Made by a program: the position numbers and the translations under genes. This document shows, in pieces, positions 1 to 64,000 of a stretch of DNA of 64,000 nucleotides; positions within the stretch are counted from its first letter, which is position 1; each line of letters begins with the position of its first letter. The DNA is taken from the NCBI GenBank assembly GCA_041674805.1, contig JBAYVA010000001.1, positions 326,612 through 390,611 on the forward strand, given 5' to 3'. A model generated the notes under the pieces. The model worked only from the letters and a program-made list of their open reading frames with translations. It was not told the origin of the DNA and made no database searches. The stretch is from Candidatus Magasanikiibacteriota bacterium. Its GTDB lineage: Bacteria > Patescibacteriota > Patescibacteriia > Magasanikbacterales > UBA922.

Positions 1-570
1 GTCTCTCAAACTAAGTTCATAAACCACTTTTTCAATTTTTTGAGCAGCCATTTTTGCTTGATCAAACTTGTTGCGTAAATAACTAGTCAAATTAAATTCA
101 ATCAATTCTCCTGTAATTTCTTCAGCCATTCTAGCACACTCTTTTACTTTTTTCATATTTTTTTCAGTAGCTGATTTGATAGCATAACGATATAATTCAC
201 CAGGCACATCACAAAGACCACCAACAAAACTACGTTCTGGAATCTTTATCCCCATCACTTTACCAATTTTACCATTAGTCAAAAACTGATAAAACAATGT
301 AGCTTCAACATATTCCTCCAAAGCTGCTTTGAAAGAACCTTCTTCTTCGGTTTCTGTATGCTTAGAATATTTTTTCATAATACCTTCCAACAACTTTTTA
401 CTATTGTCTAATTTTTCGGTTGCTTCTTTCATATCATCTCTATGCATAGCAAAAATAGCTCTTTTGGCATTGTGCAAAGCATCATCAGATGATTTGATAA
501 TATCTCGACGTACTTCTGCATAAACTAATAAATGCTTTTTTAATTCACTCAAATATTTTTTGTCCAACAT
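1..570 (-). CDS. translin-family protein (partial; C-terminal part of the gene lies beyond the window start)
   Basis: Minus-strand ORF with ATG at 568-570 runs off the window start. Its N-terminal segment reads ...LRNKFDQAKMAAQKIEKVVYELSLR (recalled similarity to translin family, not computed). The six-frame track only shows a spurious 64-aa plus-strand ORF here. Confidence 0.45.
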   Translation of the reverse strand, partial: MLDKKYLSELKKHLLVYAEVRRDIIKSSDDALHNAKRAIFAMHRDDMKEATEKLDNSKKLLEGIMKKYSKHTETEEEGSFKAALEEYVEATLFYQFLTNGKIGKVMGIKIPERSFVGGLCDVPGELYRYAIKSATEKNMKKVKECARMAEEITGELIEFNLTSYLRNKFDQAKMAAQKIEKVVYELSLRD

Positions 571-707
571 AGTTTTTTGTCTTAAATAAGAATAAAATTG
601 CCAAATTTTTTAAGCTGAGGATAAATACATCAATAAATACTATAAACCTTAGATATTATGTGCTATAATATGCAAGTAATATTTTTGAGAAAACCACAGG
701 CCGAGAC

Positions 708-741
708 TTGACTTTTGTACAAGAGTATTATATCATATAAA
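708..741 (+). promoter_or_regulatory. putative sigma70-like promoter for tRNA-Lys
   Basis: TTGACT at 708-713, then TATTAT/TATATC/TATAAA-like -10 candidates at 726-741, just upstream of the tRNA at 764. Spacer and exact -10 are ambiguous. Confidence 0.25.
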
Positions 742-763
742 GCGTAATTTTCAACCTAATTAT

Positions 764-836
764 GGTCTGGTAGCTCAGCTGGTAGAGCAGTAGCCTTTTA
801 AGCTAACGGTCGTGGGTTCGAACCCCACCCGGATCA
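764..836 (+). tRNA. tRNA-Lys (anticodon TTT)
   Basis: Cloverleaf folded by hand: 7-bp acceptor GGTCTGG/CCGGATC, D-loop with GG, anticodon loop CTTTTAA, T-arm GTGGG-TTCGAAC-CCCAC, discriminator A. No encoded CCA. Confidence 0.85.
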
Positions 837-842
837 CAAAAA

Positions 843-872
843 GAAACATCCTTCAAAAAAGGATGTTTTTTA
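843..872. terminator. Rho-independent terminator hairpin (bidirectional; tRNA-Lys and greA)
   Basis: aacatcctt-caaaa-aaggatgtt stem-loop followed by a T-run. It lies between the tRNA-Lys 3' end and the greA stop on the opposite strand. Confidence 0.6.
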
Positions 873-891
873 TATTTAATATTTAAGAGAA

Positions 892-1389
892 TCAATTTAT
901 CTCCAAAATCTCATACTCCACTTCCCTATCCTTCAACTTCAAAACAACTTTGTCTCCAACTATTTTACCCATCAAAATTTGTCCAATCGGTGAAGTGTGA
1001 GAAATAACTCCATTGTCTGGGTCGCTTTCAGATGAACCTAATATTTCATATTGTTTTTCTTTACCATTTACTCTCACTATCACAATACTACCCAAATCTA
1101 CAAAATGTTTATTATCTTTATTATTTATCACTACAGCATTTCGCAATTGATTTTCAATTTTACTAATAGCACTATTCAAGCCACGCAATTTACCTTTGGC
1201 AAGCTGATATTCTACGTTTTCCGAAAAATCACCCAATTCTGCCAATCTGCTTACTTCTGATGCCAAAAAAGGACGTTGTTTCAATAATCTATCCAAATCT
1301 TTTTGCAAAGACAAAAACTTATCTTGACTTAGATAAGGATCATTTGGTTGAAGTGCATATTTGCCTGGTTTGCGGTAAGGTGTTTGCAT
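892..1389 (-). CDS. greA: transcription elongation factor GreA
   Basis: 165-aa product with an N-terminal coiled-coil and a C-terminal FKBP-like domain (…ISHTSPIGQILMGKIVGDKVVLKLKDREVEYEILEI), typical of GreA. Confidence 0.85.
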   Translation of the reverse strand: MQTPYRKPGKYALQPNDPYLSQDKFLSLQKDLDRLLKQRPFLASEVSRLAELGDFSENVEYQLAKGKLRGLNSAISKIENQLRNAVVINNKDNKHFVDLGSIVIVRVNGKEKQYEILGSSESDPDNGVISHTSPIGQILMGKIVGDKVVLKLKDREVEYEILEIN

Positions 1390-1447
1390 AGTAAGATAAA
1401 AGATAATATAATGAATTATATCTGAAAATTAACATTAAAACAAATAT

Positions 1448-2452
1448 ATGGGAGAAACAACTAATCCAGAGCTACAAGCAACACAAGAAATACAAGAAAG
1501 AAAACAAAAAAAGTGGGAGACACATACAAATTTGTTAGAACAAAGTGATATAGAAAACAGTGCTGTTCCTTTTGTAAAAGATCTAAAAAATGTAAAATTA
1601 TCTGACAAAGAAAAAGCAAGATTTTTACAAATTAATTTAAGAATAAATTTACAAACTGGCTCAGGAATTTTTGGTTATCTAAGTTCTTCTACCGATTATG
1701 ATAGAGAAAAAGAATTGAAATCAGCTACTTTTGTAGCCAGATGTTTTACTCAAAAAGAAGATGCATGTGTCAAACCTGTCGTAGTCCCTATAGACAATTT
1801 TTTCCAATTTATACCTGAAGAAACTTCCCTTGTAATAAAAACAGAATCTTTTCGTGGAATGAATGATATAAAAGATCCAAATCAAGATTACGCTTTAATT
1901 TTAACAGGTTTTACTGATTCAACCATATTTACAGAAGATGTTGTCAAACAAGTACCTACACAAGAAAATGCCGGACTAAAATTTCTTCAAGAGACTGATT
2001 TTGGTAAAAAATTATATAGCTTTGCAAAAGGTTTAAAATTAAAAAAAATCATTGAAAATAATAATGGTGATTTGAAAAAGACTCTAGAATACCTCACAGA
2101 TAATGGACAATTTAGCAAAGAAGATGCTCAACTTTTATTAGTGACAAGTTTACTTTTAGCCGATGCACAAAATTGGCATAATCTTATTTTTAAACAAGAA
2201 AGACAAATACATACTGCATTATACATTGTGGCCCCACAACCTTTTCATAATGCTATGATAAGACTAAATTTAAATTGGGGAAATGGAGAAGATGAATACA
2301 GCTACAGAGCAATTGGCTCACTTGGTGCAACACTTTTAGAAAATGACAAACAAAAAAACCAAATGGGTAGACATTTGAAAGGAGGTCTATCTGCGGAAGA
2401 ATTCGAAAGAAGAATTGGACCTATTTTAGATAGATTTTTGGAAACCACATAA
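1448..2452 (+). CDS. hypothetical protein
   Basis: 334-aa ORF with no recognisable motifs. It ends just before a weak hairpin. Confidence 0.45.
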   Translation: MGETTNPELQATQEIQERKQKKWETHTNLLEQSDIENSAVPFVKDLKNVKLSDKEKARFLQINLRINLQTGSGIFGYLSSSTDYDREKELKSATFVARCFTQKEDACVKPVVVPIDNFFQFIPEETSLVIKTESFRGMNDIKDPNQDYALILTGFTDSTIFTEDVVKQVPTQENAGLKFLQETDFGKKLYSFAKGLKLKKIIENNNGDLKKTLEYLTDNGQFSKEDAQLLLVTSLLLADAQNWHNLIFKQERQIHTALYIVAPQPFHNAMIRLNLNWGNGEDEYSYRAIGSLGATLLENDKQKNQMGRHLKGGLSAEEFERRIGPILDRFLETT

Positions 2453-2471
2453 AAAAACAAATATTATAAAA

Positions 2472-2501
2472 AACACACTACCATAACGATGGTGTGTTTT
2501 C
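2472..2501 (+). terminator. possible terminator hairpin
   Basis: cacactaccat-aacg-atggtgtg imperfect stem followed by TTTT. Confidence 0.35.
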
Positions 2502-2592
2502 ATATTTTCATAAATCACCCACAATTGCCGATCTACCCAAAATATAGTAAAATACAATAGTTATAAAACTGAATCTGCTTAATAAATATAGT

Positions 2593-4209
2593 GTGCTCAC
2601 CAAAAAACTAGAACAATACTTCAATTTCAAATCTTTTCGACCTGGTCAAGAAGAAATAGTCCAAGCTATTGTAAATGGACAAGATGTCATAGCCCTCATG
2701 CCTACTGGTGGTGGCAAATCTTTGTGCTACCAACTTCCTGCTTTAGCTAGTCAAAAAATGACTATCGTAATCTCCCCTCTTATCGCTCTGATGAAAGATC
2801 AAGTAGACAGTCTAAAAGCACGAGGACTCAATGCTGTACTTATCAACAGCTCATTGGATTTGCAAGAAATAAAAAGTTATCTAAAAGAAATAGCAGATGG
2901 TAAGACACACATTGTTTATCTAGCACCAGAAGGACTAAACAACAAATTACTACAAGATTTACTAAAAAAAATAAAAATAGATATTATTGCTATTGACGAA
3001 GCGCATTGTGTGTCACAATGGGGACATGATTTTCGTCCACAATATAGACTTATCAAAAATTTTATTGATTCTCTGCCAACACGACCTACTGTCACCGCTT
3101 TTACTGCCACAGCCACGCCAGAAGTCCGTGATGATATTATAAAAAATTTAGGATTAATCAAACCTCAAGTTTTCATACGTGGTTTCGATAGACCAAATCT
3201 GAAATTTTTTGTCAGAAAAAATCTAAAGAAAAAAGCTCGTGAACACGAAGTCCTACGACTAATAAAATCTATGCAAGGTTCTGGTATTGTCTATGCCCTT
3301 AGTCGCAAAGAAACCGAAAAAATTGCCAACTTTTTGAATGCCGAAAATATCAAAGCTGTAGCTTATCATGCTGGACTCTTGCCTGACGAAAGAAAAAAAG
3401 TCCAAGAAAAATTCATGGAAAATAGATTCAAAGTCATTGTTGCAACGGTTGCTTTTGGTATGGGCGTGGACAAAGCTGATATTCGCTTTGTTATTCACTC
3501 TGGCATGCCAAATAGTATGGAAGGTTATTATCAAGAAGCTGGACGTGCTGGACGTGATGGTGAAAAAGCTTATTGTATTCTTTTGCACAGTGGAGCTGAT
3601 GTCGGACTTCGTCATTTTTTCATCCGCAAAAGTCGAGAAGAAATGAAAAAACAAGGCAAAAATATAGCAGAGATAGAAAAAATTACCAATGCCCAATATG
3701 ACAAATTGGAAGCTATTACCAATTATGTTGAAAATAATAAATGTCGTAGAGATACAATCCTTAGCTATTTTTCTGATCCTGATGTCATTCGCATCCGTCA
3801 AAATGGTGGTTGTAACAATTGCGATATTTGTCTGAATTTTGAATGGGAAGAAATAAAAACCAAAGATACAAAAAAATCTCCAACTGTTTTTCAAAGTCTT
3901 TCCAATACGGTCCTTGAAAGTGTTCAAATGTACCAAGAAGGAAAAACGCTAGAACAAATTGCCAAAATACGTTCGCTCGGTGTTAATACCATTTTGCAAC
4001 ATTTAATACGCTGGTATGTAGAAGATGATGGCGAACTAAACATTGAAAATTTTGTTACAGTTGACGAAGAAAAACAAATTCTAAAAGCTATGAGTGAAGC
4101 TGAAGATTATACCAAGCTCTCCCCTATCAAAACAAAACTACCAGACAATATTAGTTATGAACAAATTAGATTAGTGATGGCGAAAATTCAGAAAATAAAG
4201 TTGTGGTAA
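2593..4209 (+). CDS. recQ: ATP-dependent DNA helicase RecQ
   Basis: GTG start. Walker A MPTGGGKSLCYQLPAL, DEAH box IDEAHCVSQWGHDFRPQY, RecQ C-terminal zinc-binding cysteines (CRRDTILSYF…CNNCDIC) and an HRDC-like tail. Confidence 0.85.
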   Translation: MLTKKLEQYFNFKSFRPGQEEIVQAIVNGQDVIALMPTGGGKSLCYQLPALASQKMTIVISPLIALMKDQVDSLKARGLNAVLINSSLDLQEIKSYLKEIADGKTHIVYLAPEGLNNKLLQDLLKKIKIDIIAIDEAHCVSQWGHDFRPQYRLIKNFIDSLPTRPTVTAFTATATPEVRDDIIKNLGLIKPQVFIRGFDRPNLKFFVRKNLKKKAREHEVLRLIKSMQGSGIVYALSRKETEKIANFLNAENIKAVAYHAGLLPDERKKVQEKFMENRFKVIVATVAFGMGVDKADIRFVIHSGMPNSMEGYYQEAGRAGRDGEKAYCILLHSGADVGLRHFFIRKSREEMKKQGKNIAEIEKITNAQYDKLEAITNYVENNKCRRDTILSYFSDPDVIRIRQNGGCNNCDICLNFEWEEIKTKDTKKSPTVFQSLSNTVLESVQMYQEGKTLEQIAKIRSLGVNTILQHLIRWYVEDDGELNIENFVTVDEEKQILKAMSEAEDYTKLSPIKTKLPDNISYEQIRLVMAKIQKIKLW

Positions 4210-4310
4210 ATTTCATGAAAACACTAGAACATTAAAACATTAAAACAAACTTAAACACTATTTGCAAAATTGTTTAGTAAAAATGCACCAATCCATCAAA
4301 ATTTAAAAAA

Positions 4311-4345
4311 CACCCCGTCTTTCACGAAAAGCGGGGTGTTTTTAT
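4311..4345. terminator. bidirectional Rho-independent terminator (recQ / ftsX convergent)
   Basis: caccccg-tctttcacgaaaag-cggggtg stem followed by TTTTT. It is flanked on both sides by 'ttttaatg'-type short repeats. Confidence 0.7.
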
Positions 4346-4372
4346 GTTTTAATGCTTTAATGTTTTTATGAG

Positions 4373-5284
4373 TTACGTCCTAAGATATCTATTCATTGCA
4401 AAACCACTAGAAATCATAGTGAGTAACAAAACTATCACAAATTCTCCTCCCAAAACAAAAAGTAAATTTTCTGATAAATATGATGACAACAAATTTTGTT
4501 TTTCAAAGATAACACCAATATATGGATCCAAAATTTTCAAAAAGAAATTTACCATCACATAAGTCAAAGATACACTAATAACACTAAATATAAAAGATTC
4601 TATCAAATAAGGGCCTCTAATAAACCAACTTGTAGCCCCTACAAGGCGTTTTATGCCTATTTCAGCACGTTGGGTATATATTGCGACTCTTATAGTATTA
4701 AAGATGATTATAAACGAAATTATCGCAAATAAAATTGTTAGAAAATACGTAAATTTTTGTACATTGGTAGTGATAGAATGAATTCTATTTATAGCCGTCT
4801 GAGTGTCTCCAAAAGTCTTGGCTTCAATAATATTTTCATATTCTGGCACACTCAAAGCTTCTATTATTTTTTCATAATCTTTTGGCTCACGAGTTTTGAT
4901 AATCAAAGTTGGACCCAAAGGATTTTCTGTCAATTCATTCAAAGAATCCAAAACATCTGGATTGTCAGCATAAACTGTTTTGAAATTTTCAAAAACTTCT
5001 TCTCTTGTCATAAAAGTTTCTTTTTCTACTTCTGGAAAAGAACCAACATAATCTCTAATTTCAGTAATTTCTTCTTCGGTTGCTTCTGGATCAAAATAAA
5101 TACTCACGTCTATTTGTTTTTTTACAGCAATGATAGATTCATCGGTCAAAATTTTTACCACCACCAAAGTATTAATAGATAAAAGCATCAAAACCAAAAT
5201 AAGTACTGTCATAATAGACAAACTCATATTGCGTACAATTTCTTGAAAAGAAAATTTTATAATACGAAAAAATCCTGCAAACAT
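4373..5284 (-). CDS. ftsX: cell division ABC transporter permease FtsX
   Basis: FtsX-like topology: a TM helix, a large extracytoplasmic domain and three C-terminal TM helices. The track ORF extends to 5353 and would overlap ftsE by 65 nt, so the internal Met at 5282-5284 (MFAGFF…) immediately after the ftsE stop is the more likely start. Confidence 0.7.
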   Translation of the reverse strand: MFAGFFRIIKFSFQEIVRNMSLSIMTVLILVLMLLSINTLVVVKILTDESIIAVKKQIDVSIYFDPEATEEEITEIRDYVGSFPEVEKETFMTREEVFENFKTVYADNPDVLDSLNELTENPLGPTLIIKTREPKDYEKIIEALSVPEYENIIEAKTFGDTQTAINRIHSITTNVQKFTYFLTILFAIISFIIIFNTIRVAIYTQRAEIGIKRLVGATSWFIRGPYLIESFIFSVISVSLTYVMVNFFLKILDPYIGVIFEKQNLLSSYLSENLLFVLGGEFVIVLLLTMISSGFAMNRYLRT

Positions 5285-5288
5285 AAAA

Positions 5289-5969
5289 TTATAATCTATA
5301 TTTACCGTTGTCTTCGTCAGAAATGATTCTACCATCATGAATAGTGACGACACGACGCTTAAGTTGATTTACGACTTCCCTATTGTGAGTAACTAACAAA
5401 ATAGTAGTACCAAATTCATTTATTTTTTTCAAAATATCAATAATTTCTTGAGTATTTATAGAATCAAGATTTCCTGTTGGTTCATCAGCTAATAATATTT
5501 TTGGTCTATGTACAAGAGAACGTGCCATAGCCACACGCTGTTGTTCACCACCAGATAATTGATGAGGATATCTGTCATGTTTATGAAATAAACCTACAAT
5601 ATCTAATACTCTTGGTACAACCTGTTTGATACGGGCGACTTTTTCACCAGCAACTTCTAAAGCAAAAGCAACATTTTCAGCTACAGTCTTCTTTGGTAAA
5701 AGTTTGAAATCTTGAAAAATAACACCTATTTGACGACGCAAAAGTGGAATATCCGCATTAGATATTTTGGTGATATCCCATCCACCAACTTCGATAAAAC
5801 CAGAAGTTGGTCTTTCTTCTGCAATTAATAATTTGACCATGGTAGTTTTTCCTGTACCACTTTGTCCAACAATAGAAACAAACTCTCCAGCTTCAACATG
5901 AAGATCTACACCATTTAGTCCAATACTATCAGCAGAATATTTTTTTGTTACACTTTTTAAAGTAATCAT
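5289..5969 (-). CDS. ftsE: cell division ATP-binding protein FtsE
   Basis: ABC ATPase motifs: Walker [10 protein letters not shown], signature [15 protein letters not shown], Walker [13 protein letters not shown]. It lies immediately upstream of ftsX. Confidence 0.85.
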
Positions 5970-6029
5970 ATGTAAAATATTATAACATAAAAAAAAATTT
6001 TACGCTATAAATTTTTTTGATTAAAATTG

Positions 6030-6102
6030 AGCCACCCACGAGGATCGAACTCGTGACCTATTGTTTACGATACAATTGCTCTACCAGCTGAGCTAGAGTG
6101 GC
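6030..6102 (-). tRNA. tRNA-Thr (anticodon CGT)
   Basis: Reverse complement folds by hand as GCCACTC acceptor, D-arm AGCTCAGCTGGTAGAGC, anticodon stem ATTGT/ACAAT with loop ATCGTAA, T-arm CGAGTTCGATCCTCG, discriminator T. Confidence 0.8.
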
Positions 6103-6183
6103 GTAAAAAAATACAAATTACAATTTATAAAATACTTTTATAATAATTGAAATTTTTTTATTTTTAATTGTAATTTTTTATAG

Positions 6184-6268
6184 TGCGGATAAGAAGATTC
6201 GAACTTCTATTTTTGATTACAAAAAAATTTTTTCTATAATCAACGTAATGCCATTATACTATACCCGC
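6184..6268 (-). tRNA. aberrant tRNA-like gene with a 14-nt insertion in the anticodon-loop region (identity unresolved; possible pseudo-tRNA)
   Basis: Reverse complement shows canonical acceptor GCGGGTA/TATCCGC, T8, D-loop AATGGCA with G18G19, G26 and T-arm AGAAG-TTCGAAT-CTTCT. Between the anticodon stem halves TTGAT…ATCAA lie 21 nt (tatagaaaaaatttttttgta) instead of 7. The arm can also fold as a 7-bp stem ttgatta/taatcaa with a 17-nt A6T7 loop. Confidence 0.45.
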
Positions 6269-6301
6269 ATATACTCTAAACTTTTAGAGTATATTTTTAT
6301 T

Positions 6302-7441
6302 CTATTTTTGAGCTTCTGTATCTTCTACCACCTCTTCTGAAACTTCTAGATTTTCCAAATTATCTACATTATCTACTTGTGGATCAGCAAATAATTCTGC
6401 AAAAGGATTATGAATGTTTAAAAGAACTTCAATTTTAGCAGACATCAATTTTTCATTCATAAAAGTACGGAAATTGTTCATATTAGCATCTTCAATTCCA
6501 CTAAATGGGAAAAGAATATGTCTAGCTTTAACTTGTTCTACATCTTCACCTGTTGTTTCATCTTTTTCTACTTTTTTATCAGTAACTTGTAAAATATGAT
6601 AACCAAAAGTAGTTTTTACCAAATCTTCGTTCAACTCACCTTTTTTCAAAGAAAAAGCCACTTCTTCAAATTCAGGTACCATCATACCACGACTAAACCA
6701 ACCTAAATCACCACCTTGTGTAGCAGTACCATCAGTACCATATTCAGCTGCCATTTTTGCAAAATCTTCTCCTTCTTTGATAGCTTTCAAAATTTCCAAA
6801 GCTTGCATACGAACTGTTTCTTCATCATTATTTTCAATAGGATTTTCTTCTACATATTTAGCAGCTAACTTCTTTTCTAATTCTGTTGGATAAACTATTT
6901 TTGAAACAAATTCATCCAAAGTCCAACCATATCTAGCCATTATTTCTGTTTCAGCTTCTTCTTTACTAGCAAAACTTGGCAAAATTTGTTCATCTACAAT
7001 CTTTTGTAAATCTTCATCACTTACAGAAACTTTCATTTCTTTGGCAACTTCTTCTACTAATGTATTTATCAATAAACGACTCAAAACAAAATCTGATTTT
7101 TCTTCTTCTTTTGGAGCTACTTCACCAGAAGTATCTGTAGCATAAAATTTTTCCATTGCTTGAATATTATCAATATAATCACTATATTTTATTTTTTGAT
7201 TATTGATACTAGCTACAGGCATAGCAAAAAAATCAGCTGTTTTCAAAACTACTTCCCCTCTTGATAAATTTTTGACTTGACTAAAAGTTACGGCATAAAA
7301 AATACCGACACCAATAATAAGAGCGGCAACAAAACCACCACCTATAATAATTAAAGGATTTTTTTTATTTGGTGTTTCTACAGATTGGACAGGCTGTGTT
7401 GACAACTCCTCTTGTGGAGTCATTTTTTGTTCTTCTGACAT
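6302..7441 (-). CDS. membrane-anchored PpiC/parvulin-type peptidyl-prolyl cis-trans isomerase (PrsA/SurA-like)
   Basis: N-terminal TM helix. C-terminal parvulin signature GGDLGWFSRGMMVPEFEEVAFSLKKGE…TTFGYHILQV. Confidence 0.75.
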   Translation of the reverse strand: MSEEQKMTPQEELSTQPVQSVETPNKKNPLIIIGGGFVAALIIGVGIFYAVTFSQVKNLSRGEVVLKTADFFAMPVASINNQKIKYSDYIDNIQAMEKFYATDTSGEVAPKEEEKSDFVLSRLLINTLVEEVAKEMKVSVSDEDLQKIVDEQILPSFASKEEAETEIMARYGWTLDEFVSKIVYPTELEKKLAAKYVEENPIENNDEETVRMQALEILKAIKEGEDFAKMAAEYGTDGTATQGGDLGWFSRGMMVPEFEEVAFSLKKGELNEDLVKTTFGYHILQVTDKKVEKDETTGEDVEQVKARHILFPFSGIEDANMNNFRTFMNEKLMSAKIEVLLNIHNPFAELFADPQVDNVDNLENLEVSEEVVEDTEAQK

Positions 7442-7458
7442 AAATAAATTTACTTAAA

Positions 7459-7881
7459 TTATTCCTCTTTATTTAGAGGCTTATGAATAAAATAATAAAA
7501 CCATTTTACTGGATTTGCTATAAATTGTCCACTTTCACTATTATCTACATTACCTTCGTTTTTTTCATCCAAAGAATTATTCAAAAATAATACATTTTCA
7601 CCAGGTTTTTTCATATTAAGTTCAATACGAGCTTGATCTTCTACATAAGAGCTACTAGACACATATTTTAATAAATCAATTGTTTTTATTTTCTTTTGCT
7701 TCAAAGAATTTACTTCATTCTGCAAAGATTTTATTTCTTGATTTATTTTGTAAGCCTGATAATAAGCACGTGCATAACCAAGTGCCACAAGTAACGTAAT
7801 ACCAAACAAAATAAACAAAAACAAGCGAGAACTAAAAAAACGCTTTTTCAAACTTTGTTGTTCTTTATTATCAATAGACAT
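7459..7881 (-). CDS. septum formation initiator family protein (FtsB/DivIC-like)
   Basis: 140 aa with one N-terminal TM helix, a coiled-coil (KINQEIKSLQNEVNSLKQKK) and a conserved YVEDQARIELNMKKPGE-like tail. Confidence 0.55.
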   Translation of the reverse strand: MSIDNKEQQSLKKRFFSSRLFLFILFGITLLVALGYARAYYQAYKINQEIKSLQNEVNSLKQKKIKTIDLLKYVSSSSYVEDQARIELNMKKPGENVLFLNNSLDEKNEGNVDNSESGQFIANPVKWFYYFIHKPLNKEE

Positions 7882-7937
7882 GTAATTTGAGATTTATTAC
7901 AATTACATTATATCATAAAAAAGCAAAGTAAAATAGT

Positions 7938-8552
7938 CTACTTTTTCAACATTTTGCTCACAAGATTATCTAAGACTTTTTTTACTCTGTATAAATCTGG
8001 CAATTCCAATTCATACAATTTGTCAATAATAGCATTGGCAACATCACCACGAAAATCTTGACTATATTTAGTCAAATATCTCTCTTGTACTTCATTGATC
8101 TGTTGTTGCAAAACCAATGGTCTTTTGACTTTTGGTAAAACAATTTTTACTTGTCCAGCACCAGTCTGTATGACTACACTGCCAAAACGCAAAATCATCC
8201 CCCAAAAACCAGTTATTTTGCCATGGACATCTTCTATCTTATCATACGTAATTTCTGACACAATTCTTTCAAAAAAACCCCGTTGTTCTATATCTATCAA
8301 ACGATGCGTCGTAATATAAAAAACATTTTTTTTCCAAAGATAATAATTTCTAAAAATAATAAAAAAACCCAAAACAATTAAAAAACCAAAAGCAATACTC
8401 CCATACAGACCTTTATCAAAAAACCAAAACATAAAAAAGAAGGCTAAAGTAATCAACAAAAAACCTACTAAATATTGCCAAATCTTTGTTACACCATACT
8501 GCAAAATTTCATCCAATACTTTTTCTTGTTCTTTTAATTTTATATCAAGCAT
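7938..8552 (-). CDS. membrane protein with bacterial PH (bPH_2/YdbS-like) domain
   Basis: Two TM helices followed by YITTHRLIDIE…GFWGMILRFGSVVIQTGAGQVKIV, typical of bPH_2 family proteins. Confidence 0.45.
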   Translation of the reverse strand: MLDIKLKEQEKVLDEILQYGVTKIWQYLVGFLLITLAFFFMFWFFDKGLYGSIAFGFLIVLGFFIIFRNYYLWKKNVFYITTHRLIDIEQRGFFERIVSEITYDKIEDVHGKITGFWGMILRFGSVVIQTGAGQVKIVLPKVKRPLVLQQQINEVQERYLTKYSQDFRGDVANAIIDKLYELELPDLYRVKKVLDNLVSKMLKK

Positions 8553-8573
8553 ATTTTTTAATAAAAAATAATT

Positions 8574-9731
8574 TTATTTTTTTATATCTGACAAATATGG
8601 CTTCAATTTTGCCAATTGTCTATGCCAAATAAATTCACTTTCTATCCTTTCTTTGGCATTTTTGGCTAAAGAAAGCGCATATTTTCTATCTTGTAACATC
8701 GCAACGACACTTTCATCCATCGCCAAAGCGTTTTGTCGAATATCAATCACAATACCAGTTTGTGCATGCAAAACAGCTTCTTCTACTCCCCCACTTTTGC
8801 CAGCGACAACAGGCAAACCACAACTTTGTGCTTCCAAAAAAACCAAACCCAAACCTTCTTCACGTCCTTCATCTGGATGCGTAAACAAGACAAACAAATC
8901 AGCCAAATAATAATATTTTTTTATTTCATTATGAGGTACATTACCCAGATAACGCACAACATTTTGCAAAGAAAATTTTTGAATATCTTTCATTACTTCT
9001 TCTTTTTTTGGTCCATCACCAATTATAATCCACACAACATGAGGTTCTTTTTTCAAAATTTCTGGCAAAGCTCTAACTAAATGAGGGAAACCTTTGCCAT
9101 CTTCCATACGAGCCACTGTCAAAATGACTTTTTTACCTTGCAAAGCCAATTTTTCTCGCAAAGATATAATTTCTTTTTCAGGTGGAGGTAAAAAGAAGTC
9201 AGCGTCTGGACAAGGATACAAAACCAAAGATTTGTTTTGAAATTCTGGCAATTTCTCCAAAAATCTTCTTTTCAAAGATTCACTATTGAAAACAACTTGT
9301 TCACTTTTGGCTATTATTTTTTTCAATTTTTTTTCTTTCCACTTTGTTCTAGTTGCATACAAAACATCTGTACCATGAGAAATTATCAAAAAAGGAATCT
9401 TATAAAAAAAGTTTATAAGTTTTCCTATATAACCAACAGGCAAAACATGATTTATCAAAATCACTTCAATTTTTTCTTCTTTGACAATTTTTTTTACTTG
9501 CCAAAATAACTTGAGCCATCTTGGCCAAATAAATTTTGGATACAAAAAAATTTTTCTAATAATTTTGTAACTTCTATTTTTATCAAATTCTTGTGTTAAT
9601 AAAGAATTATCTTTTGGAGCTAAAACTACTGTTTTTTCTGGATTCAAAGCCAAAGCAAATTGATCCACATAAGTGGCAATTCCACCTATTTGTGGCGGAA
9701 ACTCCATAGTAATTATTAATGTTTTTTTCAT
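8574..9731 (-). CDS. glycosyltransferase family 4 (GT-B) protein
   Basis: GT4 C-terminal motif EGLGLVFLEAQSCGLPVVAGKSGGVEEAV and a GT-B two-domain layout. Confidence 0.75.
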   Translation of the reverse strand: MKKTLIITMEFPPQIGGIATYVDQFALALNPEKTVVLAPKDNSLLTQEFDKNRSYKIIRKIFLYPKFIWPRWLKLFWQVKKIVKEEKIEVILINHVLPVGYIGKLINFFYKIPFLIISHGTDVLYATRTKWKEKKLKKIIAKSEQVVFNSESLKRRFLEKLPEFQNKSLVLYPCPDADFFLPPPEKEIISLREKLALQGKKVILTVARMEDGKGFPHLVRALPEILKKEPHVVWIIIGDGPKKEEVMKDIQKFSLQNVVRYLGNVPHNEIKKYYYLADLFVLFTHPDEGREEGLGLVFLEAQSCGLPVVAGKSGGVEEAVLHAQTGIVIDIRQNALAMDESVVAMLQDRKYALSLAKNAKERIESEFIWHRQLAKLKPYLSDIKK

Positions 9732-9770
9732 AAAATAGATGCTAGTTATTAGGTATTAGGTTTTAGGTAA

Positions 9771-11204
9771 TTATTTAGAAGTTAACCTCATCATTTCTAA
9801 AATCTGTTTTTTGGTAATAGTCTTAGTCAAAAACACCATTACAAGATATATCAAAGATCCAATCAAGAAAGCCCAAAAAAATCCAAAAAATTTATCTGTA
9901 AAAAAAGTAAAAATAATTATGAAAATAATTATAAAAAACAATTGCATGAATAATTTATTTAAAAAATCAAAATCAAATTTTACAAATTTAGCTATAAAAA
10001 ATATACTAAACAATGACATAGCAATATTGCCAATTGTAGCAGCCAAAGCAGCACCCACAGCCCCAAATTTTGGTATCAAAAACAAATTTAAAACTATATT
10101 GATTAACATAATTGTACCTATCAATGAAGTTTGCGTTTTTTGTCTATCACAAGCATTTAACAATGAACCGAAAACAAAGTTCAAATAAGCAAAAATTACG
10201 CCTACCAATAAAATTTGCAATGGCAATACTGAATTCAAATATTCACTCTTAAAAAAATAAACTATAATGTCTTTGGCAAGCAAAGAAACTAAAATTACAA
10301 AAGGTATAGAAACCAATAATAAATACTTGATACTTTGATGAAAAACAAAACTTAATTTATTTTTATCTTTCAAAAAATATTCACTAAATTTAGGATACAA
10401 AGCTGCTATCAAAGCCATAGGTACAAAATTCAAAGCATAAGCAATTTTCGATGGAATACTATACCAACCTAAAACTTCATCACCTGCCATTTTTGACAAA
10501 AATATAGAATCTATAAAAGAATAAACTCTAGCAAAAATAGCAGCTAAAGCAAAAGGAATTACTAATGTAATAAGATAAGTAAAAACTTCTTTGTTGTATT
10601 TCAATTTAAAATTTAAATTGTACTTGAAAATCACAATTAGACTAGCAAACAACACATTGCAAATACTAGGTATCAAAAAGGCATACATCAAAAAAATAAG
10701 AGGTTTGCCAGTAAATAAAAAAAATGTTCCCAAAATTAAAGTTAGAGCTTGGCTTACTATAATAGCAATAGACTCATAAAATAAATTTCCAAAAGCACGC
10801 AAAGTTCCATACAAAGTCAAATGCAACGAATCAAACAACATCGTAATAGCTGAGATGTAAACTAATTGCTTTGTTTCCAATTCATAGCCCATCAAATTTA
10901 TGACAACTACCACTGCTAAAAAGCTAACAAAACCTAAAAATAATTTTATAAATAAAATATTTGAAAAATATTCTTGTATTTTATCTTTTAATTTTGCACC
11001 TTCTCTAATCAAAATATTACTAAAACCCAAATCTACAAAAACTACAAAAATAGTAGTGAAAGATAAAGCAAAAAAATACTTACCAGTACTCTCAGCGCCC
11101 AGTTGTCTAGCAACAATTGCAAAGTAAACAAAAGATATGACCTTCTGCAAAACAGAGGCCATTGTCATAAACATAGTGTTTTTGGCGATTGAATGATTTT
11201 TCAT
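9771..11204 (-). CDS. polysaccharide biosynthesis protein / Wzx-like oligosaccharide flippase (MOP superfamily)
   Basis: 477 aa with about 12-14 TM helices. The N-terminal region LQKVISFVYFAIVARQLGAESTGKYFFALSF is typical of the Polysacc_synt family. Confidence 0.65.
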   Translation of the reverse strand: MKNHSIAKNTMFMTMASVLQKVISFVYFAIVARQLGAESTGKYFFALSFTTIFVVFVDLGFSNILIREGAKLKDKIQEYFSNILFIKLFLGFVSFLAVVVVINLMGYELETKQLVYISAITMLFDSLHLTLYGTLRAFGNLFYESIAIIVSQALTLILGTFFLFTGKPLIFLMYAFLIPSICNVLFASLIVIFKYNLNFKLKYNKEVFTYLITLVIPFALAAIFARVYSFIDSIFLSKMAGDEVLGWYSIPSKIAYALNFVPMALIAALYPKFSEYFLKDKNKLSFVFHQSIKYLLLVSIPFVILVSLLAKDIIVYFFKSEYLNSVLPLQILLVGVIFAYLNFVFGSLLNACDRQKTQTSLIGTIMLINIVLNLFLIPKFGAVGAALAATIGNIAMSLFSIFFIAKFVKFDFDFLNKLFMQLFFIIIFIIIFTFFTDKFFGFFWAFLIGSLIYLVMVFLTKTITKKQILEMMRLTSK

Positions 11205-11261
11205 GTACTTATATTTTACTATAAAACCTTACTTAAAACAATATTTGATTTTATAATAAAA

Positions 11262-11348
11262 AGCTTACAAAGCCTACAAGGCTCACAAGGCTTACAATCA
11301 TAAACAAAAAGCCTTGTTGGCTTTGTAAGCCTCGTAAGCCTTGTAAGC
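11262..11348. repeat. long imperfect inverted repeat built from aagcctacaagg-type short direct repeats
   Basis: agcttacaaagcctacaaggctcacaaggcttacaa … gccttgttggctttgtaagcctcgtaagccttgtaagc. Related motifs occur at about 21456-21500 and 29284-29390. Confidence 0.5.
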
Positions 11349-11361
11349 CCATAGAAAACAA

Positions 11362-11392
11362 AAACTCCAGATAATACAATCCGGAGTTTGAA
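11362..11392 (-). terminator. Rho-independent terminator downstream of rpsI
   Basis: On the minus strand, aaactccgg-attgtattat-ctggagttt followed by a T-run, immediately after the rpsI stop. Confidence 0.55.
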
Positions 11393-11416
11393 ATTTGAAT
11401 TTTGAAATTTTTGTGT

Positions 11417-11821
11417 TTAACGTTTTCTCCATTGGTGAGCACGACGAGCTTTGTGCAAACCTGGTTTCTTTCTTTCTTTTGCTCTAGAATCACGTGTCAT
11501 AAAGCCTTTAGCTTTTAAAGTAGGTTTGAAATCTTCATTCCATTCTACCAAAGCTCTAGCAATACCATGACAGACTGCATCAGCTTGACCACGAATACCA
11601 CCACCAGCAACTTTTACAGAAACATCTGTATCTTTTTCTTTGCCAATAGCCACAAGTGGAGAAACAACACGTTCTTGTAATAATTTTGTAGTGAAATAAT
11701 TATTTAATTCTCTATCGTTGATAACAATTTTACCTTTACCAGGTGTGATACGAACACGGGCAGAAGCTGTTTTTCTTCTACCTACGGCTCTTGCTTTGTT
11801 AGCATCTGATTTCTGTACCAT
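11417..11821 (-). CDS. rpsI: 30S ribosomal protein S9
   Basis: GGGIRGQADAVCHGIARAL…KARRAHQWRKR, the characteristic S9 C-terminus. Confidence 0.9.
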   Translation of the reverse strand: MVQKSDANKARAVGRRKTASARVRITPGKGKIVINDRELNNYFTTKLLQERVVSPLVAIGKEKDTDVSVKVAGGGIRGQADAVCHGIARALVEWNEDFKPTLKAKGFMTRDSRAKERKKPGLHKARRAHQWRKR

Positions 11822-11841
11822 AATTATATATTATTTATATT

Positions 11842-12201
11842 TTAAGCATTGATACTTAGGCGTTTCATCATCCCAGTTCTCAATTTGTTCTTTGGCAACA
11901 TACTGTAAATAGCTCTACGCATTACATCTGTTGAATCAATATCAAAAATTTTTTTCATTGAAGTAGTCTTCAATCCACCTGGATGACCAGAATGTTGATA
12001 ATAATCTTTTTGTACTAATTTTTTACCGGTAAATTTTACCAACTTTGCGTTGTTAATTATCACAAAGTCTCCAGTATCGATATGACGAACAAAGGTAGGT
12101 TTGTTTTTTCCCATCAAAATTTTGGCAGCTTCAGTAGCTACACGACCTACAGCTCTATCAGTGGCATCGATTTGAATTTTTTCACGTTTTATTTCTTGCA
12201 T
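11842..12201 (-). CDS. rplM: 50S ribosomal protein L13
   Basis: L13-like sequence (…IDATDRAVGRVATEAAKILMGK…HIDTGDFVIINNAKLVKFTGKK…YYQHSGHPGG) in the conserved L13-S9 gene pair. Confidence 0.85.
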   Translation of the reverse strand: MQEIKREKIQIDATDRAVGRVATEAAKILMGKNKPTFVRHIDTGDFVIINNAKLVKFTGKKLVQKDYYQHSGHPGGLKTTSMKKIFDIDSTDVMRRAIYSMLPKNKLRTGMMKRLSINA

Positions 12202-12212
12202 ATTTTATCTTT

Positions 12213-12563
12213 TTAAACGAATTCAATTTTTACTTTTTCAGCACCGTCAGTAGGACGAGTACCTAATTTGATAATGCGAGTATAACCACCTTGTCTATCT
12301 TTATAACGAGGAGCAATTACATCAATCAATTTTGCTACAGCTCTACCTGTATACAATACAGAATTTATAATTTCTCTATCCACAGGGCGATTCTTTTTGG
12401 CTTTTGTTACCAATGGTTCTACTACTGTACGCAAAGCTTTAGCTTTGGCTTTTGTAGTAATAATAGCATCATGCAATACCAAACTCTCTGCAAGATTTCT
12501 AAGCAATGCTACTCTAGGAGCTTTGGTTCTACCTAATTTTATATTTTTCTTTTGGTGTCTCAT
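12213..12563 (-). CDS. rplQ: 50S ribosomal protein L17
   Basis: MRHQKK…LLRNLAESLVLHDAIITTKAKAKALRTVVEPLVTKAK…GGYTRIIKLGTR, located downstream of rpoA as in the canonical operon. Confidence 0.9.
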   Translation of the reverse strand: MRHQKKNIKLGRTKAPRVALLRNLAESLVLHDAIITTKAKAKALRTVVEPLVTKAKKNRPVDREIINSVLYTGRAVAKLIDVIAPRYKDRQGGYTRIIKLGTRPTDGAEKVKIEFV

Positions 12564-12587
12564 ATTTTATACAAAATTTCTTTTTTA

Positions 12588-13325
12588 TTATTCTTCATCA
12601 CTGTTTTTTTTATCTTTTTTAGATACTTTTATAGTACTAGAAGAAGATAAAACCAAACTAAAATGGTCCATCAAAATCTTAGTGGCACGTTCTACAGTTT
12701 CTTTTGGTGCAATTGTGCCATTTGTTTCAATAGTCAAGGTTACTTTTTCGTAATCAGTGATATCACCAACACGAGTATTTTCGACTTTATAACCGACATC
12801 TTTTACCGGGGAATAAAAAGAGTCAATTAAAATAGTACCCAAATCTAAATTTTTACTTTCTTTTTCAGATACAGGTACGTAACCTAAACCTTTACCAATA
12901 ATAATTTCTAAACTTAATTCTTTCTTGTCATCAGTAATTGTAGCAATAGTCAAATCAGGATTTACAATTTCAATATCTGAATTTTTTTCAAAATCAGAAG
13001 CTTTTACTTCGCCTTTACCTTTTTTTGTTAAAGACAATGTAACTGGAGTTTCACTATGAGATATAATAGATAATTGTTTCAAATTTTGAGATAGTTCAAT
13101 CACATCTTCCATTACACCTTCAATAGCTGAAAATTCATGTTGTACACCGTCTATTTTTACAGCTTCAACAGCTGCACCTTCAATAGAAGACAATAATACA
13201 CGTCTCAAAGAATTACCAATTGTGGTACCATAACCTTGGTGACAAGGTGTAATGATCAGTTCAGCTGTATTTGCTTTACTTGTATCTTTGAATTCTATTG
13301 TTGAGGGTAGAAGAATATAATCCAT
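12588..13325 (-). CDS. rpoA: DNA-directed RNA polymerase subunit alpha (N-terminal domain only; no alpha-CTD)
   Basis: alpha-NTD sequence (…ITPCHQGYGTTIGNSLRRVLLSSIEGAAVEAVKIDGVQHEFSAIEGV…). Only 245 aa, ending shortly after the NTD. The conserved neighbourhood rpsD-rpoA-rplQ is intact. Confidence 0.85.
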   Translation of the reverse strand: MDYILLPSTIEFKDTSKANTAELIITPCHQGYGTTIGNSLRRVLLSSIEGAAVEAVKIDGVQHEFSAIEGVMEDVIELSQNLKQLSIISHSETPVTLSLTKKGKGEVKASDFEKNSDIEIVNPDLTIATITDDKKELSLEIIIGKGLGYVPVSEKESKNLDLGTILIDSFYSPVKDVGYKVENTRVGDITDYEKVTLTIETNGTIAPKETVERATKILMDHFSLVLSSSSTIKVSKKDKKNSDEE

Positions 13326-13356
13326 ATGTTTTTTAAATTAACAGACATTTTAAAAA

Positions 13357-13980
13357 TTATCTTGTAGAGTAATACTCTGTGATAAGCTTAACATCAAAGA
13401 CTTTTTCAAAATCTTTTGAACTAGGCTTAGTAAGTATTTTACCAGATTTAGCAGCAGAATCAACAGATACCCAAGATGGTAATTCTTGAGATTGTAATTT
13501 ATCACTAACATTTTCAAAAATTTGTTTCTTTTGTTTTGTAGGTTTTAAAGAAACAACATCACCAATACGCACAATGTGTGAAGGAATGTTCATTTTTTTA
13601 CTATTTAGCAAAAACATACCATGACTAACAAATTGTCTTGCTTGAGCACGAGTAACAGCAAAACCCATACGATAGACAACATTGTCCATACGCATTTCTA
13701 GCATTTCTTGCAAGTTTACACCAGAGTCACCTGTCATGTTACTTGCTTTTTCTACGTATTTGCGAAATTGACCTTCGCGAATACCATAAACAACTTTAGC
13801 TTTTTGTTTTTCAACTAATTGCTTACCAAAAGCTGACAAAGAAGGACGTTTTTGTTTTGGTCCGTGTACGCCAGGTGCTTGGTTAAGACGACGAGCTACT
13901 TTTGTAGAATTTGTTTTCAAACCTAAATTAGTTTTGAAACGTCTTGCAATTTTATTTTTTGGTCCAATATTTCTTCCCAT
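13357..13980 (-). CDS. rpsD: 30S ribosomal protein S4
   Basis: MGRNIGPKNKIARRF…KQLVEKQKAKVVYGI… S4 N-terminus and S4 domain. Confidence 0.9.
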   Translation of the reverse strand: MGRNIGPKNKIARRFKTNLGLKTNSTKVARRLNQAPGVHGPKQKRPSLSAFGKQLVEKQKAKVVYGIREGQFRKYVEKASNMTGDSGVNLQEMLEMRMDNVVYRMGFAVTRAQARQFVSHGMFLLNSKKMNIPSHIVRIGDVVSLKPTKQKKQIFENVSDKLQSQELPSWVSVDSAAKSGKILTKPSSKDFEKVFDVKLITEYYSTR

Positions 13981-14000
13981 ATTTTAAATATCAAATTATA

Positions 14001-14393
14001 TTATACACGTCTTCTTTTTGGTGGACGACAACCATTGTGTGGAATAGGTGTAATATCTTTTACAGACAATACTTGAATTCCATTTGAATTCAAAGCACGG
14101 ATAGCACCTTCACGGCCGCCACCAATACCTTTTACAAATACACTAACTTCTTTTACACCAAAAACTTTGATAGCTTCAGCAACTTCTTTGACAACTACGC
14201 CAGCAGCATAAGGTGTAGATTTTTTAGGTCCTTTGAAACCTGCTTTACCAGCAGATGACCAACCTAGAACATCACCATTTTGATCTGTTACAGATACAAT
14301 AGTGTTATTAAATGTAGCTTGAATAAAAGCTTTGCCGTGAGATACGGAACGCAAACTTTTCTTTTTAGCTTTTTTTACTTTTTTAGTAGCCAT
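14001..14393 (-). CDS. rpsK: 30S ribosomal protein S11
   Basis: …GWSSAGKAGFKGPKKSTPYAAGVV…GIGGGREGAIRAL…PHNGCRPPKRRRV. Confidence 0.9.
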   Translation of the reverse strand: MATKKVKKAKKKSLRSVSHGKAFIQATFNNTIVSVTDQNGDVLGWSSAGKAGFKGPKKSTPYAAGVVVKEVAEAIKVFGVKEVSVFVKGIGGGREGAIRALNSNGIQVLSVKDITPIPHNGCRPPKRRRV

Positions 14394-14436
14394 AATAAAT
14401 TATTTTTTCGTTTTTTTTAATTCAATTTATCAAACA

Positions 14437-14823
14437 TTAAGTCTTTTGTGCAACTGGTTTTTTACCACTAGTTGCTACATTTCTCTTGTTACCACGAGTA
14501 GTACGACTATTAGTTTTTGTTCTTTGTCCACGAGAAGGCAATCTTTTTGCATGACGTGTACCACGGTATGATTTGATATCTTTCAAACGTTTGATGTTTG
14601 AAGAAACTTCACGACGTAGGTCACCTTCTGTTTTATAAGTTTTTTCTACTAAATTACGAATTTTATCTTCTTGATCTTGTGTAAGATCTTTGGTACGTGT
14701 AGTTAATGGAACTTGAGACAAGTCCATAATTTTTTTAGCTGTGGTAGGTCCAATACCATACACATAAGTAAGAGCAACTACTACTCTTTTTTCTCTTGGT
14801 ATATTTACACCTGAAATACGCAT
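14437..14823 (-). CDS. rpsM: 30S ribosomal protein S13
   Basis: [32 protein letters not shown]… with a basic C-terminal tail. Confidence 0.9.
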
Positions 14824-14851
14824 ATCTTATTTCTAAAAACTTTAATTAAAT

Positions 14852-14989
14852 TTAAGCAGCTTTTACACGCTGTTTAGCACCTTGTCTTTGTTTGTGACGA
14901 GGATTTTTACAAATTACAAAACGTGCACCACGACGGATGACAATCTTGCAATCTTTACATCTTGTTTTAACTGATGCTTGTACTTTCAT
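14852..14989 (-). CDS. rpmJ: 50S ribosomal protein L36 (45 aa, with a short C-terminal extension)
   Basis: Hand translation gives [45 protein letters not shown]. It is absent from the ORF track (<60 aa) and sits in the canonical position between infA and rpsM. Confidence 0.75.
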
Positions 14990-15097
14990 ATTAATAAAAC
15001 TTCAAATAAATATATTTTTTAATAAAAAATCATCAATCACTGCCGCGATATCGACACCCTTATAAAAAAGGCTACACCGCACTGATTGAGATTTATT

Positions 15098-15316
15098 TTA
15101 AAATCTGTATGTTATACGTCCTTTGGACAAATCGTAAGGAGTAATTTCTACTTTGACTTCATCGCCAACATTTAATCTAATGTTGTTCATACGAAGTTTT
15201 CCTGCCAAATGACAAACTAATTCATGTTCATTTTCTAAAACTACACGAAATTTAGCACTTGGTAGAAGTTCGATAATTTTACCCCAGACTTCTATAACGT
15301 CTTGTTTGTTACCCAT
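15098..15316 (-). CDS. infA: translation initiation factor IF-1
   Basis: S1-like OB fold sequence …[63 protein letters not shown]. The likely start is MGNKQ (track ORF starts 9 nt upstream). Confidence 0.85.
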
Positions 15317-15564
15317 GTAAATCAAATTAACGACGGTATTTTAACCTAAAGTCAAAATATTGTCAAGTTTTAATTAGTGGATAAGGTCTAGCACATAGTA
15401 CGAGACAAATATCACGAAACATACTATATCAATATTTGGCTAAAAATGCAAGGAATTAGTTAAAAGTTCATAAAGTTTCTAAAGTCCATAAAGTCAAAAA
15501 TCTATAAAATGTCTTTTAAATTTTATAAAATATTATTAATTTACTAATATTAATACTCTTAAAA

Positions 15565-15592
15565 TTGGCAGACTTACAATTGCCAATACAAT
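15565..15592 (-). terminator. possible terminator hairpin downstream of the 161-aa gene
   Basis: attggca-gacttaca-(a)ttgccaat stem-loop, 40 nt after the stop of the 15636-16121 gene. Confidence 0.35.
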
Positions 15593-15635
15593 CCTTTCAA
15601 CTTTCTATCGTTACCCTTTATTATTTACAAAAAAA

Positions 15636-16121
15636 CTAAAAACGGTAAACTCTTGGACCTTCACTATTTGAACCTTCTCTCTTCATATCATCAGTATTTT
15701 TATCTTCTGGTGAACATTCACTTTTTACCCAGTCCAAAAAAGTCCACAATTCATCTTTCACTTTTCTAAAATCTACTCTATGTTCAAAACTACCATCTAT
15801 TTCAAACCTACCTTTCAAAAATTCATGAGCATACAGATACTGATTAATACGTTCTCTAACTTTTGTTCCGTCATCTGATTTATCAGAAAAGACACCATCT
15901 CTTTTTATATGATGAAGCATTTGTAACAAAAAAGAAAAAGCTTCTTCCCTAATATCAGTAGCATCACTATTTTTACTTTGTAAAAATTTTTGTGCCTTTT
16001 CAGATAAAACAACTACCTTTTCTTCAAGCTTCTTAAATTCTTCAATAGAACCCCTTCTATTTTTCAATATACCTCTAATTTCATTTATAAGGTATTCATC
16101 TTGTGGTGTTAATTTTTTCAT
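15636..16121 (-). CDS. hypothetical protein
   Basis: 161-aa charged, soluble-looking ORF with no recognisable motif. Confidence 0.4.
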   Translation of the reverse strand: MKKLTPQDEYLINEIRGILKNRRGSIEEFKKLEEKVVVLSEKAQKFLQSKNSDATDIREEAFSFLLQMLHHIKRDGVFSDKSDDGTKVRERINQYLYAHEFLKGRFEIDGSFEHRVDFRKVKDELWTFLDWVKSECSPEDKNTDDMKREGSNSEGPRVYRF

Positions 16122-16233
16122 ATAAATTATATAGTTAAATAATATATATTAATTTTATACATTTTTAATTTCTTTATAAACCAGATAAAATTATACATTG
16201 GACAAGCTGGCGCTTGTCATTCCTTTCGTTCCT

Positions 16234-16671
16234 CTATTCTCTTTCCACATTCCCCGTTCCACATTCCTCTCTATACACCCAATACTTATACAAAAAGAAA
16301 TTCCAAGATACCATCACAACAATTGTCGCAATACGAACTAAACGATAATCAAATTCTAAAATATAATTGAATAGATACATCACACCCACGGAAAATAAAT
16401 AGTTAAAACCTGCTAAAGCTAAATAACGCACAATTTGTTTGTGTGGCATTTCTTTGTTTTTGAAAGACCAGTATTTATTCAATAGAAAATTGTAAGTAAG
16501 CATTATAACTTGATTGCATATCACAGCAATAGTCGCATTTAAACCAAAAAATTCCTTGAAAAAAATCAAAGTAGCCAAATCCAAAAATAATCCCGAAAAA
16601 CCAACGATGAAGTATTTGGTGAATTGGTGACGGACGGACCAAGCGTATAAAACTATTTTTTTAAATTGCAT
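16234..16671 (-). CDS. GtrA-family membrane protein (polysaccharide synthesis-associated)
   Basis: About 145 aa with 4 TM helices. KYFIVGFSGLFLDLATLIFFKEFFGLN…NFLLNKYWSF matches the GtrA-like pattern. Confidence 0.6.
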   Translation of the reverse strand: MQFKKIVLYAWSVRHQFTKYFIVGFSGLFLDLATLIFFKEFFGLNATIAVICNQVIMLTYNFLLNKYWSFKNKEMPHKQIVRYLALAGFNYLFSVGVMYLFNYILEFDYRLVRIATIVVMVSWNFFLYKYWVYREECGTGNVERE

Positions 16672-16687
16672 AAATTTTTAATAAACA

Positions 16688-16800
16688 ATTTCAAAATTAC
16701 AAATTACAAATAATATACAATAAACAAATAACAAAATCACTGAATATTGAAAATTGTAATTTGTTTGGAATTTGTTTATTTAGTATTGTTTATTTTATTC
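16688..16800. repeat. AT-rich palindromic intergenic repeat (copy 1 of a family; near-identical 3' arm to copy at 29845-29970)
   Basis: …caaaattacaaattacaaataatatacaataaacaaataacaaaatc…attgtaatttgtttggaatttgtttatttagtattgtttatttt. The 3' ~45 nt is almost identical to 29925-29970. Confidence 0.55.
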
Positions 16801-18648
16801 TAAGATTGCTTTAATTCTCCTAATACCCGCACTTGAGGATTCTTCTTTCATAATTTTGAAATGTCCCATTACACCAGTATGCTCTACATGAGGACCACCA
16901 CAAATTTCTCGACTAAAAGTAAGACTATTCTCACTAGCTTTGGCTGAAATCTCATTTGGATCACCAACAGTGTAAACTTTTACCATTTCACCATATTTGT
17001 CACCAAAAAGACCAATCGCATTTTTGGTACGAGCTTCTTCTACTTTCATTTCAGAAAAAGTTACTGGATAATCATTTTTTATAGCAGAATTGACCAAATT
17101 TTCTACTTCTTTTATTTGTTCATCTGTCATTTTGTCAGTATAAGAAAAATCAAAACGAAGTCTTTCAGCTGTAATATTACTACCTTTTTGTTCTACGTGA
17201 TTACCCAAAACTTGGCGCAAAGCAGCGTGCAATAAGTGAGTAGCAGTATGATATTTTACACTCATTTCACCATGATCAGCTAGACCACCTTTGAATTTTT
17301 GTTCAGCACCTTGACGAGAAAGTTCTTGATGAGCTGTATAAGCTTCGTCAAAACCAGCTTTATCAATTGTCAGATTATTTTCACTAGCAAGTTCTTCTGT
17401 CATTTCAATTGGAAAACCAAAAGTATCATAAAGTTTGAAAGCTTGTTTACCAGAAATTTCCGTAATAGCACGACCAGTTTTTTCCAAAGCCATTTGAAAA
17501 CCTTTTAGTAATTTTTCAAATTCTTTGATACCTTGTTCAAGTGTCACACGAAATTTTGTTTCTTCTTTTTCCATTTCATTCAAAGCAAATTCTTGATTGC
17601 GATTAACCTCTGGATAAACATCAGCAAAAATACTGATAACAACTTTTGACAATTCTACACAAAAATTATTTTGCAATCCCAAATTACGTCCATGGCGAAC
17701 AGCACGACGAATCAGACGACGCACGATATAGCCTTGATCCACATTACTTGGAGCTACTCCCCTATCATCAGTCATAATCATAGTAGAAGTACGAATATGA
17801 TCAGCTACTACACGCATAGACTTTGTCACACTGTCTGATTCTTTGTATTTCTTGCCACTAAGCTCTTCAATTTTGTTTATAATAGGTTTCAAAGTATCTA
17901 CTTCAAAAGCATCCGAAAATTTGTTGAGGACGGCAGTCGTACGCTCAAGACCCATACCTGTATCTACATTTTGTTTTTCAAGCAATTTAAAAGTTCCATC
18001 TTCTTGCTTGAAATATTGCATAAAAACATCGTTCCAGATTTCTAACCAATTGTCTTCATCATTTCCTGGATTACTACCAGATGGTGGCAATTCTTCTTTT
18101 CCTACCCAAAAAAACATTTCAGTATCAGGACCACAAGGACCAGTGATACCAGCCGGACCCCACCAATTATTTTTCTTTGGTAATTTGGCAATACGTTCTT
18201 CTCTAATTCCCAAAGATTTCCATTTTTCAAATGATTCTGAATCAAAAGGTGCATCACTGTCACCTGCAAAAACTGAGACAGCCAATTTGTTTATATCAAT
18301 TCCTAAATAATCTTTTGAAGTCAAAAATTCAAAACTCCATTCAATAGCTTCTAGTTTGAAATAGTCCCCTAGTGACCAATTACCAAGCATCTCAAAAAAT
18401 GTCAAATGACTTCTGTCGCCAACTTCGTCAATGTCGCCAGTACGTACACATTTTTGGACATCAGTCAGTCTCACTCCAGCTGGATGTTTTTCACCAAGCA
18501 AATATGGGACAAGTGGATGCATTCCAGCAGTAGTAAAAAGTACTGTTGGATCATTTTCAGGCAATAGTGATGCTGAAGAAATCACAGCATGATTCTTACT
18601 AGCAAAAAATTCTAAATATTTTTTTCTAAGTTCTTGTGCGTTTAACAT
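16795..18648 (-). CDS. alaS: alanine--tRNA ligase (short form: catalytic + editing domains, no C-Ala domain)
   Basis: The N-terminal class II core (…FTTAGMHPLVPYLLGEKHP…FEMLGNWSLGDYFK…) and the editing-domain HxxxH/CxxxH motifs (HTATHLLHAALRQVLG…CGGPHVEHTG) are present. At 617 aa it is far shorter than the ~870-aa canonical enzyme. Confidence 0.85.
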   Translation of the reverse strand: MLNAQELRKKYLEFFASKNHAVISSASLLPENDPTVLFTTAGMHPLVPYLLGEKHPAGVRLTDVQKCVRTGDIDEVGDRSHLTFFEMLGNWSLGDYFKLEAIEWSFEFLTSKDYLGIDINKLAVSVFAGDSDAPFDSESFEKWKSLGIREERIAKLPKKNNWWGPAGITGPCGPDTEMFFWVGKEELPPSGSNPGNDEDNWLEIWNDVFMQYFKQEDGTFKLLEKQNVDTGMGLERTTAVLNKFSDAFEVDTLKPIINKIEELSGKKYKESDSVTKSMRVVADHIRTSTMIMTDDRGVAPSNVDQGYIVRRLIRRAVRHGRNLGLQNNFCVELSKVVISIFADVYPEVNRNQEFALNEMEKEETKFRVTLEQGIKEFEKLLKGFQMALEKTGRAITEISGKQAFKLYDTFGFPIEMTEELASENNLTIDKAGFDEAYTAHQELSRQGAEQKFKGGLADHGEMSVKYHTATHLLHAALRQVLGNHVEQKGSNITAERLRFDFSYTDKMTDEQIKEVENLVNSAIKNDYPVTFSEMKVEEARTKNAIGLFGDKYGEMVKVYTVGDPNEISAKASENSLTFSREICGGPHVEHTGVMGHFKIMKEESSSAGIRRIKAILE

Positions 18649-18687
18649 AAAATAAATGTTCTAAATGTTGAAATTGTTAAAAATGTT

Positions 18688-20175
18688 TTAATTATTCGTT
18701 TTCCAAAGTTTATTTACACTAAAATTAAATTCTTTCCATGATTTAATCTTATATTTTTCTTTCCATTCAGAAATTATGACATTACTGACATTGTAACCAA
18801 AATTTCCAGAATATATACTTTCAACAGATACATCTTTTTCATCTATTTTTTTATTTATTTTTTTCACTTCCTCAAATGCATCAGTAGATAAACTCACTAA
18901 ATAATGTGTATCAATTCTTTTACCTTCATATAAAAATCTATCAACATTTTTACTTGCAATCATCCTGTCTACATTTATTGAACTAACCACACAAAGAGCA
19001 GCTATTCCTAATAATACAGTCATGTTGAAAAATTTTCTAAATTCAAAATCAATAGATAAACTAACAGCCGTGAAAGTCAAAATGGCAATACAAAAATAAA
19101 TAAACCACTCAACATAAAGACGCATCGTTGTAAAACCGTAAGCCTCTTGATAAAGATTCATTCTCTTCAAAGCTGACATGACAATCACAGCCACTTGCAA
19201 AATCAAAAATATTTTGAGCAATTTAAGAGCAATATGACTACCATGTTCAGAAGCTGAACGATAAAAAATAACTAAAAAAATTGCTGAAAAAATAATTACC
19301 CAAACAAGTTGAAAAAAACCTTGTCTAGCATAATCAGCAAAGACTAGACCTTGTTCAAGTACAAAGTTGGTAGAACCAAACAAATATTGCAATTGAATTA
19401 CCACAAATGTGGCAAAAAGAAAATTCACTAGAGACAAGACAACTATAGCGACTGCTTTGTCAATTTTCAAAACAAGTTTTTTACTATATTCCAATTTATG
19501 TGAATTATCCACCAAAATATAGAAAAAAGAACCAAGAATCAAAGTCAAAAACAAAGTCTTAAAAATTCTAAAAACTAAATCTGGTTCAACGTGAAAATTA
19601 AATAAACTATGTACTTTTTTGGCAAAAACTGGATCCGCACTAAGAAAAAGAGCTAAAAAGATAAAAAGAATTGGAACAGAAATCACAACACCTATTAATA
19701 TTTTTTTGTATAATTCACTATTCTTTACTTTAGAAGAAGAACCCAAATCACTAAAAATTTGTTTTAATTTATTTACTCCTTTTCTAAAATTATCAGACAA
19801 ACTCAACTTAAAAAAATCAAATTTTAATTTATCAGGATTACGTAAAGTCAAAAGAAAAGGATAGACTAATAGTAAAATAGCGACTAACAAAGGTACCAAA
19901 CCCGTCACAAATTCATTGTTTAGTAACAAAATATCCAAAGAAAAAATAAATATTGGCAACAAAAGCCACAGTGCCTTAGGTTGGTGTAGTTGTTTGCTCA
20001 AAAAAGTAATAAGCGTAAAACCTAAAGTATAAATTGAAACAAACAAAAAGAAACCCAAACCAAAAACGTTTACATCCCAAAAGAAAAAGTCAAAAGCCAA
20101 AGCTATTAACAATGCAAAAGCTAGATAAATCAAACGAGATTTTCTAGATAAATTTTCATTTAAGATAGCAAACAT
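18688..20175 (-). CDS. hypothetical polytopic membrane protein
   Basis: 495 aa with about 12 predicted TM helices and no recognisable catalytic motif. Confidence 0.45.
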   Translation of the reverse strand: MFAILNENLSRKSRLIYLAFALLIALAFDFFFWDVNVFGLGFFLFVSIYTLGFTLITFLSKQLHQPKALWLLLPIFIFSLDILLLNNEFVTGLVPLLVAILLLVYPFLLTLRNPDKLKFDFFKLSLSDNFRKGVNKLKQIFSDLGSSSKVKNSELYKKILIGVVISVPILFIFLALFLSADPVFAKKVHSLFNFHVEPDLVFRIFKTLFLTLILGSFFYILVDNSHKLEYSKKLVLKIDKAVAIVVLSLVNFLFATFVVIQLQYLFGSTNFVLEQGLVFADYARQGFFQLVWVIIFSAIFLVIFYRSASEHGSHIALKLLKIFLILQVAVIVMSALKRMNLYQEAYGFTTMRLYVEWFIYFCIAILTFTAVSLSIDFEFRKFFNMTVLLGIAALCVVSSINVDRMIASKNVDRFLYEGKRIDTHYLVSLSTDAFEEVKKINKKIDEKDVSVESIYSGNFGYNVSNVIISEWKEKYKIKSWKEFNFSVNKLWKTNN

Positions 20176-20182
20176 ATAATTT

Positions 20183-20284
20183 TTATTTAAAATATTTCAA
20201 ACCTAAAAATAACAAAACACCAACTACCAACAAAATTGGTAAAGCTGACCAAATAAATCCACCTAAATTCATTGTAGGTTCCAT
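20183..20284 (-). CDS. possible 33-aa single-TM micro-protein
   Basis: Hand translation gives MEPTMNLGGFIWSALPILLVVGVLLFLGLKYFK, located in the 113-nt gap between mnmA and the membrane protein gene. This is speculative. Confidence 0.2.
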   Translation of the reverse strand: MEPTMNLGGFIWSALPILLVVGVLLFLGLKYFK

Positions 20285-20288
20285 AAAA

Positions 20289-21434
20289 TTAGATAATTAC
20301 ACCACCACCAAGGCATTCACCATCTTTGTAAAAAACAGCAAATTGTCCAGAAGTAGCAGCTCTTTGTTTGTTTAAAAATTTTAATTTGTAAATATTATCA
20401 TTTTTCTCAACAATCACTTCTTGCAAAGCTTGTCTATGACGTAATCTTACTGTACATTTTAACGGAAAAACTGGTATTTGTCCACTTATCCAATTTATAT
20501 CATCAACATCAATTTCATCTTTATTCAATAACTCACTATCTTCATATCCAACAACCAATTGATTAGCCTCAAAATTTTTGGCAACAACAAACAATGGTTT
20601 ATTATCACTCTTAATTCCGAACTGTGAACTCTGAACTCCAATATGACGTTGACCAATAGTATAAAAAGCCAAGCCTTCATGTTCACCTATTAATTCTCCA
20701 CTTTCTGTTACAATTTCACCTGGATTTTTCTTCAAATCACGCTGCAAAAATTCTTTCATATCAAGTTCACCCACAAAACAAATTCCCATACTTTCTTCTT
20801 TCGTAGCTGTAGGCAAATCAAATTTTTTGGCTAATTCTCTAACTTCAGGTTTGGTATAATCACCCAAAGGAAATAAAGTTTTGGAAAGTTGTTCTTGATT
20901 TAGTTGATGCAAAAAATAAGTCTGATCCTTGTTATCGTCCTTTGCTTGCATTAATTTATATTCCTCATTCCCCATTCCTCGTGCCTCTACTTTCGCGTAA
21001 TGTCCTGTCGCAATATAATCAAAACCCAATTCTTGTATTTTTTCTAGCCAAACACCAAATTTAATAAACTTATTACACATCACATCAGGATTTGGAGTGT
21101 TGCCTTTCTTATATTCAGCCAACATATAATCCAAAACTTTTTCTTTATATTCTTTTTGAAAATCAAGCTTCAAAAGTGGAATTCCAAGCTTAGCGGAAAC
21201 TCTCAAAGCATCTCTATAATCCGGTACCCAACAAATATTACCCATGTTTTCTTCACTGTTTTTTTCCCATTCCTCATTCCTCATTCCTCGTTCCTCGTAG
21301 TTGATCATATACGCTCCGGTCACATCAAAACCAGCTTCAACCAAAAGAGCTGCGGCTACAGAAGAATCTACACCACCAGACATAGCGACGAGAATTTTCT
21401 TATTTTTATCAATATTTTGAAACATAATAAGCAT
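20289..21434 (-). CDS. mnmA: tRNA-specific 2-thiouridylase MnmA
   Basis: PP-loop ILVAMSGGVDSSVAAALL and catalytic cysteines (…GICFVGE…). The DNA encoding two Glu/Arg/Gly-rich segments contains (c)gaggaatg(a/g)ggaatgaggaa repeats. Confidence 0.85.
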   Translation of the reverse strand: MLIMFQNIDKNKKILVAMSGGVDSSVAAALLVEAGFDVTGAYMINYEERGMRNEEWEKNSEENMGNICWVPDYRDALRVSAKLGIPLLKLDFQKEYKEKVLDYMLAEYKKGNTPNPDVMCNKFIKFGVWLEKIQELGFDYIATGHYAKVEARGMGNEEYKLMQAKDDNKDQTYFLHQLNQEQLSKTLFPLGDYTKPEVRELAKKFDLPTATKEESMGICFVGELDMKEFLQRDLKKNPGEIVTESGELIGEHEGLAFYTIGQRHIGVQSSQFGIKSDNKPLFVVAKNFEANQLVVGYEDSELLNKDEIDVDDINWISGQIPVFPLKCTVRLRHRQALQEVIVEKNDNIYKLKFLNKQRAATSGQFAVFYKDGECLGGGVII

Positions 21435-21547
21435 ATCTTAGCGGAAAAAAGTCTTTTTGTCAAAAGTATATTACAAGGCTTACGAGGCTTATACGCATTG
21501 TAAGTACAAAAAAACAAAACTGTCTCAAAAAATAATTCTTAAAAATA

Positions 21548-21579
21548 AAAGAAATCTCACAAAATGAGATTTCTTTTTG
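21548..21579 (-). terminator. Rho-independent terminator downstream of the zinc-ribbon gene
   Basis: agaaatctca-caaaa-tgagatttct stem followed by a T-run on the minus strand. Confidence 0.6.
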
Positions 21580-21595
21580 AATTTCAAAGTAAAGA

Positions 21596-21889
21596 TTACT
21601 CTTTATTTTTCATATAGCATTCACGACAGAAAATGTCACTACCTGCTTTAGGTTCGAAAGGCAATTGTGTGATGTGAGTACCACAACCAGCACAATTTAC
21701 ATCTACATCGAACATTCTTTTTTGAGGGCGAGCTCCGCCATTACGTTCATCACGATGAGCGCGATTACAATCTTGACAGAAAACTGGACGGTCTCCTGAA
21801 GGTTGAAAAGGCAATTGTGAAATGTGAGTACCACATTTTGCACAACTTAGATCAACGTTGAACATTTCTCTTGGTCCTTGATTATACAT
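21596..21889 (-). CDS. tandem zinc-ribbon (2 x CxxC…CxxC) small protein
   Basis: 97 aa made of two near-identical halves: CAKCGTHISQLPFQP…FCQDC and CAGCGTHITQLPFEP…FCRECY. Confidence 0.5.
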   Translation of the reverse strand: MYNQGPREMFNVDLSCAKCGTHISQLPFQPSGDRPVFCQDCNRAHRDERNGGARPQKRMFDVDVNCAGCGTHITQLPFEPKAGSDIFCRECYMKNKE

Positions 21890-22097
21890 AGTATACGTTC
21901 CAAATTGGTTATTAATAAATTTTCCGACCTTTTGGGAACGTACTATTTTTTTCTAAAAACATAAAGGGAATTAAAAATCTCGTTACCCATAAATATAATA
22001 GCAAATTTACTATTTTTAGTCAATTATTCTATAAACAGGTAATATACAATAAGCAAATTACAATAATTTTTTGTATATTAAAAATTATAATTTTATA

Positions 22098-23141
22098 CTA
22101 AAGTCCTTTAAAAACAGGCAAACCATTGCTACCAGTTGGCACATAAATAGTTCCTTCTCTATCTTTCAAACTATTGATATACAAATATTCCAAATAACGA
22201 TCTGACAAACTTTCATTGATAATCTTTTGAGCATCACGTTGTCCTTCTGCTTCTATACGTTTACGTTCCGCTTCTTTTTGTTCTTTTTCCAACAAGAAAT
22301 TATAACGTTCAGTTTCTTGTTCTGCTTGTAATTTTTGTTGAATACTACTTGCCAAATTAGCTGGTAACTCTACATGACGAAATAAGACTTCTTCAAGAGA
22401 AATGCCTCTTGGATCCATACGTTCTTTTAGCCTTTTTTCAATTTCAGCTGCAACATCTTGTCTCTTGTCAGAATAAATATCTTTGACATTGTAATTAGCC
22501 ACTACTTCACGAATCACACTACGAATTTGTGGACGAATAATACTCTCTTCATAAGAAAGACCAAGATCACGATAAACATCACTAGCTTTTTCTTCTACCA
22601 AATGATAAAGAACCGTAATATCCAAATCCACACTAAGACCTTCTTTGGTCAAAGCAGTAATAGCATCAGCACCCGATCTATTACCTTCACCTTGGGCAAT
22701 ACTCATTGTATAATCACGAGTACGAATACCTACTTTGGTAATTTTTACAAAAGGATTCTTGAAATGAAAACCAGAAGAAAGTTCTTCATCCATCACTTTA
22801 CCAAACAAAGATTTGACACCTGTCTCACCTGCTCCAACTACTATCCAAAATGAACTAGCAAAACTAAGTAAAATAAAAAATAAAAAAATAGAAAATATTA
22901 CAACCAAGGTTTTTTTCATACTATATTTATTTGGATTTATTGTTTCCATATTTGATTTGAAATTATTTTTTTTGAAATTAGGAAATATATTTTGTAAATT
23001 AAAAAAAACATTTTTGTCTATTTTTTTTCTTGTCAAAAATAATAATATTACTAACAAAAATAAAAACAAACCAATATTATTTATAATCACTGAAATTACT
23101 AACAAAATAATTACCGCCGTGACAACTTTTTGCAATTTCAT
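22098..23141 (-). CDS. SPFH/band-7 (prohibitin/HflC-like) domain membrane protein
   Basis: SPFH core (…GVKSLFGKVMDEEL…ITVLYHLVEEKASDVYRDLGLSYEESIIRPQIRSVIREV…) plus a C-terminal coiled-coil QAEQETERYNFLLEKEQKEAERKRIEAEGQRDAQKI. The true start may be an internal Met (about aa 65). Confidence 0.75.
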   Translation of the reverse strand: MKLQKVVTAVIILLVISVIINNIGLFLFLLVILLFLTRKKIDKNVFFNLQNIFPNFKKNNFKSNMETINPNKYSMKKTLVVIFSIFLFFILLSFASSFWIVVGAGETGVKSLFGKVMDEELSSGFHFKNPFVKITKVGIRTRDYTMSIAQGEGNRSGADAITALTKEGLSVDLDITVLYHLVEEKASDVYRDLGLSYEESIIRPQIRSVIREVVANYNVKDIYSDKRQDVAAEIEKRLKERMDPRGISLEEVLFRHVELPANLASSIQQKLQAEQETERYNFLLEKEQKEAERKRIEAEGQRDAQKIINESLSDRYLEYLYINSLKDREGTIYVPTGSNGLPVFKGL

Positions 23142-23153
23142 ATGAAGTATAAA

Positions 23154-23549
23154 TTATTTATCAGTATCCACAGTAAAAGTAGCATCAAATTCATAACCAG
23201 CGTAAGTAGTCAAAACTAATACTTCCAACATACCAATATATAATGTCCAGTCAGAATAATAAACACTAAATGATTTTACAAAAACTGGTACTGTAATAAT
23301 CATATCCAACAAAGTACCAACAAGTACTGCCACAATACCCAACATTAAACCTTTTTTGCTAGTAGGCTCGTCTTTACGAAAATACCATTTAGCAAGTAAC
23401 ATTACAAAAGGAATTAGTAATACCCACAAAATTAGATTTTGAAACAAATCAGAATCTTTGACACCTGGCAAAAACATCAAAACAGAAATTATCACAAAAA
23501 TAAAAATCCACAAAAATAAACCAAACAAACCAGCTCTTAAATATTTCAT
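23154..23549 (-). CDS. hypothetical small membrane protein (4 TM)
   Basis: 131 aa, mostly hydrophobic. It lies directly downstream of the VirD4-like ATPase gene on the same strand. Confidence 0.4.
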   Translation of the reverse strand: MKYLRAGLFGLFLWIFIFVIISVLMFLPGVKDSDLFQNLILWVLLIPFVMLLAKWYFRKDEPTSKKGLMLGIVAVLVGTLLDMIITVPVFVKSFSVYYSDWTLYIGMLEVLVLTTYAGYEFDATFTVDTDK

Positions 23550-23666
23550 ATAATTTTAAATTATATCCTTAATAAGGATAATTTATTATTTTAAAGATAA
23601 AATACTATAAATAATAGCGACTCTTGTATCTTTATTCTGTATTAATCTTAACATCATAAATGATGA

Positions 23667-25394
23667 TTAATCAAATTTTACTAATTCATCTTCATTCATT
23701 TTTTTTACATTATTTTCTACAGAAACATTTTCATTATTTGTTTTTTTCTTTCTCTTTCTTTTTCTTTTTTTCTTTTGAGTTTCAAAATTAGCATCACTAA
23801 TATTTTGTGGAGACAAACCTGGCAATAAATCCAAATTTTCATCTTGTATATCTAATTTTGTCTCTACTTTTTTATATACTTGTGTATCTACTACTGGTTC
23901 TACTTGATTTAGATCAATTACATTTTCTGTTTTTTCTGGAACTTCGGCAACTGTTTCTTTTACTACCACCTCTTTTTCTACATTTTTTTCTACACTTATT
24001 GTTTCTCTATTTATTGTTTCTTTGGTACTAGTTTTTTCTTCATATACAACATCATTTTCATCATTAGCAAGTTCATCTCCACCCATACCACTCCAACGTA
24101 AAATTTTGTCAGCGATAATATCACGATGACGACCATATCTTTCTCTTGAAACTCTGATAACTTTTTGTGCTGAACCAGTTTCTTGTGCAATTGGTGGCAT
24201 AGTCATCGCTGAAAAAGGATGAGAAGCCAAACCATCTATCATAAGTTTCAATAATATTTTGTATTTTGCCAAATTGACAATATCTTGCTCTATAAAATTA
24301 GGTGCAAATTCTTTGGCCAAAATTTCAGCATCGGAAGCACCAACACGAAAAGTCACAATACTGCCCACATTACCAAAAACAGCACCAGATACTATTTCAT
24401 CCAGCTGTGTGACATATTGATGCGCCATAATCAGACTAAGACGATATTTACGAGCTTCTGACAAAATATTAGCAAAACTAGGTGTAGCAAAATTTTGGAA
24501 TTCATCAACATACAAGAAAAAATCTTTACGTTCATTTTCTGGAGTATCTACTCTTTCCATAGCGGCAAGCTGTATTTCGGTAATAAGCATACCACCAAGC
24601 AAACGACTATTATCTTCTCCAATTCTACCTTTGGACAAATTCATGATAAAAATTTTGCCACTATCCATAATTTCACGAACATTGATAGTAGATTTGACTT
24701 GAGCTACCATATTACGAATAACAGAAGCAGACAAAAATTGACCAATTTTGTTTTGGATAGGAGCGACAGCTTCTTGAGCATATCTGTCATTGTAACTTGC
24801 AAATTCTGTTTGCCAAAAAGCTTTGACAACAGGATCTTTCAACTGCTTGACGACTTTGCGTCTATAATCTTTGTCAGCCAAAAGACGATTGATACCAAGC
24901 AAAGTAGAACCTGGATAATCAAGCAAAGCCAAAATAGTATTATTCAAAATATATTCCATTCTGGAACTCCAGACATCTGGCCAAATTTTCTTGAAAATGC
25001 CCATCAAACCTGAAGCTACTAAATGTTTTTGTTCTTCAGAACGTACTTCCAAGATATTGAAACCAATTGGAAATTCTACATCAGAAGGATTGAAATAAAC
25101 CACGTCATTGATACGATGTGGCGGAATGTAATTGATAATTTTTTCAGCAAAATCTCCATGAGGGTCCACAATACCCACACCATGCCCTTTGTAAATATCA
25201 TTCAAAACCATGTTTTCCATCATGGTAGTCTTACCCATACCAGTCTTACCAATGATATACATATGTCGTCTTCTATCATCAGTTTTGATACCAAATCTAC
25301 GCAATTGATTACGATAATTAGTTTGTCCAAAAAGACAAATATCATCTTTTTTTTCTTTTTCTTGACCTTTTTGTTGTAAATGAATATTAGGCAT
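23667..25394 (-). CDS. VirD4/TraG/TraD-like coupling-protein family P-loop ATPase (type IV secretion-like)
   Basis: Walker A IIGKTGMGKTTMMEN and Walker B FFLYVDEFQNFAT. It has a lysine/glutamate-rich low-complexity C-terminus (KKKRKRKRKKK) and resembles the 'type IV secretion system DNA-binding domain' ATPases widespread in small-genome bacteria. Confidence 0.55.
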   Translation of the reverse strand: MPNIHLQQKGQEKEKKDDICLFGQTNYRNQLRRFGIKTDDRRRHMYIIGKTGMGKTTMMENMVLNDIYKGHGVGIVDPHGDFAEKIINYIPPHRINDVVYFNPSDVEFPIGFNILEVRSEEQKHLVASGLMGIFKKIWPDVWSSRMEYILNNTILALLDYPGSTLLGINRLLADKDYRRKVVKQLKDPVVKAFWQTEFASYNDRYAQEAVAPIQNKIGQFLSASVIRNMVAQVKSTINVREIMDSGKIFIMNLSKGRIGEDNSRLLGGMLITEIQLAAMERVDTPENERKDFFLYVDEFQNFATPSFANILSEARKYRLSLIMAHQYVTQLDEIVSGAVFGNVGSIVTFRVGASDAEILAKEFAPNFIEQDIVNLAKYKILLKLMIDGLASHPFSAMTMPPIAQETGSAQKVIRVSRERYGRHRDIIADKILRWSGMGGDELANDENDVVYEEKTSTKETINRETISVEKNVEKEVVVKETVAEVPEKTENVIDLNQVEPVVDTQVYKKVETKLDIQDENLDLLPGLSPQNISDANFETQKKKRKRKRKKKTNNENVSVENNVKKMNEDELVKFD

Positions 25395-25451
25395 AATATA
25401 GTATTTTATTATGGAGAAATTATATCACAAACAAAAAAATTTGGCTACTAA

Positions 25452-25482
25452 AAAAGCACTCCTTTTTCGAGGAGTGCTTTTG
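25452..25482 (-). terminator. Rho-independent terminator downstream of the lipoprotein gene
   Basis: agcactcct-ttttcg-aggagtgct stem flanked by A/T runs. Confidence 0.6.
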
Positions 25483-25492
25483 AGGAAAAAAA

Positions 25493-25900
25493 TTATTGTC
25501 TTTCCAATGTGAAAATTTGACCACCTGAACTTGTTAATTCAAGTACCAATTTAGCACCATTCATACTATATTTGTAAACAAAAGGATTTGTCATACCTTC
25601 AAAAGCTACAGTCATTTGTGAATCTGTTTTTGAAGTGATAGTACCTTTAGTTTCAATGATACCAAGCTTTGTTGTCAATTTATCGCCAGCAAAGATATAT
25701 TTTGTACCTTTGTTCATTTCAGCGTATTGACCTACAGCTTCAGTGATAACCCAAGTGCCGTCAAGGCCTTGTGCTTTTTCACTTCCTACTTCAACTTTAC
25801 TACCTGTACTAGTAGTATCTGAAGTTGTTGTAGATGAACAACCTGCTCCCACTAAAGCTAGCACGCTCAAAGCGGCTACGATAGAAACTTTTTTATTCAT
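25493..25900 (-). CDS. hypothetical lipoprotein
   Basis: Signal peptide with lipobox LVGAGC followed by a Ser/Thr-rich linker. Paralogous N-terminus to the next gene. Confidence 0.5.
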   Translation of the reverse strand: MNKKVSIVAALSVLALVGAGCSSTTTSDTTSTGSKVEVGSEKAQGLDGTWVITEAVGQYAEMNKGTKYIFAGDKLTTKLGIIETKGTITSKTDSQMTVAFEGMTNPFVYKYSMNGAKLVLELTSSGGQIFTLERQ

Positions 25901-25936
25901 AATATATATATTATGTTAATTAAATAAATTAATAAA

Positions 25937-26464
25937 TTATTTTAAATAAATTTTGTCAATTGTCAATTCGTATTCTTTTTTACTGTTATCTTTTACTGTA
26001 TATTTTTCACCATTTACAGCCATAACTTCAGCACTATAATATGGATAGATAGTTTTACCACCAAACATTTCACCTTTGCCAATATTAGCTATGACTTTTG
26101 CACCTACTACTAAAGATTCAGCACTTGGTGTAACTGGTTTTACTAATTTATCTTCAGTGATACAACTTGCACTAAGACCTTTGTATCTTACATAAAAACC
26201 AGTCTCACAAGCAAATTCTTCTACTTTACCTTCATACCAACCATAACCTAAGTCAACAAGCACATTTTCGCCTGTTTTGAATTTTGCTTCTGCTTGAGCT
26301 ACTACTTCTACATCTTTTACATTTAGATCCACTTCTGAAACCACAACATCACCAGAAGAAGTTTCAACACTTACATTTGGAGTAGTGTCTGTAGTAGAAG
26401 AACAACCTGCACCAACCAAAGCTATTACCCCCATACTAGCTAACAAAGAAAGTTTTACTTTCAT
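25937..26464 (-). CDS. hypothetical lipoprotein (paralog of the preceding gene)
   Basis: The same LVGAGCSSTTDTT lipobox/linker. The mature part contains conserved Cys residues. Confidence 0.5.
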   Translation of the reverse strand: MKVKLSLLASMGVIALVGAGCSSTTDTTPNVSVETSSGDVVVSEVDLNVKDVEVVAQAEAKFKTGENVLVDLGYGWYEGKVEEFACETGFYVRYKGLSASCITEDKLVKPVTPSAESLVVGAKVIANIGKGEMFGGKTIYPYYSAEVMAVNGEKYTVKDNSKKEYELTIDKIYLK

Positions 26465-26529
26465 AGTTTTTTATAATTAACTGATTTAAACTATCCAAAT
26501 TATAACAATTAATATCATTAAGGTCAAAA

Positions 26530-27603
26530 TTATTTTAACAACTTTTCCACAATAGATAAAATATCTTGTTTTTTGGCTACTGGTAAAAGTCTTTTTAAGT
26601 TGTTAGACAACATATTATTTTCTTCTTTATCATCCAAAATTCTTTTGATAATTTTAGCCAAAAATAATCCATCTGAAGTAACTTCATTTACTAAAATTGC
26701 TGAATTATTTTTTTCCAAGAATCTAACATTTTCTACTTGATGACCAGGCTTTGGGATAATGACAGCTGTTTTACCAAGAGCCGCTATTTCTGACAAAGTA
26801 CCAAAACCACCACGAGACACCACAATATCTGAAACAGCATAAGCATGTTTCATTTCACTCGTAAAAAATTGATAAACATGATAATCAGCAAAATATTTTT
26901 GTGCACGTTCTACCAATTCTTGAGGTCTGTCTCTACCAGACAAATGTATAATTTGTATTTTATCTTTCAAATGTCCCATTGCTTCTACAATCATTTGATT
27001 GACACGAATAGAACCAGTACCACCACCGGTAGCAAAAACTACTGGCAAATCTTTTTTCAAAGAAAATATTTTGTAAGCCTCTTCCCTACTTCCTTGCAAA
27101 ATATCTTGTCTCACTGGATTGCCCAACCAAAAAGTTTTTTTCTTTTTAAAATTTTTGACATTGGCTTCTACTGAAGTAGTCACCACTCTTGCCAAAGGTG
27201 CCATAAGTTTACTAGAAAGTCCAATTACAATATCTTGACTGTGAATCCACGTCGGAATACCCAATATCCAAGCTGCAAAATGCAATGGTACAGATACAAA
27301 GCCACCTGCTGAAATACACATGTCTGGATTTTCTCGCCACAAAATTTTGAAGGCTTGAAAAAAACCAGCAATAATTCTAAAAATATCAAAAATATTTAAA
27401 AAAGAAAAATAACGACGAAATTTGCCAGACGTAATACTACAAAATTTTACATTATTTTCTTCTACCAATTTTTGTTCAGGACCAGTCTTAGTACCAACCC
27501 AAACAAACTCTAAATCTGAATAATTTTCTTTGATAGTCTCACGAATAGCCAAAAGTGGTGTTACTGGACCAAGAGTACCTCCACCGGAAAATAAAACCTT
27601 CAT
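26530..27603 (-). CDS. murG: undecaprenyldiphospho-muramoylpentapeptide beta-N-acetylglucosaminyltransferase MurG
   Basis: MKVLFSGGGTLGPVTPLLAI N-terminus and GT28 C-terminal domain (…ATGGGTGSIRVNQ…SRGGFGTLSEIAALGKTAVIIP). Adjacent to ftsW. Confidence 0.85.
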   Translation of the reverse strand: MKVLFSGGGTLGPVTPLLAIRETIKENYSDLEFVWVGTKTGPEQKLVEENNVKFCSITSGKFRRYFSFLNIFDIFRIIAGFFQAFKILWRENPDMCISAGGFVSVPLHFAAWILGIPTWIHSQDIVIGLSSKLMAPLARVVTTSVEANVKNFKKKKTFWLGNPVRQDILQGSREEAYKIFSLKKDLPVVFATGGGTGSIRVNQMIVEAMGHLKDKIQIIHLSGRDRPQELVERAQKYFADYHVYQFFTSEMKHAYAVSDIVVSRGGFGTLSEIAALGKTAVIIPKPGHQVENVRFLEKNNSAILVNEVTSDGLFLAKIIKRILDDKEENNMLSNNLKRLLPVAKKQDILSIVEKLLK

Positions 27604-27663
27604 AATACACTGATTTAAACTGATTAAATTGATTACACAGACAATATTCTACTATTTTTAAAT

Positions 27664-27712
27664 AATTTTCATAATTATAATAAAAACATTTCCTCCCACA
27701 GCCCAAGGCGTG
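27664..27712 (+). repeat. GC-rich hairpin element sharing a 20-nt core with the tRNA-Ser locus repeat
   Basis: cccacagcccaaggcgtgct…cagcctggggctg. The core cccacagcccaaggcgtgct recurs as its reverse complement at 45269-45288. Confidence 0.45.
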
Positions 27713-27800
27713 CTAAGCAAGGCGGATCAGCCTGGGGCTGAAAAAATGAAAACATTAAAACAAAATTTTAGATAAAAATTGTTTTTATGTTCTTGTGTTT

Positions 27801-28913
27801 TTATGCTTTCATGTCAGCATGTTTTGAAACACTCACCACAATCCCCATACTAGCCATACCAATCATCAGCGCACTACCACCGTGACTAACAAATGGCAAA
27901 GGCACACCAGTCAAAGGCAATAATCCCACAATAGCGCCAATATTCAAAAAAGATTGCACAAAAAGCCACGACATCACACCAGTCACCAATAATCTACCAA
28001 ATTCATCTTTAGTATTTACCGCAATACTAAACCCACGTTTTAACAACAAAAACAAAAGAGACAAAAAACCTACAACCATGACAAAACCCATTTCTTCGGA
28101 CATAATCGCAAAAATACTATCACCATGTACTTCTGGCAAATACTGAAACTTTTGTCTAGAATGACCAAAACCAAGTCCAAACAAACCACCCGAACCTACA
28201 GCCAAAAAAGCTTGATTGATTTGATAACCTTGTCCTTGAGGATCAAGCTCTGGATGCAAAAAAGTGGTAAGTCTATGTGCTCTATATGGTGCGATAATAA
28301 CCAAAAAAATAAAACCAATTACCGCTGCCAAAACCAAACCAGACATATGAGAAAATTTGGCACCAGCAAAAAAGAGCATTGCAAACAAAATACTAAATAA
28401 AATAGCTGTTGTACCAATATCTGGCTGTAAAATTACCATCGCAATAGGAAGCATTCCCACTCCCAAAGCTACTAAAAAACCTTCTTTGAAATCTTTTATT
28501 TTGTCACCCATCTTGGCAAAAAAAGCTGCCATATAAATAATCAAAGACATTTTCATTGCTTCAGCTGGCTGAAAAGAATAACCAAACAAATTGATCCAAC
28601 TACTACTACTAGTATTATTGGTAGAACCAATTCCTGGCACAAAAACCAAAAATAATAAAAACAAACCAAGCAAAAATATTGGCGCTGACAATTTTCTCCA
28701 AAAATTATAATTTATTTTTGATAAAATAATAAACAAAAAAAATCCTGGCAAAAAACCAAGAAAAAATTGTCTTTTAACAAAAAAATAAGGATCATCAAAA
28801 CTATTTATCCCCACAGCAACTGAAGCAGAACTAAGTACCATCATACCAAAAATCAGCAGGATAAAAAAAAGTGAAATAAAATTGTAATCAGCTTTTTTTG
28901 AAGTAGTACTCAT
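27801..28913 (-). CDS. ftsW: SEDS-family peptidoglycan glycosyltransferase FtsW/RodA
   Basis: 10-TM SEDS protein with …LPEVHGDSIFAIMSEEMGFV…, the conserved FtsW/RodA motif. Located directly upstream of murG. Confidence 0.8.
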   Translation of the reverse strand: MSTTSKKADYNFISLFFILLIFGMMVLSSASVAVGINSFDDPYFFVKRQFFLGFLPGFFLFIILSKINYNFWRKLSAPIFLLGLFLLFLVFVPGIGSTNNTSSSSWINLFGYSFQPAEAMKMSLIIYMAAFFAKMGDKIKDFKEGFLVALGVGMLPIAMVILQPDIGTTAILFSILFAMLFFAGAKFSHMSGLVLAAVIGFIFLVIIAPYRAHRLTTFLHPELDPQGQGYQINQAFLAVGSGGLFGLGFGHSRQKFQYLPEVHGDSIFAIMSEEMGFVMVVGFLSLLFLLLKRGFSIAVNTKDEFGRLLVTGVMSWLFVQSFLNIGAIVGLLPLTGVPLPFVSHGGSALMIGMASMGIVVSVSKHADMKA

Positions 28914-28917
28914 AAAG

Positions 28918-29280
28918 CTATACGTTCAAAAATACCAAAATAAAAGTCACCATCACAATAAATACCTGACAAACAAAAGCTACAAAATTCAAAACTTGTG
29001 ACATAAACTTGTCTTTTTTGAACAAAAGCCAACCCATAAAAAAATTACTAAGAATAATCATCAGACCCATAAACGGTACCAAAAAGACTTTCCAACTTTC
29101 ACCTATTAAATCTACACCAAACAAAACATTGTAATGCAAAAACAAATCAGATTCTGAAACTGGCAATTGGAATTTGAGCCAAAACCAAGAAAACAAATTC
29201 AATAGCAATGACAAACTAACCATCAACATGATAGGGAAAGAGAAGAAATAAAGTTTCAATGGATAAAGACGTAATTTCAT
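28918..29280 (-). CDS. hypothetical small membrane protein
   Basis: 120 aa with 3-4 TM helices; 4-nt gap to ftsW. Confidence 0.35.
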   Translation of the reverse strand: MKLRLYPLKLYFFSFPIMLMVSLSLLLNLFSWFWLKFQLPVSESDLFLHYNVLFGVDLIGESWKVFLVPFMGLMIILSNFFMGWLLFKKDKFMSQVLNFVAFVCQVFIVMVTFILVFLNV

Positions 29281-29283
29281 AAA

Positions 29284-29390
29284 AAAAGCTTAAAAAGCTT
29301 AAAATGCCTAAAAGGCTTAAAAGGCTCTTTAAACAAAAGGCCTTTCTGGCTTTTCCAGCATTTTAAGCCTTTCAAGCCTGTACAAATTAT
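29284..29390. repeat. inverted repeat built of aaaagcttaaaa / ttttaagcctt short repeats
   Basis: agcttaaaaagcttaaaatgcctaaaaggcttaaaaggctc … aggcctttctggcttttccagcattttaagcctttcaagcct. Confidence 0.45.
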
Positions 29391-29491
29391 ACCCCACATT
29401 TAATCTCTTGACAAGCAAGTTCAATTACGATATAATGTCCCCGATTCACTTTTTATATAAATTTTTAAAATTTAGTAATAATAAACCCATT

Positions 29492-29779
29492 ATGGCACAT
29501 AAGAAAGCCGGTGGAACCACCAGGTTGGGACGAGACTCAAATCCACAGTACCTAGGCGTTAAGGTCAGTGATGGCCAAACAGTCAAAACAGGTATGGTCT
29601 TAGTTCGTCAACGTGGCAGTAAAATCCACCCAGGAAAAAATGTAAAAAAAGGTAAAGATGACACTTTGTTTACTCTATCAAACGGTAAAGTAAAATTCCA
29701 AACTAAAAAAAGAATGAGTTTCATCGGCAAATTAAAAACTGCCAAATATTTACATGTTGTTCCTGAAGAAGTAAAATAA
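29492..29779 (+). CDS. rpmA: 50S ribosomal protein L27
   Basis: [24 protein letters not shown]…[14 protein letters not shown]…[11 protein letters not shown]. The track ORF starts earlier at 29408, but the canonical MAHKK start is at 29492. Confidence 0.85.
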
Positions 29780-29785
29780 TATTTC

Positions 29786-29818
29786 AAAAAACGACCTTAT
29801 CAAATGGGCCGTTTTTTT
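29786..29818 (+). terminator. terminator hairpin after rpmA
   Basis: aaaacgacc-ttatcaaat-gggccgtttt followed by TTT. Confidence 0.5.
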
Positions 29819-29844
29819 ATTATTTGAGAGATTTGTGATACAAT

Positions 29845-29970
29845 ACAAATAATACACAACCTCAAAATTACAAATTCCAAATAATAAACAAATAACAAAT
29901 CTCAAATTACTTTATTATTGTATATTGTAATTTATTTGGAATTTGTTTATTTAGTATTGTTTATTCTATA
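29845..29970. repeat. AT-rich palindromic intergenic repeat (copy 2 of the family seen at 16688-16800)
   Basis: …caaaattacaaattccaaataataaacaaataacaaatctc…attgtaatttatttggaatttgtttatttagtattgtttattc. The 5' arm (acaaattccaaata) is the reverse complement of the 3' arm (tttggaatttgt). Confidence 0.55.
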
Positions 29971-29975
29971 CAACT

Positions 29976-30776
29976 ATGCTTCAATTCTTCACAACTCTCC
30001 TCCAAGCCGTTCTCCTCCAACTAACCGGTTTATTCGGTATCTTTTTTATCATTGGTTTCTTCCAATCAATCATTCAACAAAAAACACTAGAGAATTATCA
30101 GCGCAGTCTTGGTTGGAAAGGAATACTCTGGACCGCCTGGATGGGTACTCCAATTCATGAGATGGGACATTATTTTTTTGCCAAAGTATTTCATCATCGA
30201 GTGGACAAAGTAAGCATTTTTGCGCCAAATGAAGAATCTGGCAATCTTGGGCATGTTGACCACAGCTACAACACCAAAAGTATTTACCAAAGACTTGGCA
30301 ATTTTTTTATCGGCGCCGCGCCCATGATCTTTGGGTCAATCGTGCTTGTCATTTTTCTCTATTTCTTCGTACCAAATGCCAAAGAAATCTTCAATCCCCT
30401 TTTTGCTAGTTTCAACAATCCTCTAGAATTTCTAAAAGCAATTTATGAAAGTCTAAAAAATCTCTTTGCAATAGACAATATCAACAAATGGAACTTCTGG
30501 CTATTCTTCTATCTATCTCTTGCTGTAGCCTCTCACATGGCGCCAAGCAAGCCGGACAGACGTGGGATGTGGAGTGGATTCTTCTGGATTGTGTTACTGA
30601 TGATTATAGTCAACATCATCACTCTCCTACTTGGCGTGGACATCACTGTTTATATTTTGAATCTTAGTCAATTTCTTGGATTATTTATCGCCATATTTGT
30701 CTATGGTCTTTTACTTTCATTTTTACATTATTTGATTTCTATTTTATTGTTGGTTTTGTTTAGGAAGAGGTTTTAA
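29976..30776 (+). CDS. hypothetical membrane protein with HExxH motif (putative membrane zinc metalloprotease)
   Basis: 266 aa with about 6 TM helices. IHEMGHYFFAKVFHH is followed by conserved acidic residues. Confidence 0.45.
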   Translation: MLQFFTTLLQAVLLQLTGLFGIFFIIGFFQSIIQQKTLENYQRSLGWKGILWTAWMGTPIHEMGHYFFAKVFHHRVDKVSIFAPNEESGNLGHVDHSYNTKSIYQRLGNFFIGAAPMIFGSIVLVIFLYFFVPNAKEIFNPLFASFNNPLEFLKAIYESLKNLFAIDNINKWNFWLFFYLSLAVASHMAPSKPDRRGMWSGFFWIVLLMIIVNIITLLLGVDITVYILNLSQFLGLFIAIFVYGLLLSFLHYLISILLLVLFRKRF

Positions 30777-30793
30777 AGATTTTGGAGAAAATA

Positions 30794-30825
30794 AAAAACA
30801 GACGATGGGTCTGTTTTTTTGTGTT
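30794..30825. terminator. bidirectional terminator (HExxH gene / hsdR convergent)
   Basis: aacagac-gatgg-gtctgtt stem followed by TTTTTT. Confidence 0.6.
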
Positions 30826-30831
30826 TATATT

Positions 30832-33144
30832 TTATTTAGCAATTTTCGCGTAAAGATTTTTTTGGAAAGTGAAAAACATTTTACGAATTTGATCCACATT
30901 GCCCAAATGTTTTTCAGCATCAGCCAAAGCATGATATTTGAGATTAAGTAAAACTGGCAATTGATCTTCACCAAGTTCTTCCACACCTTTTTCAGTATAT
31001 TTATCCAAAATAAAATCTATAAAGTCTTTTTGCTTATCATCAAGTTTTTCCAAAATTTTGTCTTTTGTTTTAGATACTCTTTCCTCACGAGAAACTTTTG
31101 GATTGAGAAAAGAAATATAATTGAGGACATCAAACAAATCACTATTTTCAGCGTCAACGATTTTTTGCAAAGTTTCCAGCTCTACTGGACCAAAGCCAAG
31201 TTCAGCAATACTATCAAGAAAAGCTTTTCTAGTCGTAGGATTTGACCAAATTTTTCGCAGTTCTTCTTCACTTTTGAAAAAGTCTGGCATTTTTTCAAAC
31301 ATATTGTTCATAAATTCTTCGACAGAAATTGGCTTGCCATCAGCACTCCAAAAAGAAGTAGAAATCATATGTTGAATTTCTCTTTCTTTACCATCACGAA
31401 GCTTTATTTTCAATTTTGGTTTTGGTTCTTGTCGTGGTTCTGGTTCAGTAATTATTTTAGCAATTTCTTTATCTTTTGGTTCTTTTATTTTTTTGTCTAT
31501 AGTCACTTCAATTGGTTCACCATCCCATTCTGGATCAGAAAAATGTTTGTAAGCATCGACAAAATCATAAATAGTAAAATATTCTTTGCCATCAAAAAGT
31601 CTGGTACCGCGTCCGACAATTTGTTTGAATTCAATCATCGAATTGACTGGACGCATCAGGACAATATTGCGGACATTGCGCGCGTCGACGCCGGTAGAAA
31701 GTTTTTGTGATGTAGTAAGAATTGTTGGAATAGTCTTTTCATTGTCTTGAAACTCACGCAAAAATTGTTCACCATGAGCACCGTCATTGGCAGTGACACG
31801 CACACAATAATTTGGGTCTTTACTATCTTTCATTTGGTTTATCAAATCACGAACAGCCAAAGCATGATCTTGATTGGCACAAAAAATAATTGTTTTTTCT
31901 TGTTTGTTTATTTCATCCAAAACAATTCTCACTCTTTTGGCTTCACGTTCTTTGATGTGTATTATTCTATTGAAATCTGGTTCTTCATAAATACGACCTT
32001 CTTCTATATCACCTTCAATAATCTGATCGTCAGATGTATAAACATAAGTATCTAAAGTAGTTTGTACACGTTTTACTTTGAAAGGAGTAAGAAAACCATC
32101 GTTGACACCTTCTTTGAGAGAATACGTATAAACTGGTTTACCAAAATAATCATAAGTATCAGCATTGTCTTTTCTTTTTGGTGTAGCGGTAAGACCAAGT
32201 TGCACAGCAGGTGAAAAATAATTCAAAATTTCACGCCAAGTACTTTCGTCATTTGCTCCGCCACGATGACACTCATCAATAATAATAAAATCAAAAAAGT
32301 CTTTAGGATATTCGCCAAAATATGGTGCGCCATTTGGACCACTCATGAAAGTCTGAAAAATAGTAAAAAATATACTACCACTTTTTGGCACGCCGCCTTT
32401 TTTACGAATATCTAGTGGGTTGATACGTACGAGAGCATTTTCTTCAAAAGCTGAAAAAGAGTTGAAAGCTTGATCTGCCAAAATATTTCTATCAGCCAAA
32501 AACAAAATGCGAGGACGACGTTTACCATTTCTTTCTAGATTCCAACGACTTTGAAACAATTTCCAAGCTATTTGAAAAGAAATAAAAGTCTTACCAGTAC
32601 CTGTTGCCAAAGTAAGAAGTATTCTGTTTTTTTCTTCAGCCACAGCAGACAAAGCATTGTTGACTGCAATTTCTTGGTAATATCTAGGAGTTTTGCCACT
32701 ACCAGCATCTTCAAACGGTACAGCATCAAATTTTTCTTTCCAAGTATTTTCTGCACCAAAAGTCTTGTGCCAAAGTTCTTCAGGTGTCGGAAAATGCAAA
32801 ACAGTTTTTTCTTCACCAGTTTCTAGCGACATTTCATAAATTTCACGACCATTGCTAGCGTAAGTATAATTGATTTGTAATTTGTGAGCATAAGCTTTGG
32901 CTTGGGCAACACCTTCACCAACGGCAATCTCCAAAGACTTCGCTTCTACGACTGCCAATTTACGATTTTTGTATACCAAAATATAGTCGGCTATTTCCGC
33001 TTTATTATTAAACAAACCAACACTACCAACACGATCATTAGTAATGCGGAATTCACGCAAGATTTTTGAATTTTCTAATACTCCCCAGCCAGCCTCCTTG
33101 AGCTTTGGGTCGATGTACTCAGCCCGTGTTTCGGCTTCATTCAT
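30832..33144 (-). CDS. hsdR: type I restriction enzyme R subunit HsdR
   Basis: HsdR N-terminal EAETRAEYIDPKLKEAGW; helicase motifs I LATGTGKT and II IIIDECHRG; ATP-dependent translocase domain. The track start at 33210 is probably too early; MNEAETR at 33144 is more likely. Confidence 0.8.
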   Translation of the reverse strand: MNEAETRAEYIDPKLKEAGWGVLENSKILREFRITNDRVGSVGLFNNKAEIADYILVYKNRKLAVVEAKSLEIAVGEGVAQAKAYAHKLQINYTYASNGREIYEMSLETGEEKTVLHFPTPEELWHKTFGAENTWKEKFDAVPFEDAGSGKTPRYYQEIAVNNALSAVAEEKNRILLTLATGTGKTFISFQIAWKLFQSRWNLERNGKRRPRILFLADRNILADQAFNSFSAFEENALVRINPLDIRKKGGVPKSGSIFFTIFQTFMSGPNGAPYFGEYPKDFFDFIIIDECHRGGANDESTWREILNYFSPAVQLGLTATPKRKDNADTYDYFGKPVYTYSLKEGVNDGFLTPFKVKRVQTTLDTYVYTSDDQIIEGDIEEGRIYEEPDFNRIIHIKEREAKRVRIVLDEINKQEKTIIFCANQDHALAVRDLINQMKDSKDPNYCVRVTANDGAHGEQFLREFQDNEKTIPTILTTSQKLSTGVDARNVRNIVLMRPVNSMIEFKQIVGRGTRLFDGKEYFTIYDFVDAYKHFSDPEWDGEPIEVTIDKKIKEPKDKEIAKIITEPEPRQEPKPKLKIKLRDGKEREIQHMISTSFWSADGKPISVEEFMNNMFEKMPDFFKSEEELRKIWSNPTTRKAFLDSIAELGFGPVELETLQKIVDAENSDLFDVLNYISFLNPKVSREERVSKTKDKILEKLDDKQKDFIDFILDKYTEKGVEELGEDQLPVLLNLKYHALADAEKHLGNVDQIRKMFFTFQKNLYAKIAK

Positions 33145-33152
33145 AAATAAAA

Positions 33153-33338
33153 TTATTTTCCTCCGTATCTTTTTTCTGCTTCTCCTTCTTTTAATTCTTT
33201 GCCAGACCATCTGCCAAAACGTGCCCCACAGTCTTTACAATCAATTTCACTGACACCATCATAACGTTCAGGACTGTCATAAGAGTACTCTACATAAATA
33301 ATATTTTTACTACCACATTTTTTACATTTTTTGTCCAT
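33153..33338 (-). CDS. small zinc-ribbon protein
   Basis: 61 aa with CKKCGS…CKDCGA (CxxC-x29-CxxC), wedged between the Fic gene and hsdR and overlapping the hsdR start. Confidence 0.4.
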   Translation of the reverse strand: MDKKCKKCGSKNIIYVEYSYDSPERYDGVSEIDCKDCGARFGRWSGKELKEGEAEKRYGGK

Positions 33339-33342
33339 ATGG

Positions 33343-34536
33343 TTAATTTTTATTATTTAAAGATGCTGGAATAAAACTATTTTTTTCAAGTATATGTATA
33401 GCCCCTCGCAATAAATAATTATTGGCAAATCCTAAAGTATATACTCTTCCTTTGGGATTGATAGAAATAAGCATTTTTTTGTCTTTAAGCCTTTTTAGAA
33501 TTCTAGAACGCTGTACAGAAGATTCTTCTCCAATTATTTTTTCTAAATCTGAAGATTTGATAATCATATCTTTACTTTTAACCAAGTATGCAAGTATTTC
33601 ATGTTCACGTTTTGTAATATGTTCATTATCCAAAGCAAAAGACAACATAGGTAACAAAATATTATTTGTCATATATGAAAGGTCTAACAATTTATCAATT
33701 TTTTCTATTTCTTCACGCAAACCTTCCAAAACATAAGAACACCACTGCAAAGTTTTTTCCTCTTCTCCTGTATCTGCCAAAGATAACATTTGATAATATT
33801 TATCACGGTCCATGCAAAAGACAGCTGTTGGATTCAAAATCCTACCATTTTTTACTTGAAAACGTTGTTTTATCAAAAGTGCATAAGTAAACATTCTCAC
33901 AAGACGACCATTGCCATTGTCAAAAGGATGAATCCAAGCCATACGATGATGTGACAAAGCAACAACCAAAAGATGATATTGAGAATCCAGAGGTTGGTTT
34001 ATGAATTTTATAAATTCCTCAAAATAATCTGGAACTTTCATAAAATCAGGAGGAACATGTTCTGCTTTACCAATAGAAACATTTACTGGTCTTAATTGAC
34101 CTGGGTATCTTGATCCCTCACCATTTGGTGAAGGTGTGAGACCTTCTACCAATATCTTGTGAATTTCAGAAATCAAAGCTCTATCTATTTTTGTTTTATT
34201 ATTTACATTATTTTCTATAAATTCAATAGCTCTTTCAATATTAGAGATCTCTCTGTCTTTTTCGGATTTACTATTTTTTGCTTTATTTTCAATAATCTTT
34301 TCTACATATTCAGCCAAAGTAGTTCTATTTCCTTCAATACGGGCAGAACCTATACTTTCTAAAATCTGAAAAATATTCTTTAATTGAAAGAATATATAAG
34401 GAGGAACTGGACCGCCAAGTTGTTTTACACGCAATTTTTCTAATTCAATAATAGTATTGGCCAGTTTGCTATTCCATTTTGGCTCATAAAGCTTAAAAGG
34501 AATATCTTTGAATTTTGGCTTATTTTCAGAAGTCAT
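33343..34536 (-). CDS. Fic/DOC family protein (AMPylase-like) with C-terminal winged-helix
   Basis: Canonical Fic motif HPFDNGNGRLVRMF with Fic_N-like N-terminus. It is embedded in the hsd operon. Confidence 0.8.
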   Translation of the reverse strand: MTSENKPKFKDIPFKLYEPKWNSKLANTIIELEKLRVKQLGGPVPPYIFFQLKNIFQILESIGSARIEGNRTTLAEYVEKIIENKAKNSKSEKDREISNIERAIEFIENNVNNKTKIDRALISEIHKILVEGLTPSPNGEGSRYPGQLRPVNVSIGKAEHVPPDFMKVPDYFEEFIKFINQPLDSQYHLLVVALSHHRMAWIHPFDNGNGRLVRMFTYALLIKQRFQVKNGRILNPTAVFCMDRDKYYQMLSLADTGEEEKTLQWCSYVLEGLREEIEKIDKLLDLSYMTNNILLPMLSFALDNEHITKREHEILAYLVKSKDMIIKSSDLEKIIGEESSVQRSRILKRLKDKKMLISINPKGRVYTLGFANNYLLRGAIHILEKNSFIPASLNNKN

Positions 34537-34645
34537 ATAGACTATTTAACATATATAGCTATATATTAGCTTATATTAGCTATTTTGTCAAGTGGATAGA
34601 TTATTGTCATTTAACATTTATCTTTTTAGACATTTAACATCTTTT

Positions 34646-35860
34646 TTACAACTCCCCTGCAAAGGCCTTTTTCAAAACAGATTTCTTGAGTTCTTCGAGA
34701 CTAGCCAATTTCTTCATATATATTTCCTCTAGTTTCTTAGTTTCAGCTGAAAGTGCGTCGAGCTTGGCGACGATGGATTTTTGTTCGGTGAGAGATTTTG
34801 GATAATTTAAAATAATTTGTTTTAAAGCACCACCATTAAATTGAGGTTGAGCTGAACCTGCAGAAAGTTGATTGACTTGATCCCAATAGATTTTAGATTT
34901 TGAAAAATGCCAATATAATTTACTAAAAATTTCTTTTTTAAATTTCATTCTAATAAGATATGATGCAAAAACTGAGGGTTCATCATTTTCAAAAAGCAAA
35001 ACATTTCCAGCAGAAGCTCCTGTTCTCGCCATTAACAAATCATTATTATTTAAAAGATATTTTTCAGCCTCTTTAAAAGAATCAACATACATCTTATTTT
35101 CTTTTGTAAGTAAACCATTTTCATCAGTATCTGTAATTCTTACAAATCGGTACTTTCCTTTATTTTTAGCTTTGGTAGTATAACCATATTCTACATCACA
35201 AATATCTCCTAAACTTTTTTCTTCCCACTTTTGACCTTCGACTTTTGACTTTTGACTTGTGAAAACACTATTCAAATAACTCTCAAAGACCTCCTTACTA
35301 TTTTTCAAATTCTTTTCAGTATTTGCTTTGGCTGTTTCAATGCCAGCGAAGACTTCGTCGAGTATTTTTACGATGTGGTGTTGGGTGGGGAGAGGAGGGA
35401 GAGGGATTTCAAAATTTTTTATTTGTTCTGTACTCAAATTTGGTTGGGCTGAGCCCATTGATATTTTTAAATTTTCTTCAATTTTAGTTGATAAAAAATA
35501 ATATAAATAATCCTTCACTAAATCTTTTTTTGGTTTAAATTTTCCTACACGCTGATTCAAATAAAATATTTCATCAGTATCACAAACAGCTAACTTTCCA
35601 GTTGTTGCGCCAGACATTGCAATTACCAGATCACCTTTTAAAACTTGATATTTATCAAAATTTTCTTTATAACTTTTTTTGTCAAAAAATACAAGTCTAT
35701 TATAAGAAATTCCATCATTTTGAATATTCGAAATTCTTAAAACAGGAAAACCATTCTCCTTAAATAATTTACTCTTAAAAGCAAATCCATTTTGAAAATC
35801 ACAAACTTCACTAAGTTTTTTTGTTTGCCAATTATTTTTTGTCATAGTAAAACTTTCCAT
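34646..35860 (-). CDS. hsdS: type I restriction-modification specificity subunit HsdS
   Basis: Two target-recognition domains separated and followed by conserved coiled-coil spacers (…PLPPLPTQHHIVKILDEVF… and …QKSIVAKLDALSAETKKLEEIY…). Confidence 0.8.
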   Translation of the reverse strand: MESFTMTKNNWQTKKLSEVCDFQNGFAFKSKLFKENGFPVLRISNIQNDGISYNRLVFFDKKSYKENFDKYQVLKGDLVIAMSGATTGKLAVCDTDEIFYLNQRVGKFKPKKDLVKDYLYYFLSTKIEENLKISMGSAQPNLSTEQIKNFEIPLPPLPTQHHIVKILDEVFAGIETAKANTEKNLKNSKEVFESYLNSVFTSQKSKVEGQKWEEKSLGDICDVEYGYTTKAKNKGKYRFVRITDTDENGLLTKENKMYVDSFKEAEKYLLNNNDLLMARTGASAGNVLLFENDEPSVFASYLIRMKFKKEIFSKLYWHFSKSKIYWDQVNQLSAGSAQPQFNGGALKQIILNYPKSLTEQKSIVAKLDALSAETKKLEEIYMKKLASLEELKKSVLKKAFAGEL

Positions 35861-36452
35861 TTTCTATTCTATTAGGTAAATTATTGAATATCTCTAATAC
35901 AAAATCATGGTAGTCTTCAATAATTTTTATTAAGTCAGATATTAAAAGATATCTATTATTTATACATATACTTTTATAATCTTCGCTTACATCCAAAAAT
36001 AAATCTTTTTTAAAAGTATTATAAAAAATATCTTCATTTATATGCTCTACTCTATTACGTATTTTAGAGACATTATATTTTTTTAGTCTATTTATAGTTT
36101 TTTTATCTATATATTTTAATAGATTTATTTTTCTTTTATCATCATTCTTACCATTTATTATAATATCAAAAATTTTTATAAATCTATTTATAGCATAAAG
36201 GCAATCTTCTAAATTATTTATAATATTTATTCTATAAATTAATTTGTCACCTGTTTTTATTTCTTCTTCTAAAGATTCTTTTACTTCTTCATATTTAAAC
36301 CAAGATTTATCAACTAACCTAAAAAGTAATCTTATATACAATTTACTTTTTTCATCTAAAACTTTTTCAGATCCGACTAAAATAATAGGTAAAAACCTAC
36401 TAACTAAAGGAAAATCAATTTTAATGTTGGGAATTTTATTATTATTTTTCAT
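35832..36452 (-). CDS. hypothetical protein (partner of the RelA/SpoT-domain gene; very AT-rich)
   Basis: 206 aa, Lys/Asn/Ile-rich with no known motif. It overlaps the upstream RelA/SpoT gene by 11 nt and hsdS by 29 nt, so the genes are translationally coupled. Confidence 0.4.
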   Translation of the reverse strand: MKNNNKIPNIKIDFPLVSRFLPIILVGSEKVLDEKSKLYIRLLFRLVDKSWFKYEEVKESLEEEIKTGDKLIYRINIINNLEDCLYAINRFIKIFDIIINGKNDDKRKINLLKYIDKKTINRLKKYNVSKIRNRVEHINEDIFYNTFKKDLFLDVSEDYKSICINNRYLLISDLIKIIEDYHDFVLEIFNNLPNRIENGKFYYDKK

Positions 36453-37482
36453 AATCTATTATTTTTTCTTCAATCACATCTAATAACTTTACAAATTCCT
36501 GTGTATCAAGAAAATAATTTGGATAAAGTTTTTCTAAATTATTTATATCATCTACAGAAACTAACACAATCTCCGTGTTTTTATCATTTAGATACTTTTT
36601 TTCTAACTTCGTATATTGATTATTTGCTTGATCTAATTTTGACTCAGAATATCGTTCAATATTTAATAATTTATTTTTAAAATTTAAAGAAATAAGGTAA
36701 TATTTACCTCTTTCTTTCTTTGTTTCTTTAGTAGAAATTTGAGTAGCAACCGAAAAACCTTCTATTTTATCTCTTAATTTTAATTCTTTAATTCTTTTAG
36801 ATATTTTTTGAAAAAATATTATATCAATATCATCATATTCCAACATGATAAATGCTTTGCTAATTTCTTTAAATAAATCAAGTAATTCTGCATCACCAAA
36901 ACTTTGTTTTAATGGTTGTCTTAAATATGTTCCTATAACTTCAACCGCTGTTGCCCAGGCATGATGTATTTTTGTTCTTAATTGAATTTCAATTCTGCAT
37001 TGACAATCTATAGAAACTTTTTTGTCATATTTATAAATTAAATGGATACTTCTATATCCACTTTCTTTTGGTTCTTTTATATAATCTTTTTCTTTTAAAA
37101 AAGTTGATTTGAAAGCTGCTTCTTGTTCTCCTTTTTTTAATAAATCTCTTAATTTATAGACCTCTTCTAAATTATCAACAACTGCACGTAAACCACCAAC
37201 ATCTTGCATTTGAGATAAAGACATGTTTTCTTGAATTTTTAACTTACTGATTATCGATGGTGCTCGCTTTAATCTCTGAGAAATTAAAACGTTACTATTT
37301 ATTGATTTAGATTTTCTTATTAAAGACATTCTAAAAACAATCAATGGATGGATATGAATTGATCTAAAGTTTTCTAAAATTTCAATAGCTAAATCTTGTG
37401 TTATTTTTTCATCAGATATACCAGCAAGAACATCCCCAGCTTTATCTATTTCCTTTTTTGAATATTTTAAAAATGACTTCAT
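36442..37482 (-). CDS. RelA/SpoT-domain nucleotide pyrophosphokinase (small alarmone synthetase-like; toxSAS/CapRel-like) with about 140-aa C-terminal extension
   Basis: Synthetase-fold motifs RLKRAPSIISKLK, DVGGLRAVV, YRSIHLIYKY and EIQLRTKIHHAWA. An unrecognisable C-terminal domain of about 140 aa follows. It overlaps hsdM by 4 nt. Confidence 0.7.
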   Translation of the reverse strand: MKSFLKYSKKEIDKAGDVLAGISDEKITQDLAIEILENFRSIHIHPLIVFRMSLIRKSKSINSNVLISQRLKRAPSIISKLKIQENMSLSQMQDVGGLRAVVDNLEEVYKLRDLLKKGEQEAAFKSTFLKEKDYIKEPKESGYRSIHLIYKYDKKVSIDCQCRIEIQLRTKIHHAWATAVEVIGTYLRQPLKQSFGDAELLDLFKEISKAFIMLEYDDIDIIFFQKISKRIKELKLRDKIEGFSVATQISTKETKKERGKYYLISLNFKNKLLNIERYSESKLDQANNQYTKLEKKYLNDKNTEIVLVSVDDINNLEKLYPNYFLDTQEFVKLLDVIEEKIIDYEK

Positions 37483-38930
37483 AATATATTCTTAATCTTC
37501 TCAAAAATTTCTCCACTATCCTCATCCAAACCCTTTATTTCCTCCAAAATCTCCTTCGGCTCCCTCAAAACATCCTCTTCTTTCTTGTTTGGGTTCTTCA
37601 CTGATAAATCAAAAGTAGCTTGATCAATATTTTTCACATCCACCATCCAAGAATTAGCACTACTTTCCTTCTTTTCTTGAAGCTTCACAAACTCAGCTAA
37701 GTCCACTTCACTCAATGGATTGCCCTTGCCAAGATTTCTATCTAGATTGAGCTGATAATACCAGATTTTTCTTGTTGGAGCGCCTTTTTCAAAAAATAAG
37801 ACAATAGTCTTCACACCCGCACCCTGAAAAGCACCACCTGGTAGATCTAGGATAGTATGCAGATTGCAAGTCGTAAGTAATTCTTTGCGTAGTGAGACAC
37901 TGGCATTGTCAGTGTTGCTCAAAAAAGTATTTTTGATGACAATCCCAGCTCGTCCACCAGCTCGGAGCATCTTGATAAAATGTTGTAAAAAGAGAAATGC
38001 TGTCTCGCCAGTTTTTATCGGGAAATTTTGTTGAATTTCTCTACCAATACCTGCTCCAAAAGGTGGATTTGCTAAGATAACATCTTTTCTGTCTTTTTCT
38101 TGTATGTCATTGATATTTTCTGCTAGTGTGTTCATGTGACGGATATTTGGTGCCTCAATACCATGTAAAATCATATTCATAATACCAATAATGTAGGCAA
38201 GAGATTTGATTTCTTTTCCGTAAAAAGTTTTGTTTTGCAAAGTTGTCATTTGACTTGAAGAAAGCTTGGCTTGATTTTCTGTCAAATATTTATATGCCTC
38301 CACCAAAAATCCAGCACTTCCACAAGCACCATCATAAATTGTTTCTCCAATTTTTGGATCTACTATTTTAACAATTGTTTTGATGAGTGGACGTGGTGTG
38401 TAATATTCACCACCATTTCGCCCAGCATTGCCCATATTTTTTATTTTTGACTCATAAAGATGTGAAAGTTCATGTTTTTCTTCATAAAGTCGAAAATGCA
38501 TTTTGTCTACCACGTTCAAAATTTCTCGTAATTTATAACCACTAGAAATTTTGTTTTTGAGTTCACTAAAAATTTCACCGATTTTGTATTCAATAGTATT
38601 TGGATCTTCAGCTTTAAATTTTTTTAAATAAGGAAAAAGTTTATTATTTACAAAGTCTCTCAAATCGTCACCATCAAGTGCTTTATTGTAATCCAATTTT
38701 TCATCACCATTTTTAGGACAAGCCCAAATATTCCAGAGATATTCTGGAGACAAAATATATTCATAATTTTTACCTGACAAAATGGCCGACTTTCTTTTGT
38801 CTTCTTCTAAATCATCAAGGTATTTCAAAAATAAAATCCAAGAAGTTTGTTCTACATAATCTAACTCCGTTCCGCAACCAGAGTCAGTATGAAGTATACT
38901 GTCAATGCTTTTGAATGATTGTTCAAACAT
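37479..38930 (-). CDS. hsdM: type I restriction-modification N6-adenine DNA methyltransferase HsdM
   Basis: HsdM N-terminal domain, SAM-binding motif DGACGSAGFL and catalytic motif LANPPFG. Confidence 0.85.
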   Translation of the reverse strand: MFEQSFKSIDSILHTDSGCGTELDYVEQTSWILFLKYLDDLEEDKRKSAILSGKNYEYILSPEYLWNIWACPKNGDEKLDYNKALDGDDLRDFVNNKLFPYLKKFKAEDPNTIEYKIGEIFSELKNKISSGYKLREILNVVDKMHFRLYEEKHELSHLYESKIKNMGNAGRNGGEYYTPRPLIKTIVKIVDPKIGETIYDGACGSAGFLVEAYKYLTENQAKLSSSQMTTLQNKTFYGKEIKSLAYIIGIMNMILHGIEAPNIRHMNTLAENINDIQEKDRKDVILANPPFGAGIGREIQQNFPIKTGETAFLFLQHFIKMLRAGGRAGIVIKNTFLSNTDNASVSLRKELLTTCNLHTILDLPGGAFQGAGVKTIVLFFEKGAPTRKIWYYQLNLDRNLGKGNPLSEVDLAEFVKLQEKKESSANSWMVDVKNIDQATFDLSVKNPNKKEEDVLREPKEILEEIKGLDEDSGEIFEKIKNIL

Positions 38931-38975
38931 AGTTTTTTATTGTTTTAGTGATACTATTTTAACAGAGATCAGAGG

Positions 38976-39062
38976 TTTTGTAAATCTAACAAAAAATCAC
39001 CTTTTAAGATGATTTTTGCTAAAAAAATTTCAGTTGGTGACAATTTGTCACCGACTCACCTA
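38976..39062. promoter_or_regulatory. conserved ~85-nt intergenic element, copy A (terminator hairpin + perfect 17-nt palindrome) upstream of hsdM
   Basis: Hairpin aaaatca-ccttttaaga-tgatttt with a T-run, plus palindrome ggtgacaatttgtcacc (39036-39052). It is near-identical to 41123-41207. Confidence 0.5.
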
Positions 39063-39992
39063 ATCCGCATTAGACAATCCCTCAAATACCTCAGTAGCAT
39101 AGACCACTTCGGCAAAATCCACCATCGTCGCATAATCTTTGACAGCAAACCAACCCTTCAGACCATCTTTCTTCTCAATCTGACACCATTTTTTGTTGTC
39201 ACAAGCAATGATTTTTACTATCTCATCTTTTTGAAGTGTTGTGATTATAGTACTGTCGTCTTGTGGTGATCTCTTAAGAGCTAAGGCTTGCAAAAGTGTT
39301 ACTTCTGTATCTCTCGCATAAAAATCTTTTGGAATATTTACCAATATATTATTTGTAGAAAGACTATAATCATCAGCAAAAAACCAAGTATCCAAAATAC
39401 TTCCACGAGTTTGGGTTGTCAATTTTCCTTTACCATCAAAAAGCATGTTTTCATAAATACCTTGTATAGTTCCTAATGACTTCAAATTTTTTCCGTCATA
39501 TTGATAAAAAGTTGTCGCATAATCACTACTAGGACCTTCGTCAGTGACAGCAATCTCTTTTAGCTTGTCACTTTTGTCTATATCCACAATACCAAAATAT
39601 CCCGCAGGCACATTTCCTGGTGTGGTAGTCCCCATATCGTCAATATGTAATATTGCGACATAACTATAATTTATTTGTTTGAATTCAATACTAATGTTTT
39701 CTTTTTTGCCATCACCATTTAGATCTTCTGCCTTTTCACGATATTGATTAGATTCCAAAGGTTTTGATTCCAAATAATTATTGTAAGCATCTAGATCTTG
39801 TGGAAATTGTTCTTGTTTTTCAGAAAACATAACATCTTGATTTTGTTCTTTTTCCAAATTCAAAACATCTTTTGAAAAGAAAAATTTGTTCATTATCAAA
39901 AAAAATAACACCAAAAAAATGATACCACCTCCCAAATATATATTAATTTTTTTATTACGAGACATACAAATGATTAGAATAAAACATAACAA
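39060..39992 (-). CDS. hypothetical membrane-anchored protein with C-terminal bacterial SH3-like domain
   Basis: N-terminal TM helix. The C-terminus …LQKDEIVKIIACDNKKWCQIEKKDGLKGWFAVKDY resembles SH3b. Confidence 0.45.
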   Translation of the reverse strand: MLCFILIICMSRNKKINIYLGGGIIFLVLFFLIMNKFFFSKDVLNLEKEQNQDVMFSEKQEQFPQDLDAYNNYLESKPLESNQYREKAEDLNGDGKKENISIEFKQINYSYVAILHIDDMGTTTPGNVPAGYFGIVDIDKSDKLKEIAVTDEGPSSDYATTFYQYDGKNLKSLGTIQGIYENMLFDGKGKLTTQTRGSILDTWFFADDYSLSTNNILVNIPKDFYARDTEVTLLQALALKRSPQDDSTIITTLQKDEIVKIIACDNKKWCQIEKKDGLKGWFAVKDYATMVDFAEVVYATEVFEGLSNAD

Positions 39993-40085
39993 CCTTTGAT
40001 ACTTATCATACTACTCTAGTTTAGTTATTTAAGCAATAAAAAATCACACTAAAGTTAATATAGTTCAATAATTTTTGAAGATAAA

Positions 40086-41075
40086 CTATTTCTTCATATT
40101 GAGCAAAGTCGTAACCAAACTTGTCATTTGATCCTTTTTGCTTGGATGACTCTCCGCAATAAGCAAAGTAAGAGCTGTCAACGCACTTGGATTGATATTT
40201 ACTCTTCCTTTTATCTTAGCTTTACGTAAAAACCAAACAAAAGCAAAAGCTCCACTACGCTTATTGCCGTCGGTAAAAGGATGATTTTTGACCATAAAAT
40301 ATAATAGATGAGATGCCTTTTCTTCAGCTGTCTTATACAAAGAATTACCACCAAAAGACTGCATCACATTACCAACAATACCTTCTACACTAGCCACATT
40401 TTTTTCTTGAGCAAATAACTCTGAGGCTTCACCTTTTTTGATAAGTTCTTGACGAAGTTTGGAGATAGCCTCTGTCAATTCTTGACTTGTCAATTTTACT
40501 GCTTTTCTACTGCTTCCAATCTTATTTAATTTGTCTTTGTCATAAGCGTCCAGTGCCACCCAAGTACTAGCAAATTCTTTTATTAAATCCAAAACCATTT
40601 TTGGATCAAGAGCTACATGTTCTGGCAATAAATTTTGGATACTATTTACAGTCTTCAAAAAAGAATTGTAATTTTTTACAATCTGTTTGCGATTGATAGT
40701 ATAACCTTTTGTTATATGTTCTTTTAAAATATTTGTTGCCCACTTACGAAAATTAGTTGCTGTTTTAGAATTTACTCTGTAGCCAACTGAAATTATAGCA
40801 TCTAAATTATAATATTCTATATTACGTCTAATCTGACGATTTCCTTCTAATTGAACTGTTGCATTTTTTGCAACAGTTGACTTTTTATCTAACTCTTTTT
40901 CTTTGTATATTTTACTCAAATGACGTGAAATAACAGATTTATCACGTTCAAAAACAGTAGCTATTTGATCTAAATTTGCCCAAATTGTATCATTTGAAAA
41001 ATCATTGCGTAATTCAATAGAACCATCTTTTGCTTGATAAATTACAACATCATTTTTTAATTTTTTGTTTTTCAT
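40086..41075 (-). CDS. RhuM-family / Doc-type Fic-fold protein
   Basis: N-terminus VVIYQAKDGSIELRNDFSNDTIWANLDQIATVFERDKSVISRHLSKIYKEKEL (RhuM-like) and C-terminal Doc-type motif HPFTDGNKRSGAFAFVWFL. Confidence 0.6.
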   Translation of the reverse strand: MKNKKLKNDVVIYQAKDGSIELRNDFSNDTIWANLDQIATVFERDKSVISRHLSKIYKEKELDKKSTVAKNATVQLEGNRQIRRNIEYYNLDAIISVGYRVNSKTATNFRKWATNILKEHITKGYTINRKQIVKNYNSFLKTVNSIQNLLPEHVALDPKMVLDLIKEFASTWVALDAYDKDKLNKIGSSRKAVKLTSQELTEAISKLRQELIKKGEASELFAQEKNVASVEGIVGNVMQSFGGNSLYKTAEEKASHLLYFMVKNHPFTDGNKRSGAFAFVWFLRKAKIKGRVNINPSALTALTLLIAESHPSKKDQMTSLVTTLLNMKK

Positions 41076-41122
41076 AAATTTGTAAATTATTTTATATATA
41101 AACTATAGCAAAATTTAGTAAT

Positions 41123-41207
41123 TTTGTAAAAAACAAAAAACCACCTTTTTCAGATGATTTTTTGAAAAAAATTTTCAACCGGTGACAAATTGTCACCAAC
41201 TCACTTA
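41123..41207. promoter_or_regulatory. conserved ~85-nt intergenic element, copy B (hairpin + perfect palindrome) upstream of the RhuM/Doc gene
   Basis: aaaacca-cctttttcaga-tgatttttt hairpin and palindrome ggtgacaaattgtcacc (41181-41197), in the same orientation and arrangement as copy A. Confidence 0.5.
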
Positions 41208-41218
41208 TTTTTAATTCC

Positions 41219-43381
41219 CTACTTCCTCCTTACCAAGGAGTACCACCATAACAAAAAAATACTAAGCAAAATTTCTAATACTAACAAACTATAAAAAACA
41301 AATTTCAAATTACTTTTGTCAGGCTGAAACCAAGCGATATCCACTTTGCTATACTTCTCTATATTCATTTTTACATCATAAAAACTAACATCCTTTTCTC
41401 CTCTTAGCCAACGAAACCAAGTCTGTTCAGAATAGACCAACAACGATTCTTCTTTGGTGAAATAGCTAGAAAATAATTGATGATTGACTTGTATATGTCC
41501 GAGTTGTGGTACAAAACGCATATTTTGCAAAGTATCCAAATTGGCTTCTCGCAAGATATCCAATTGTTTGCCATAATAATAACTAGCTCCCAAAAACTGA
41601 ACATAAAAAGAAAAAACAAACAAAAATAAAAATACTATTTTTTTGCTAACTGACATGACCTTTTCTTCAAAAAAATAAATCAAAGGAAGATGCAATAATA
41701 CCATAATAGCGACCAGCTTCCTCACAGACCAAGTCTCATCTGTCCAATAACTAAAAGGAGCAGTAATCAGCAAAAGCAATAAAAAAGACACCAAGAGAAA
41801 AACAGCCGTTTCTTTTTGTTCACGCCAAAATCTTTTCCAGACAAACAAAGTCAAAATAAGCCAAGGACTAAACAAAAAAATACTTTTGCCTATAGAAAAA
41901 AATATACCATAAAATCCTTCCCACCAAGTCCAAATTTGGAATTCATGACTAAGCGAATACACGCCAGTCCAAGCACCATATACTAAATATTGAGCAAGCA
42001 AGACAGATAAGATAGCTACAAAAGCTGGTAAAAATAATATTATGAAATGCTTCAGATAATCTTTTTTTGTCAAAGATTTGTTTTGTCTATCTACCAAAAA
42101 AACAAACAGTAGCACAGGCAAAGCAAAAATTATGGCATAAGATTTAGCCGTGACAAGTAAAGCAAAAGTTATAGCCACCCACCACAAAGAAACTCTGTTA
42201 TTTTTCCACTTGAGCAACATCAACAATAATAATGTCAAATAAAAAGTTTGTTGGTATTCCATACCCAAATTGCTATAAGGCCAAATAATGGAACCAGTAG
42301 CTATCACCACAGGAAGCAACAAAGACGGATACAACTTTTTGCGCAAATACCAAACTACATAAACTAGCAACCAAACAGTCAAAGCAGAATAAAAAATAGG
42401 TACAATACTCAAAAAAGTAAAATTAGAAAAAGCAAATAATTTAAAAATTAAAATAAAAGGAACATACAAAAACAAAGAAGATATTCCAGCTCTTTTCGCC
42501 GCATATTCACCAGAAAACAATGACATAGCTGAATCAGCTGTTTCTTGTTCATAGCCACCAAAATTCATTTGCCAAGTCAAAGTAAAAAGAAACAAAACAA
42601 AAATAAAAACTAAAAAAGCCTGCAAATGCAACAAAATATTTGGAAAACGAAGACGCAAAAGAGTCCAAATAGCTACGACCCCATCACGCCAATTTATTTT
42701 TTTGCCTTCATCTTTCGATCTTGGATTATACGAAATAGCAATTTCTGGAATCTTGATACCATCTTTGGCTAGATAAGAAGTCACTTCAGGACAAAAAGCA
42801 AAACCCTTTTCACACAGTGGCATGCTTTGCAATTTTTTTGTTGCTATCAGTTTGTAGCAAGTCGCTTCATCTGTCATCTTTTGACCAAACAAAAAATTGG
42901 CAACGTAAGTAACCAATTTGCCACCCCAATAAAAAAAGAAAGTACCACGTTTATTATTTTCTTTATTTCGAGAACCATAAACTACTGGCAAATTTTCATT
43001 TTTAGCGTATTTGTACAATCTTATGATATCATCAGGATCATACTCCAAATCAGCATCTTGTATGATAGTATATTCACCCACAGACTCTTTCAATCCCGTA
43101 TGTATAGCCCCGCCTTTGCCTTGGTTTTTTTCATGCAAAATAACCTTGAAATTTTCCAAATTATTAATTTGTTTTTGGTAATCCAACAAAATATTTATAC
43201 TCTTGTCAGACGAACCATCGTCAACAGCTATTACCTGATACATCAAACCAGATTTTTCTAGTGATACAAACAATTTATCCAAAAGTAGTAGTAGAGTCTT
43301 TTCTTCGTTATATACAGGCACAATTACACTAATATCTATGTTCATAAAATATGTGTTTAAATAACGCTTACACTTTAACAA
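41219..43381 (-). CDS. fused GT2 glycosyltransferase / large GT-C-like (ArnT/PMT-like) polytopic membrane domain protein
   Basis: N-terminal GT-A motifs ISVIVPVYNEEKT…AVDDGSSDKS…DADLEYDP, followed by about 450 aa with many TM helices. Confidence 0.7.
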   Translation of the reverse strand: MLKCKRYLNTYFMNIDISVIVPVYNEEKTLLLLLDKLFVSLEKSGLMYQVIAVDDGSSDKSINILLDYQKQINNLENFKVILHEKNQGKGGAIHTGLKESVGEYTIIQDADLEYDPDDIIRLYKYAKNENLPVVYGSRNKENNKRGTFFFYWGGKLVTYVANFLFGQKMTDEATCYKLIATKKLQSMPLCEKGFAFCPEVTSYLAKDGIKIPEIAISYNPRSKDEGKKINWRDGVVAIWTLLRLRFPNILLHLQAFLVFIFVLFLFTLTWQMNFGGYEQETADSAMSLFSGEYAAKRAGISSLFLYVPFILIFKLFAFSNFTFLSIVPIFYSALTVWLLVYVVWYLRKKLYPSLLLPVVIATGSIIWPYSNLGMEYQQTFYLTLLLLMLLKWKNNRVSLWWVAITFALLVTAKSYAIIFALPVLLFVFLVDRQNKSLTKKDYLKHFIILFLPAFVAILSVLLAQYLVYGAWTGVYSLSHEFQIWTWWEGFYGIFFSIGKSIFLFSPWLILTLFVWKRFWREQKETAVFLLVSFLLLLLITAPFSYWTDETWSVRKLVAIMVLLHLPLIYFFEEKVMSVSKKIVFLFLFVFSFYVQFLGASYYYGKQLDILREANLDTLQNMRFVPQLGHIQVNHQLFSSYFTKEESLLVYSEQTWFRWLRGEKDVSFYDVKMNIEKYSKVDIAWFQPDKSNLKFVFYSLLVLEILLSIFLLWWYSLVRRK

Positions 43382-43434
43382 AAAAAGCCTTCTTTGTAAA
43401 CAAAAACTACCTTTCTCAGGTAGTTTCTTAATAT

Positions 43435-44421
43435 CTATTTTTTCTTAATCTTCACCACAAAAAACCCTTCAACATACTTGTCCGGCAAAATACGTAAAGA
43501 ACTTGCCAATTCTTTGCTAAATTTCTCCCCTTTCCACTCTCCTAGACTCTTTCCTTTTAATAAACCATTTAGCTCTACTTTTTCAATCTCTACTTCTGCC
43601 CCAAACTTTTCTTTTAGCCAAGCAATTTGCCCTTCATTTTCCTCTGGCGCAAAAGTACAAGTAGAATAGACAAGTGTGCCACCAACTTTCAGACAAGTCC
43701 AAGCCGAAAATAACAATTTCTTTTGTAAAAAAGCATGATCTTTGATATTTTTTTCATTCCAATAACTATAACTGCGTCTGTCAGACAAATCAATTCTCGC
43801 TTCCGCACTACATGGCGCATCAAGCAACACTTTGTCAAAATAATTACTATATTTTTCAAAAATCTTGATTCCATCTTCGTTTACTAGCTCAAACTTCCAA
43901 ACTTCTTTTTCCGCATCTTCTACACCGAGCAACTTCATATTGTGAGCAAGCTTTTCAAAACGAATTTTGTCGAGTTCATTGGCAACTAGCTCACCATCTT
44001 TGCCCATCATCATAGCAATTTGACTGGTCTTACTGCCTGGAGCTGAAGTCAAATCTAATATTTTTTCTCCTGGTTTTGGATCGAGCACCACGACTGGCAC
44101 CATACTAGCTAGACTTTGCAAATATATTTTTCCGTCAGTAAACAAATCTGTTTTCATCAATTCAGACTGACTTTTGTTTTCCAAAATAAAAGCATCAGCA
44201 AACCAAGGCACTCTTTTTACCTTGAAACCTTTTTGTTGCAAAATTTGTAGTACTTCGTCTCTCTTGTTTTTTATGGTATTCACACGAAAAGTAGTCGGAC
44301 GTGCTTTGAAAGTACTGACAATTTTGTCGGCTTCACTGCGGCCAAAAATTTCTTGGAGACGAGTAAGGAATTTTTCAGGTAATTTTGATTGATTTTGGGA
44401 CATAATAATAAAAAATGACAA
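43435..44421 (-). CDS. NOL1/NOP2/Sun (RsmB/RsmF-like) rRNA cytosine-C5 methyltransferase
   Basis: SAM pocket ILDLTSAPGSKTSQIA and catalytic motifs LLDAPCSAEARI and YSTCT. Confidence 0.75.
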   Translation of the reverse strand: MSFFIIMSQNQSKLPEKFLTRLQEIFGRSEADKIVSTFKARPTTFRVNTIKNKRDEVLQILQQKGFKVKRVPWFADAFILENKSQSELMKTDLFTDGKIYLQSLASMVPVVVLDPKPGEKILDLTSAPGSKTSQIAMMMGKDGELVANELDKIRFEKLAHNMKLLGVEDAEKEVWKFELVNEDGIKIFEKYSNYFDKVLLDAPCSAEARIDLSDRRSYSYWNEKNIKDHAFLQKKLLFSAWTCLKVGGTLVYSTCTFAPEENEGQIAWLKEKFGAEVEIEKVELNGLLKGKSLGEWKGEKFSKELASSLRILPDKYVEGFFVVKIKKK

Positions 44422-44423
44422 AC

Positions 44424-45185
44424 TTATTTTATTAATCCAGAAATTTTATAAAATATTTCACCTTGAATATTAGATTTTTTTACAAATCCAAATTTGCGAG
44501 AATCAAAACTCTCACTTCTATTATCACCCAAAACAAAATATTGATCTTGCTCTAGTTGTATAGAAACATCACCGACAGTATCTCCTTCTACATAAGATTC
44601 ATTCAATATTTGTCCATTTATCATAACTTTGTTATCTTTGATTTCTACTTTTTCTCCAGGAAGACCAATTATTCTTTTAATATGAAATGCTCCTTGTTCT
44701 GCTTTAGATTTGAATACCACGATATCTTCTCTAGCAAAATCCTGATTAATTTTGTCTACCAAAAGATAATCACCACTATTGTATGTAGGACTCATACTTA
44801 CTCCATTAACAAGAAAAGGAGTAAATACATAAAAACGAATAAAACTAACGATAATTATAGTAGAAATTATATTAAATAAAATAAATACTACATATATACT
44901 CAAAGATTTCTTCCAATTACACAAATAATATTTTTTGTAAAAGTAATGAAATACAAAAAATGTGACAACACTTATTAGAATACTATAAGAAAAACCAAGA
45001 CCTATAACATAAAAGATAGCTAAAAGAAATGCATTTACAAGCGCTACGATAAGATGAATTACAAATGACTTTTTATAAGTTAGATTTTCTATTTTGAAAA
45101 GTTTTGAAACTAAAAAAAGAAGACCAGCAAACAAAAAAAATGTAAATGCCAAAACAAATAAAATAAGAAAAATAATAAATTCCAT
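44424..45185 (-). CDS. lepB: signal peptidase I
   Basis: Catalytic Ser box GVSMSPTY, Lys box VVFKSK, IKRIIGLPGEKVE and GDNRSESFDSRKFG. It has an extended multi-TM N-terminus. Confidence 0.8.
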   Translation of the reverse strand: MEFIIFLILFVLAFTFFLFAGLLFLVSKLFKIENLTYKKSFVIHLIVALVNAFLLAIFYVIGLGFSYSILISVVTFFVFHYFYKKYYLCNWKKSLSIYVVFILFNIISTIIIVSFIRFYVFTPFLVNGVSMSPTYNSGDYLLVDKINQDFAREDIVVFKSKAEQGAFHIKRIIGLPGEKVEIKDNKVMINGQILNESYVEGDTVGDVSIQLEQDQYFVLGDNRSESFDSRKFGFVKKSNIQGEIFYKISGLIK

Positions 45186-45306
45186 AGTACTTTATTTAAA
45201 GTGTATGAATAAAAATTATTGGCGGAGAATGAGGGATTCTCCGCCCTAGGCGGACCAACCTCGCAAAGCACGCCTTGGGCTGTGGGCTGGCAAGGTTCTC
45301 AACTAG

Positions 45307-45393
45307 CGGAGAATGAGGGATTCGAACCCTCGATACGGTTTCCCGTATACCGCCTTTCCAAGGCGGCGCACTCGACCACTATGCGAACTCTCC
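45307..45393 (-). tRNA. tRNA-Ser (anticodon GGA), type II with long variable arm
   Basis: Reverse complement folds by hand as GGAGAGT acceptor, D-arm, anticodon stem CCGCC/GGCGG with loop TTGGAAA, variable-arm hairpin TATACGG-GAAA-CCGTATC, T-arm GAGGG-TTCGAAT-CCCTC and discriminator G. Confidence 0.85.
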
Positions 45394-45394
45394 A

Positions 45395-45661
45395 TTATTT
45401 ATTATTTTCTTCTAAAAAATTTTTTAACAAATATTTTAATCTTTCACGACCTTGTCCAGTCTTCAAAAACATTTCTTCAGCTTGTGCATCTTTTTTATTT
45501 AAAAATGCTTGATAATAAACCAATTTCCAAGGTCTTCCTTTCTTAGTAAATATTGAACCATCTCCACTATTATGTTCTTTCAATCTATTCTTCAAATCTT
45601 CTGTAAAACCAATATACTTTTTATTTAATTTATGACTATATAATATATAAACATAATACAT
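45395..45661 (-). CDS. GIY-YIG nuclease-domain protein (homing-endonuclease-like, 88 aa)
   Basis: MYYVYILYSHKLNKKYIGFTEDLKNRLKEHN… carries the canonical GIY-x10-YIG motif with the conserved R and E. The stop lies 1 nt from the tRNA-Ser 5' end. Confidence 0.75.
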   Translation of the reverse strand: MYYVYILYSHKLNKKYIGFTEDLKNRLKEHNSGDGSIFTKKGRPWKLVYYQAFLNKKDAQAEEMFLKTGQGRERLKYLLKNFLEENNK

Positions 45662-45730
45662 AATAAAAATATGATTAGTCTAGATAAACAACCACCTTTC
45701 TCCGCCCTAGGCGGACCAGCCTCGGGCTGG

Positions 45731-45765
45731 CAAGGCGGCGCACTCGACCACTATGCGAACTCTCC
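45731..45765 (-). pseudogene. partial duplicate of the tRNA-Ser 5' half (positions 1 to ~34)
   Basis: ggagagttcgcatagtggtcgagtgcgccgccttg matches the first 35 nt of the complete tRNA-Ser at 45393 exactly, then diverges into the GC-rich repeat ccagccc…tggtccgcctagggcggaga. Confidence 0.6.
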
Positions 45766-45859
45766 AGGTACTAGTTATAAAGTTTATAAAGTTTATAAAG
45801 TTAAAAGTTTATAAAGTACGTGAGAATTTTAACCAATTTAAGCCTTTTTGTCAATCTCA

Positions 45860-45888
45860 ATAAAAAACCCTGAAATATATCAGGGTCA
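45860..45888. terminator. bidirectional terminator hairpin flanked by ataaagttt repeats
   Basis: accctga-aatatat-cagggt stem with a T-run on the minus strand (downstream of the LOG gene). Both flanks carry (t)ataaagttt x4 direct repeats in inverted arrangement. Confidence 0.5.
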
Positions 45889-45933
45889 AATTACTTTATA
45901 ACTTTACAAACTTTATGAACTTTACAAACTACG

Positions 45934-47289
45934 TTACTTTCTAAACTCCTTTATCAAATCTATCGCGCTATCCACATTATCTACTATCTGATAAAGCTCA
46001 TCATCTTCATCCCCTGTTGTTTCAAACTTATGTACAAATATTTTTTTGATAAAAATATGAAGTGGTCCCCAAAATTCATGACCAAAAAGAATAACTGGAA
46101 TACGCTCCATTTTTTTGGTTTGAATAAGAGTCAATACTTCAAACAATTGATGCAAAGTACCAAAACCACCCGGAAAAAAGACAAATGCTTTTGATGGCGC
46201 GGTAATAATCAGCTTGCGAGTAAAAGGAAAATTGAAACTAATCGCTTTTTTGACATAAGCATTATAATTTTCTTTGACACCATGTTTCATATTGATACCA
46301 ATAGAATCACCTCCCATTTCAAAAGCACCTTTGTTGGCAGCTTCCATAATTCCAGTACCACCACCAGTCACAGTAGCAAATTTGTTTTCAGCCAAAGCTC
46401 GACCAAGTTGGTAAGCTGATTCATAATACGGTGAATCTTTTTTCATAGATCTCGTACCAAGCACAGTTACATCTTCAACAAGGCCTGTCAAAAATTCAAA
46501 GCCTTCTACTAGCTCAGCCATGATTTTGAAAATTTTCCAATCCGTACCACCAGTTTCACAACGAAAATTGGTAGGGTCAAGTTCACAAATATTCTCTATA
46601 TCTTTTTGATCTTTGATAAATTCAAAAGCTTCTTCGGCTGTTTCTACTATGTGCCATCTATCTACATCTTTGTTTTTGATAGAACCAAATTTCATAGACT
46701 TTTCTTTTACAAAATCTACCAAAGGTTGCCAAAATTCTTTTCCAACCAAAATTATTGGTGAATGTTGCATATGTCCCAATTCCATCAAATCTACTACTTC
46801 AAAAAATTCATCCATCGTACCAAAACCGCCAGGAAAAAGCACAAAAGCATTGGACGGTGAAATAAGCATTACTTTACGAGTAAAGAAATAATAAAAAGCC
46901 GTCGAACTTTTTACGTAAGGATTGATACGTTGTTCAAAAGGAAGCTGAATATTTATACCAACAGAATCTCCACCTGCTTCAAAAGCTCCTTTGTTGGCAG
47001 CTTCCATAACGCCTGGTCCACCACCTGTCAAAGTCGTGAATCCACCTTTGGCCAACAAAGCACCAAGCTTTTCAGCCACTTGATAATATTTGTTTTCCGG
47101 TTTCAAACGAGCAGAACCCAAGATAGTTACTTCATTTTTCAATGATGACAAAAATTGATAACCTTCAACAAACTCAGACATGATACGAAAAATACGCCAT
47201 GACTCACGAAAATCTCCACTTTCATTCAAAGAATAACTAAAATCTTTTTTGGCGTTTTTTTGAATTTTTTCTATTGTTTCTTTTTTCAT
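45934..47289 (-). CDS. tandem-LOG (TIGR00730-like) fusion protein
   Basis: Two complete LOG-family domains, each with TGGGPGVMEA…PGGFGT(M/L)(D/H)E(F/L)FE motifs. Confidence 0.75.
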   Translation of the reverse strand: MKKETIEKIQKNAKKDFSYSLNESGDFRESWRIFRIMSEFVEGYQFLSSLKNEVTILGSARLKPENKYYQVAEKLGALLAKGGFTTLTGGGPGVMEAANKGAFEAGGDSVGINIQLPFEQRINPYVKSSTAFYYFFTRKVMLISPSNAFVLFPGGFGTMDEFFEVVDLMELGHMQHSPIILVGKEFWQPLVDFVKEKSMKFGSIKNKDVDRWHIVETAEEAFEFIKDQKDIENICELDPTNFRCETGGTDWKIFKIMAELVEGFEFLTGLVEDVTVLGTRSMKKDSPYYESAYQLGRALAENKFATVTGGGTGIMEAANKGAFEMGGDSIGINMKHGVKENYNAYVKKAISFNFPFTRKLIITAPSKAFVFFPGGFGTLHQLFEVLTLIQTKKMERIPVILFGHEFWGPLHIFIKKIFVHKFETTGDEDDELYQIVDNVDSAIDLIKEFRK

Positions 47290-47356
47290 AGAGTTTTCTC
47301 ATCCCGAGCTGGCGAAAGCACAGCGAGGGATCTTTCCTAAATTAAAATATTTTAAA

Positions 47357-48796
47357 TTAGACCCCCTCCACCAAACTCGCAAAATTTAATAATTTTTCTT
47401 CACCAAGTCTTGGTGCGATGATTTGCATACCAACTGGTAGATTTTTGCTATCTTTACCAACAGATATAGAAATACCAGGTAAGCCAGCAACAGCAGAAGG
47501 ACTAACAAAAATATCAGCTAAGTACATCGCCATCACATCGTCTTTTTTGGCACCAATCCCAAAAGCAGTAAAAGGTGAAGTCGGAGTAATAAGTAAATCT
47601 ACTTGAGCAAAAGCTTGATTAAAATCTTCAATAATAAGCGTGCGAACTTTTTGCGCTTTGGAGTAATAAGCATCATAATAACCAGATGACAAACTATAAG
47701 TTCCGACCATGATACGACGCTTCACTTCTTCTGGGAAACCTTCTCCACGTGATTTTGCATAAATATTGTACAAATCTTTGGCTTCTTCTGATCTTACACC
47801 ATAGCGGACACCATCAAGACGACCAAGATTCGAACTGTCTTCACTAGGCACAATAATATAATAAACAGGAATACCATATTTAGTATATGGCAAAGAAACT
47901 TCTTTGAACTCTACTTCCAATTCTGTATGAGCTTTTATTTTTTCAATTTTTTCTTCAACAATTTTTCTAGTTTCTTCATTCATACCATCAATGTTGAAAT
48001 ACTCTTGTGGTAAACCAATAACAAATTTTTCTTTTTTATTTAAATTTTTACTATATTCTGGCACTTCATCTGACACAGTCGTAGCATCTTTTGCATCTAT
48101 TCCAGCTATTACTTCCATAAGTATCGCAATATCTTCCACCGTCTTACCCATCGGTCCAACAGTATCTAGTGAACTAGCCATCGGCATAATACCATAGCGA
48201 GAATTACGACCATAACTAGGACGAAGTCCGACAATTCCACAAAAACTAGCTGGCTGACGAATAGAACCACCAGTATCTTCGGCAATACTAAAAATACACT
48301 GATGATCAGCTACCGCAGCAGCAGAACCACCAGAAGAGCCACCAGCAACTTTGGTCAGATCATGTGGATTGGCGACTGGTCCATACATCGAATTTTCATT
48401 ACTAGCTCCATGTCCAAAAGCATCACAATTATTTTTACCAAGTAGCACTGCACCTTGAGCACGAATTTTGGAAATGACAGTAGCTTCAAAAGGTGGAATA
48501 TAATTATCCAAAATTTTCGCCGATCCAGTAGAACGTAAATCAAGAGTATCAATAGCATCTTTGACCGCAAAAGGAATACCAGTCAATATTTGTTGTTGAC
48601 CATCAGCAATCATCTTATCGGCTTTCGCAGCTTCCGACAAAGCACTTTCTTCAAAAACTGAAATAAACGCATTTATTTCTCCATTACGTTCTTTTATTCT
48701 TTCCAAACAGCTTTTAGTCAATTCAACTGAGGTAAATTCCCCACTCTTCAAACCTTCGTAAGCTTGTTTGATTGTAAGTTCATTCAAATTTTTCAT
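47357..48796 (-). CDS. gatA: Glu-tRNA(Gln)/Asp-tRNA(Asn) amidotransferase subunit A
   Basis: Amidase signature GGSSGGSAAAVA with the Ser-cisSer-Lys triad context. gatC lies immediately upstream. Confidence 0.9.
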   Translation of the reverse strand: MKNLNELTIKQAYEGLKSGEFTSVELTKSCLERIKERNGEINAFISVFEESALSEAAKADKMIADGQQQILTGIPFAVKDAIDTLDLRSTGSAKILDNYIPPFEATVISKIRAQGAVLLGKNNCDAFGHGASNENSMYGPVANPHDLTKVAGGSSGGSAAAVADHQCIFSIAEDTGGSIRQPASFCGIVGLRPSYGRNSRYGIMPMASSLDTVGPMGKTVEDIAILMEVIAGIDAKDATTVSDEVPEYSKNLNKKEKFVIGLPQEYFNIDGMNEETRKIVEEKIEKIKAHTELEVEFKEVSLPYTKYGIPVYYIIVPSEDSSNLGRLDGVRYGVRSEEAKDLYNIYAKSRGEGFPEEVKRRIMVGTYSLSSGYYDAYYSKAQKVRTLIIEDFNQAFAQVDLLITPTSPFTAFGIGAKKDDVMAMYLADIFVSPSAVAGLPGISISVGKDSKNLPVGMQIIAPRLGEEKLLNFASLVEGV

Positions 48797-48836
48797 AATA
48801 TAAAAATTTCCGCGTCTATCCGCGTTTGTATCTTAA

Positions 48837-49139
48837 TTATTCCGCGTCTACAAAAACGGCATCCACCTTCAACAAATCACCAGACTTTTTAGGAAAAAGA
48901 TCAATCAATTTTTGTCTCTTTTCTTCAGATGATTCAATGACAATATCTTCACGAACCACATCTTCTAGACCAGTTACTTGGGTAGTTTCTTTGACACCAT
49001 CAGTATTCACTTCGGACAACATATTGATATAACCAAAAACAGCGGACAATTGTTCACTATACATCTCTACTTTTTCCTCCTCTAACTGCAAACGAGCCAA
49101 AGTAGCTATTTGCTGTATTTGTTCTTTATCTAGATTCAT
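48837..49139 (-). CDS. gatC: Glu-tRNA(Gln) amidotransferase subunit C
   Basis: About 100 aa, MNLDKEQIQQIATLARLQLEEEK… typical GatC, upstream of gatA. Confidence 0.8.
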   Translation of the reverse strand: MNLDKEQIQQIATLARLQLEEEKVEMYSEQLSAVFGYINMLSEVNTDGVKETTQVTGLEDVVREDIVIESSEEKRQKLIDLFPKKSGDLLKVDAVFVDAE

Positions 49140-49337
49140 AAATAAGATTTATAATAGAAATATTATAACAAGATGGTATAGATATTGCAAGATAACAAAA
49201 ACTTGACTGATTCTGTATAAAATAATATGATAAATACAGCACGGAGAAAGGTGGTATAATCGACCCCCATCGATTGAGTACCCACTCACCACTTCTCTCC
49301 GTGCCCCCTTCATATATTGAAAAAAATCTCTAAAAAC

Positions 49338-49373
49338 AAAACATTCCTTTTTATTTAAGGAATGTTTTTTTAT
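49338..49373. terminator. bidirectional terminator hairpin
   Basis: aaacattcctt-tttattt-aaggaatgttt stem followed by TTTTT. Confidence 0.6.
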
Positions 49374-49384
49374 CAAAATCTTAA

Positions 49385-49813
49385 TTATTTCAAATATTCT
49401 TTTACACTAAGTATTGCTTTCCTGTCTTGAGGCAAAAAATTATATTCTTCCATATTATCCATATTTACCCATGCATAATTTTTATGTTCATGACTCAGCT
49501 TAACTTCTGAGACATCATCACATTCACATAAATAATAAACTCCAACAATCTGCCAATTTTCCTCTGGAAAAGGTTTTGGCATCCAATGATCCACAAAAAA
49601 TGGCTTATAGTTTTTTACTTTTAAACCAGTTTCTTCAAATACTTCACGCTCTAATCCTTCGAAAGGATGCTCTCCAAAATTCAGACGTCCACCAGGAAAT
49701 TGCCATTTACCATCATTTACATGTTCTCTGTCGCTTTTTCCTTCTTGCAAAACAAGAGTTTTACCATCATGTATAATTATCCCCTTACTGGCAACAAATA
49801 ATTTTTGTATCAT
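49385..49813 (-). CDS. NUDIX hydrolase
   Basis: Nudix box GGRLNFGEHPFEGLEREVFEETGL. Confidence 0.75.
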   Translation of the reverse strand: MIQKLFVASKGIIIHDGKTLVLQEGKSDREHVNDGKWQFPGGRLNFGEHPFEGLEREVFEETGLKVKNYKPFFVDHWMPKPFPEENWQIVGVYYLCECDDVSEVKLSHEHKNYAWVNMDNMEEYNFLPQDRKAILSVKEYLK

Positions 49814-49817
49814 ATGT

Positions 49818-51887
<2,070 letters not shown>

Positions 51888-51952
51888 TTAATAAAATTGA
51901 GATAAAATAGAGATACGTCGAGATAAATTTAATGTGTAATTAGTACCGAATG

Positions 51953-52729
51953 TCAAAATATCAATCGTAAATACCACTCCAAAATCTGATTACCCAAAAA
52001 CATAGTAATAATAGTAGCCACAGTTAAATATGTTCCAAAAGCTACTTCTGCTTTCATTTCTTTTTTCTTACGCATTACCAAGAATATACTAATAATACCA
52101 CCAATGACATAAGCAAGCCAGAGAGCTAAAATAACTAATTTCCAACCCAATAAAATACCCATCAAAAAGCCAATTCTAATATCACCACCACCAACCCATT
52201 TACCTTTGGAAACTACAAATTGCAAAAGAAAAAAACCAGCACCAATCATCGCCCCAAGCAACATAGACAACCAACTAGAACCCAAAAACAAAGCTAAAAC
52301 AAAAAATATTACAGCGCTTCCCATTGTCATAATATCTGAGACTTCCAAATATTTCATATCATAAACAAAAATAAATACCAAGACAAACATAGCCAAACAA
52401 TCTCTCACAATAGACAAAACTGAAAAATCACCAATAAATGTATAATAATAAAAAACAAAAGAAAACAATAAACCCAAAATCAATTCGACTCTAGGATACT
52501 GACAAGAAATCTTGGTCTGACAATTACGACATTTACCACGCAAAAAAATAAAACTAAATAACGGAATATTATCATACCATTTGATATTACTTTTACAATT
52601 TGGACACATAGACCTAGTAGTCAGAGAAATATTATTTTTCAATCTCCATTCCAAAGCATTGAGAAAACTCCCAAAAACAATACCAAGTACAAACAATAAT
52701 AAAAAACCTAAAAAAGTATAAACAAACAT
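51953..52729 (-). CDS. pilD: prepilin peptidase (A24 family, PilD-like)
   Basis: N-terminal zinc-binding CxxC pairs (CPNCKS…CRNCQT) and the conserved membrane aspartate context …KWVGGGDIRIGFLMG. Confidence 0.75.
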   Translation of the reverse strand: MFVYTFLGFLLLFVLGIVFGSFLNALEWRLKNNISLTTRSMCPNCKSNIKWYDNIPLFSFIFLRGKCRNCQTKISCQYPRVELILGLLFSFVFYYYTFIGDFSVLSIVRDCLAMFVLVFIFVYDMKYLEVSDIMTMGSAVIFFVLALFLGSSWLSMLLGAMIGAGFFLLQFVVSKGKWVGGGDIRIGFLMGILLGWKLVILALWLAYVIGGIISIFLVMRKKKEMKAEVAFGTYLTVATIITMFLGNQILEWYLRLIF

Positions 52730-52793
52730 AAATTAAAGATAATAAATAATCAGCACTTTTGACTAACAAATTATAACATATTTTTTCAACTTA

Positions 52794-52822
52794 AAAAAGT
52801 CCTTTTTCAAGGACTTTTTTAA
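52794..52822 (-). terminator. Rho-independent terminator downstream of the pilin gene
   Basis: aaagtcctt-tttca-aggacttt stem flanked by A/T runs. Confidence 0.6.
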
Positions 52823-52841
52823 CAAGTATAATATGATAATA

Positions 52842-53291
52842 TTATTGCATCATACCTGATTCAGTAGCTGTAACAAAACCAGCATCAAAACCACCAGTAC
52901 CCAATTCTAAATCAACAGAAATAGTATAAGAATCACCATTATTTACTGAATTGTAAACATAACTTTTATCAGCATCAGGATCAGCAGGAACTAGACCCAT
53001 ATAAAGTGATGCATCAGGTGATGTACAAGTAGCTGCAAAACCACTAGAGTCTAAACATACAGAACTAGCTGTTGCACTTCCTAACACTAAGTTAGTACTT
53101 GTAGGATATGAATTTTGATCTGTGTAAAATAATTCCAAAGCAGTTTGAATTTGCTTAACATCAGAAAGACGTTTAGCATCATTAGCTTTTTGACGTGCTG
53201 AACCCAAAGCAACTACCGCTAAAGTAGACAAAACACCTATGATAGCGATAACAACCAAAAGTTCAATCAACGTAAAACCTTTTTTATTCAT
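52842..53291 (-). CDS. type IV pilin / pseudopilin (prepilin-type N-terminal cleavage/methylation domain)
   Basis: KGFTLIELLVVIAIIGVLSTLAV class III signal and N-terminal helix. The likely start is MNKKG. Confidence 0.75.
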   Translation of the reverse strand: MNKKGFTLIELLVVIAIIGVLSTLAVVALGSARQKANDAKRLSDVKQIQTALELFYTDQNSYPTSTNLVLGSATASSVCLDSSGFAATCTSPDASLYMGLVPADPDADKSYVYNSVNNGDSYTISVDLELGTGGFDAGFVTATESGMMQ

Positions 53292-53343
53292 TTTTATCAC
53301 CCCCTTCCACTGTTTTATATAATAAATTCATAACAACTTATTA

Positions 53344-53724
53344 CTAAATTTGTAAAATCTTTTTGACTTTTTCTACAGTTTCAGAAGGCTTAAAATGAGC
53401 CTTGATTAGATAATCTACAGCACCCAACTCAAGACCTTTTTCTACATCATCCTTTTGACCTAAATTAGTCAATAATATAACAGGTATATTTACAGTATTC
53501 TTATCTTTTTTCAAATTTTCTAAAACAGTAAAACCATCCATCTTTGGCATTAGTACATCAAGCAAAATTATATCTGGTTTTTTCTTTTTTGCCATTTCCA
53601 ATCCTTCTTGTCCATCTTTGGCCAAAATTATTTTAAATTTTTCTAATTCAAATTTAGTTTTGTAGATATTTCCTAAAAAATTATCATCTTCTACCAAAAG
53701 TACTGTTGGAACTGTATTTTTCAT
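53344..53724 (-). CDS. response regulator receiver (CheY-like, single domain)
   Basis: VLLVEDDNFLGNIY…IILLDVLMPKMDGF…LLTNLGQKDD…, with the phospho-acceptor Asp in LDVLMP. Confidence 0.7.
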   Translation of the reverse strand: MKNTVPTVLLVEDDNFLGNIYKTKFELEKFKIILAKDGQEGLEMAKKKKPDIILLDVLMPKMDGFTVLENLKKDKNTVNIPVILLTNLGQKDDVEKGLELGAVDYLIKAHFKPSETVEKVKKILQI

Positions 53725-53802
53725 AATTTAATTATTTAACTATATACATTTAGATTATAACAAAATATAACTATAAACAACAAGTCTTCTGTGGATAATA
53801 CT

Positions 53803-54948
53803 TTAAAAATTTCTTAAAGCCAAACCAATAGAAACAGACATTCTTGGACCCAAATCATCTAACATTTTTTTTATTCCATCTTGATGTATAACTCTTGCCC
53901 AAGGATTGCCAACAAAAATTTTCATATCAAATTCTTTGGCTATATAATCTTTTATCAAAGGAAACAAACTAGAACCACCTGTCAAAATAATTTTTTCTGG
54001 TTTTTTGCCAATATTACCACTTTGTCGCAAATACAAGTCAAAACTATATTTTATTTCTTTGATAATTGGATCCAAAACTGGTAAAAAATCATCCAAACTC
54101 AATTGATTATGAATACCTGATAAACTTATTTTTATTTTTTTAGCTTCTTCTACTGAAGTACCCAAAGAAGTGGCTAAAACTTTATCAAAATCATTACCAC
54201 CAATATGCAAACTTCTATAAGTCATTGGCGTAGCATTGTCTACAATAAAAAAATTAGTACGCTCTGCTCCTACGTCCAAAACCATAGTAACCATCTTGTC
54301 TAAACCAACCAAAGATCTAGTCAAAGCAAAAGCTTCTGTTTCTAGTTCCATCAATTCAAGACCAGCTTTTTGAAAAATAATAGAATAAAAAGAAATCAAT
54401 ATTTTTGGGGCAGCTGTCACTAGCATTGTAATGTTACCATTGTTATTTTCTGTTGGAATTCTTTGGGGAATAATTTGCATTTCTTCTATAGGAAAAGGAA
54501 TCATCTTCGCTACTTCTGCTTTTATAATATTTGGGATCATTTTTTCTTCTACTTTCGGCAAATTGATAACTGTATGAAAAACTTGTGAAACAGGCAAACT
54601 AGCAGAAGAATACTTAGTATCTACTTTACTTTGTTTGACCAAAAATTTTAGCATCTCAGCATATTCATTGATACGTGTATCTTTTGATAAAATATCTTGA
54701 ATAACATTCAAATCTAATTTAGAATTATTATTTTTGACTTCTTGTAAAGGATTTACATTATCAGAAATTCTAGACAATTCTTCAATATCTTTATTTTTGA
54801 CATAAACACTACTAAGATGTACATCTAGATTTTTGTCCAAAATACCATAAGTCCAAAGTTGTGGACGACCTTTGGTATTTTTGATTTCTACCAACTTGAT
54901 ACCATGAGCACCAATATCTACACCTAAATAACTTTTTGCTTTTGACAT
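53803..54948 (-). CDS. pilM: type IV pilus assembly protein PilM
   Basis: Actin-like ATPase fold; N-terminus SYLGVDIGAHGIKLVEIKN typical of PilM. Confidence 0.75.
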   Translation of the reverse strand: MSKAKSYLGVDIGAHGIKLVEIKNTKGRPQLWTYGILDKNLDVHLSSVYVKNKDIEELSRISDNVNPLQEVKNNNSKLDLNVIQDILSKDTRINEYAEMLKFLVKQSKVDTKYSSASLPVSQVFHTVINLPKVEEKMIPNIIKAEVAKMIPFPIEEMQIIPQRIPTENNNGNITMLVTAAPKILISFYSIIFQKAGLELMELETEAFALTRSLVGLDKMVTMVLDVGAERTNFFIVDNATPMTYRSLHIGGNDFDKVLATSLGTSVEEAKKIKISLSGIHNQLSLDDFLPVLDPIIKEIKYSFDLYLRQSGNIGKKPEKIILTGGSSLFPLIKDYIAKEFDMKIFVGNPWARVIHQDGIKKMLDDLGPRMSVSIGLALRNF

Positions 54949-55030
54949 AAAAAAATAAATTAGATATTTGTATTATATCACAAACTACTACAAACACACA
55001 ACAATCTTTACAACTAATTACTAAACAAAA

Positions 55031-55987
55031 TTAATTGGCAGACATCTGCAAACCACTTTCATCCAAATTCAAAGATATATCACCTTGCAAATCTGTACGC
55101 CAAATAGTACTAGAAGTAACAATTCTTTCCAGACGTTTCAAAACACGACGAGAAGGATGACCAAACTTATTTTCCAAACCACAAGAAACAACAGATTGTT
55201 CTGGAGTTACTACCTGCAAAAATTCTTCAATAGAAGAACTATCACTACCATGATGTCCTAATTTCAAAATATCACTATCCAATTGTTTGCCATATATTGA
55301 AAGAAGATACTTTTCTAATTCTTCTTCAGCATCACCCATAAAAAGTAAATTCTTGTCTAAATAAAACAATTTGAAAACAATCGAAGTATTATTGCCATTG
55401 GCCTCTGACTTAGTATTGGGAATATTTTTGTTTTCTTTCAAGGAATGATCCGGATAAAAAAAATGCAAAGTTGTACTAGCAATATCTACGACTTCTTCTT
55501 TGTCTACTTCTATATAATTTGCTCCTTCATTTTGCACAGCTTGCCAAAATGACAACCACATTTTATCAGAATTTTTTTCCAAACCATTATAAATAATATT
55601 TTTGATACTAAACCTTTGCAAGACTTCTTCACAACCACCATAGTGATCCAAATCTGGATGAGTAATCATCAAATAATCCAAATCTTTGTCATAATAAGGC
55701 ATCACTCTTTCCAGAGCCTCTAAAACACGTCCATCCATAGAACAATCAATCAACATTTGTTCACCATTGGGAAAATTGACAAAACTAGCATCTCCTTGTC
55801 CAATATCTAAATAAGTTACTTGCAAAGTATCTGTTATCTTTTTACTTGCCACTTCTTCTAACTTGTTATTTTCAGTTATTTTTTCTTTTTTCAAAAAAAA
55901 TAACATAAATAAAATCACACACAAAACAATAAAGACAAACCAAAATATTTTTTTCATATTTTTTAAAATATAATTTATAAAAAACAA
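55031..55987 (-). CDS. MBL-fold metallo-hydrolase (ComEC C-terminal lactamase-like domain, stand-alone)
   Basis: N-terminal TM helix and metallo-beta-lactamase motif LQVTYLDIGQGDA…ITHPDLDHYGG. Confidence 0.65.
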   Translation of the reverse strand: MFFINYILKNMKKIFWFVFIVLCVILFMLFFLKKEKITENNKLEEVASKKITDTLQVTYLDIGQGDASFVNFPNGEQMLIDCSMDGRVLEALERVMPYYDKDLDYLMITHPDLDHYGGCEEVLQRFSIKNIIYNGLEKNSDKMWLSFWQAVQNEGANYIEVDKEEVVDIASTTLHFFYPDHSLKENKNIPNTKSEANGNNTSIVFKLFYLDKNLLFMGDAEEELEKYLLSIYGKQLDSDILKLGHHGSDSSSIEEFLQVVTPEQSVVSCGLENKFGHPSRRVLKRLERIVTSSTIWRTDLQGDISLNLDESGLQMSAN

Positions 55988-56035
55988 ACACCACTCATTA
56001 GTGCTGTTTGAAAAAAACTCCTACTTTCATAAATA

Positions 56036-56623
56036 TTATTTAAAACTAGCCACAAAAGTTCCTTTGGCCTTTGTCTTTGCACTACTCAAATCAAAAGTAC
56101 CACAAACTTGAGAATCATTCATCGCCAAAATTTCTGCTTGACCAGCATTCATACCCAAAAGAGCATTAGTAGCATTTGGACCAACTGGCAAATACATTTC
56201 AGCTGTTACCCAATAAGAATTACCATAACCAGAAGTTGGATCATAAATAGCTACGTCTACTGCAGAACTAGCATTACTAAACACTAGGCCAAAGACACCA
56301 ACACCATTTTCTTCACCTTTTACAGGACTATTTAAACCTGTTAATTTACTAATAGAAAAATCTTTGTTAGAAATATATATATACAATCTACCACTTTGTT
56401 TTTTTGCTTTGGCATAGACAAAAGTTGTCGCATCAAATGGTCCACCTTCCACAAAAGAAACATCTGATGAAATCAAATTTTCTATAGTTGTGATACTAGG
56501 ACAACCTACTAAATTTTCAGACACAGGCAATTCTGCACTATTGTTTTCTACTGAACTACAACCAGCACCAACAAACAAAAATATTATTAAAAATACAAAT
56601 ATTTTACTAAAATTTTTTATCAT
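56036..56623 (-). CDS. hypothetical lipoprotein
   Basis: Signal peptide with lipobox FVGAGCSS; about 170-aa mature part with no known motif. It lies between the two ComEC halves. Confidence 0.45.
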   Translation of the reverse strand: MIKNFSKIFVFLIIFLFVGAGCSSVENNSAELPVSENLVGCPSITTIENLISSDVSFVEGGPFDATTFVYAKAKKQSGRLYIYISNKDFSISKLTGLNSPVKGEENGVGVFGLVFSNASSAVDVAIYDPTSGYGNSYWVTAEMYLPVGPNATNALLGMNAGQAEILAMNDSQVCGTFDLSSAKTKAKGTFVASFK

Positions 56624-56653
56624 AAAAATATTTAAAAATAAGACTTATTTAGT

Positions 56654-58162
56654 TTATCTTTTTATAATTTTCTTGTCAAATTTTTTTATATAAAAAACAA
56701 GTAACAAGTATAAAGTAATCATGAGCCACAAAGGAATAGACAAATCAATCGTCGCAAAATGCAAATTTGAAAAAAAAGTTACTACCACCACAATATACTT
56801 CATTGCAACAAAAGACAACCAAGACAACACCTCAGCCACAGGTGCAAAAATAAAACTGAAAACTAAAACAAAAAAACCACTAAACATTATCCAAGGTAAA
56901 ATCCATAAAATCAAAATATTTACCACAGGCGCGACAATAGACAAACGATTGAATTGATAAAGTATTAGTGGCAAAGTAGCTACAATCGCTGAAATAGTGG
57001 TTAATAAAGATGCTTTGATACCAAAAAATTCTGGAATTTTTTGAAATTTACGCTCCAAAATTGGTGACAAATAAACAAGACCCAAAGTAGAAATAAAAGA
57101 CAATTGAAAACCAGCATCCCAAATCAAAACATAAGGATTTTGTAAAGCCATAATAAAAGCTGTCAAAATCAACACATTGGCAATATGAGCTTTTCGACCA
57201 ATTTGTTTTGTGAGTAAAACAATAATTCCCATAATCCCCGCTCTCACTACTGAAGCACTTGCACCTGCAAAAATTACAAAAGTAATTATACCAAAAACAA
57301 TCAAATAAAAAGCTTTCTTACGTGGGATATACAAATAAGTACAAAGTGAAATCAAAATAGAAGAAACAATAGTAATATTATAACCAGAAATAGCCACAAT
57401 ATGAGTGACACCTGTCCGACTAAATAATTCATTCAATTCTCCCAGTCCACCACGATAACCATACAAAAGTCCAGCCATAAAACTAGCATAAGGTTCGTGC
57501 CAAATAATATTTATTTTACTAGCGATGCTACTTTTAAAAGCAAATATTTTGGAAAAAAACCACTTACCTTGATTGATAGCTATTCTTTCTATACTACTAG
57601 GCATACAAACCACAAAAACATCATAACGAGCCAAATATTTGTCATAACGAAAAGATTCTACTGGTTCTGGTTTTTGCAAAGTACAGGCTACTTTCAATTT
57701 GTCACCGTAATTATAACGTGGATACAAACTATGTTTTAAATACACTTTACCTTTTACTTCTGTTTTATTTATAAAAAAATTTTTATTATTTTGATCATAG
57801 ATATTTTCTACAGATAAAATATATCTTACTCCATCTAGTCTAATATCTGGTTCTGCACTTACCACAGCTTCTACTATTTTATTTTCCCCTAAATAAAATA
57901 GTAAATTATTTTGATTATTATTAGGTATAGTAACCAGATAACGCCAAATACCTAAAGAAAAAAACAAACAACACAATAAAACAAAACGCGTTTTTTTATT
58001 TTGCCAAAAAATAACTAACAAAAATAATAAAACAAAAAAAATTAGATACAAGTAAAATTTATCAAAATGCGAATCATAAATAGATTGGAAAGCAACAGAC
58101 AATAAAAAAGAAAAACAAAACATAAAAAATGTTTTGCTTTTTGAATTCAATAATTTAGACAT
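56654..58162 (-). CDS. comEC: ComEC/Rec2 DNA-uptake channel (membrane competence domain, lacking the C-terminal MBL domain)
   Basis: N-terminal OB/DUF4131-like region followed by a polytopic 'Competence' domain (…SRTGVTHIVAISGYNITIVSSIL…). Confidence 0.7.
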   Translation of the reverse strand: MSKLLNSKSKTFFMFCFSFLLSVAFQSIYDSHFDKFYLYLIFFVLLFLLVIFWQNKKTRFVLLCCLFFSLGIWRYLVTIPNNNQNNLLFYLGENKIVEAVVSAEPDIRLDGVRYILSVENIYDQNNKNFFINKTEVKGKVYLKHSLYPRYNYGDKLKVACTLQKPEPVESFRYDKYLARYDVFVVCMPSSIERIAINQGKWFFSKIFAFKSSIASKINIIWHEPYASFMAGLLYGYRGGLGELNELFSRTGVTHIVAISGYNITIVSSILISLCTYLYIPRKKAFYLIVFGIITFVIFAGASASVVRAGIMGIIVLLTKQIGRKAHIANVLILTAFIMALQNPYVLIWDAGFQLSFISTLGLVYLSPILERKFQKIPEFFGIKASLLTTISAIVATLPLILYQFNRLSIVAPVVNILILWILPWIMFSGFFVLVFSFIFAPVAEVLSWLSFVAMKYIVVVVTFFSNLHFATIDLSIPLWLMITLYLLLVFYIKKFDKKIIKR

Positions 58163-58198
58163 AGCCCCTCTTCTATGATTTAAATTTTAATTTAATAA

Positions 58199-59626
58199 CT
58201 AAAAATCTTTGGTATAAACTTCATCTCCACTGTCTGTAATAATTTTACGATTACCCAAATTACCATTATTTTCAAGATCTTCCACAGGTAAACTAGCAAA
58301 AACTTCTAGAGGTAAATCAGATGGTGGTTCTGCCGCTTTAGTAGTTGCTTTTTGAACCAAAGGAGTTTTGACATGAGACATAGGAAAATGCCAGAGTGTG
58401 GCTAATTCTTCAATATTTAACACAAACCATTTTGAAGCATAACCAATTTTTCTTTTACGATAAGCCTTTATAAACTCAGTTTGTTTTTGTCCTTTTTTCT
58501 TTGGGTTGCGAATACCACCAGTAGAAGATTTTTCAACAATAGAATTGGAAGTCGGACTATTGAACTGATTAATAGCACCTTTGAGAGCGTTGACTCCTCT
58601 TTCTGTTTTGAATACTTCTTTTCTCGCTACATAGACACCACGCATTTTAGTTTTGAAACCAATTTTAGAAATTTTCTTTTCCATATCTTCCACCAATTTC
58701 ATCTGACCTGGAGTCAAATATTTCAATTGGTTTTTTTCACTACTACCAGAGTCAGCGTCTCCACCACTACTTCTCTCAGTACCAACTACTTGAGCATTTA
58801 TTTCTTCAAAACTTTTCCAAACTTCTTTGGTCAAAACATTGTCAGTAATAAAAGAAAATGGACCACCTTTTTTAGCACCACCACTTTCTCCAATCATTTC
58901 TTTTATTTTACTAATAGTTTTTTCTTTCCAACTATTATCAATTGGTTCTACTATAATCTGAAACCACATTTGTTCACCAGGTCCAATACGAGTAAAACTT
59001 TCCAAAAATGTTCCCATTGGATCTTTCAAAACTGTATCTTTGGAAATATTATGTTCAAATTCACGATAACTACGCAAAGGAAAAGCATAATCTTCTGACA
59101 AACTAAAATCACCAATCCAAGCGTCATATTCTTTGTTTGGAAACTGTTGTGGTACAAAATTGACATAATCCTCTACTTCTGTGATTTCTGCATCTGGATA
59201 TTGTGCATACACAGAAGCTTCTACTAAGTCACGGAATTCTTCTTCAGTCCAAACCAAAAATTGGATATAACCTTCTATACTAACAATTTCCATACTATAC
59301 CATTTTTGTTTGTAACCTTTGCGAAACTTGTCATAAAAACCAGCTTTATCAAAAGCACCCGATAGATGAGCAAACATTTGTTCTACAGCCAAAGGTGTTT
59401 GCACATTTTCTGGAGGTATATCTATAGCCAACAAAACAGATTTCCACTTATTGGTATTTTTGGTATTTTGAATATAATCAGCATAAAAATTTACCACCAC
59501 AAAAGCAAGCAACCATACAAAAAACAACCAACCAAATATAGCATAAAATTCTAATATGACTGTACCTGTAGCTTGGTTGAAAAAATCAATAATAGTGTTC
59601 AATACCAAATTTATATAGTATTCCAT
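58199..59626 (-). CDS. hypothetical membrane protein (N-terminal 2-TM hairpin + large soluble domain)
   Basis: 475 aa with no recognisable catalytic motif. Confidence 0.4.
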   Translation of the reverse strand: MEYYINLVLNTIIDFFNQATGTVILEFYAIFGWLFFVWLLAFVVVNFYADYIQNTKNTNKWKSVLLAIDIPPENVQTPLAVEQMFAHLSGAFDKAGFYDKFRKGYKQKWYSMEIVSIEGYIQFLVWTEEEFRDLVEASVYAQYPDAEITEVEDYVNFVPQQFPNKEYDAWIGDFSLSEDYAFPLRSYREFEHNISKDTVLKDPMGTFLESFTRIGPGEQMWFQIIVEPIDNSWKEKTISKIKEMIGESGGAKKGGPFSFITDNVLTKEVWKSFEEINAQVVGTERSSGGDADSGSSEKNQLKYLTPGQMKLVEDMEKKISKIGFKTKMRGVYVARKEVFKTERGVNALKGAINQFNSPTSNSIVEKSSTGGIRNPKKKGQKQTEFIKAYRKRKIGYASKWFVLNIEELATLWHFPMSHVKTPLVQKATTKAAEPPSDLPLEVFASLPVEDLENNGNLGNRKIITDSGDEVYTKDF

Positions 59627-59628
59627 AA

Positions 59629-59790
59629 TTAAACTTTCAATAATTTAAAAACTATTGGAAACAAAACTAATACTCCCAAAAATAATAAATACCAACCATT
59701 GCTTCCAGCAATATAGCCAGCAAAATAAACCAAAAACAATATAATGACAATCAAAACTGTAGTCAAAATATGTAAAAAACTATCACTCAT
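59629..59790 (-). CDS. possible small membrane protein (53 aa)
   Basis: MSDSFLHILTTVLIVIILFLVYFAGYIAGS… with the start at 59788-59790, downstream of the secF terminator. The longer track ORF (59629-60015) would overlap secF and is discounted. Confidence 0.3.
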   Translation of the reverse strand: MSDSFLHILTTVLIVIILFLVYFAGYIAGSNGWYLLFLGVLVLFPIVFKLLKV

Positions 59791-59829
59791 ATTAATTAGA
59801 TTAAATATGTAAGTATTATAACACAAAAC

Positions 59830-59857
59830 AAAAATCCCCGAAACTACGGGGATTTGA
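59830..59857 (-). terminator. Rho-independent terminator downstream of secF
   Basis: aaatccccg-aaacta-cggggattt stem with a T-run on the minus strand. Confidence 0.6.
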
Positions 59858-59875
59858 AACTGTGAACAAATGATT

Positions 59876-60880
59876 TTACTTCTTAGAAATCTTTTGCCAG
59901 AAAACCAACAAAGGACTAGCAATAAAGATAGAAGAATAAGTACCAAAAGAGATACCAATGATAAGTGCCAAAACAAAATAATGAATAGTACTACCACCAA
60001 AAAAGAATAACGCAATTAATACTAATAAAGTCGTGAAAGAAGTATTGATAGAACGAGAAATTGTCTCATTGACACCTTTGTTAACAATATTTTCAAAATC
60101 ATCATAACCATATTTGATCAAATTTTCACGAATTCTGTCAAATACGATAATAGTATCATTGACTGAATAACCCAAAATAGTAAGAAGAGCAACCACAAAA
60201 GGTATATCTACCTCTACACCCATATATTTGCCAAGAAAGGCAAAAACACCCATAGTAATAAATACATCGTGGATAAGAGCCACTACAGCGGTTACACCGT
60301 ATTTCCAAGAATGTATTGGCTTTGAAACTTTTCTAAAAGCATAAGTAATATACAAAACAATGGCAATAACTACAGCGATACCAGCTTCAAAAGTTCTACT
60401 TTTCATTTGTGAACTTACTGATGAACCAATTACTTCCAAACGTTCTTCTATCAATCTATTTTCTGGTTTTTCAGCATCAAACTTATCTTCTACTGCTACA
60501 AAATTAGGATCCTTTACAGCTTCTGGATCAATCATTACATCTACCATTATGTTTTCAAATTCAGAACGTAAATTTGCCAAAATTTCTTGATGTTCATCTT
60601 CTGAAATAAATCTCATTTTCAAAATATAAGCATTTTCACCAGTTGGTTGTACCAAAACACTACCATAAGTACCATCAGCAAATTGAGCTTGCATACTTTC
60701 CAAATCAGGTCTTTCACTAGTAAAACTTATTTCCATAAGTGAACCACCAGTAAAATCAATACCTGGTTTCAAACCAAATGTAATAACTGCAAACAAACTT
60801 ACTAGCAATAATACTCCCGAGAAAATAAAGAATATATTTCTATTTTTTACGATATTGAGCATATTTTTATTCTTTTTCAT
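59876..60880 (-). CDS. secF: protein translocase subunit SecF
   Basis: SecF N-terminal TM helix plus periplasmic domain and the conserved 5-TM C-terminal SecD/SecF region. Overlaps secD by 14 nt. Confidence 0.85.
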   Translation of the reverse strand: MKKNKNMLNIVKNRNIFFIFSGVLLLVSLFAVITFGLKPGIDFTGGSLMEISFTSERPDLESMQAQFADGTYGSVLVQPTGENAYILKMRFISEDEHQEILANLRSEFENIMVDVMIDPEAVKDPNFVAVEDKFDAEKPENRLIEERLEVIGSSVSSQMKSRTFEAGIAVVIAIVLYITYAFRKVSKPIHSWKYGVTAVVALIHDVFITMGVFAFLGKYMGVEVDIPFVVALLTILGYSVNDTIIVFDRIRENLIKYGYDDFENIVNKGVNETISRSINTSFTTLLVLIALFFFGGSTIHYFVLALIIGISFGTYSSIFIASPLLVFWQKISKK

Positions 60881-62912
60881 TATTAATAAAAGTACCTAGA
60901 AACAACCAACCACCATCACGCTTTTTGAACCAAGGTACTACAAATCTAAGCATCACACGAGTAATGATAATCGCACTAAACATAGACAAAGATACACCAA
61001 GGAAAAGAGTAATAGCAAAACCTTTGACAAAACTTGTACCAAACCAAATCAACAATAAACAAGTAATCAAAGTTGACATATTACCATCAAAAATAGATGA
61101 CCACGCACGTTTGAAACCTTCTTCTACTGCTGCTTTTAAACTTTTACCACTTCTCAATTCTTCTTTTAGACGTTCAAAAATAAGAACATTAGCATCAACT
61201 GCCATACCAATAGAAAGTATGAAACCAGCAATACCAGCCAAAGTCAACGTAACTCCTATCAACTTGAAAATAGCCAAAGTCAACGTAATATAAAGAGATA
61301 AAGCAATGACAGACAACAAACCAGGCAATCTATAATAAAACAACATAAATAACATGACCAAAATCACACCAACAATACCAGCATACAAACTAGAAGAAAC
61401 AGATCTATCACCTAGACTTGCTCCGACTGTTTGTTGAGAAATAAGATTTACAGGTACTGGCAAAGCACCAGCATTCAATCTTTGTGAAAGCAATCTAGCT
61501 TCTTGTAAGGTAAAACTACCAGTAATAACAGCACGTCCATCAGTAATAGCAACTTGTACAACTGGAGCACTAATTATTTCATTGTCCAAAAATATTGCAA
61601 CTTGTTGACCAACATTACGTTTGGTAATATCTGCAAAAAAATCTTTACCTTCACTATCAAAATTCAAAGCTACTTGAATAGCACCAGTTTGACCATCACT
61701 AACTACTTCAGAACGTTCTAGATTTTTACCAGATAAACTAGTATTTTTCCAAGGTTCTTGTGGAGGCAAAATATCTGTAGAAGATTTGGTATTTACCAAA
61801 ATTCTCCACATTTCGTATTCTTTGGTAGTTCTTTCATCTTTTTTGAAAATGACATGATAACCAAATTGAGTTTCTACTGGTCCAATGATTTGACCTTTTT
61901 CTGCAGGAAATATAGCATTTTCAAATTCTGTTACCATCATACCAGCAGAAAACCAGCCAAGTTCACCACTGTTTTGTGCTACACTTGGATCTGTAGAATT
62001 AGTTTTGGCTAATTCAGCAAAATTATCAGCAGTCGCTTGATCATAAATTTCTTGAGCTTTTGCCAAAGCTTGTTCTTTGGTAAAATTTTCTGTATTACAA
62101 TTGGTAGCACCAGTATAACAAATCAAAATATGACTTGCTTCAACTTCTTTTTGTCCTTCACGTTCCTCACCTCTTTTGACGATATTGAAACCTTCAGTAT
62201 TTTCAATCAAAGTTTTACTGACTTCATTTACTTTGGCAGTCTTTGCCCAATCGTATAATTCAGTATAAACAGAACTACTACCAACATAATCTAAATATCC
62301 ACCATTGTTTTTACTATTTTCATCCTCAGAACTTTCACGTGCAATATCTTCAAAAACACTATTTTTTACTTTTGTTTTTTTCAATAAATCATTTGCTTTT
62401 ATTTTTGCTTCTTTATTATAAGTATCTAATTCTTTTTGTTCATCAGCGGTCAATTCACGAGCTGGTTCATTGTTTATTTCTTTGAATTCCAAAATAGGTG
62501 TAGTACCAATCATCGCAATAGCTTGATCTACATCAGAGACACCTGGTAATTCAATAATAATTCTATGTGCATTTCCTACTTCTGTTGTTTGTACTTGTGC
62601 TTCAGAAACACCAAGACCATTTATTCTTTTTTCAATTACATCACGCACACCTTCTACAGCAGCACCTTCTTCACCAGCTTGAATATTACTTGTGTCAGCT
62701 TCATAAACCAAATGAGCACCACCTTGCAAATCAAGACCTAAACGAAATTGTTTTTCAGGAAAATGAGGCAAACCTAATTTGACAGTAGTATTCACCCAAT
62801 CAATACCTTTGTTAAAAAATTGTGGACTAACAAATACACTAGATATGAATAAAAGTGCAATGATTCCAAAAATTCCCCATCTTAATTTGCCACGAATATT
62901 TGCTTTTGTCAT
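60867..62912 (-). CDS. secD: protein translocase subunit SecD with an embedded PpiC/parvulin-type PPIase domain
   Basis: SecD N-terminal TM helix, P1-domain sequences and C-terminal 5-TM region (…LSIGMAVDANVLIFERLKEE…). The periplasmic domain contains a complete parvulin signature: ASHILI…NSGELGWFSAGMMVTEFENAIFPAEKGQIIGPVETQFGYHVIFK. Confidence 0.85.
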   Translation of the reverse strand: MTKANIRGKLRWGIFGIIALLFISSVFVSPQFFNKGIDWVNTTVKLGLPHFPEKQFRLGLDLQGGAHLVYEADTSNIQAGEEGAAVEGVRDVIEKRINGLGVSEAQVQTTEVGNAHRIIIELPGVSDVDQAIAMIGTTPILEFKEINNEPARELTADEQKELDTYNKEAKIKANDLLKKTKVKNSVFEDIARESSEDENSKNNGGYLDYVGSSSVYTELYDWAKTAKVNEVSKTLIENTEGFNIVKRGEEREGQKEVEASHILICYTGATNCNTENFTKEQALAKAQEIYDQATADNFAELAKTNSTDPSVAQNSGELGWFSAGMMVTEFENAIFPAEKGQIIGPVETQFGYHVIFKKDERTTKEYEMWRILVNTKSSTDILPPQEPWKNTSLSGKNLERSEVVSDGQTGAIQVALNFDSEGKDFFADITKRNVGQQVAIFLDNEIISAPVVQVAITDGRAVITGSFTLQEARLLSQRLNAGALPVPVNLISQQTVGASLGDRSVSSSLYAGIVGVILVMLFMLFYYRLPGLLSVIALSLYITLTLAIFKLIGVTLTLAGIAGFILSIGMAVDANVLIFERLKEELRSGKSLKAAVEEGFKRAWSSIFDGNMSTLITCLLLIWFGTSFVKGFAITLFLGVSLSMFSAIIITRVMLRFVVPWFKKRDGGWLFLGTFINNEKE

Positions 62913-63234
62913 AAACTTATTTTTTTCAACAAAATCGTTGAATTATTATTTTTTAAATACTTAAAACTTCTCTACTAAAATAATAGTAGTCAATTGGTCA
63001 ATATTGTATCTATTTACCAATAAAAAGTCAAGCATACTTAGTAACAATAATAGCTTGACAAGTTATATAGCTCTATTTAGCAATACGCTTTCAAATTGAT
63101 TATTATTTCAATCTAAAATTTACAACTCCAAATACCAACTTCTAAATTTAAAATAATTTATATTTAAAGTTTTAAATATTAAAAAAACAACACCAAATAT
63201 AAGTGTTGTTGCAAAAAATAAAAAAGATTTTTGT

Positions 63235-63272
63235 CGCCCGCCGTCGCCCCAAAGTTTGGGACGGCGGCGAGC
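63235..63272 (-). terminator. GC-rich Rho-independent terminator
   Basis: On the minus strand, cgccgccgtccc-aaacttt-ggggcgacggcgggcg followed by acaaaaatcttttttatttttt. Confidence 0.5.
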
Positions 63273-63282
63273 ATGACGCAGT

Positions 63283-63424
63283 TCATTGATGCCTTCTTTT
63301 TGTCTTGAGCACCACCCACCTTCCTCTCGTTCGTCTGAGCCAGCGGACGAAACGGAAAGTTGAATAGCACACCAAAACTGAAAAGCAAACAGCAATTACT
63401 GCGAAAATGATCAAAATAATCATG
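63283..63424 (-). CDS. candidate small hydrophobic peptide (46 aa, basic C-terminus) in GC-rich island
   Basis: MIILIIFAVIAVCFSVLVCYSTFRFVRWLRRTRGRWVVLKTKRRHQ. The track gives longer alternatives (63283-63492 and overlapping frames), so the frame choice is uncertain. Confidence 0.3.
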
Positions 63425-63629
63425 CCCAACTCCTTTGTCTCTGCCCCTCGCAGAGAACACCTAAAATTAGCATATTTTTTCAAAAATGTCAATAAAAAAA
63501 GACAGCCACAAAGCTGTCATAATAATCTGTGTAATCTTTTTAAACTCAGTAAAATCAGTGTCTGAAGTGAAGGCGCGCCCGGATTGTGGATCCAGGCGGG
63601 CCATAATTTTTTTTCTGAAATAGACGACG

Positions 63630-63812
63630 CTAGTCGCTTTCGTCTGGTTCAGAAGCCCTCTCTCGCTTGTCTACCATCCATGACCAAACGAGGCAGGCGA
63701 CAGCAAGAACAGCGAGAATGATTTTGTACTCCATGGTTCCCTCACTACCCGCGAATTGCAGGATTAACAAAATAATAGCAAAAAACAGCCAAAAAGTCAA
63801 TGCTTTAGCCAA
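63630..63812 (-). CDS. candidate small membrane peptide(s) (60 aa or two shorter peptides) in GC-rich island
   Basis: MAKALTFWLFFAIILLILQFAGSEGTMEYKIILAVLAVACLVWSWMVDKRERASEPDESD. A GC-rich hairpin (ggcgcgcccgg…ccaggcgggcc) follows. Confidence 0.3.
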   Translation of the reverse strand: MAKALTFWLFFAIILLILQFAGSEGTMEYKIILAVLAVACLVWSWMVDKRERASEPDESD

Positions 63813-63877
63813 AATTTGAGTATTTTAGTATGATTCTTTTAAAATAAAAAACTCTCGTTTTTGACGAGAGTTTGTAT

Positions 63878-63960
63878 TCAAGATACAAGTTACAAGAAAC
63901 AAATTCCAAATACCAATTTATTTTTGATTTAGGATTTATGATTTTTGATTTGTTTGTATC
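63878..63960. repeat. AT-rich palindromic intergenic repeat (third member of the acaaattccaaata family)
   Basis: caagatacaagttacaagaaacaaattccaaatacc … ttgtttgtatcttgtttcttgtt, with inverted arms. Confidence 0.45.
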
Positions 63961-64000
63961 TTGTTTCTTGTTATTTAAACAACTATTTAGGATCCATGAC

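What the first reader, a model, noticed from the sequence alone, without database searches (positions are those of the whole stretch)
6184..6268. tRNA-like gene with intact acceptor, D and T arms but a 21-nt anticodon loop (14-nt AT palindrome inserted)
All the universal tRNA hallmarks are present (T8, G18G19, G26, TTCGAAT T-loop, 7-bp acceptor). The anticodon arm, however, is TTGAT-[tatagaaaaaatttttttgta]-ATCAA, and no 7-nt sub-window of the loop gives the U33/R37 pattern. The insert is far too small for a bacterial group I intron and lacks an archaeal bulge-helix-bulge context. Options are a recently inactivated tRNA (pseudo-tRNA next to tRNA-Thr), a tRNA with a non-canonical extended anticodon arm, or a tRNA-derived regulatory or structural RNA. 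tRNAscan-type tools would probably miss or mis-score it.
Basis: seen in the sequence. Interest (0 to 1): 0.6.

Follow-up and report, generated by a model that had tools for sequence, protein, structure and literature searches.

The report
Conserved anticodon-less tRNA-like RNA gene
In a group of tiny uncultured bacteria (Magasanikbacteria), a glycine tRNA gene has been remodelled into a tRNA-shaped RNA whose anticodon loop is replaced by a long rigid hairpin. Evolution has kept this odd shape intact across several lineages, so it probably does a job other than reading codons.

Summary
On the minus strand at 6184-6268 lies an 85-nt tRNA-like gene. It has a 7-bp acceptor stem, D and T arms and all the universal tertiary nucleotides. 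The "21-nt loop" is actually paired, so the anticodon arm is a 12-14 bp rod with a tiny cap. ARAGORN calls it tRNA-??? and Rfam's tRNA model scores it 51.5 bits.

The host is a Candidatus Magasanikbacteria (CPR) bacterium. The gene order is ppiC, this gene, tRNA-Thr(CGU), ftsE. A sister clade and an outgroup carry a normal tRNA-Gly(CCC) with U73 at exactly this site.

Five lineages (six distinct sequences) carry the long-arm form. All six have A73, an 11-12 bp conserved arm base and an apex that varies in length and sequence (arm 29-39 nt). Seven base pairs show compensatory changes, 94.6% of pair cells are standard pairs, and there are 13 G·U but no A·C cells. Flanking spacers are mostly near-random.

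It is therefore not a decaying pseudogene, a BHB or group I intron, or a repeat element. It is best read as a selected, non-decoding tRNA-derived RNA that has lost three of the five GlyRS determinants. Its function is inferred only. No description was found in the literature searched.

The parts
6184..6268 (-). The whole tRNA-like gene (85 nt), derived from tRNA-Gly(CCC). Discriminator A73 is at 6184. No CCA is encoded.
   Evidence: ARAGORN; Rfam tRNA 51.5 bits; fold; homology to tRNA-Gly(CCC) at the same site in relatives.
6262..6268 (-). Acceptor stem 5' strand GCGGGUA. It pairs with 6185-6191 (UAUCCGC). Pairs 1-3 (GCG/CGC) are invariant in all long forms. Pairs 4-69 and 5-68 covary.
6245..6259 (-). 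D arm: stem GUA(U)/(U)UAC and 7-nt loop AAUGGCA with A14, G18 and G19.
6232..6243 (-). Extended 'anticodon' arm, 5' strand UUGAUUAUAGAA (12 nt).
   Evidence: Arm pairs 4 and 12 show compensatory changes.
6225..6231 (-). Apex of the arm (AAAAUUU). It can pair further to leave a 3-nt cap. It is not conserved in sequence or length among lineages.
6213..6224 (-). Extended arm, 3' strand UUUUGUAAUCAA. UUUGUAA is invariant in all six distinct sequences.
6192..6208 (-). T arm: AGAAG-UUCGAAU-CUUCU. The T loop is canonical. Three of the five stem pairs covary.
6271..6292 (-). 9-bp hairpin (AUACUCUAA-AAGU-UUAGAGUAU) ending 2 nt upstream of the tRNA-like 5' end, just after the ppiC stop. A hairpin of unrelated sequence is seen at this spot in the window, L001, L111, L108, L119, L143 and the Gly-type locus L008.
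   Evidence: Read from the sequences.
6103..6183 (-). Spacer between the tRNA-like gene and tRNA-Thr. Its ends form an inverted repeat (AAAUUACAAUU ... AAUUGUAAUUU).
6030..6102 (-). Canonical tRNA-Thr(CGU), always the next gene downstream.
6302..7441 (-). ppiC/prsA-like peptidyl-prolyl isomerase gene, the upstream syntenic anchor.
   Evidence: Pfam Rotamase families.
5289..5969 (-). ftsE (ABC ATPase), the downstream syntenic anchor, followed by ftsX at 4373-5353.

Best explanation
This is a real, selectively maintained gene for a non-decoding tRNA-like RNA that evolved from the tRNA-Gly(CCC) gene at the ppiC / tRNA-Thr(CGU) / ftsEX locus of Magasanikbacteria.

The RNA keeps everything that makes a tRNA L-shaped and lets end-processing enzymes recognise it. 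It has a 7-bp acceptor stem with an invariant G1-C72/C2-G71/G3-C70 top, U8, A14, G18G19, G26, and a canonical GUUCGAAUC T loop. The 5-bp anticodon stem and 7-nt loop, however, are replaced by an 11-12 bp AU-rich helix of conserved sequence. That helix carries a free-to-vary tip, giving 12-17 bp in all. The discriminator has switched from U73 to A73.

Shown: homology to tRNA-Gly(CCC), the structure, its conservation through compensatory change, the lack of any conserved anticodon-like loop, and the loss of three of the five bacterial GlyRS determinants (U73, C35, C36).

Inferred: it is transcribed with the neighbouring tRNA-Thr, cut by RNase P and a 3' nuclease, and given CCA like a tRNA. The rod-like arm keeps it out of the ribosomal decoding site. 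It works through its acceptor end and elbow. The most likely role is a dedicated substrate or carrier for an enzyme that reads only the acceptor end, such as an anticodon-independent synthetase followed by a non-ribosomal aminoacyl transfer, or a tRNA mimic that binds a tRNA-recognising protein. The conserved lower helix (UUG.UUA.A / UUUGUAA..AA) would be a second, sequence-specific protein contact.
For: 1. ARAGORN and Rfam both see a tRNA body. The MFE fold is a cloverleaf with a 14-bp arm, z=-4.4.

2. The same gene order holds in relatives. A normal 72-73 nt tRNA-Gly(CCC) with U73 occupies this site in L003-L006, L008-L010, L114 and the outgroup L140/L141. Its acceptor stem, D arm and T arm align with the long form.

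3. Long-arm forms are present in five lineages and six distinct sequences: window, L001/L002/L017/L121/L132, L111/L112/L116, L108-110/L128/L139, L119 and L143. They come from independent assemblies.

4. Covariation: 94.6% of 168 pair cells are standard pairs. Seven pairs have changes on both sides, against 0-2 in six slid controls. No shuffle of 500 reached the observed covariation score or the observed percentage paired. RNAalifold on the unedited sequences returns the same cloverleaf with an 11-bp common arm and 6 compensatory pairs.

5. There are 13 G·U cells and no A·C cells, and every mismatch is U·U. Pairing is therefore selected on this RNA strand.

6. Pairwise identity of the tRNA-like gene across lineages is 80-87%. 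The stretch upstream of it is 46-63% identical, and the spacer is 53-59% in most pairs.

7. The apex varies (loops AAAAUUU, GUAUUA, UAAUA, UAUUA, or 5 extra bp in L143; arm 29-39 nt), so no anticodon is conserved. ARAGORN's 'anticodons' differ in every lineage: atag, aca, ata, taaa.

8. The bacterial GlyRS determinants are G1-C72, C2-G71, U73, C35 and C36 (PMC7826273). Only the two stem pairs remain here.

9. GGG makes up only 44 of 1128 Gly codons in the window, so a CCC-reading tRNA was dispensable and free to be co-opted.
Against: There are no expression, processing or aminoacylation data. No partner protein was identified, and the 64-kb window holds no Fem-type transferase, RtcB or synthetase paralog.

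Only six distinct sequences from one family-level clade are known.

The neighbour-gene tree places the window outside a clade that contains both the normal-Gly clade and the other long forms (94% bootstrap). The history therefore involves allele exchange, gene replacement or a tree artefact that I could not resolve.

The strong sequence conservation of the lower arm could also reflect something other than protein binding.
Confidence: 0.55

Rival explanations
1. Cis-acting element only. After losing its decoding role, the former tRNA-Gly is kept merely as a well-folded 'punctuation' module in a ppiC / tRNA / tRNA-Thr (/ ftsEX) transcript. RNase P cleavage at its 5' end would define the hairpin-protected 3' end of the ppiC mRNA, and its compact fold would stop it interfering with tRNA-Thr maturation. 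It would have no trans-acting function.
For: A hairpin of unrelated sequence ends 2-5 nt upstream of the tRNA(-like) 5' end in every locus read, normal-Gly L008 included. No strong promoter was found between ppiC and the gene. The spacer ends pair the trailer of the tRNA-like RNA with the leader of tRNA-Thr in most long-form lineages.
Against: RNase P at tRNA-Thr could do the same job without the upstream module. A pure processing signal does not explain four features: the fixed U73-to-A73 switch, the invariant GCG/CGC top, the conserved sequence of a 9-bp stretch of the arm, and the retention of every tertiary nucleotide.
Confidence: 0.2
2. Plain pseudogene: a tRNA-Gly(CCC) inactivated by an insertion and now drifting.
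For: A normal tRNA-Gly(CCC) is the ancestral state at this site. GGG codons are rare, so loss would be tolerated. The gene evolves faster (80-87% identity) than the adjacent tRNA-Thr (92-100%).
Against: Seven compensatory pairs and 94.6% pairing persist across lineages whose flanking non-coding DNA is mostly near-random. Pairing is strand-specific with G·U only, and all tertiary nucleotides are invariant.
Confidence: 0.07
3. Precursor of a decoding tRNA: 12-22 nt are removed from the arm by an unknown bacterial cut-and-ligate pathway. The only register that keeps the 5-bp basal stem gives the loop Y-U-U-U-G-U-A (anticodon UUG).
For: YUUUGUA immediately 5' of the basal 3' strand is invariant in all six sequences. 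The removed segment would vary in length as introns do.
Against: That loop has U37 instead of a purine. G1-C72 with A73 is not a bacterial Gln-type acceptor end (my knowledge: tRNA-Gln has U1-A72 and G73). The helix is continuous, with no bulge-helix-bulge. 12-22 nt is far too short for a group I intron, and Rfam finds none. No bacterial protein-dependent tRNA splicing is known (PMC4090602 covers archaea and eukaryotes only). The conservation of UUUGUAA is equally explained by pairing with UUAYA.
Confidence: 0.05
4. The selected object is the DNA palindrome, acting as a tyrosine-recombinase/dif-like core site, an operator or a promoter, rather than an RNA helix.
For: The arm reads as 11-12 bp inverted repeats around a short spacer and loosely resembles dif arms (my recollection of dif consensus, not tested). 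On the antisense strand the window reads TTGATT-16-TATAAT. tRNA-Thr next door shows att-like partial duplicates in L010 and L143.
Against: The distance between the half-sites varies (arm 29, 29, 30, 31 and 39 nt), which recombinase cores and promoters do not tolerate. By my own reading of the sequences, the promoter-like hexamer spacing drops to 14 in L108 and L119. The half-sites differ exactly where RNA G·U pairs occur (13 G·U, 0 A·C). Compensatory change also occurs in the acceptor and T stems. Promoter-like matches are not enriched (7 found against 4.3±2.3 expected). GC skew does not switch here.
Confidence: 0.03

Closest known systems
Non-proteogenic tRNA-Gly isoacceptors of Staphylococcus (cell-wall pentaglycine donors; PMC7826273)
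   Same: They are tRNA-Gly-derived paralogues diverted from ribosomal decoding to a non-ribosomal use, and they retain an L-shaped tRNA body.
   Different: The staphylococcal RNAs keep a normal anticodon arm with UCC, all GlyRS determinants (U73, C35, C36) and an altered T loop (UGC/UGU). They evade EF-Tu rather than the decoding site. The RNA here has no anticodon loop, A73 and a canonical UUCGAAU T loop. No Fem-type partner is known.
tRNA-Other, the pseudo-tRNA of Bacillus cereus (PMC3399842)
   Same: It is a tRNA-like gene that does not function in translation yet has a biological (regulatory) role.
   Different: tRNA-Other keeps an anticodon (CCA), is part of a longer regulatory transcript and is restricted to the B. 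cereus group. There is no extended anticodon helix.
tRNA-like domain of tmRNA (PMC3985003, PMC2481249)
   Same: It has an acceptor/T-arm 'upper half' of a tRNA with no anticodon, and a long helix emerges where the anticodon arm would be. It is processed by RNase P.
   Different: tmRNA has G3·U70 for AlaRS, a reduced D arm, an mRNA-like reading frame and pseudoknots, and it needs SmpB. Here the D arm is complete, pair 3-70 is G-C and the helix is closed by a small loop. ARAGORN does not call it a tmRNA.
Intron-containing pre-tRNAs of archaea and eukaryotes (PMC4090602) and group I introns in bacterial tRNA anticodon loops
   Same: There is extra sequence of variable length in the anticodon region of an otherwise normal tRNA gene.
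   Different: There is no bulge-helix-bulge and no catalytic core, and removal does not yield a canonical loop. The host is a bacterium with no known splicing endonuclease.
[quoted passage not shown]
   Same: They depart from the otherwise near-invariant 5-bp anticodon stem.
   Different: Those have 6 bp (rarely a broken stem) and keep a 7-nt anticodon loop that decodes. Here the helix is 12-17 bp with a 3-7 nt non-conserved cap.

Membership tests
Canonical decoding tRNA (Rfam RF00005) | Cloverleaf with 7-bp acceptor stem, D arm and 5-bp T stem with a GUUCRANYC loop | tested here: met
   Rfam 51.5 bits over model positions 1-71; fold; consensus fold.
Canonical decoding tRNA (Rfam RF00005) | Universal tertiary nucleotides (U8, A14, G18, G19, G53, U54, U55, C56, A58, C61) | tested here: met
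   Invariant in all six sequences.
Canonical decoding tRNA (Rfam RF00005) | 5-bp anticodon stem closing a 7-nt loop with U33, an anticodon and R37 | tested here: not met
   The arm is a 12-14 bp helix with a 3-7 nt cap. The only register that keeps the basal stem gives U37. Rfam needs a 20-29 nt insertion.
Canonical decoding tRNA (Rfam RF00005) | The same anticodon in orthologues | tested here: not met
   ARAGORN calls atag, aca, ata and taaa in different lineages. Apical loops are unrelated.
Bacterial tRNA-Gly (GlyRS substrate) | G1-C72 and C2-G71 (and G3-C70) | tested here: met
   Invariant. Determinant list from PMC7826273.
Bacterial tRNA-Gly (GlyRS substrate) | Discriminator U73 | tested here: not met
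   A73 in all six long forms. U73 in all normal tRNA-Gly(CCC) at the same site.
Bacterial tRNA-Gly (GlyRS substrate) | C35 and C36 in the anticodon | tested here: not met
   There is no anticodon loop. The arm contains at most one or two C residues, none in a conserved loop.
tRNA pseudogene under neutral decay | Stem-disrupting substitutions, and divergence similar to flanking non-coding DNA | tested here: not met
   94.6% of cells paired and 7 compensatory pairs. Gene identity is 80-87% against 46-63% for the stretch upstream of it.
Archaeal/eukaryal spliced pre-tRNA | Bulge-helix-bulge (two 3-nt bulges around a 4-bp helix) at the exon-intron junctions | tested here: not met
   The helix is continuous with no bulges in five of the six forms, and has one U·U in L001/L111 and L143.
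Archaeal/eukaryal spliced pre-tRNA | Removal of the insert restores a canonical anticodon loop | tested here: not met
   All registers were enumerated by hand from the sequences. The only U33 option has U37.
Archaeal/eukaryal spliced pre-tRNA | Splicing endonuclease and ligase encoded by the genome | not testable with these tools
   Only a 64-kb window of the ~0.74-Mb contig is available. None was seen in it.
Group I intron in a bacterial tRNA | Catalytic core of about 200 nt or more, recognised by the Rfam intron model | tested here: not met
   The extra sequence is 12-22 nt. A permissive Rfam search of 5950-6350 finds only the two tRNAs.
Staphylococcal-type non-proteogenic tRNA-Gly | Retained Gly anticodon and GlyRS determinants, plus a T loop UGC/UGU instead of UUC | tested here: not met
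   No anticodon, A73, and T loop UUCGAAU. Features from PMC7826273.
Staphylococcal-type non-proteogenic tRNA-Gly | A Fem-family aminoacyl-transferase that uses it | not testable with these tools
None was found among the 30 window proteins scanned.
tmRNA tRNA-like domain | G3·U70 alanine identity, a tag reading frame and pseudoknots | tested here: not met
   G3-C70. 85 nt only. ARAGORN reports no tmRNA.
Dispersed palindromic repeat (REP/MITE) inserted in a tRNA | Other copies of the inserted element in the genome | tested here: not met
   No other copy of the 31-mer at up to 3 mismatches in 64 kb. The half-site occurs at the chance rate.
Tyrosine-recombinase core / dif-like DNA site | Fixed spacing between inverted arms, and symmetry at the DNA level | tested here: not met
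   Arm length is 29-39 nt. The asymmetries are G·U-type only.

The most novel reading that the evidence does not exclude
A previously undescribed class of bacterial RNA: an 'anticodon-less' tRNA whose decoding arm has been turned into a rigid rod so that it can never be read on the ribosome. Its tRNA elbow and a re-specified acceptor end (U73 to A73) would let it be processed, CCA-tailed and probably aminoacylated by an anticodon-independent synthetase. It would then serve as a dedicated amino-acid carrier or protein-binding tRNA mimic for a non-ribosomal process in CPR bacteria. It may also spread between lineages by recombination at the tRNA-Thr locus.
Probability: 0.25. Interest if true: 0.8.

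Novelty: new variant of a known kind. Interest (0 to 1): 0.62.

Why it matters
tRNA-derived RNAs with jobs outside decoding are known, for example cell-wall tRNA-Gly, tRNA-Other and the tmRNA tRNA-like domain. In the reviews and searches available here, however, the anticodon stem is described as almost invariant: 5 bp, at most 6. No natural tRNA body with a conserved 12-17 bp rod in place of the anticodon stem-loop turned up.

If the RNA is expressed and charged, it would show a new way of partitioning a tRNA away from translation, by steric exclusion from the decoding site rather than by EF-Tu evasion. It would also give a handle on unknown tRNA-dependent biochemistry in CPR/Patescibacteria, which cannot yet be grown alone.

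There is a practical point too. Annotation pipelines call these genes tRNA-Undet, tRNA-Cys or tRNA-Tyr at random, which inflates or distorts tRNA inventories of CPR genomes.

Tried and rejected
- **Genome scan.** A scan of 185,579 species-representative genomes with TGGCATTACG-N25-55-GTTCGAATC gave 97 hits. Only L017, identical to L001, was relevant. The rest were ordinary tRNA-Gln/Pro/Trp/Cys genes or chance matches.

- **Metagenome scan.** A scan with ATTACGTTG-N20-50-AGTTCGAATCT gave 25 hits. It added one new lineage (L119) and more copies of two known ones.

- **Viral contig scan**. No relatives were found.

- **Intron registers.** Every way of deleting a contiguous block to leave a 5-bp stem and 7-nt loop was tried by hand. 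Only Y-U-UUG-U-A keeps U33, and it has U37. Two invariant 7-mers look canonical: UUUGUAA (a Thr-UGU loop) and UUGUAAW (a Tyr-GUA loop). Both need a stem register that breaks the D stem/26 junction and is not conserved, so both were rejected.

- **BHB threading.** No bulges were found.

- **Promoter idea.** TTGATT-16-TATAAT lies on the antisense strand. By my reading of the sequences, the spacing falls to 14 in other lineages, and matches are not enriched.

- **dif-like idea.** Variable spacing, G·U asymmetry and no GC-skew switch argue against it.

- **Repeat-element idea**. Rejected.

- **Partner gene in the window**. The window holds AlaRS, MnmA and GatA, but nothing specific to this RNA.

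- **Monophyly test**. A tree of six neighbouring proteins did not give monophyly of the long forms. I could not resolve whether this reflects allele transfer, gene replacement or long-branch attraction.

- **Literature.** Seven full-text searches found no prior description.
Full report
**What is in the window.**
The finding lies on the minus strand. Read 5'→3' from 6268 to 6184, the sequence is GCGGGUA UA GUAU AAUGGCA UUAC G UUGAUUAUAGAAAAAAUUUUUUUGUAAUCAA AAAU AGAAG UUCGAAU CUUCU UAUCCGC A. ARAGORN reports it as tRNA-??? with a four-base 'anticodon'. Rfam's tRNA model matches end to end at 51.5 bits (gathering score 29, E=3.8e-8). It handles the middle by declaring a 20-nt insertion in the anticodon loop.

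Folding gives a cloverleaf in which the 'loop' is paired. The anticodon arm is an uninterrupted 14-bp hairpin with a 3-nt cap, at -22.5 kcal/mol and z=-4.4 against shuffles. The better description is a tRNA body with a rod in place of the anticodon stem-loop. The 31-nt arm is unique in the 64-kb window, and its half-site occurs at the chance rate. It is not a dispersed palindromic element.

**Organism and context.**
The adjacent protein is 100% identical to a peptidyl-prolyl isomerase of a Candidatus Magasanikbacteria MAG (CPR/Patescibacteria) on a 743,922-bp contig. The window is about 31% G+C with uniformly negative GC skew. It encodes ordinary bacterial genes, including GreA, RecQ, FtsEX, ribosomal proteins, RpoA, AlaRS, MnmA, MurG and FtsW.

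On the minus strand the order is ppiC (6302-7441), a 9-bp hairpin (6271-6292), the tRNA-like gene, an 81-nt spacer, tRNA-Thr(CGU) (6030-6102), then ftsE and ftsX.

**Orthologous loci.**
I used PpiC homologues as anchors and fetched their contigs. The gene order is conserved.

At the position of the finding, one clade carries a normal 72-73 nt tRNA-Gly(CCC) with discriminator U73. This clade comprises L003-L006, L008-L010 and L114, with neighbour PpiC 53-60% identical to the window's. So does an outgroup, L140/L141, at about 50% identity.

The long form aligns with that tRNA-Gly over the acceptor stem (GCGGGU(G/A) ... UAUCCGC), the D arm and the T arm. GGG accounts for only 44 of 1128 glycine codons in the window's ORFs. 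A CCC-reading tRNA was therefore expendable.

**The long-arm form is not a one-off.**
The same kind of gene sits at the same site in four further lineages:
- L001/L002/L017/L121/L132, with the close variant L111/L112/L116
- L108-L110/L128/L139
- L119
- L143

These are documented. They come from independent ENA, JGI, NCBI and Logan assemblies, so assembly error is excluded.

All six distinct sequences share five features:
- A73
- G1-C72/C2-G71/G3-C70
- a 7- or 8-nt D loop with G18G19
- G26
- a canonical UUCGAAU T loop

The arm has a conserved base of 11-12 bp. Its 5' strand is UUG-W-UUA-Y-A-K/A-A-R, and its 3' strand is Y-UUUGUAA-W-Y-AA, with UUUGUAA invariant. The arms are:
- window: UUGAUUAUAGAA-AAAAUUU-UUUUGUAAUCAA
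- L001: UUGUUUACAUAA-GUAUUA-UUUUGUAAACAA
- L108: UUGAUUAUAAAG-UAAUA-CUUUGUAAUUAA
- L119: UUGUUUAUAGAG-UAUUA-CUUUGUAAACAA
- L143: 11 bp, a U·U, then five further pairs and a 5-nt loop (39 nt in all)

Each folds as a cloverleaf with a long arm, with z from -3.4 to -5.0. The tip is free to vary in length and sequence, and no loop is conserved. ARAGORN's 'anticodons' differ between lineages (atag, aca, ata, taaa). There is no anticodon.

**Selection, not decay.**
To keep the columns in register, I replaced the variable apex with a GAAA placeholder. On that alignment, 94.6% of 168 pair cells are standard pairs. Seven of the 28 pairs show changes on both sides that keep the pair:
- acceptor 4-69 and 5-68
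- arm pairs 4 and 12
- T-stem 49-65, 50-64 and 51-63

Controls with the 3' partner slid by 1-3 columns give 41-59% pairing and 0-2 such pairs. No shuffle of 500 reached the observed covariation score or the observed percentage paired (a hand table is). RNAalifold on the unedited sequences independently returns the same structure, with an 11-bp common arm and six compensatory pairs.

All non-Watson-Crick pairs are of two kinds. Thirteen cells are G·U and none is A·C. The rest are U·U. Pairing is therefore selected on this strand, at the RNA level.

Across lineages the gene is 80-87% identical. The stretch between ppiC and the gene is 46-63% identical, and the downstream spacer is 53-59% in most pairs. 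The adjacent, certainly functional tRNA-Thr is 92-100% identical. The gene thus evolves faster than a decoding tRNA but far more slowly than neutral DNA. A plain pseudogene is rejected.

**What it cannot be.**
- *Group I intron:* the extra 12-22 nt is far too short, and a permissive Rfam search finds only the two tRNAs.
- *Archaeal or eukaryal-type intron:* the helix has no bulge-helix-bulge.
- *Any removable block:* no deletion of a contiguous block restores a canonical loop. The only register that keeps the basal 5-bp stem and U33 gives Y-U-UUG-U-A, with a pyrimidine at position 37. The acceptor end (G1-C72, A73) is unlike bacterial tRNA-Gln as I know it.
- *Thr(UGU) or Tyr(GUA) loop:* the invariant UUUGUAA can be read as either, but only in registers that destroy the stem and the D-stem junction. 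I reject these as coincidences of an AU-rich helix.
- *DNA-level palindrome (recombinase core, operator or promoter):* this does not fit the variable spacing (arm 29-39 nt), the G·U-only asymmetry, or the covariation in the other stems. The antisense TTGATT-16-TATAAT match in the window is not conserved in spacing, and promoter-like matches are not enriched.

**How it most likely works.**
*Shown.* The RNA retains the whole tRNA 'upper body' and elbow. It has lost the anticodon loop, and it has lost three of the five bacterial GlyRS determinants: U73, C35 and C36 (list from PMC7826273).

*Inferred from established tRNA biology.* RNase P, 3' maturation and CCA addition read the acceptor/T-arm domain, so the RNA should be matured like a tRNA. 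No CCA is encoded, as for the neighbouring tRNA-Thr. A helix 7-12 bp longer than normal, with no anticodon, cannot be accommodated or selected in the decoding centre. The molecule is therefore excluded from translation.

The fixed U73-to-A73 change and the invariant top three acceptor pairs, beside freely covarying pairs 4 and 5, suggest continued recognition of the acceptor end by some enzyme. Synthetases for Ala, Leu and Ser do not read the anticodon (PMC11028032 abstract). G3·U70 and a long variable arm are absent here. Some bacterial LeuRS enzymes charge short-variable-loop tRNAs (PMC6614811). Leucylation is thus a candidate, but it is untested.

All three EF-Tu-contacting T-stem pairs vary between lineages. 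That is compatible with release from EF-Tu tuning.

The conserved sequence of the lower arm suggests a second, sequence-specific contact.

My best reading is a dedicated non-ribosomal tRNA-like substrate, carrier or mimic. The main rival is that it survives only as a cis-acting folding and processing module of the ppiC / tRNA-Thr transcript.

**Comparison with known systems.**
Functionally, the nearest analogues are the staphylococcal non-proteogenic tRNA-Gly species (PMC7826273) and B. cereus tRNA-Other (PMC3399842). Architecturally, the nearest is the tmRNA tRNA-like domain, which lacks an anticodon (PMC2481249, PMC3985003). It is a member of none of these; see the membership table.

[quoted passage not shown] Seven full-text searches found no description of a rod-armed tRNA-like RNA, nor of unusual tRNAs in Magasanikbacteria. 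I rate it a new variant of a known kind, namely non-decoding tRNA-derived RNAs.

**Open problem.**
A neighbour-joining tree of six concatenated neighbouring proteins (1491 columns) puts the window outside a 94%-supported group. That group contains both the normal-Gly clade and the other long forms. Monophyly of the long forms has 0% support, and the outgroup has the normal gene.

The long forms share too many derived characters to have arisen twice. Three explanations remain:
- the allele moved by recombination;
- the normal gene was restored in one clade;
- the tree is distorted.

Recombination is plausible for three reasons. The window and L119 share a 91%-identical spacer although their PpiC proteins are only 54% identical. 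The tRNA-Thr gene shows att-like partial duplicates in L010 and L143. The window also encodes competence and pilus genes. I could not settle this with the tools.

**Limits.**
There are only six distinct sequences, and only flanks of up to a few kb per relative. There is no whole-genome tRNA inventory and no expression data.

Noticed in passing
window 6103-6183 (minus strand); L119 212-292; L001 4243-4373; L111 2743-2865; L143 ~1475-1590: The spacer between the tRNA-like gene and tRNA-Thr begins with AAAAAUUACAAU and ends with AAUUGUAAUUU(U) in the window, L119, L001, L111 and L143, but not in L108. The two ends can pair and so join the trailer of one RNA to the leader of the next. Only L001's fold is significant (z=-3.7). 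The paired core AUUACAA/UUGUAAU resembles the core of the tRNA-like arm (AUUAYA/UGUAAU). This may be a processing stem or a shared protein site.
   Followed up: partly
window 5960-6183 vs L119 1-292: The window and L119 are 91% identical in the 81-nt spacer (the last ~47 nt are identical). They are also highly similar through tRNA-Thr and the ftsE upstream region. Yet their PpiC proteins are only 54% identical and their tRNA-like genes 80%. This suggests recombination or horizontal exchange at this locus, or strong constraint.
   Followed up: partly
window 6271-6292 (minus strand); same position in L001, L111, L108, L119, L143 and the Gly-type locus L008: A hairpin of unrelated sequence ends 2-5 nt upstream of the tRNA(-like) 5' end, right after the ppiC stop codon, in every locus read. 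It looks like a structure-conserved 3' end or protector of the ppiC mRNA next to an RNase P site.
   Followed up: no
concatenated neighbours of window, L001, L116, L128, L119, L003, L005, L008, L010, L140, L142: The neighbour-joining tree makes the long-arm carriers paraphyletic. The window falls outside a 94%-supported group that includes the normal tRNA-Gly(CCC) clade. This conflicts with a single origin unless the allele was exchanged or replaced.
   Followed up: partly
L010 ~4285-4320 and ~4402-4450; L143 ~1575-1590 and 1664-1712: Partial copies of tRNA-Thr flank the intact tRNA-Thr(CGU). One is a 5' fragment with ...CCCGAUUGA before the gene. The other is a 3'-half copy, ...GGUCACGAGUUCAAAUCUCGUGGAUGGCUCU, after it. 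These look like remnants of integration and excision at this tRNA.
   Followed up: no
window ~5975-6025 (minus strand); L008 ~4470-4525; L119 ~1-60: The ftsE upstream region carries a conserved hairpin plus an extended -10-like element (UUAUAGC.[U/C]AAAA...UUUU.UGUUAUAAU). It is shared by long-form and Gly-form lineages and is probably the ftsEX promoter or operator.
   Followed up: no
window 30832-38930 (minus strand): A type I restriction-modification island (HsdR 30832-33210, HsdS 34646-35860, HsdM 37479-38930) has three extra genes embedded: a Fic-domain gene (33343-34536), a 206-aa ORF with no Pfam match (35832-36452), and a RelA/SpoT-like small alarmone-synthetase-type gene (36442-37482). 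A second Fic/RhuM gene lies at 40086-41075. The RelA/SpoT-like gene could be a toxSAS-type toxin that targets tRNA 3' ends (my knowledge; untested).
   Followed up: no
window 60867-62912 (minus strand): A SecD-like protein (681 aa) has a PpiC-type rotamase domain inserted (residues ~243-356) between the SecD P1 N-terminal and head subdomains. This is an unusual fusion of a translocon subunit with a foldase.
   Followed up: no
window 16795-18648 (minus strand): The alanyl-tRNA synthetase is only 617 aa. It has the catalytic and editing/SAD domains but apparently lacks the C-terminal C-Ala domain of typical bacterial AlaRS.
   Followed up: no
window 6213-6240 (plus strand): Antisense to the tRNA-like arm, the DNA reads TTGATT-16 nt-TATAAT, a 10/12 match to a sigma-70 promoter. 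By my reading of the sequences, the spacing is 14 in L108 and L119, so it is probably a by-product of the AU-rich palindrome.
   Followed up: partly

Follow-up and report, generated by a model that had tools for sequence, protein, structure and literature searches.

The closest described relative of the RelA/SpoT-domain protein considered here is CapRel-SJ46, a fused toxSAS in which residues R79, R116, Y155, V338, L339 and the motif Y352xxY355 have been examined by mutagenesis: Y155 is the G-loop tyrosine, R79 and R116 coordinate adenine, and the YxxY motif is autoinhibitory (Zhang 2022, PMC9712102). A fused CapRel requires no separate antitoxin (Zhang 2022, PMC9712102). A different arrangement is seen in type I PANGU, a bicistronic defence operon that joins a nucleoid-protein sensor, Pag1A, to a GRel toxSAS, Pag1B, and in which the toxSAS makes (pp)pGpp and depends on its nucleoid-protein activator (bioRxiv 10.64898/2026.04.06.716658). 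Another entry of relevance is PDC-S33, a single-gene phage defence candidate from a "guilt-by-embedding" study (bioRxiv 10.1101/2024.01.29.577857). As for toxins carried by restriction-modification (RM) loci, PrrC, from the EcoprrI type Ic RM locus, is a HEPN-type RNase encoded between hsd genes that provides a second line of defence, and RM operons with PrrC-like genes often also encode Fic/Doc or RhuM toxins (PMC3710099).

Here we describe a locus within a 64,000-nucleotide stretch of contig JBAYVA010000001.1 (hereafter the window), in which a first-pass annotation had proposed that a 346-aa RelA/SpoT-domain protein and an overlapping 206-aa ORF (here termed X206) form a horizontally inserted two-gene module. 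Our analysis points to another explanation, which we consider probable: a type I RM operon with independently acquired second-line toxins, namely a self-inhibited CapRel, the HEPN-like X206, which is not its partner, and a Fic protein.

An operon with three embedded toxin candidates

The genes in Table 1 would constitute one type I RM operon in the order hsdM - CapRel - X206 - hsdS - Fic - (61-aa Zn-ribbon ORF) - hsdR, whose transcript probably begins near position 38984 and ends near 30793. It belongs to an uncultured host, Candidatus Magasanikbacteria. On its consensus match alone, the promoter-like sequence upstream of hsdM is probably the operon promoter, and the hairpin after hsdR, the sole minus-strand terminator match within 30500-39300, is probably the end of the operon. 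The 346-aa and 206-aa ORFs stand where the first-pass annotation had placed them, between hsdM and hsdS inside a type I RM operon; both are on the minus strand, and their overlap amounts to 11 nt. The other junctions overlap as well, by 4 nt for hsdM/CapRel and by 29 nt for X206 and the longest hsdS ORF, or 14 nt if hsdS starts at the ATG at 35845. These gene identities, together with the synteny and the junction anatomy presented below, are direct observations.

Table 1. Positions of genes, motifs and putative signals of the operon, numbered from the first nucleotide of the window.
Feature	Position	Strand	Details
Promoter, sigma-70-like, best match	38956..38984	-	TTTACA-17-TAAAAT with TG, 10/12 consensus positions; directly upstream of hsdM
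hsdM, type I RM methyltransferase	37479..38930	-	483 aa; PADLOC MTase_I 4.3e-157
CapRel-type fused toxSAS	36442..37482	-	346 aa; toxSYNTH N-terminal plus autoinhibitory/sensor C-terminal region
toxSYNTH catalytic domain, ~residues 1-190	36913..37482	-	R70, R99, G-loop Y143, E165-Q-R169
YxxY autoinhibitory motif, Y320-P-N-Y323	36514..36525	-	translates YPNY; aligned with SJ46 Y352-P-N-Y355
X206, solo protein of an unannotated family	35832..36452	-	206 aa; predicted HEPN-like RNase
R132-N-R-V-E-H137, candidate HEPN Rx4H catalytic motif	36042..36059	-	translates RNRVEH
hsdS specificity subunit, longest ORF	34646..35860	-	PADLOC Specificity_I 1.7e-60
hsdS, probable true start	ATG 35845	-	MTKNNWQTKK; within the X206 3' end
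Fic-domain protein (SoFic-like), third embedded toxin candidate	33343..34536	-	Pfam Fic 4.5e-16; PADLOC SoFic 4.5e-45
hsdR restriction subunit	30832..33210	-	PADLOC REase_I 1.1e-143; probable start 33144 (MNEAETRAEY)
Terminator-like hairpin after hsdR	30793..30819	-	11-bp stem plus T run; readable on both strands

The reported AT shift relative to the hsd genes is real: with GC contents of 0.187 (z = -3.8) and 0.245 (z = -2.1), the X206 and CapRel genes are the lowest and second lowest among all window ORFs of 100 aa or more (n = 57; mean 0.321, sd 0.035), compared with 0.342 for hsdM and 0.301 for hsdS. On either side of the two genes, a search for repeats or scars of insertion returned nothing but AT-rich chance matches, and one for RNA antitoxins or ncRNAs at the locus gave zero Rfam matches and nothing of note among tandem repeats.

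The 346-aa protein is a fused CapRel

We identify the 346-aa protein as a fused CapRel toxSAS, complete in length and equipped with an antitoxin domain of its own. The first-pass annotation had anticipated this identification, which follows from full-length matches in sequence and structure and from the conservation of catalytic and autoinhibitory residues. By phmmer, it matches CapRel-SJ46 (PDB 7ZTB/9ERV) with an E-value of 2.2e-36 (query residues 2-334, chain residues 10-366), the next-best matches being RelQ and RelP at ~1e-10 over residues 67-180 only. Pfam RelA_SpoT covers residues 69-179 (E 2.2e-19), PADLOC PDC-S33 matches residues 3-337 at 1.4e-103, and phrog_4773 of PHROGs matches the full length at 1.5e-83. 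The AF2 model (pLDDT 88.1) agrees, with 7ztb and 9erv as the best Foldseek matches (E 1e-21 to 8e-20 over 356-359 columns, 7ztb on top at 1.1e-21) and RelP/RelQ at ~1e-8 over ~200 columns; the matches to 7ztb, RelP and RelQ each have a probability of 1.00.

All four synthetase motifs that had been quoted are present (R70-L-K-R-A-P-S-I-I-S-K80, D94-VGGLR99, G-Y143-RSIH147 and E165-IQLRT170). Across 38 homologues no variation is seen at R70, K72, R73, D94, R99, Y143, H147, E165, Q167, R169, V306, L307 or P321, and conservation is at least 90% at Y320, N322, Y323 and F324. The C-terminal domain, previously described as unassignable, can in fact be assigned: its ~150 aa align with the regulatory/antitoxin region of CapRel-SJ46, and in the AF2 model it comprises strands 261-267, 272-278 and 303-309, a helix at 280-296 and then helices within 313-345, so that the C-terminal antitoxin domain (a pseudo-ZFD, made up of a helix and a sheet of three strands and extended by C-terminal helices) is found within the same polypeptide. 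R70, R99, Y143 and V306/L307 correspond to R79, R116, Y155 and V338/L339 of SJ46; these residues and Y320xxY323 are conserved between two proteins that are both single polypeptides of ~350 aa with the same domain order. However, the two are only ~29-30% identical, the SJ46 protein comes from an enterobacterial prophage whereas this one belongs to a type I RM operon of Candidatus Magasanikbacteria, and the SJ46 interface alanines A77, A341 and A351 read in the alignment as S, S and L.

By homology, the toxSYNTH domain would pyrophosphorylate tRNA 3'-CCA ends using ATP and halt translation, and the C-terminal domain would hold the toxin off with YPNY inserted into the ATP site, until a phage structural protein bound to that domain lifted the block and brought about abortive infection.

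Obviously, the RelA_SpoT domain and the catalytic motifs are common to RelQ/RelP, and one may therefore ask whether this is a housekeeping small alarmone synthetase that makes (p)ppGpp. We regard this as practically untenable, since RelQ/RelP align with one internal segment whereas CapRel aligns over the full length, the protein reaches 62.7 bits with the NCBIfam YjbM model (GTPPhKinYjbM), for which the cutoff is 320, and the extra 150-aa C-terminal region with its YxxY motif contrasts with the single-domain RelQ/RelP of ~200-230 aa. Moreover, the gene lies within an RM operon and its relatives are abundant in prophages, with 135 viral loci.

PDC-S33 is a candidate label, and no text naming it was found in the literature searched; judging by the window protein's matches to both PDC-S33 and CapRel-SJ46, it is presumably equivalent to CapRel. 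The RelA/SpoT gene, with its PDC-S33 match, can hardly be called undescribed. It adds little by itself, as fused CapRel has a known mechanism and PADLOC already lists the RM-embedded form among its candidates.

CapRel and X206 are not a conserved pair

Homologues of X206 were collected in 21 further clusters (90% identity) from 38 loci. A RelA/SpoT neighbour was present in none of these 21 clusters and, conversely, a profile search for X206 across 91 CapRel loci produced no homologue; the conserved pairing expected of a two-gene module, the absence of which had been named beforehand as grounds for giving up the idea, is thus missing from both sides. A long RelA/SpoT gene near the X206 homologue of Nitrosococcus was discounted, being a housekeeping enzyme 4.5 kb off and a coincidental neighbour.

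Close CapRel orthologues (70-78% identity) were found in eight other contexts, four of which have hsdM-CapRel-hsdS without any intervening gene, and three of which have other small ORFs in the slot. In the close orthologues hsdS begins at the position where the X206 gene begins here, and the overlap between CapRel and hsdS in these relatives, ATGAAAACTAA, is the same as that between CapRel and X206 in the window, ATGAAAAATAA. The hsdM genes adjoining the orthologues are 69-83% identical to that of the window, as compared to 70-78% for CapRel. CapRel has diverged in step with hsdM and X206 is an extra insertion at the CapRel-hsdS junction; therefore, the two genes are not one inserted cassette, contrary to what their shared composition had suggested. 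X206 is probably a mobile single-gene module, inserted exactly at the former CapRel/hsdS junction.

The alternative is a dedicated two-gene system in which X206 would serve the RelA/SpoT enzyme as antitoxin, co-effector or sensor. The two genes are co-transcribed with an 11-nt overlap and exceed every other ORF of the window in AT content, and there are precedents in bicistronic toxSAS-antitoxin pairs and in toxSAS-activator pairs such as PANGU. One could even conceive of a loose "CapRel plus small HEPN" theme, given that the CapRel-hsdS slots of L039 and L048 hold unrelated ORFs (197 and 144 aa) with R[ND]xxxH. Nonetheless, synteny largely refutes such a system, which we deem very improbable: besides the missing pairing (0/21 clusters, 0/91 loci), hsdS directly follows CapRel in the four orthologue contexts mentioned above, the CapRel/hsdS junction is the source of the 11-nt overlap, CapRel brings an antitoxin domain of its own in which YxxY is intact, and X206 is found elsewhere in the same position behind OLD/GajA, Mrr-like and further genes. 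A PANGU-type model, which resembles the toxSAS-and-partner operon envisaged by the first-pass annotation, was rejected as well, since the toxSAS here is a self-inhibited CapRel rather than a GRel, and X206 is not a nucleoid-associated protein, nor is it conserved as a partner.

X206 is thus not the partner of CapRel, each having been embedded independently in the type I RM operon. Since overlaps at both ends of X206 imply co-translation with CapRel and hsdS, a locus-specific functional interaction is conceivable. The locus nevertheless serves as a warning that overlapping neighbours of similar composition need not be a toxin-antitoxin pair.

X206 is most likely a HEPN-like RNase

X206 represents a family of ~200-aa solo proteins that carry no existing annotation. 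Members occur in bacteria of the candidate phyla radiation (CPR), in Nitrosococcus and in one archaeal genome, from Methanosarcinales. The window protein has no match in Pfam, NCBIfam, PADLOC, PHROGs or PDB, and sequence and profile searches against known families gave nothing usable. When the family profile was run against 5.8 billion proteins, 137 members were recovered, every one without a domain or name, and there was no Pfam bridge to HEPN; a search of genome contigs with a closer X206 alignment yielded two loci only, and in viral contigs no relative was found.

In an alignment of 57 sequences (28% mean column identity) only three residues, E82, R132 and H137, are invariant, and E136 is conserved in at least 90%, giving the family motif R-N-x-[IV]-E-H. 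The rule described for HEPN proteins is Rx4-6H with a polar N/D/H after the R and an upstream acidic residue in helix 2 (PMC3710099). X206 shows the Rx4-6H pattern, the polar residue after R and a conserved upstream acidic residue, E82, although the latter sits in E-x7-R as opposed to the typical Ex3[KR]. Its AF2 model is a confident helical bundle (pLDDT 92.9) with helices at 34-67 and 70-100, an insert at 101-128, a helix at 129-136/138-144 kinked at H137, and a helix at 171-190. At the level of predicted secondary structure, this layout agrees with the described HEPN core, an all-alpha fold of four helices in which an insert separates helices 2 and 3 and the motif lies at the distorted end of helix 3 (PMC3710099). 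The best natural structural match of X206 is a HEPN protein, yet no match in the Foldseek PDB search falls below E 0.5. HepT chains recur among these weak matches, and family members have weak matches to ApeA-type HEPN models; against established HEPN families there is no significant sequence or profile match. By hhalign, the X206 family had no significant alignment to any of three single sequences, namely the slot ORFs of L039 and L048 and the HEPN_LA2681 domain of L013; in two of these comparisons just the motif was aligned.

Taken from motif and model, X206 is most likely a HEPN-like RNase; it would be a small, metal-independent enzyme using E82, R132 and H137. A point against this assignment is that a solo HEPN RNase without a conserved antitoxin would have to avoid self-toxicity. 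Could X206 instead be a non-catalytic helical bundle, such as a regulator, an adaptor or an anti-restriction/immunity factor, whose R..EH is structural or ligand-binding? This seems improbable to us, since the sole invariant residues are precisely the E, R and H in a canonical R-N-xxx-H pattern, the best natural structural neighbours are HEPN proteins, and the genomic neighbourhoods are defence and toxin-antitoxin islands (pAgo, GmrSD, OLD/GajA, PDC-S39, TPR-HEPN and TA islands). Furthermore, the X206 copies of L036 and L037 are split, which fits a costly gene. Between L037 and the window there is no nucleotide match.

A HEPN-like X206 would also differ from the known small HEPN proteins. HepT of HepT-MntA (7AE2, 5YEP) has an MNT antitoxin neighbour whereas X206 lacks one, no nucleotidyltransferase gene lying beside it in the annotated neighbourhoods; ApeA has an N-terminal beta-rich domain that is absent from X206; and relative to solo or minimal HEPN domains (the integron-cassette protein 3JRT, HepT and the ApeA HEPN) there is an extra N-terminal helix, as well as a beta-hairpin that separates the motif helix from the last one.

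The X206/hsdS junction

In 7 of 19 informative clusters, in addition to the window, hsdS lies immediately downstream of X206, and the gene order hsdM-[variable gene]-X206-hsdS recurs. The 14-nt overlap between X206 and hsdS is also present in L008, L022, L023, L029 and L033. There the hsdS ATG falls within the X206 codons ..Y-Y-D-K-K-stop, a configuration kept across operons whose hsdM proteins are only 24-38% identical, and X206 is probably translationally coupled to hsdS. In contrast, the remaining 12 informative clusters have no hsd gene nearby, and X206 copies of at least 90% identity are found in differing neighbourhoods.

These observations bear on the idea that X206 is a minimal analogue of PrrC, i.e. 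a latent RNase that the HsdM/HsdS complex keeps inactive, or whose state it senses, and that is unleashed once a phage anti-restriction factor has disabled the RM enzyme. Like PrrC, X206 is embedded in type I RM operons (in the window and seven other clusters), and the window operon has a Fic gene too. In favour of the idea are hsdS immediately 3' of X206 in 8 of 20 informative contexts (window included), the overlap retained despite such divergent hsdM, the recurring gene order, and PrrC itself as precedent (PMC3710099). We nevertheless find it unlikely, since most informative clusters are without hsd genes, almost identical copies can lie within an RM locus or away from one (L016 vs L014), and X206 lacks the regulatory NTPase domain of PrrC. 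In PrrC/RloC an N-terminal ABC-type NTPase is fused to the HEPN, whereas X206 is a single domain with no P-loop/ATPase match and no detectable sequence similarity to PrrC. In addition, inheritance or recombination of X206 and the 5' block of hsdS as a unit could alone explain the conserved junction. An extension of the same idea, which we offer as speculation, is that X206 represents a new class of minimal, HsdS-coupled HEPN RNases, whose translation and activity would both depend on the type I RM specificity subunit, domain-stripped analogues of PrrC that would fire when the RM complex is disabled. The hsdM-to-hsdS slot of CPR bacteria would then be a swap site in which such guards are put together with interchangeable effectors (CapRel, OLD/GajA, Mrr-like). 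If an RNase activity of X206 did prove to be RM-controlled, no smaller PrrC-like guard would be known, and the sensing of RM failure could be studied easily with it. X206 deserves attention as an unannotated and widely scattered family whose E...R-N-xxx-H signature is clean and whose overlap with the start codon of hsdS recurs and is precisely conserved.

Returning to independently acquired toxins, CapRel, X206 and Fic would serve as parallel abortive-infection back-ups when restriction fails, as is familiar from PrrC and other RM-embedded toxins, with enzymatic activities and triggers that we infer. The CapRel clade, at 70-78% identity, accompanies a single family of type I RM operons stably through several CPR lineages (Magasanikbacteria, Uhrbacteria, Moraniibacteria and Pacebacteria), which indicates that toxins for abortive infection are retained as built-in parts of RM operons by ultra-small episymbiotic bacteria.

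A CapRel-family protein in a type I restriction-modification operon

All the RelA/SpoT motifs that the first-pass annotation listed for the 346-aa protein were found, and the C-terminal domain that it called unassignable could be assigned. In a PDB sequence search the protein matched the fused toxSAS CapRel-SJ46 (7ZTB and 9ERV) with an E-value of 2.2e-36, residues 2-334 aligning with residues 10-366 of the chain; the housekeeping synthetases RelQ and RelP aligned only with residues 67-180, at about 1e-10. Full-length matches were obtained to PADLOC PDC-S33 (1.4e-103) and phrog_4773 (1.5e-83). The residues shown by Zhang et al. 2022 (PMC9712102) to be important for CapRel-SJ46 function are conserved across an alignment of 38 homologues (39-78% identity): Y143 is the equivalent of the G-loop Y155, V306 and L307 of the interface residues V338 and L339, and Y320-P-N-Y323 of the autoinhibitory motif Y352-x-x-Y355. 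The AlphaFold2 model (pLDDT 88.1) has a C-terminal domain of three strands plus a helix, followed by further helices, in agreement with the description of the pseudo-ZFD. Foldseek placed 7ztb and 9erv on top (E 1e-21 to 8e-20, 356-359 columns, TM about 0.66), with RelP and RelQ next (about 1e-8, about 200 columns). The rmsd is high, as would be expected if the model represents the closed state and the crystal the open one. With the NCBIfam RelQ equivalog the protein scored 62.7 bits, below the cutoff of 320. Judged from sequence and predicted structure, the protein is a fused CapRel, i.e. a member of a characterised family, and the combined sequence, residue and structure matches identify its C-terminal domain as the antitoxin/sensor region of CapRel itself, so that a separate antitoxin would be unneeded. 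CapRel in a type I RM context is already catalogued as PDC-S33, the PADLOC PDCs being by definition genes that lie within BREX, DISARM or type I RM systems.

The PADLOC matches make the assignments of hsdM, hsdS and hsdR unambiguous at the sequence level, and since a promoter-like site precedes hsdM and the sole terminator-like hairpin of the strand follows hsdR, the gene row is most simply read as a single operon (see the table). The DNA comes from a metagenome-assembled genome of Candidatus Magasanikbacteria, the name that identical proteins carry. The 61-aa ORF shows sub-threshold similarity to Lar, a restriction-alleviation family (Pfam 9.2e-5, TIGR03655 0.0037). The longest hsdR ORF overlaps it, and a start at 33144 (MNEAETRAEY) is more likely than that of the longest ORF. 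The slot of the Fic gene is also Fic-occupied in other CapRel-bearing operons (L044/45, L047 and L049), and RhuM genes, one of which lies near the operon in the window as a fusion, also flank the CapRel operons of L039/40 and L046.

Features of the window and of the compared loci (L numbers)
Feature	Sequence	Positions	Strand	Matches and remarks
RhuM + Fic/DOC fusion protein gene	window	40086-41075	-	PADLOC PDC-S23 1.3e-114; one gene upstream of operon
SH3-domain protein gene	window	39060-39992		separates RhuM-Fic/DOC fusion gene from hsdM
Promoter-like site	window	38984-38956	-	best of strand; directly upstream of hsdM
hsdM	window	37479-38930	-	PADLOC MTase_I 4e-157
346-aa ORF (CapRel)	window	36442-37482	-	overlaps hsdM by 4 nt, X206 by 11 nt
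X206 (206-aa ORF)	window	35832-36452	-	overlaps hsdS
hsdS	window	34646-35860	-	PADLOC Specificity_I 2e-60
Fic-domain protein gene, 397 aa	window	33343-34536	-	PADLOC SoFic 4.5e-45, Pfam Fic 4.5e-16; between hsdS and hsdR
Zn-ribbon ORF, 61 aa	window	33153-33338	-	two CxxC pairs; directly upstream of hsdR
hsdR	window	30832-33210	-	PADLOC REase_I 1e-143
Terminator-like hairpin	window	30819-30793	-	only one of strand within 30500-39300; after hsdR
OLD/GajA-like ATPase-TOPRIM gene	L008	1403-3139		directly upstream of X206, type I RM operon
OLD/GajA-like ATPase-TOPRIM gene	L033	1713-3404		directly upstream of X206, type I RM operon
X206 homologue, split in two	L036	4697-5324		
X206 homologue, split in two	L037	7995-8566		
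Small ORF, 197 aa	L039	4752-5345		CapRel-to-hsdS slot; RNGAAH
209-aa ORF	L039	5350-5979		hsdS-like N-terminus MTWPTKKLGE, then unrelated sequence
Small ORF, 144 aa	L048	3763-4197		CapRel-to-hsdS slot; RDAGTH

Separate histories of CapRel and X206

CapRel and its neighbour X206 had been proposed to form a two-gene abortive-infection or toxin-antitoxin system, for which conserved synteny of homologous pairs was to be surveyed. The survey speaks against such a system: no RelA/SpoT-like neighbour of X206 was seen in any of 21 clusters (38 loci, clustered at 90% identity), and the X206 profile found no match in 91 CapRel loci, of which 80 are viral contigs and 11 are loci of close orthologues from metagenomes or genomes. 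In relatives with orthologues of 70-78% identity (L041/42, L044/45, L046 and L049) the order is hsdM-CapRel-hsdS, with CapRel directly before hsdS, followed in L044/45 by Fic and hsdR, as in the window. Other small ORFs fill the slot between CapRel and hsdS in L039/40, L047 and L048, and L043 has a CapRel orthologue without any RM genes. The 4-nt overlap of hsdM and CapRel is retained at all loci with an intact hsdM (it is split in L044/45). In the relatives, the stop of CapRel and the start of hsdS overlap in ATGAAAACTAA; in the window the same 11 nt, ATGAAAAATAA, serve as CapRel stop and X206 start. This identical junction places X206 exactly where hsdS formerly began and, at the level of sequence, points to its insertion into a pre-existing CapRel-hsdS junction.

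The AT shift on which the idea of a horizontally inserted cassette was based is real, GC being 0.187 for X206 (z = -3.8) and 0.245 for the CapRel gene (z = -2.1), the two lowest values among 57 window ORFs. The proposed single cassette, however, resolves into two events. Between CapRel-bearing genomes, identity is 70-78% for CapRel, 69-83% for hsdM and 68-75% for hsdR; with such similar divergence, CapRel is a resident of long standing in this operon family. L039 forms an exception: its hsdM shows just 29% identity, so that the CapRel gene has moved there. CapRel orthologues (L041-L049) have a GC of about 0.30-0.34 whatever that of hsdM (0.33-0.50), even where the latter is 0.48-0.50, which argues that AT richness is a lasting trait of the gene throughout the CPR lineages rather than a sign of recent arrival at this locus. 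X206 is AT-shifted relative to the neighbouring hsd genes in all five of the other RM-embedded loci compared, and since copies at least 90% identical occur in differing neighbourhoods, it behaves as a single-gene mobile module.

Neighbourhoods of X206 and its coupling to hsdS

At other loci X206 has genes of defence or of mobile elements as its neighbours. L001 carries pAgo, caspase and Ymh genes, L002 a SocA/Panacea TA pair, L005-7 methylase, helicase and GmrSD genes, and L009 one type IIG RM gene and one for a radical SAM protein; a TPR-HEPN_LA2681 gene, PDC-S39 and an integrase were also seen. In Nitrosococcus halophilus the homologue lies in an island rich in TA and transposase genes. The commonest arrangement, found in 7 of 19 informative clusters and in the window, is hsdM-[variable gene]-X206-hsdS. 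The variable gene of L008 and L033 encodes an OLD/GajA-like ATPase-nuclease and that of L035/36 an Mrr-like protein; in further cases the product is an unknown protein. The OLD/GajA-like gene of L008 shares 4 nt with X206. Since the L008 hsdM has 83% identity to the window's, the slot is filled by OLD or by CapRel within a single operon family.

The hsdS ATG lies within the last X206 codons (TAY TAT GAY AAR AAA TAA) in the window, L008, L022, L023, L029 and L033, and this same 14-nt overlap is kept despite hsdM identities of just 24-38% in most of these operons. It may reflect a block of X206 and the hsdS 5' end that was inherited or recombined as a unit, or it may reflect selection for co-translation with HsdS, by analogy a relationship like that of PrrC.

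X206 as a putative HEPN protein

The X206 family comprises 41 close homologues, 97 clusters at 50% identity and 137 clusters by profile search; its members are uniformly about 200 aa long and carry neither a name nor a Pfam domain. Among 57 members (28% mean column identity) only E82, R132 and H137 are invariant, R45, L46, D48, K49, Y54, R90, E136 and I142 being at least 90% conserved, with R-N-x-[IV]-E-H as the core motif. Read from the alignment, this pattern is the HEPN signature of Anantharaman et al. 2013 (PMC3710099), namely Rx4-6H in which N, D or H follows the R, together with an acidic residue further upstream, in helix 2. The confident AlphaFold2 model (pLDDT 92.9) has two long helices at 34-67 and 70-100; past an insert it continues with a helix interrupted at H137 (129-136, 138-144), a beta-hairpin and a closing helix (171-190). 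This predicted architecture fits the published HEPN core, in which an insert separates helices 2 and 3 and the motif sits on the distorted end of helix 3 (PMC3710099). Foldseek gave no significant match for the X206 model, HepT chains being repeatedly among the weak ones, a few family members weakly matched ApeA-type HEPN models, and the X206 profile aligned non-significantly, and only over the motif, with single HEPN sequences. Since motif and modelled architecture are those of HEPN proteins whereas statistical homology was not obtained, we regard it as fairly probable that X206 is an HEPN RNase. RNases of this superfamily build composite sites out of two Rx4H motifs. The split homologues in L036 and L037 are probably pseudogenes, the former within an otherwise intact hsdR-hsdM-Mrr-like-X206-hsdS operon.

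Proposed mechanism and relation to known systems

The analysis shows what the genes are, which residues are conserved, and how the operon is built and kept in synteny; going beyond this, we envisage the RM enzyme as a first barrier. YPNY would keep CapRel closed. Binding of a phage protein to the C-terminal domain would open it, whereupon it would pyrophosphorylate tRNA CCA ends and so halt translation. X206 would act separately as an RNase toxin through E82, R132 and H137, silenced either intrinsically, by its N-terminal helix or hairpin, or through restraint by the RM complex, and the SoFic-like Fic protein could be a third effector.

A 2013 study (PMC3710099) described HEPN toxins within RM operons, where Fic/Doc or RhuM toxins often accompany them. 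X206 is apparently of the same kind and appears to represent a new unannotated small family of it, its distinctive trait being the conserved coupling to hsdS. The 197-aa (L039) and 144-aa (L048) ORFs of the CapRel-to-hsdS slot, which have no sequence kinship to each other or to X206 and no Pfam match, may from their R[ND]xxxH motifs be further small HEPN-like proteins, which fits the known theme of RM-embedded HEPN genes. The 209-aa ORF of L039 may be a recombination remnant at the hsdS 5' end.

Follow-up and report, generated by a model that had tools for sequence, protein, structure and literature searches.

Payne et al. (bioRxiv 10.1101/2024.01.29.577857) described PADLOC 'phage defence candidates' that are embedded in restriction-modification (RM) systems. 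Their work is confined to proteins and mentions no nucleotide palindrome; the question of how and why such genes become embedded is left open. Other studies concern perfect inverted repeats and quasipalindromes, which are kept by template switching during replication (Lavi et al. 2018, PMC5941160; Lovett lab, PMC7202029). Our searches of Rfam and of the accessible literature brought up no description of a palindrome associated with Bro-N, RhuM, ORF6N or KilA-N. Here we compare with these and other known systems a locus in a 64-kb stretch of a ~744-kb genome (the window). Compared loci and relatives from other genomes are labelled with L and a number (L008, L204 etc.).

The genes and elements discussed below are read on the minus strand, unless stated otherwise. 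Positions 30832..38930 hold a type I RM operon that has candidate defence genes embedded in it; the order is hsdM, RelA/SpoT (PDC-S33), a 206-aa ORF, hsdS, Fic (SoFic) and hsdR. It is preceded by a gene for an exported SH3b-domain protein (39060..39992) and by a RhuM + Fic/Doc gene (40086..41075, PADLOC PDC-S23). Together they fill a hotspot between the GT2 gene and an M50-like gene. RhuM/Fic, RelA/SpoT and SoFic all match PADLOC models; exact-sequence look-ups of the RhuM/Fic and hsdM proteins gave no match. The stretch from GT2 to the M50-like and L27 genes is a variable defence-island hotspot, which in relatives can be reduced to one Bro-N gene.

A previous sequence-only reading had pointed out two perfect 17-nt palindromes, and these are indeed present. 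GGTGACAAWTTGTCACC has exactly two occurrences in the window, on the plus strand as GGTGACAATTTGTCACC at 39036-39052 and GGTGACAAATTGTCACC at 41181-41197; we refer to this type as the GGTNACAAWTTGTNACC-type palindrome. Within the 64 kb that were covered, no third copy exists even with up to three mismatches allowed. Shuffles give 0.24 matches at this tolerance, and an exact match at the 16 specified bases is expected ~1e-5 times per window. Chance or low complexity can be rejected, given the exact 17-mer found twice and the 32-34-nt identity with genes of other phyla. A 13-nt half-site match at 57695-57707 lies within coding sequence and is attributed to chance.

Each palindrome is embedded in a ~120-nt module, and the two modules are direct repeats with a spacing of 2145 nt. 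They had been called near-identical; the repeats are real, but with an identity of only 78% over 72 nt (ungapped) or 83.6% over 73 nt (gapped) they are merely similar. The similarity runs past the limits first assigned to it, into a promoter-like TTTACA-N17-(TG)TAnAnT. The whole module is 78-84% identical between copies. On the minus strand a 32-34-nt palindromic core follows the upstream gene, then comes a terminator and then a promoter of the form TTTACA-N17-TG-TAnAnT. In copy 2 the core (41172..41204, GTGAGTT-GGTGACAATTTGTCACC-GGTTGAAAA) starts 15 nt past the GT2 stop codon, with no ORF running through it. It is followed by a T7 run (41165..41171), a canonical A-tract/stem/T-tract terminator (41134..41164) and the promoter-like TTTACA-N17-TG-TATAGT (41102..41130) ahead of RhuM/Fic. 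In copy 1 the core (39028..39059, GTGAGTC-GGTGACAAATTGTCACC-AACTGAAA) adjoins the SH3b stop codon (39060-39062). The T7 run (39021..39027), the terminator hairpin AAAAATCATC-TTAAAA-GGTGATTTTTT (38991..39017) and the promoter-like TTTACA-N17-TG-TAAAAT (38956..38984) ahead of hsdM come next. The repeats thus flank SH3b and RhuM+Fic in the same orientation, and each precedes a minus-strand defence-type gene, as had been noted. From palindrome start to ATG the distance is 106 nt in both cases (hsdM, 38930; RhuM/Fic, 41075), because the whole module was duplicated. Between the palindrome centre and the -35 box, which is ~60 nt further downstream, lies a complete terminator hairpin. Both promoters, each with a TG extended -10, are among the top five promoter-like sites by score within 8 kb.

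On the minus strand the two modules fold more stably than shuffles (z = -4.1 and -3.5). When tested as intrinsic terminators (a stem-loop with an immediate U-tract at a gene's 3' end), the second hairpins of both modules qualify, that at 41134-41164 by its terminator score and that at 38991-39017 by folding, which bears out the A-run/stem/T-run hairpin already recognized in each copy. The palindrome with its T7 run is a marginal case only: in copy 2 the hairpin plus GAAAATTTTT scores terminator-like, in copy 1 it does not. The T-run begins 4-9 nt past the palindrome stem, and G-U pairs can lengthen the stem of copy 2, but solely on the transcribed strand. Other terminators of the window lack an extra palindrome, which is therefore not a general terminator feature. 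In the Rfam scan only tRNAs reach the gathering score. RNAI matches stay sub-threshold (24-26 bits vs 47 required, E = 0.04-0.14), so that neither palindrome nor module matches a known RNA family in Rfam.

The core derives from coding sequence, an origin that the sequence-only reading had missed. It matches, with up to 34 nt exact, a segment inside Bro-N/DinD-like 'antirepressor' genes (PADLOC PDC-S13), and the Bro-N genes concerned span many bacterial and archaeal phyla. Copy 1 has an exact run of 34 nt in common with the Bro-N coding sequence of L008, non-palindromic coding flanks included, and one of 32 nt with L001/L083/L091. Copy 2 has exact 25-nt runs in common with the Bro-N locus L006, where the palindrome is coding, and with an orphan that lies in non-coding DNA ahead of the Bro-N gene of L102; its similarity to Bro-N coding sequence stops at the T7 run. 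As the identity extends into gene-specific, non-palindromic flanks, the cores are orphan copies of the PDC-S13 palindrome. The frame through copy 1 reads CGLGESVTNCHQLKFF between two stop codons and lies outside any open Bro-N reading frame. The promoter at 41102..41130, the 5' UTR and the first 13 coding nucleotides (ATGAAAAACAAAA) of RhuM/Fic are likewise homologous to the Bro-N promoter region of L122 and L204. Searching the window for a Bro-N gene with tblastn gave only a 14-aa fragment (E = 5.4), and the contig of this genome has no representative among the 120 best Bro-N homologues.

A genome-wide pattern scan found at least 120 loci, from 120 different genomes with one locus each and with GC contents of 25-72%. 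In ~80-87 of the 120 listed loci the palindrome lies inside a ~285-aa Bro-N ORF, with codons for V-T-N-C-H. A private regulon motif of this genome is rejected, since the contig scan shows a pan-prokaryotic and mostly coding motif. Tight linkage of Bro-N with type I RM was rejected too, being seen in only a few of the 120 listed loci. A blastn search of E. coli genomes, plasmids and phages with Bro-N segments and the 36-nt core gave no match. Up to 37 of 153 Bro-N loci neighbour a recombinase (20 a tyrosine integrase and 17 a large serine recombinase, with overlap possible).

In unbiased samples, Bro-N genes always carry a perfect palindrome at the spot equivalent to the core. Paired cells make up 88.5% in such a sample (52 genes), vs 57% in shuffles and 22-38% in slid controls, and double-sided changes number 202 vs 59 in shuffles. 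Synonymous recoding shortens the perfect arm from 9.4 to 4.35 nt. Along the Bro-N gene the pairing signal peaks at a single spot. A generally hairpin-rich gene is thereby rejected; an apparent second hairpin near 'TETWWFSV' proved not to be general. The covariation is Watson-Crick only, and while keeping the palindrome it dictates amino acids: covarying codon pairs are exact reverse complements (V/H, V/N, V/D, T/S, L/K, L/Q). Among 954 stem pairs of 83 genes, mismatches are G-U in 4 cases and A-C in 13, so G-T is not preferred. Without a preference for G-U, a hairpin in the sense RNA is disfavoured and the constraint appears to act on DNA rather than RNA.

RhuM genes are under the same constraint, including that of the window, whose palindrome at 40854..40878 (AACTGTTGCA-aaaaa-TGCAACAGTT, encoding STVAKNATV) is the RhuM equivalent of the Bro-N palindrome. 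ORF6N genes follow as well. Here the Pfam-hallmark motif LRSQ[IF]VTS is encoded by the palindrome, and two reading frames make use of the 17-mer GGTCACAAATTGTGACC. The centre base flips, giving N/I in Bro-N and I/F in ORF6N; subfamilies differ in the sequence of the arms and in the length of the loop (3 to 7 nt). In three very large families of DNA-binding proteins associated with phages and defence, a perfect palindrome with arms of 11-12 bp sits at the same place within the coding sequence. A cause at the protein level is rejected by the synonymous recoding, the reverse-complement codon pairs and the use of two frames. The codon-pair covariation, the encoding of LRSQ[IF]VTS, the two-frame 17-mer and the free-standing orphans are four lines of evidence that the conserved entity is the nucleic acid.

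Orphans in other genomes have sharp recurrent boundaries, ~8 nt + 17 nt + 9 nt, and end in ...TGAAAAT. The non-coding ones of L070, L093 and L102 are longer perfect palindromes of 25-31 nt. In Legionella and in Nitrosomonadaceae/Gallionella, orphans are found 31-47 nt ahead of Bro-N start codons (31 nt in L093, 47 nt in L102 and L116), and in L204 one lies ~110 nt upstream of the Bro-N ATG. An upstream orphan is present for only ~3 of 124 Bro-N genes, and its sequence differs from the palindrome within the adjoining gene. Two or three related palindromes form arrays in L055, L064, L025 and L076. Many Bro-N genes (L010, L012, L048, L074, L066) are truncated within ~10 nt past the palindrome. 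In L063, a related type I RM locus, an embedded toxin-antitoxin cassette meets hsdS at a core with a hairpin.

The history of the locus can be followed in relatives through the slot RsmB-GT2-[Bro-N]-M50-like-L27-FtsW-MurG. An intact Bro-N gene occupies it in L122/L377-L381 and in L204/L285-L287. In the former lineage (GT2-Bro-N-M50-like-L27) Bro-N stands alone; the terminator and promoter ahead of it and its ATGAAAAACAAAA start are homologous to those of the window, and cores are absent altogether. The order in the latter is module a-SH3b-module b-Bro-N-MTase-GmrSD. In L204, with ~83% nucleotide identity to the window, the two modules flank SH3b alone, as opposed to RhuM/Fic+SH3b in the window. 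Copy 2 of the window is chimeric, an a-type core and terminator joined to a b-type Bro-N promoter, and homology between the two loci breaks between terminator and promoter, not at the palindrome. The unit of core and terminator is found behind three different genes (GT2, a 190-aa ORF and SH3b). In module a of L204 the palindrome has decayed to GGTCACAAAATGTAACC with the terminator intact; three of the four orphans of the two genomes are still perfect. Module b sits in a longer tract of 92-98% identity that includes the 3' half of SH3b; its conservation between window and L204 is therefore uninformative, and special purifying selection on it was rejected. More distant SH3b relatives (L293-L296) are without the module. 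The suggestion that the repeats mark a duplicated or mobile cassette finds partial support in the modules flanking SH3b in L204 and in the variable defence island in this slot. The content of the bracketed segment differs between the window and L204; no single-repeat or empty-site allele was found among the relatives compared.

We consider it the most likely reading, and hold it with moderate confidence, that the palindrome is a relic and lies in repeated junction units of terminator and promoter by which cassettes are shuffled. Each element is a compound junction module made of an orphan Bro-N segment, an intrinsic terminator and a sigma-70-type promoter with extended -10. The Bro-N gene itself was presumably lost or replaced here, leaving behind the palindrome (twice) and the promoter with the first codons, which would now drive RhuM/Fic. 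The core-terminator unit is placed at the 3' end of whatever gene comes before a cassette, and the repeats would provide homology for the recombination that shuffles cassettes; copy 2 is a chimera of the two module types of the relative. Perfection is probably kept at the DNA level, through self-templated (template-switch) correction of the arms or through selection on a DNA site. In the window the palindrome would at most add a hairpin to the 3' end, before the terminator, and it probably does not serve the two promoters further downstream as an operator. An 'RM/Doc regulon operator' would thereby give way to a traceable history of Bro-N loss and surviving junction modules. There are counterpoints to a relic. 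Orphans with sharp boundaries and longer non-coding palindromes look like a discrete functional unit, not like random decay; three of four orphans in two genomes are still perfect; and those located 31-47 nt upstream of Bro-N starts or in arrays (L055, L064) would fit protein-binding sites.

The sequence-only reading had favoured one dimeric HTH repressor for both the RM operon and the Doc-like gene. In its present form this explanation says that the palindrome binds a dimeric protein, plausibly of the KilA-N-type winged-helix kind (Bro-N, ORF6N, RhuM), and that, through the two orphans, a single regulator with its gene elsewhere in the genome controls both the type I RM operon and RhuM/Fic. 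We regard this as possible but rather unlikely. Duplex DNA sites would be expected to show a constraint that is symmetric between strands and Watson-Crick only, as is seen across the families. The same 17-25-nt sequences recur across gene families, reading frames and non-coding DNA, and all three gene families encode DNA-binding domains. Orphans upstream of Bro-N ATGs (31 nt, 47 nt and ~110 nt) and the arrays of two or three palindromes would suit operators as well. The identical 106-nt spacing to both ATGs of the window would too, but it is explained by duplication of the whole module. The position in the window is unfavourable, ~60 nt ahead of the -35 box, from which a full terminator hairpin separates it, and the orthologous copy in module a of L204 has lost its perfect symmetry. 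Pfam scans of island ORFs and neighbours found no small HTH or C-protein gene, in agreement with the earlier remark that a C-protein-like controller is not visible; the window has no Bro-N gene, and this contig contributes none of the 120 best Bro-N homologues. The rarity of upstream orphans, their dissimilarity to the palindrome of the adjoining gene and the variation of arms and loops between subfamilies also speak against an operator.

If instead the palindrome, alone or with the hairpin (attC-like), were a site of cassette insertion or exchange, the direct repeats would be scars of the attL/attR kind, left on either side of a mobile SH3b(+RhuM/Fic) cassette, and the same mechanism would explain the embedding of genes in RM operons. 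This fits the direct repeats around SH3b or RhuM/Fic+SH3b, the unit behind three different upstream genes, the Bro-N genes cut off shortly after the palindrome, the junction in L063, the recombinases that adjoin Bro-N in up to 37 of 153 loci, and a size and dyad symmetry like those of recombinase core sites. We nevertheless find it improbable. No recombinase is present in the island of the window (25-49 kb) or in that of L204, the breakpoints lie outside the palindrome, the relatives compared include no empty-site allele, cores are missing from the L122 lineage, integrases beside Bro-N are expected anyway for cargo at prophage ends, and the perfect palindrome is without attC asymmetry (extrahelical bases, R/L boxes). 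At the RNA level, the hairpin in minus-strand transcripts would be a 3'-UTR stabiliser or the first of tandem terminators, and inside Bro-N/RhuM mRNAs it would regulate translation or decay. The stable hairpins predicted on the transcribed strand, the terminator-like score of copy 2 with its T-run, its G-U extension and the site right after stop codons all suit such an element. We hold it for very unlikely, because RNA-only selection would tolerate G-U pairs, and these are no commoner than A-C in the 83 genes. The distance of the T-run from the stem, the lack of an Rfam family and the other terminators of the window without such a hairpin speak against it as well.

A more general proposal is that the palindrome could be a functional, sequence-specific DNA site that the KilA-N-type winged-helix families (Bro-N/DinD-like PDC-S13, RhuM PDC-S05/S23 and ORF6N) of bacteria, archaea and phages carry within their own genes, for self-recognition, as an operator or as a recombination 'address'. 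Free-standing copies would then tie cassettes, in the window the type I RM operon and RhuM/Fic, into one control or mobilisation system. We think this unlikely, but if true it would provide a mechanism for the embedding of defence genes in RM operons. Whether the palindrome is functional or only self-perpetuating, annotators should expect such orphans in defence islands.

With the C-box operators of RM C proteins the locus has in common a dyad-symmetric site upstream of RM genes, proposed to coordinate a defence operon. Unlike them, it has no adjacent small HTH C gene and a single palindrome in place of paired OL/OR boxes. This dyad neither overlaps nor abuts the -35/-10 elements, lying ~60 nt upstream of -35 behind a terminator, in Bro-N-derived sequence. 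Compared with bidirectional intrinsic (Rho-independent) terminators, the second hairpin is a textbook case and the palindrome with T7 resembles a weak extra one; its 4-9 nt from the T-run, its absence at other terminators and its coding-sequence origin set it apart. Integron attC sites likewise keep structure while sequence varies, mark the 3' end of cassettes and flank them as direct repeats. Here, in contrast, there is no integrase, the palindromes are short (25-31 nt) and perfect with no extrahelical bases, cassettes have their own promoters, and among the relatives compared no excision or insertion polymorphism was seen at the site. REP and MITE palindromes are also short palindromic units past stop codons. 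A REP-like high-copy element is unsupported by two copies in 64 kb of a ~744-kb genome; the 120 listed matches represent 120 genomes with one locus each, and no RAYT or transposase was seen.

With quasipalindromes kept by template switching the palindrome has several traits in common: arms are perfect and Watson-Crick only, both arms change together, the centre base inverts, and non-coding orphans stay perfect or grow longer. What differs is the fixed coding position in three huge families of bacteria, archaea and phages, where the palindrome dictates amino acids, is used in two frames and leaves discrete ~33-nt orphans. If it is only self-perpetuating, it would be a striking natural case of template-switch maintenance that overrides protein sequence. 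As for RM-embedded genes, RhuM/Fic (PDC-S23), Bro-N/DinD-like (PDC-S13), RelA/SpoT (PDC-S33) and SoFic all match the PADLOC models, and the arrangement in the window is typical of embedding. If the palindrome is functional, it would be a candidate cis-element for regulating or mobilising these genes, the very question left by 'guilt-by-embedding' work.

The 17-mer GGTGACAAWTTGTCACC occurs exactly twice in the window (GC ~31%, most genes on the minus strand), at 39036-39052 and 41181-41197; no third copy exists within the 64 kb, even at ≤3 mismatches. The repeats lie 2145 nt apart in direct orientation and enclose two genes, SH3b (39060-39992) and RhuM+Fic/Doc (40086-41075). Thus the sequence-only reading described the repeats, the palindrome and the bracketed genes correctly, but its term "near-identical" is too strong for copies that share 78% identity ungapped (72 nt) or 83.6% gapped (73 nt). 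On the minus strand the order is RsmB, GT2 (41219-43381), copy 2, RhuM/Fic, SH3b, copy 1 and then, at 30832-38930, hsdM, RelA/SpoT, a 206-aa ORF, hsdS, Fic and hsdR. Beyond hsdR follow a convergent M50-like gene and L27. Elsewhere in the window, ARAGORN calls an 86-nt tRNA at 6183-6268 with no identity and a four-base "anticodon" (atag), scoring 51.5 bits with Rfam tRNA; a class II tRNA whose anticodon loop is unusual could account for this, as could a mis-parse.

Both copies have an identical order of parts on the transcribed strand. The core, GTGAGTY-GGTGACAAWTTGTCACC-RRYTGAAA(A), starts 0-15 nt past the upstream stop codon and is followed by a T7 run, then by an A-tract/stem/T-tract hairpin (minus strand, 38991-39017 in copy 1 and 41134-41164 in copy 2), and finally by a promoter-like TTTACA-N17-TG-TAnAnT (minus strand, 38956-38984 and 41102-41130), 26 nt ahead of the ATG. 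Promoters and terminators were assigned by matches to consensus. The promoter scan overall shows no enrichment (39 sites observed vs 38 expected); both module promoters possess an extended -10 and rank in its top five sites. The remaining terminators of this genome are lone A-tract/stem/T-tract hairpins without an additional palindrome. In Rfam, 38988-39059 and 41133-41204 give sub-threshold matches to plasmid RNAI (24-26 bits, gathering 47; E = 0.04-0.14), most likely a chance likeness of two consecutive stem-loops.

A pattern scan of 185,579 species genomes found the 17-mer at no fewer than 120 loci, each from a different genome, with GC from 25 to 72%. In ~80-87 of the 120 loci listed, the palindrome lies inside a conserved ORF of ~285 aa (...RKYWNKLKERLKKEGSE-S-VTNCH-QLKM-AADGKKYLTD...SVPSPKAEP..., where V-T-N-C-H are the palindrome-encoded residues). 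This ORF joins a Bro-N domain (PF02498) to a DinD-like C-terminal half, belongs to PADLOC class PDC-S13, and is named antirepressor, BRO family protein or DNA-damage-inducible protein D in public sources. Over 34 nt (TGAGTCGGTGACAAATTGTCACCAACTGAAATTT), which take in coding flanks outside the dyad, copy 1 is identical to a Moraniibacteriota Bro-N gene; with genes of three further lineages it has 32 nt in common. The 64-kb window contains no Bro-N ORF, and the frame across copy 1 is shut at both ends (*CGLGESVTNCHQLKFF*).

Because the pattern search is biased toward the palindrome, an unbiased Bro-N sample was retrieved by alignment of C-terminal halves alone. Every subfamily carries a palindrome at one common site, with differing arms: VTNCH (GGTGACAAATTGTCACC), VTNCN (GTTACAAATTGTAAC), VTNCD (GTCACAAATTGTGAC), TTNCS (ACTACAAATTGTAGT), LTNCK (CTTACAAATTGTAAG), LTNCQ (CTGACAAATTGTCAG), YDNIV (CAGTTGTACGATAATATCGTACAACTG) and YEKIV (ACTGTACG-aaaaaat-CGTACAGT). 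Each of the residue pairs V/H, V/N, V/D, T/S and L/K is encoded by codons that are exact reverse complements. Over 12 pairs, pairing reaches 88.5% (n=52 distinct sequences), vs 22-38% with a slid partner and 57.4 +/- 1.4% in shuffles, the viral samples being partly redundant, so that only distinct sequences were used, yet kinship among them inflates the shuffle-based statistics. Double-sided changes number 202 vs 59 in the same 52 sequences. The slid, synonymous and positional controls are free of kinship inflation. Synonymous recoding cuts the longest perfect arm (9.4 nt) to 4.35 nt and shifts the MFE from -19.0 to -11.5 kcal/mol. The positional profile (69 genes, 930 nt) has one peak, with arms of 9.2-9.35 nt vs 3.7-4.9 nt elsewhere; arms of at least 8 nt occur in 42 genes at the peak vs 0-3 genes at other positions. 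Bro-N and RhuM genes together give 954 stem pairs, of which only 4 are G-T and 13 A-C. This shows no tolerance of wobble; the constraint is strand-symmetric, as DNA would predict and a sense-strand RNA hairpin would not. The Bro-N palindrome is selected or maintained as nucleic acid.

The RhuM/Fic gene of the window has its own perfect 10+5+10 palindrome at the homologous position (40854-40878), AACTGTTGCA-aaaaa-TGCAACAGTT, as a whole AACTGTTGCAaaaaaTGCAACAGTT, which is the RhuM equivalent of the palindrome in Bro-N. At the same spot, 25 of 31 distinct RhuM genes from an unbiased sample of viral contigs have arms of 10 nt or more, for example CAGTTGTTGCAAattTTGCAACAACTG (encoding SVVANFATTA) and TGGTTGTTCGGAaatTCCGAACAACCA. 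The Pfam-hallmark ORF6N motif LRSQ[IF]VTS is coded by CTTGAGGTCACAAWTTGTGACCTCAAG (loci L297-L376, e.g. L313, L309), and arms of at least 9 nt are present in 28 of 50 distinct ORF6N segments. The 17-mer GGTCACAAATTGTGACC is used in two reading frames: aGG TCA CAA ATT GTG ACC in most ORF6N genes, and ctG GTC ACA AAT TGT GAC Cag (VTNCD) in a different ORF6N subfamily and also in Bro-N of L122, a Magasanikbacteria relative. Centre-base flips underlie the N/I polymorphism of Bro-N and the I/F polymorphism of ORF6N. The conserved object is the nucleotide palindrome, not the peptide. It occupies the segment immediately before DGK.Y (Bro-N, RhuM) or GGRRY.PYAFTE (ORF6N) of DNA-binding domains. No description of this coding-sequence palindrome was found in Rfam and the searchable literature, whose incomplete coverage leaves novelty unproven.

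About 15-20 of the 120 loci listed are free-standing (orphan) cores or Bro-N genes cut at most ~10 nt past the palindrome. Orphan boundaries recur (~8 nt on the left, RRYTGAAAW on the right), and many dyads in non-coding DNA are both perfect and longer (31 nt in L070, 27 nt in L102, 25 nt in L093). They are placed either right behind a stop codon or in the gap separating convergent genes (L018, L033, L070, L071). In the type I RM locus of L063 (hsdR 64% identical to the window hsdR), one lies at the border between hsdS and a toxin-antitoxin pair embedded there, and so occupies a cassette junction in a related type I RM locus. At 4231-4935 of L063, from an uncultured betaproteobacterium, the ORF of an IS607-like serine recombinase leads into a C-terminal hsdS fragment (..SLLHQAFSGQL) and through the core, behind which come a hairpin, a Phd/YefM-like start and hsdR. 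Other orphans precede a Bro-N start codon by 31-47 nt (L093, L102, L116); such upstream copies are rare, ~3 of 124 Bro-N genes, and differ from the internal palindrome of the adjoining gene. In Gammaproteobacteria/Legionella, intergenic DNA directly downstream of AbiEii toxin genes holds arrays in which 2-3 distinct palindromes of this class (GGTTACAWWWTGTAACC plus GGTGACAANTTGTCACC) stand together (L055 ~1400-1620, L064 ~2050-2110); the L055 array adjoins a GCGAACA tandem repeat and a tRNA-like fragment. Gallionella locus L116 (1700-3400) carries an orphan core, a truncated Bro-N gene (VTNCY palindrome) and an intact one (YEKIV-type) in tandem, and illustrates how decay of upstream copies leaves cores. 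Frequent Bro-N neighbours in the loci listed are tyrosine integrases (20), large serine recombinases (17), CI-like repressors (15), DUF262/GmrSD proteins (11) and EcoRI-like methyltransferases (9).

Relatives record the history of the locus. In the lineage of L122 and L377-L381, GT2 is 68% identical to that of the window and the order is RsmB-GT2-[Bro-N]-M50-like-L27-119aa-FtsW-MurG; flanks match the window, the slot holds Bro-N alone, and orphan cores are missing. The spacer between GT2 and Bro-N in this lineage nevertheless has homology to copy 2, covering its terminator, promoter, 5' UTR and first 13 coding nucleotides, and the internal palindrome of the lineage's Bro-N gene is the compensated variant GGTCACAAATTGTGACC (VTNCD). 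L377, L379 and L380 have RM fragments upstream of RsmB that differ by sample (Methylase_S alone; N6_Mtase+Methylase_S fusion), which suggests a second variable defence slot on the far side of RsmB-GT2. A closer relative, L204 (= L285-L292, several aquifer samples; ~83% nt identity), reads: 190-aa ORF, module a, SH3b, module b, intact Bro-N (YEKIV-type internal palindrome), EcoRI-like methyltransferase, 301-aa ORF, GmrSD-HNH and further genes as far as the M50-like gene. The alternative of a duplicated or mobile cassette, raised in the sequence-only reading, therefore holds in part: SH3b lies between two modules in L204 as well, but that bracket lacks RhuM/Fic. Judging from gene orders and identities in both lineages, the slot between the flanks is a variable defence island, the modules around SH3b predate the split of the window and L204 lineages, and RhuM/Fic and the type I RM operon are window-specific.

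The [core + terminator] unit is found behind three genes, GT2, the 190-aa ORF and SH3b. Copy 2 is a recombinant, because its core and terminator are a-type (89.6% identity to L204 module a, 77 nt) and are joined to a b-type Bro-N promoter (83% over 147 nt). In module a of L204 the dyad is no longer perfect (GGTCACAAAATGTAACC), while the terminator is intact. Module b is 95% identical between window and L204, and so is the entire 3' half of SH3b, so no claim of specific selection on its orphan can be made; homology beyond it stops between terminator and -35 box, which rejects the palindrome as crossover point. The Bro-N genes of L204 (5834-6667) and L122 (4063-4905) are near-identical over the first 20 codons and from ~residue 105 on, and belong to different subfamilies in between (YEKIV vs VTNCD palindrome), a mosaic patch with the palindrome at its centre.

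We suggest, at about even odds, that the window elements are junction modules whose palindrome is a relic of a Bro-N gene formerly in the hotspot. The relic would have been kept beside a bona fide terminator with a promoter behind it; the repeated units would mark 3' ends of cassettes and supply homology for their shuffling. The persistence of the palindrome fits correction of inverted repeats to perfection through template switching, a documented tendency (PMC5941160; PMC7202029), and in the window it might act as an extra 3' hairpin at most. The operator proposed in the sequence-only reading, a regulatory site shared by the RM operon and the Doc-like gene, could draw on the DNA-level symmetry and on promoter-proximal orphans in other genomes; given the unsuitable position in the window, the absence of a regulator from these 64 kb and the decayed copy in L204 module a, we regard it as unlikely.

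A recombination site would fit direct repeats and clustered truncation points, yet it is a decidedly improbable reading with no recombinase in the window and L204 islands, no empty site and no breakpoints within the palindrome. A role in RNA only is highly improbable, because G-U is not tolerated and there is no Rfam match.

Among known systems, PADLOC "phage defence candidates" are matched by RhuM/Fic, Bro-N, RelA/SpoT and Fic. These were defined through embedding in RM, BREX and DISARM systems, in a paper that describes no nucleotide element and does not settle why embedding occurs (bioRxiv 10.1101/2024.01.29.577857). At 35832-37482 of the window, a RelA/SpoT-domain gene (PADLOC PDC-S33, E = 1e-103) and the overlapping 206-aa ORF, without family match, lie between hsdM and hsdS, and a SoFic-type Fic gene (33343-34536) between hsdS and hsdR; with this placement, one type I RM operon nests three candidate defence genes. 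The palindrome itself is no C-box (no C gene, single dyad, wrong position), copy number speaks against a REP or MITE, and attC is rejected for want of an integrase and because the dyad is short and perfect. The second hairpin of each module is an ordinary intrinsic terminator.
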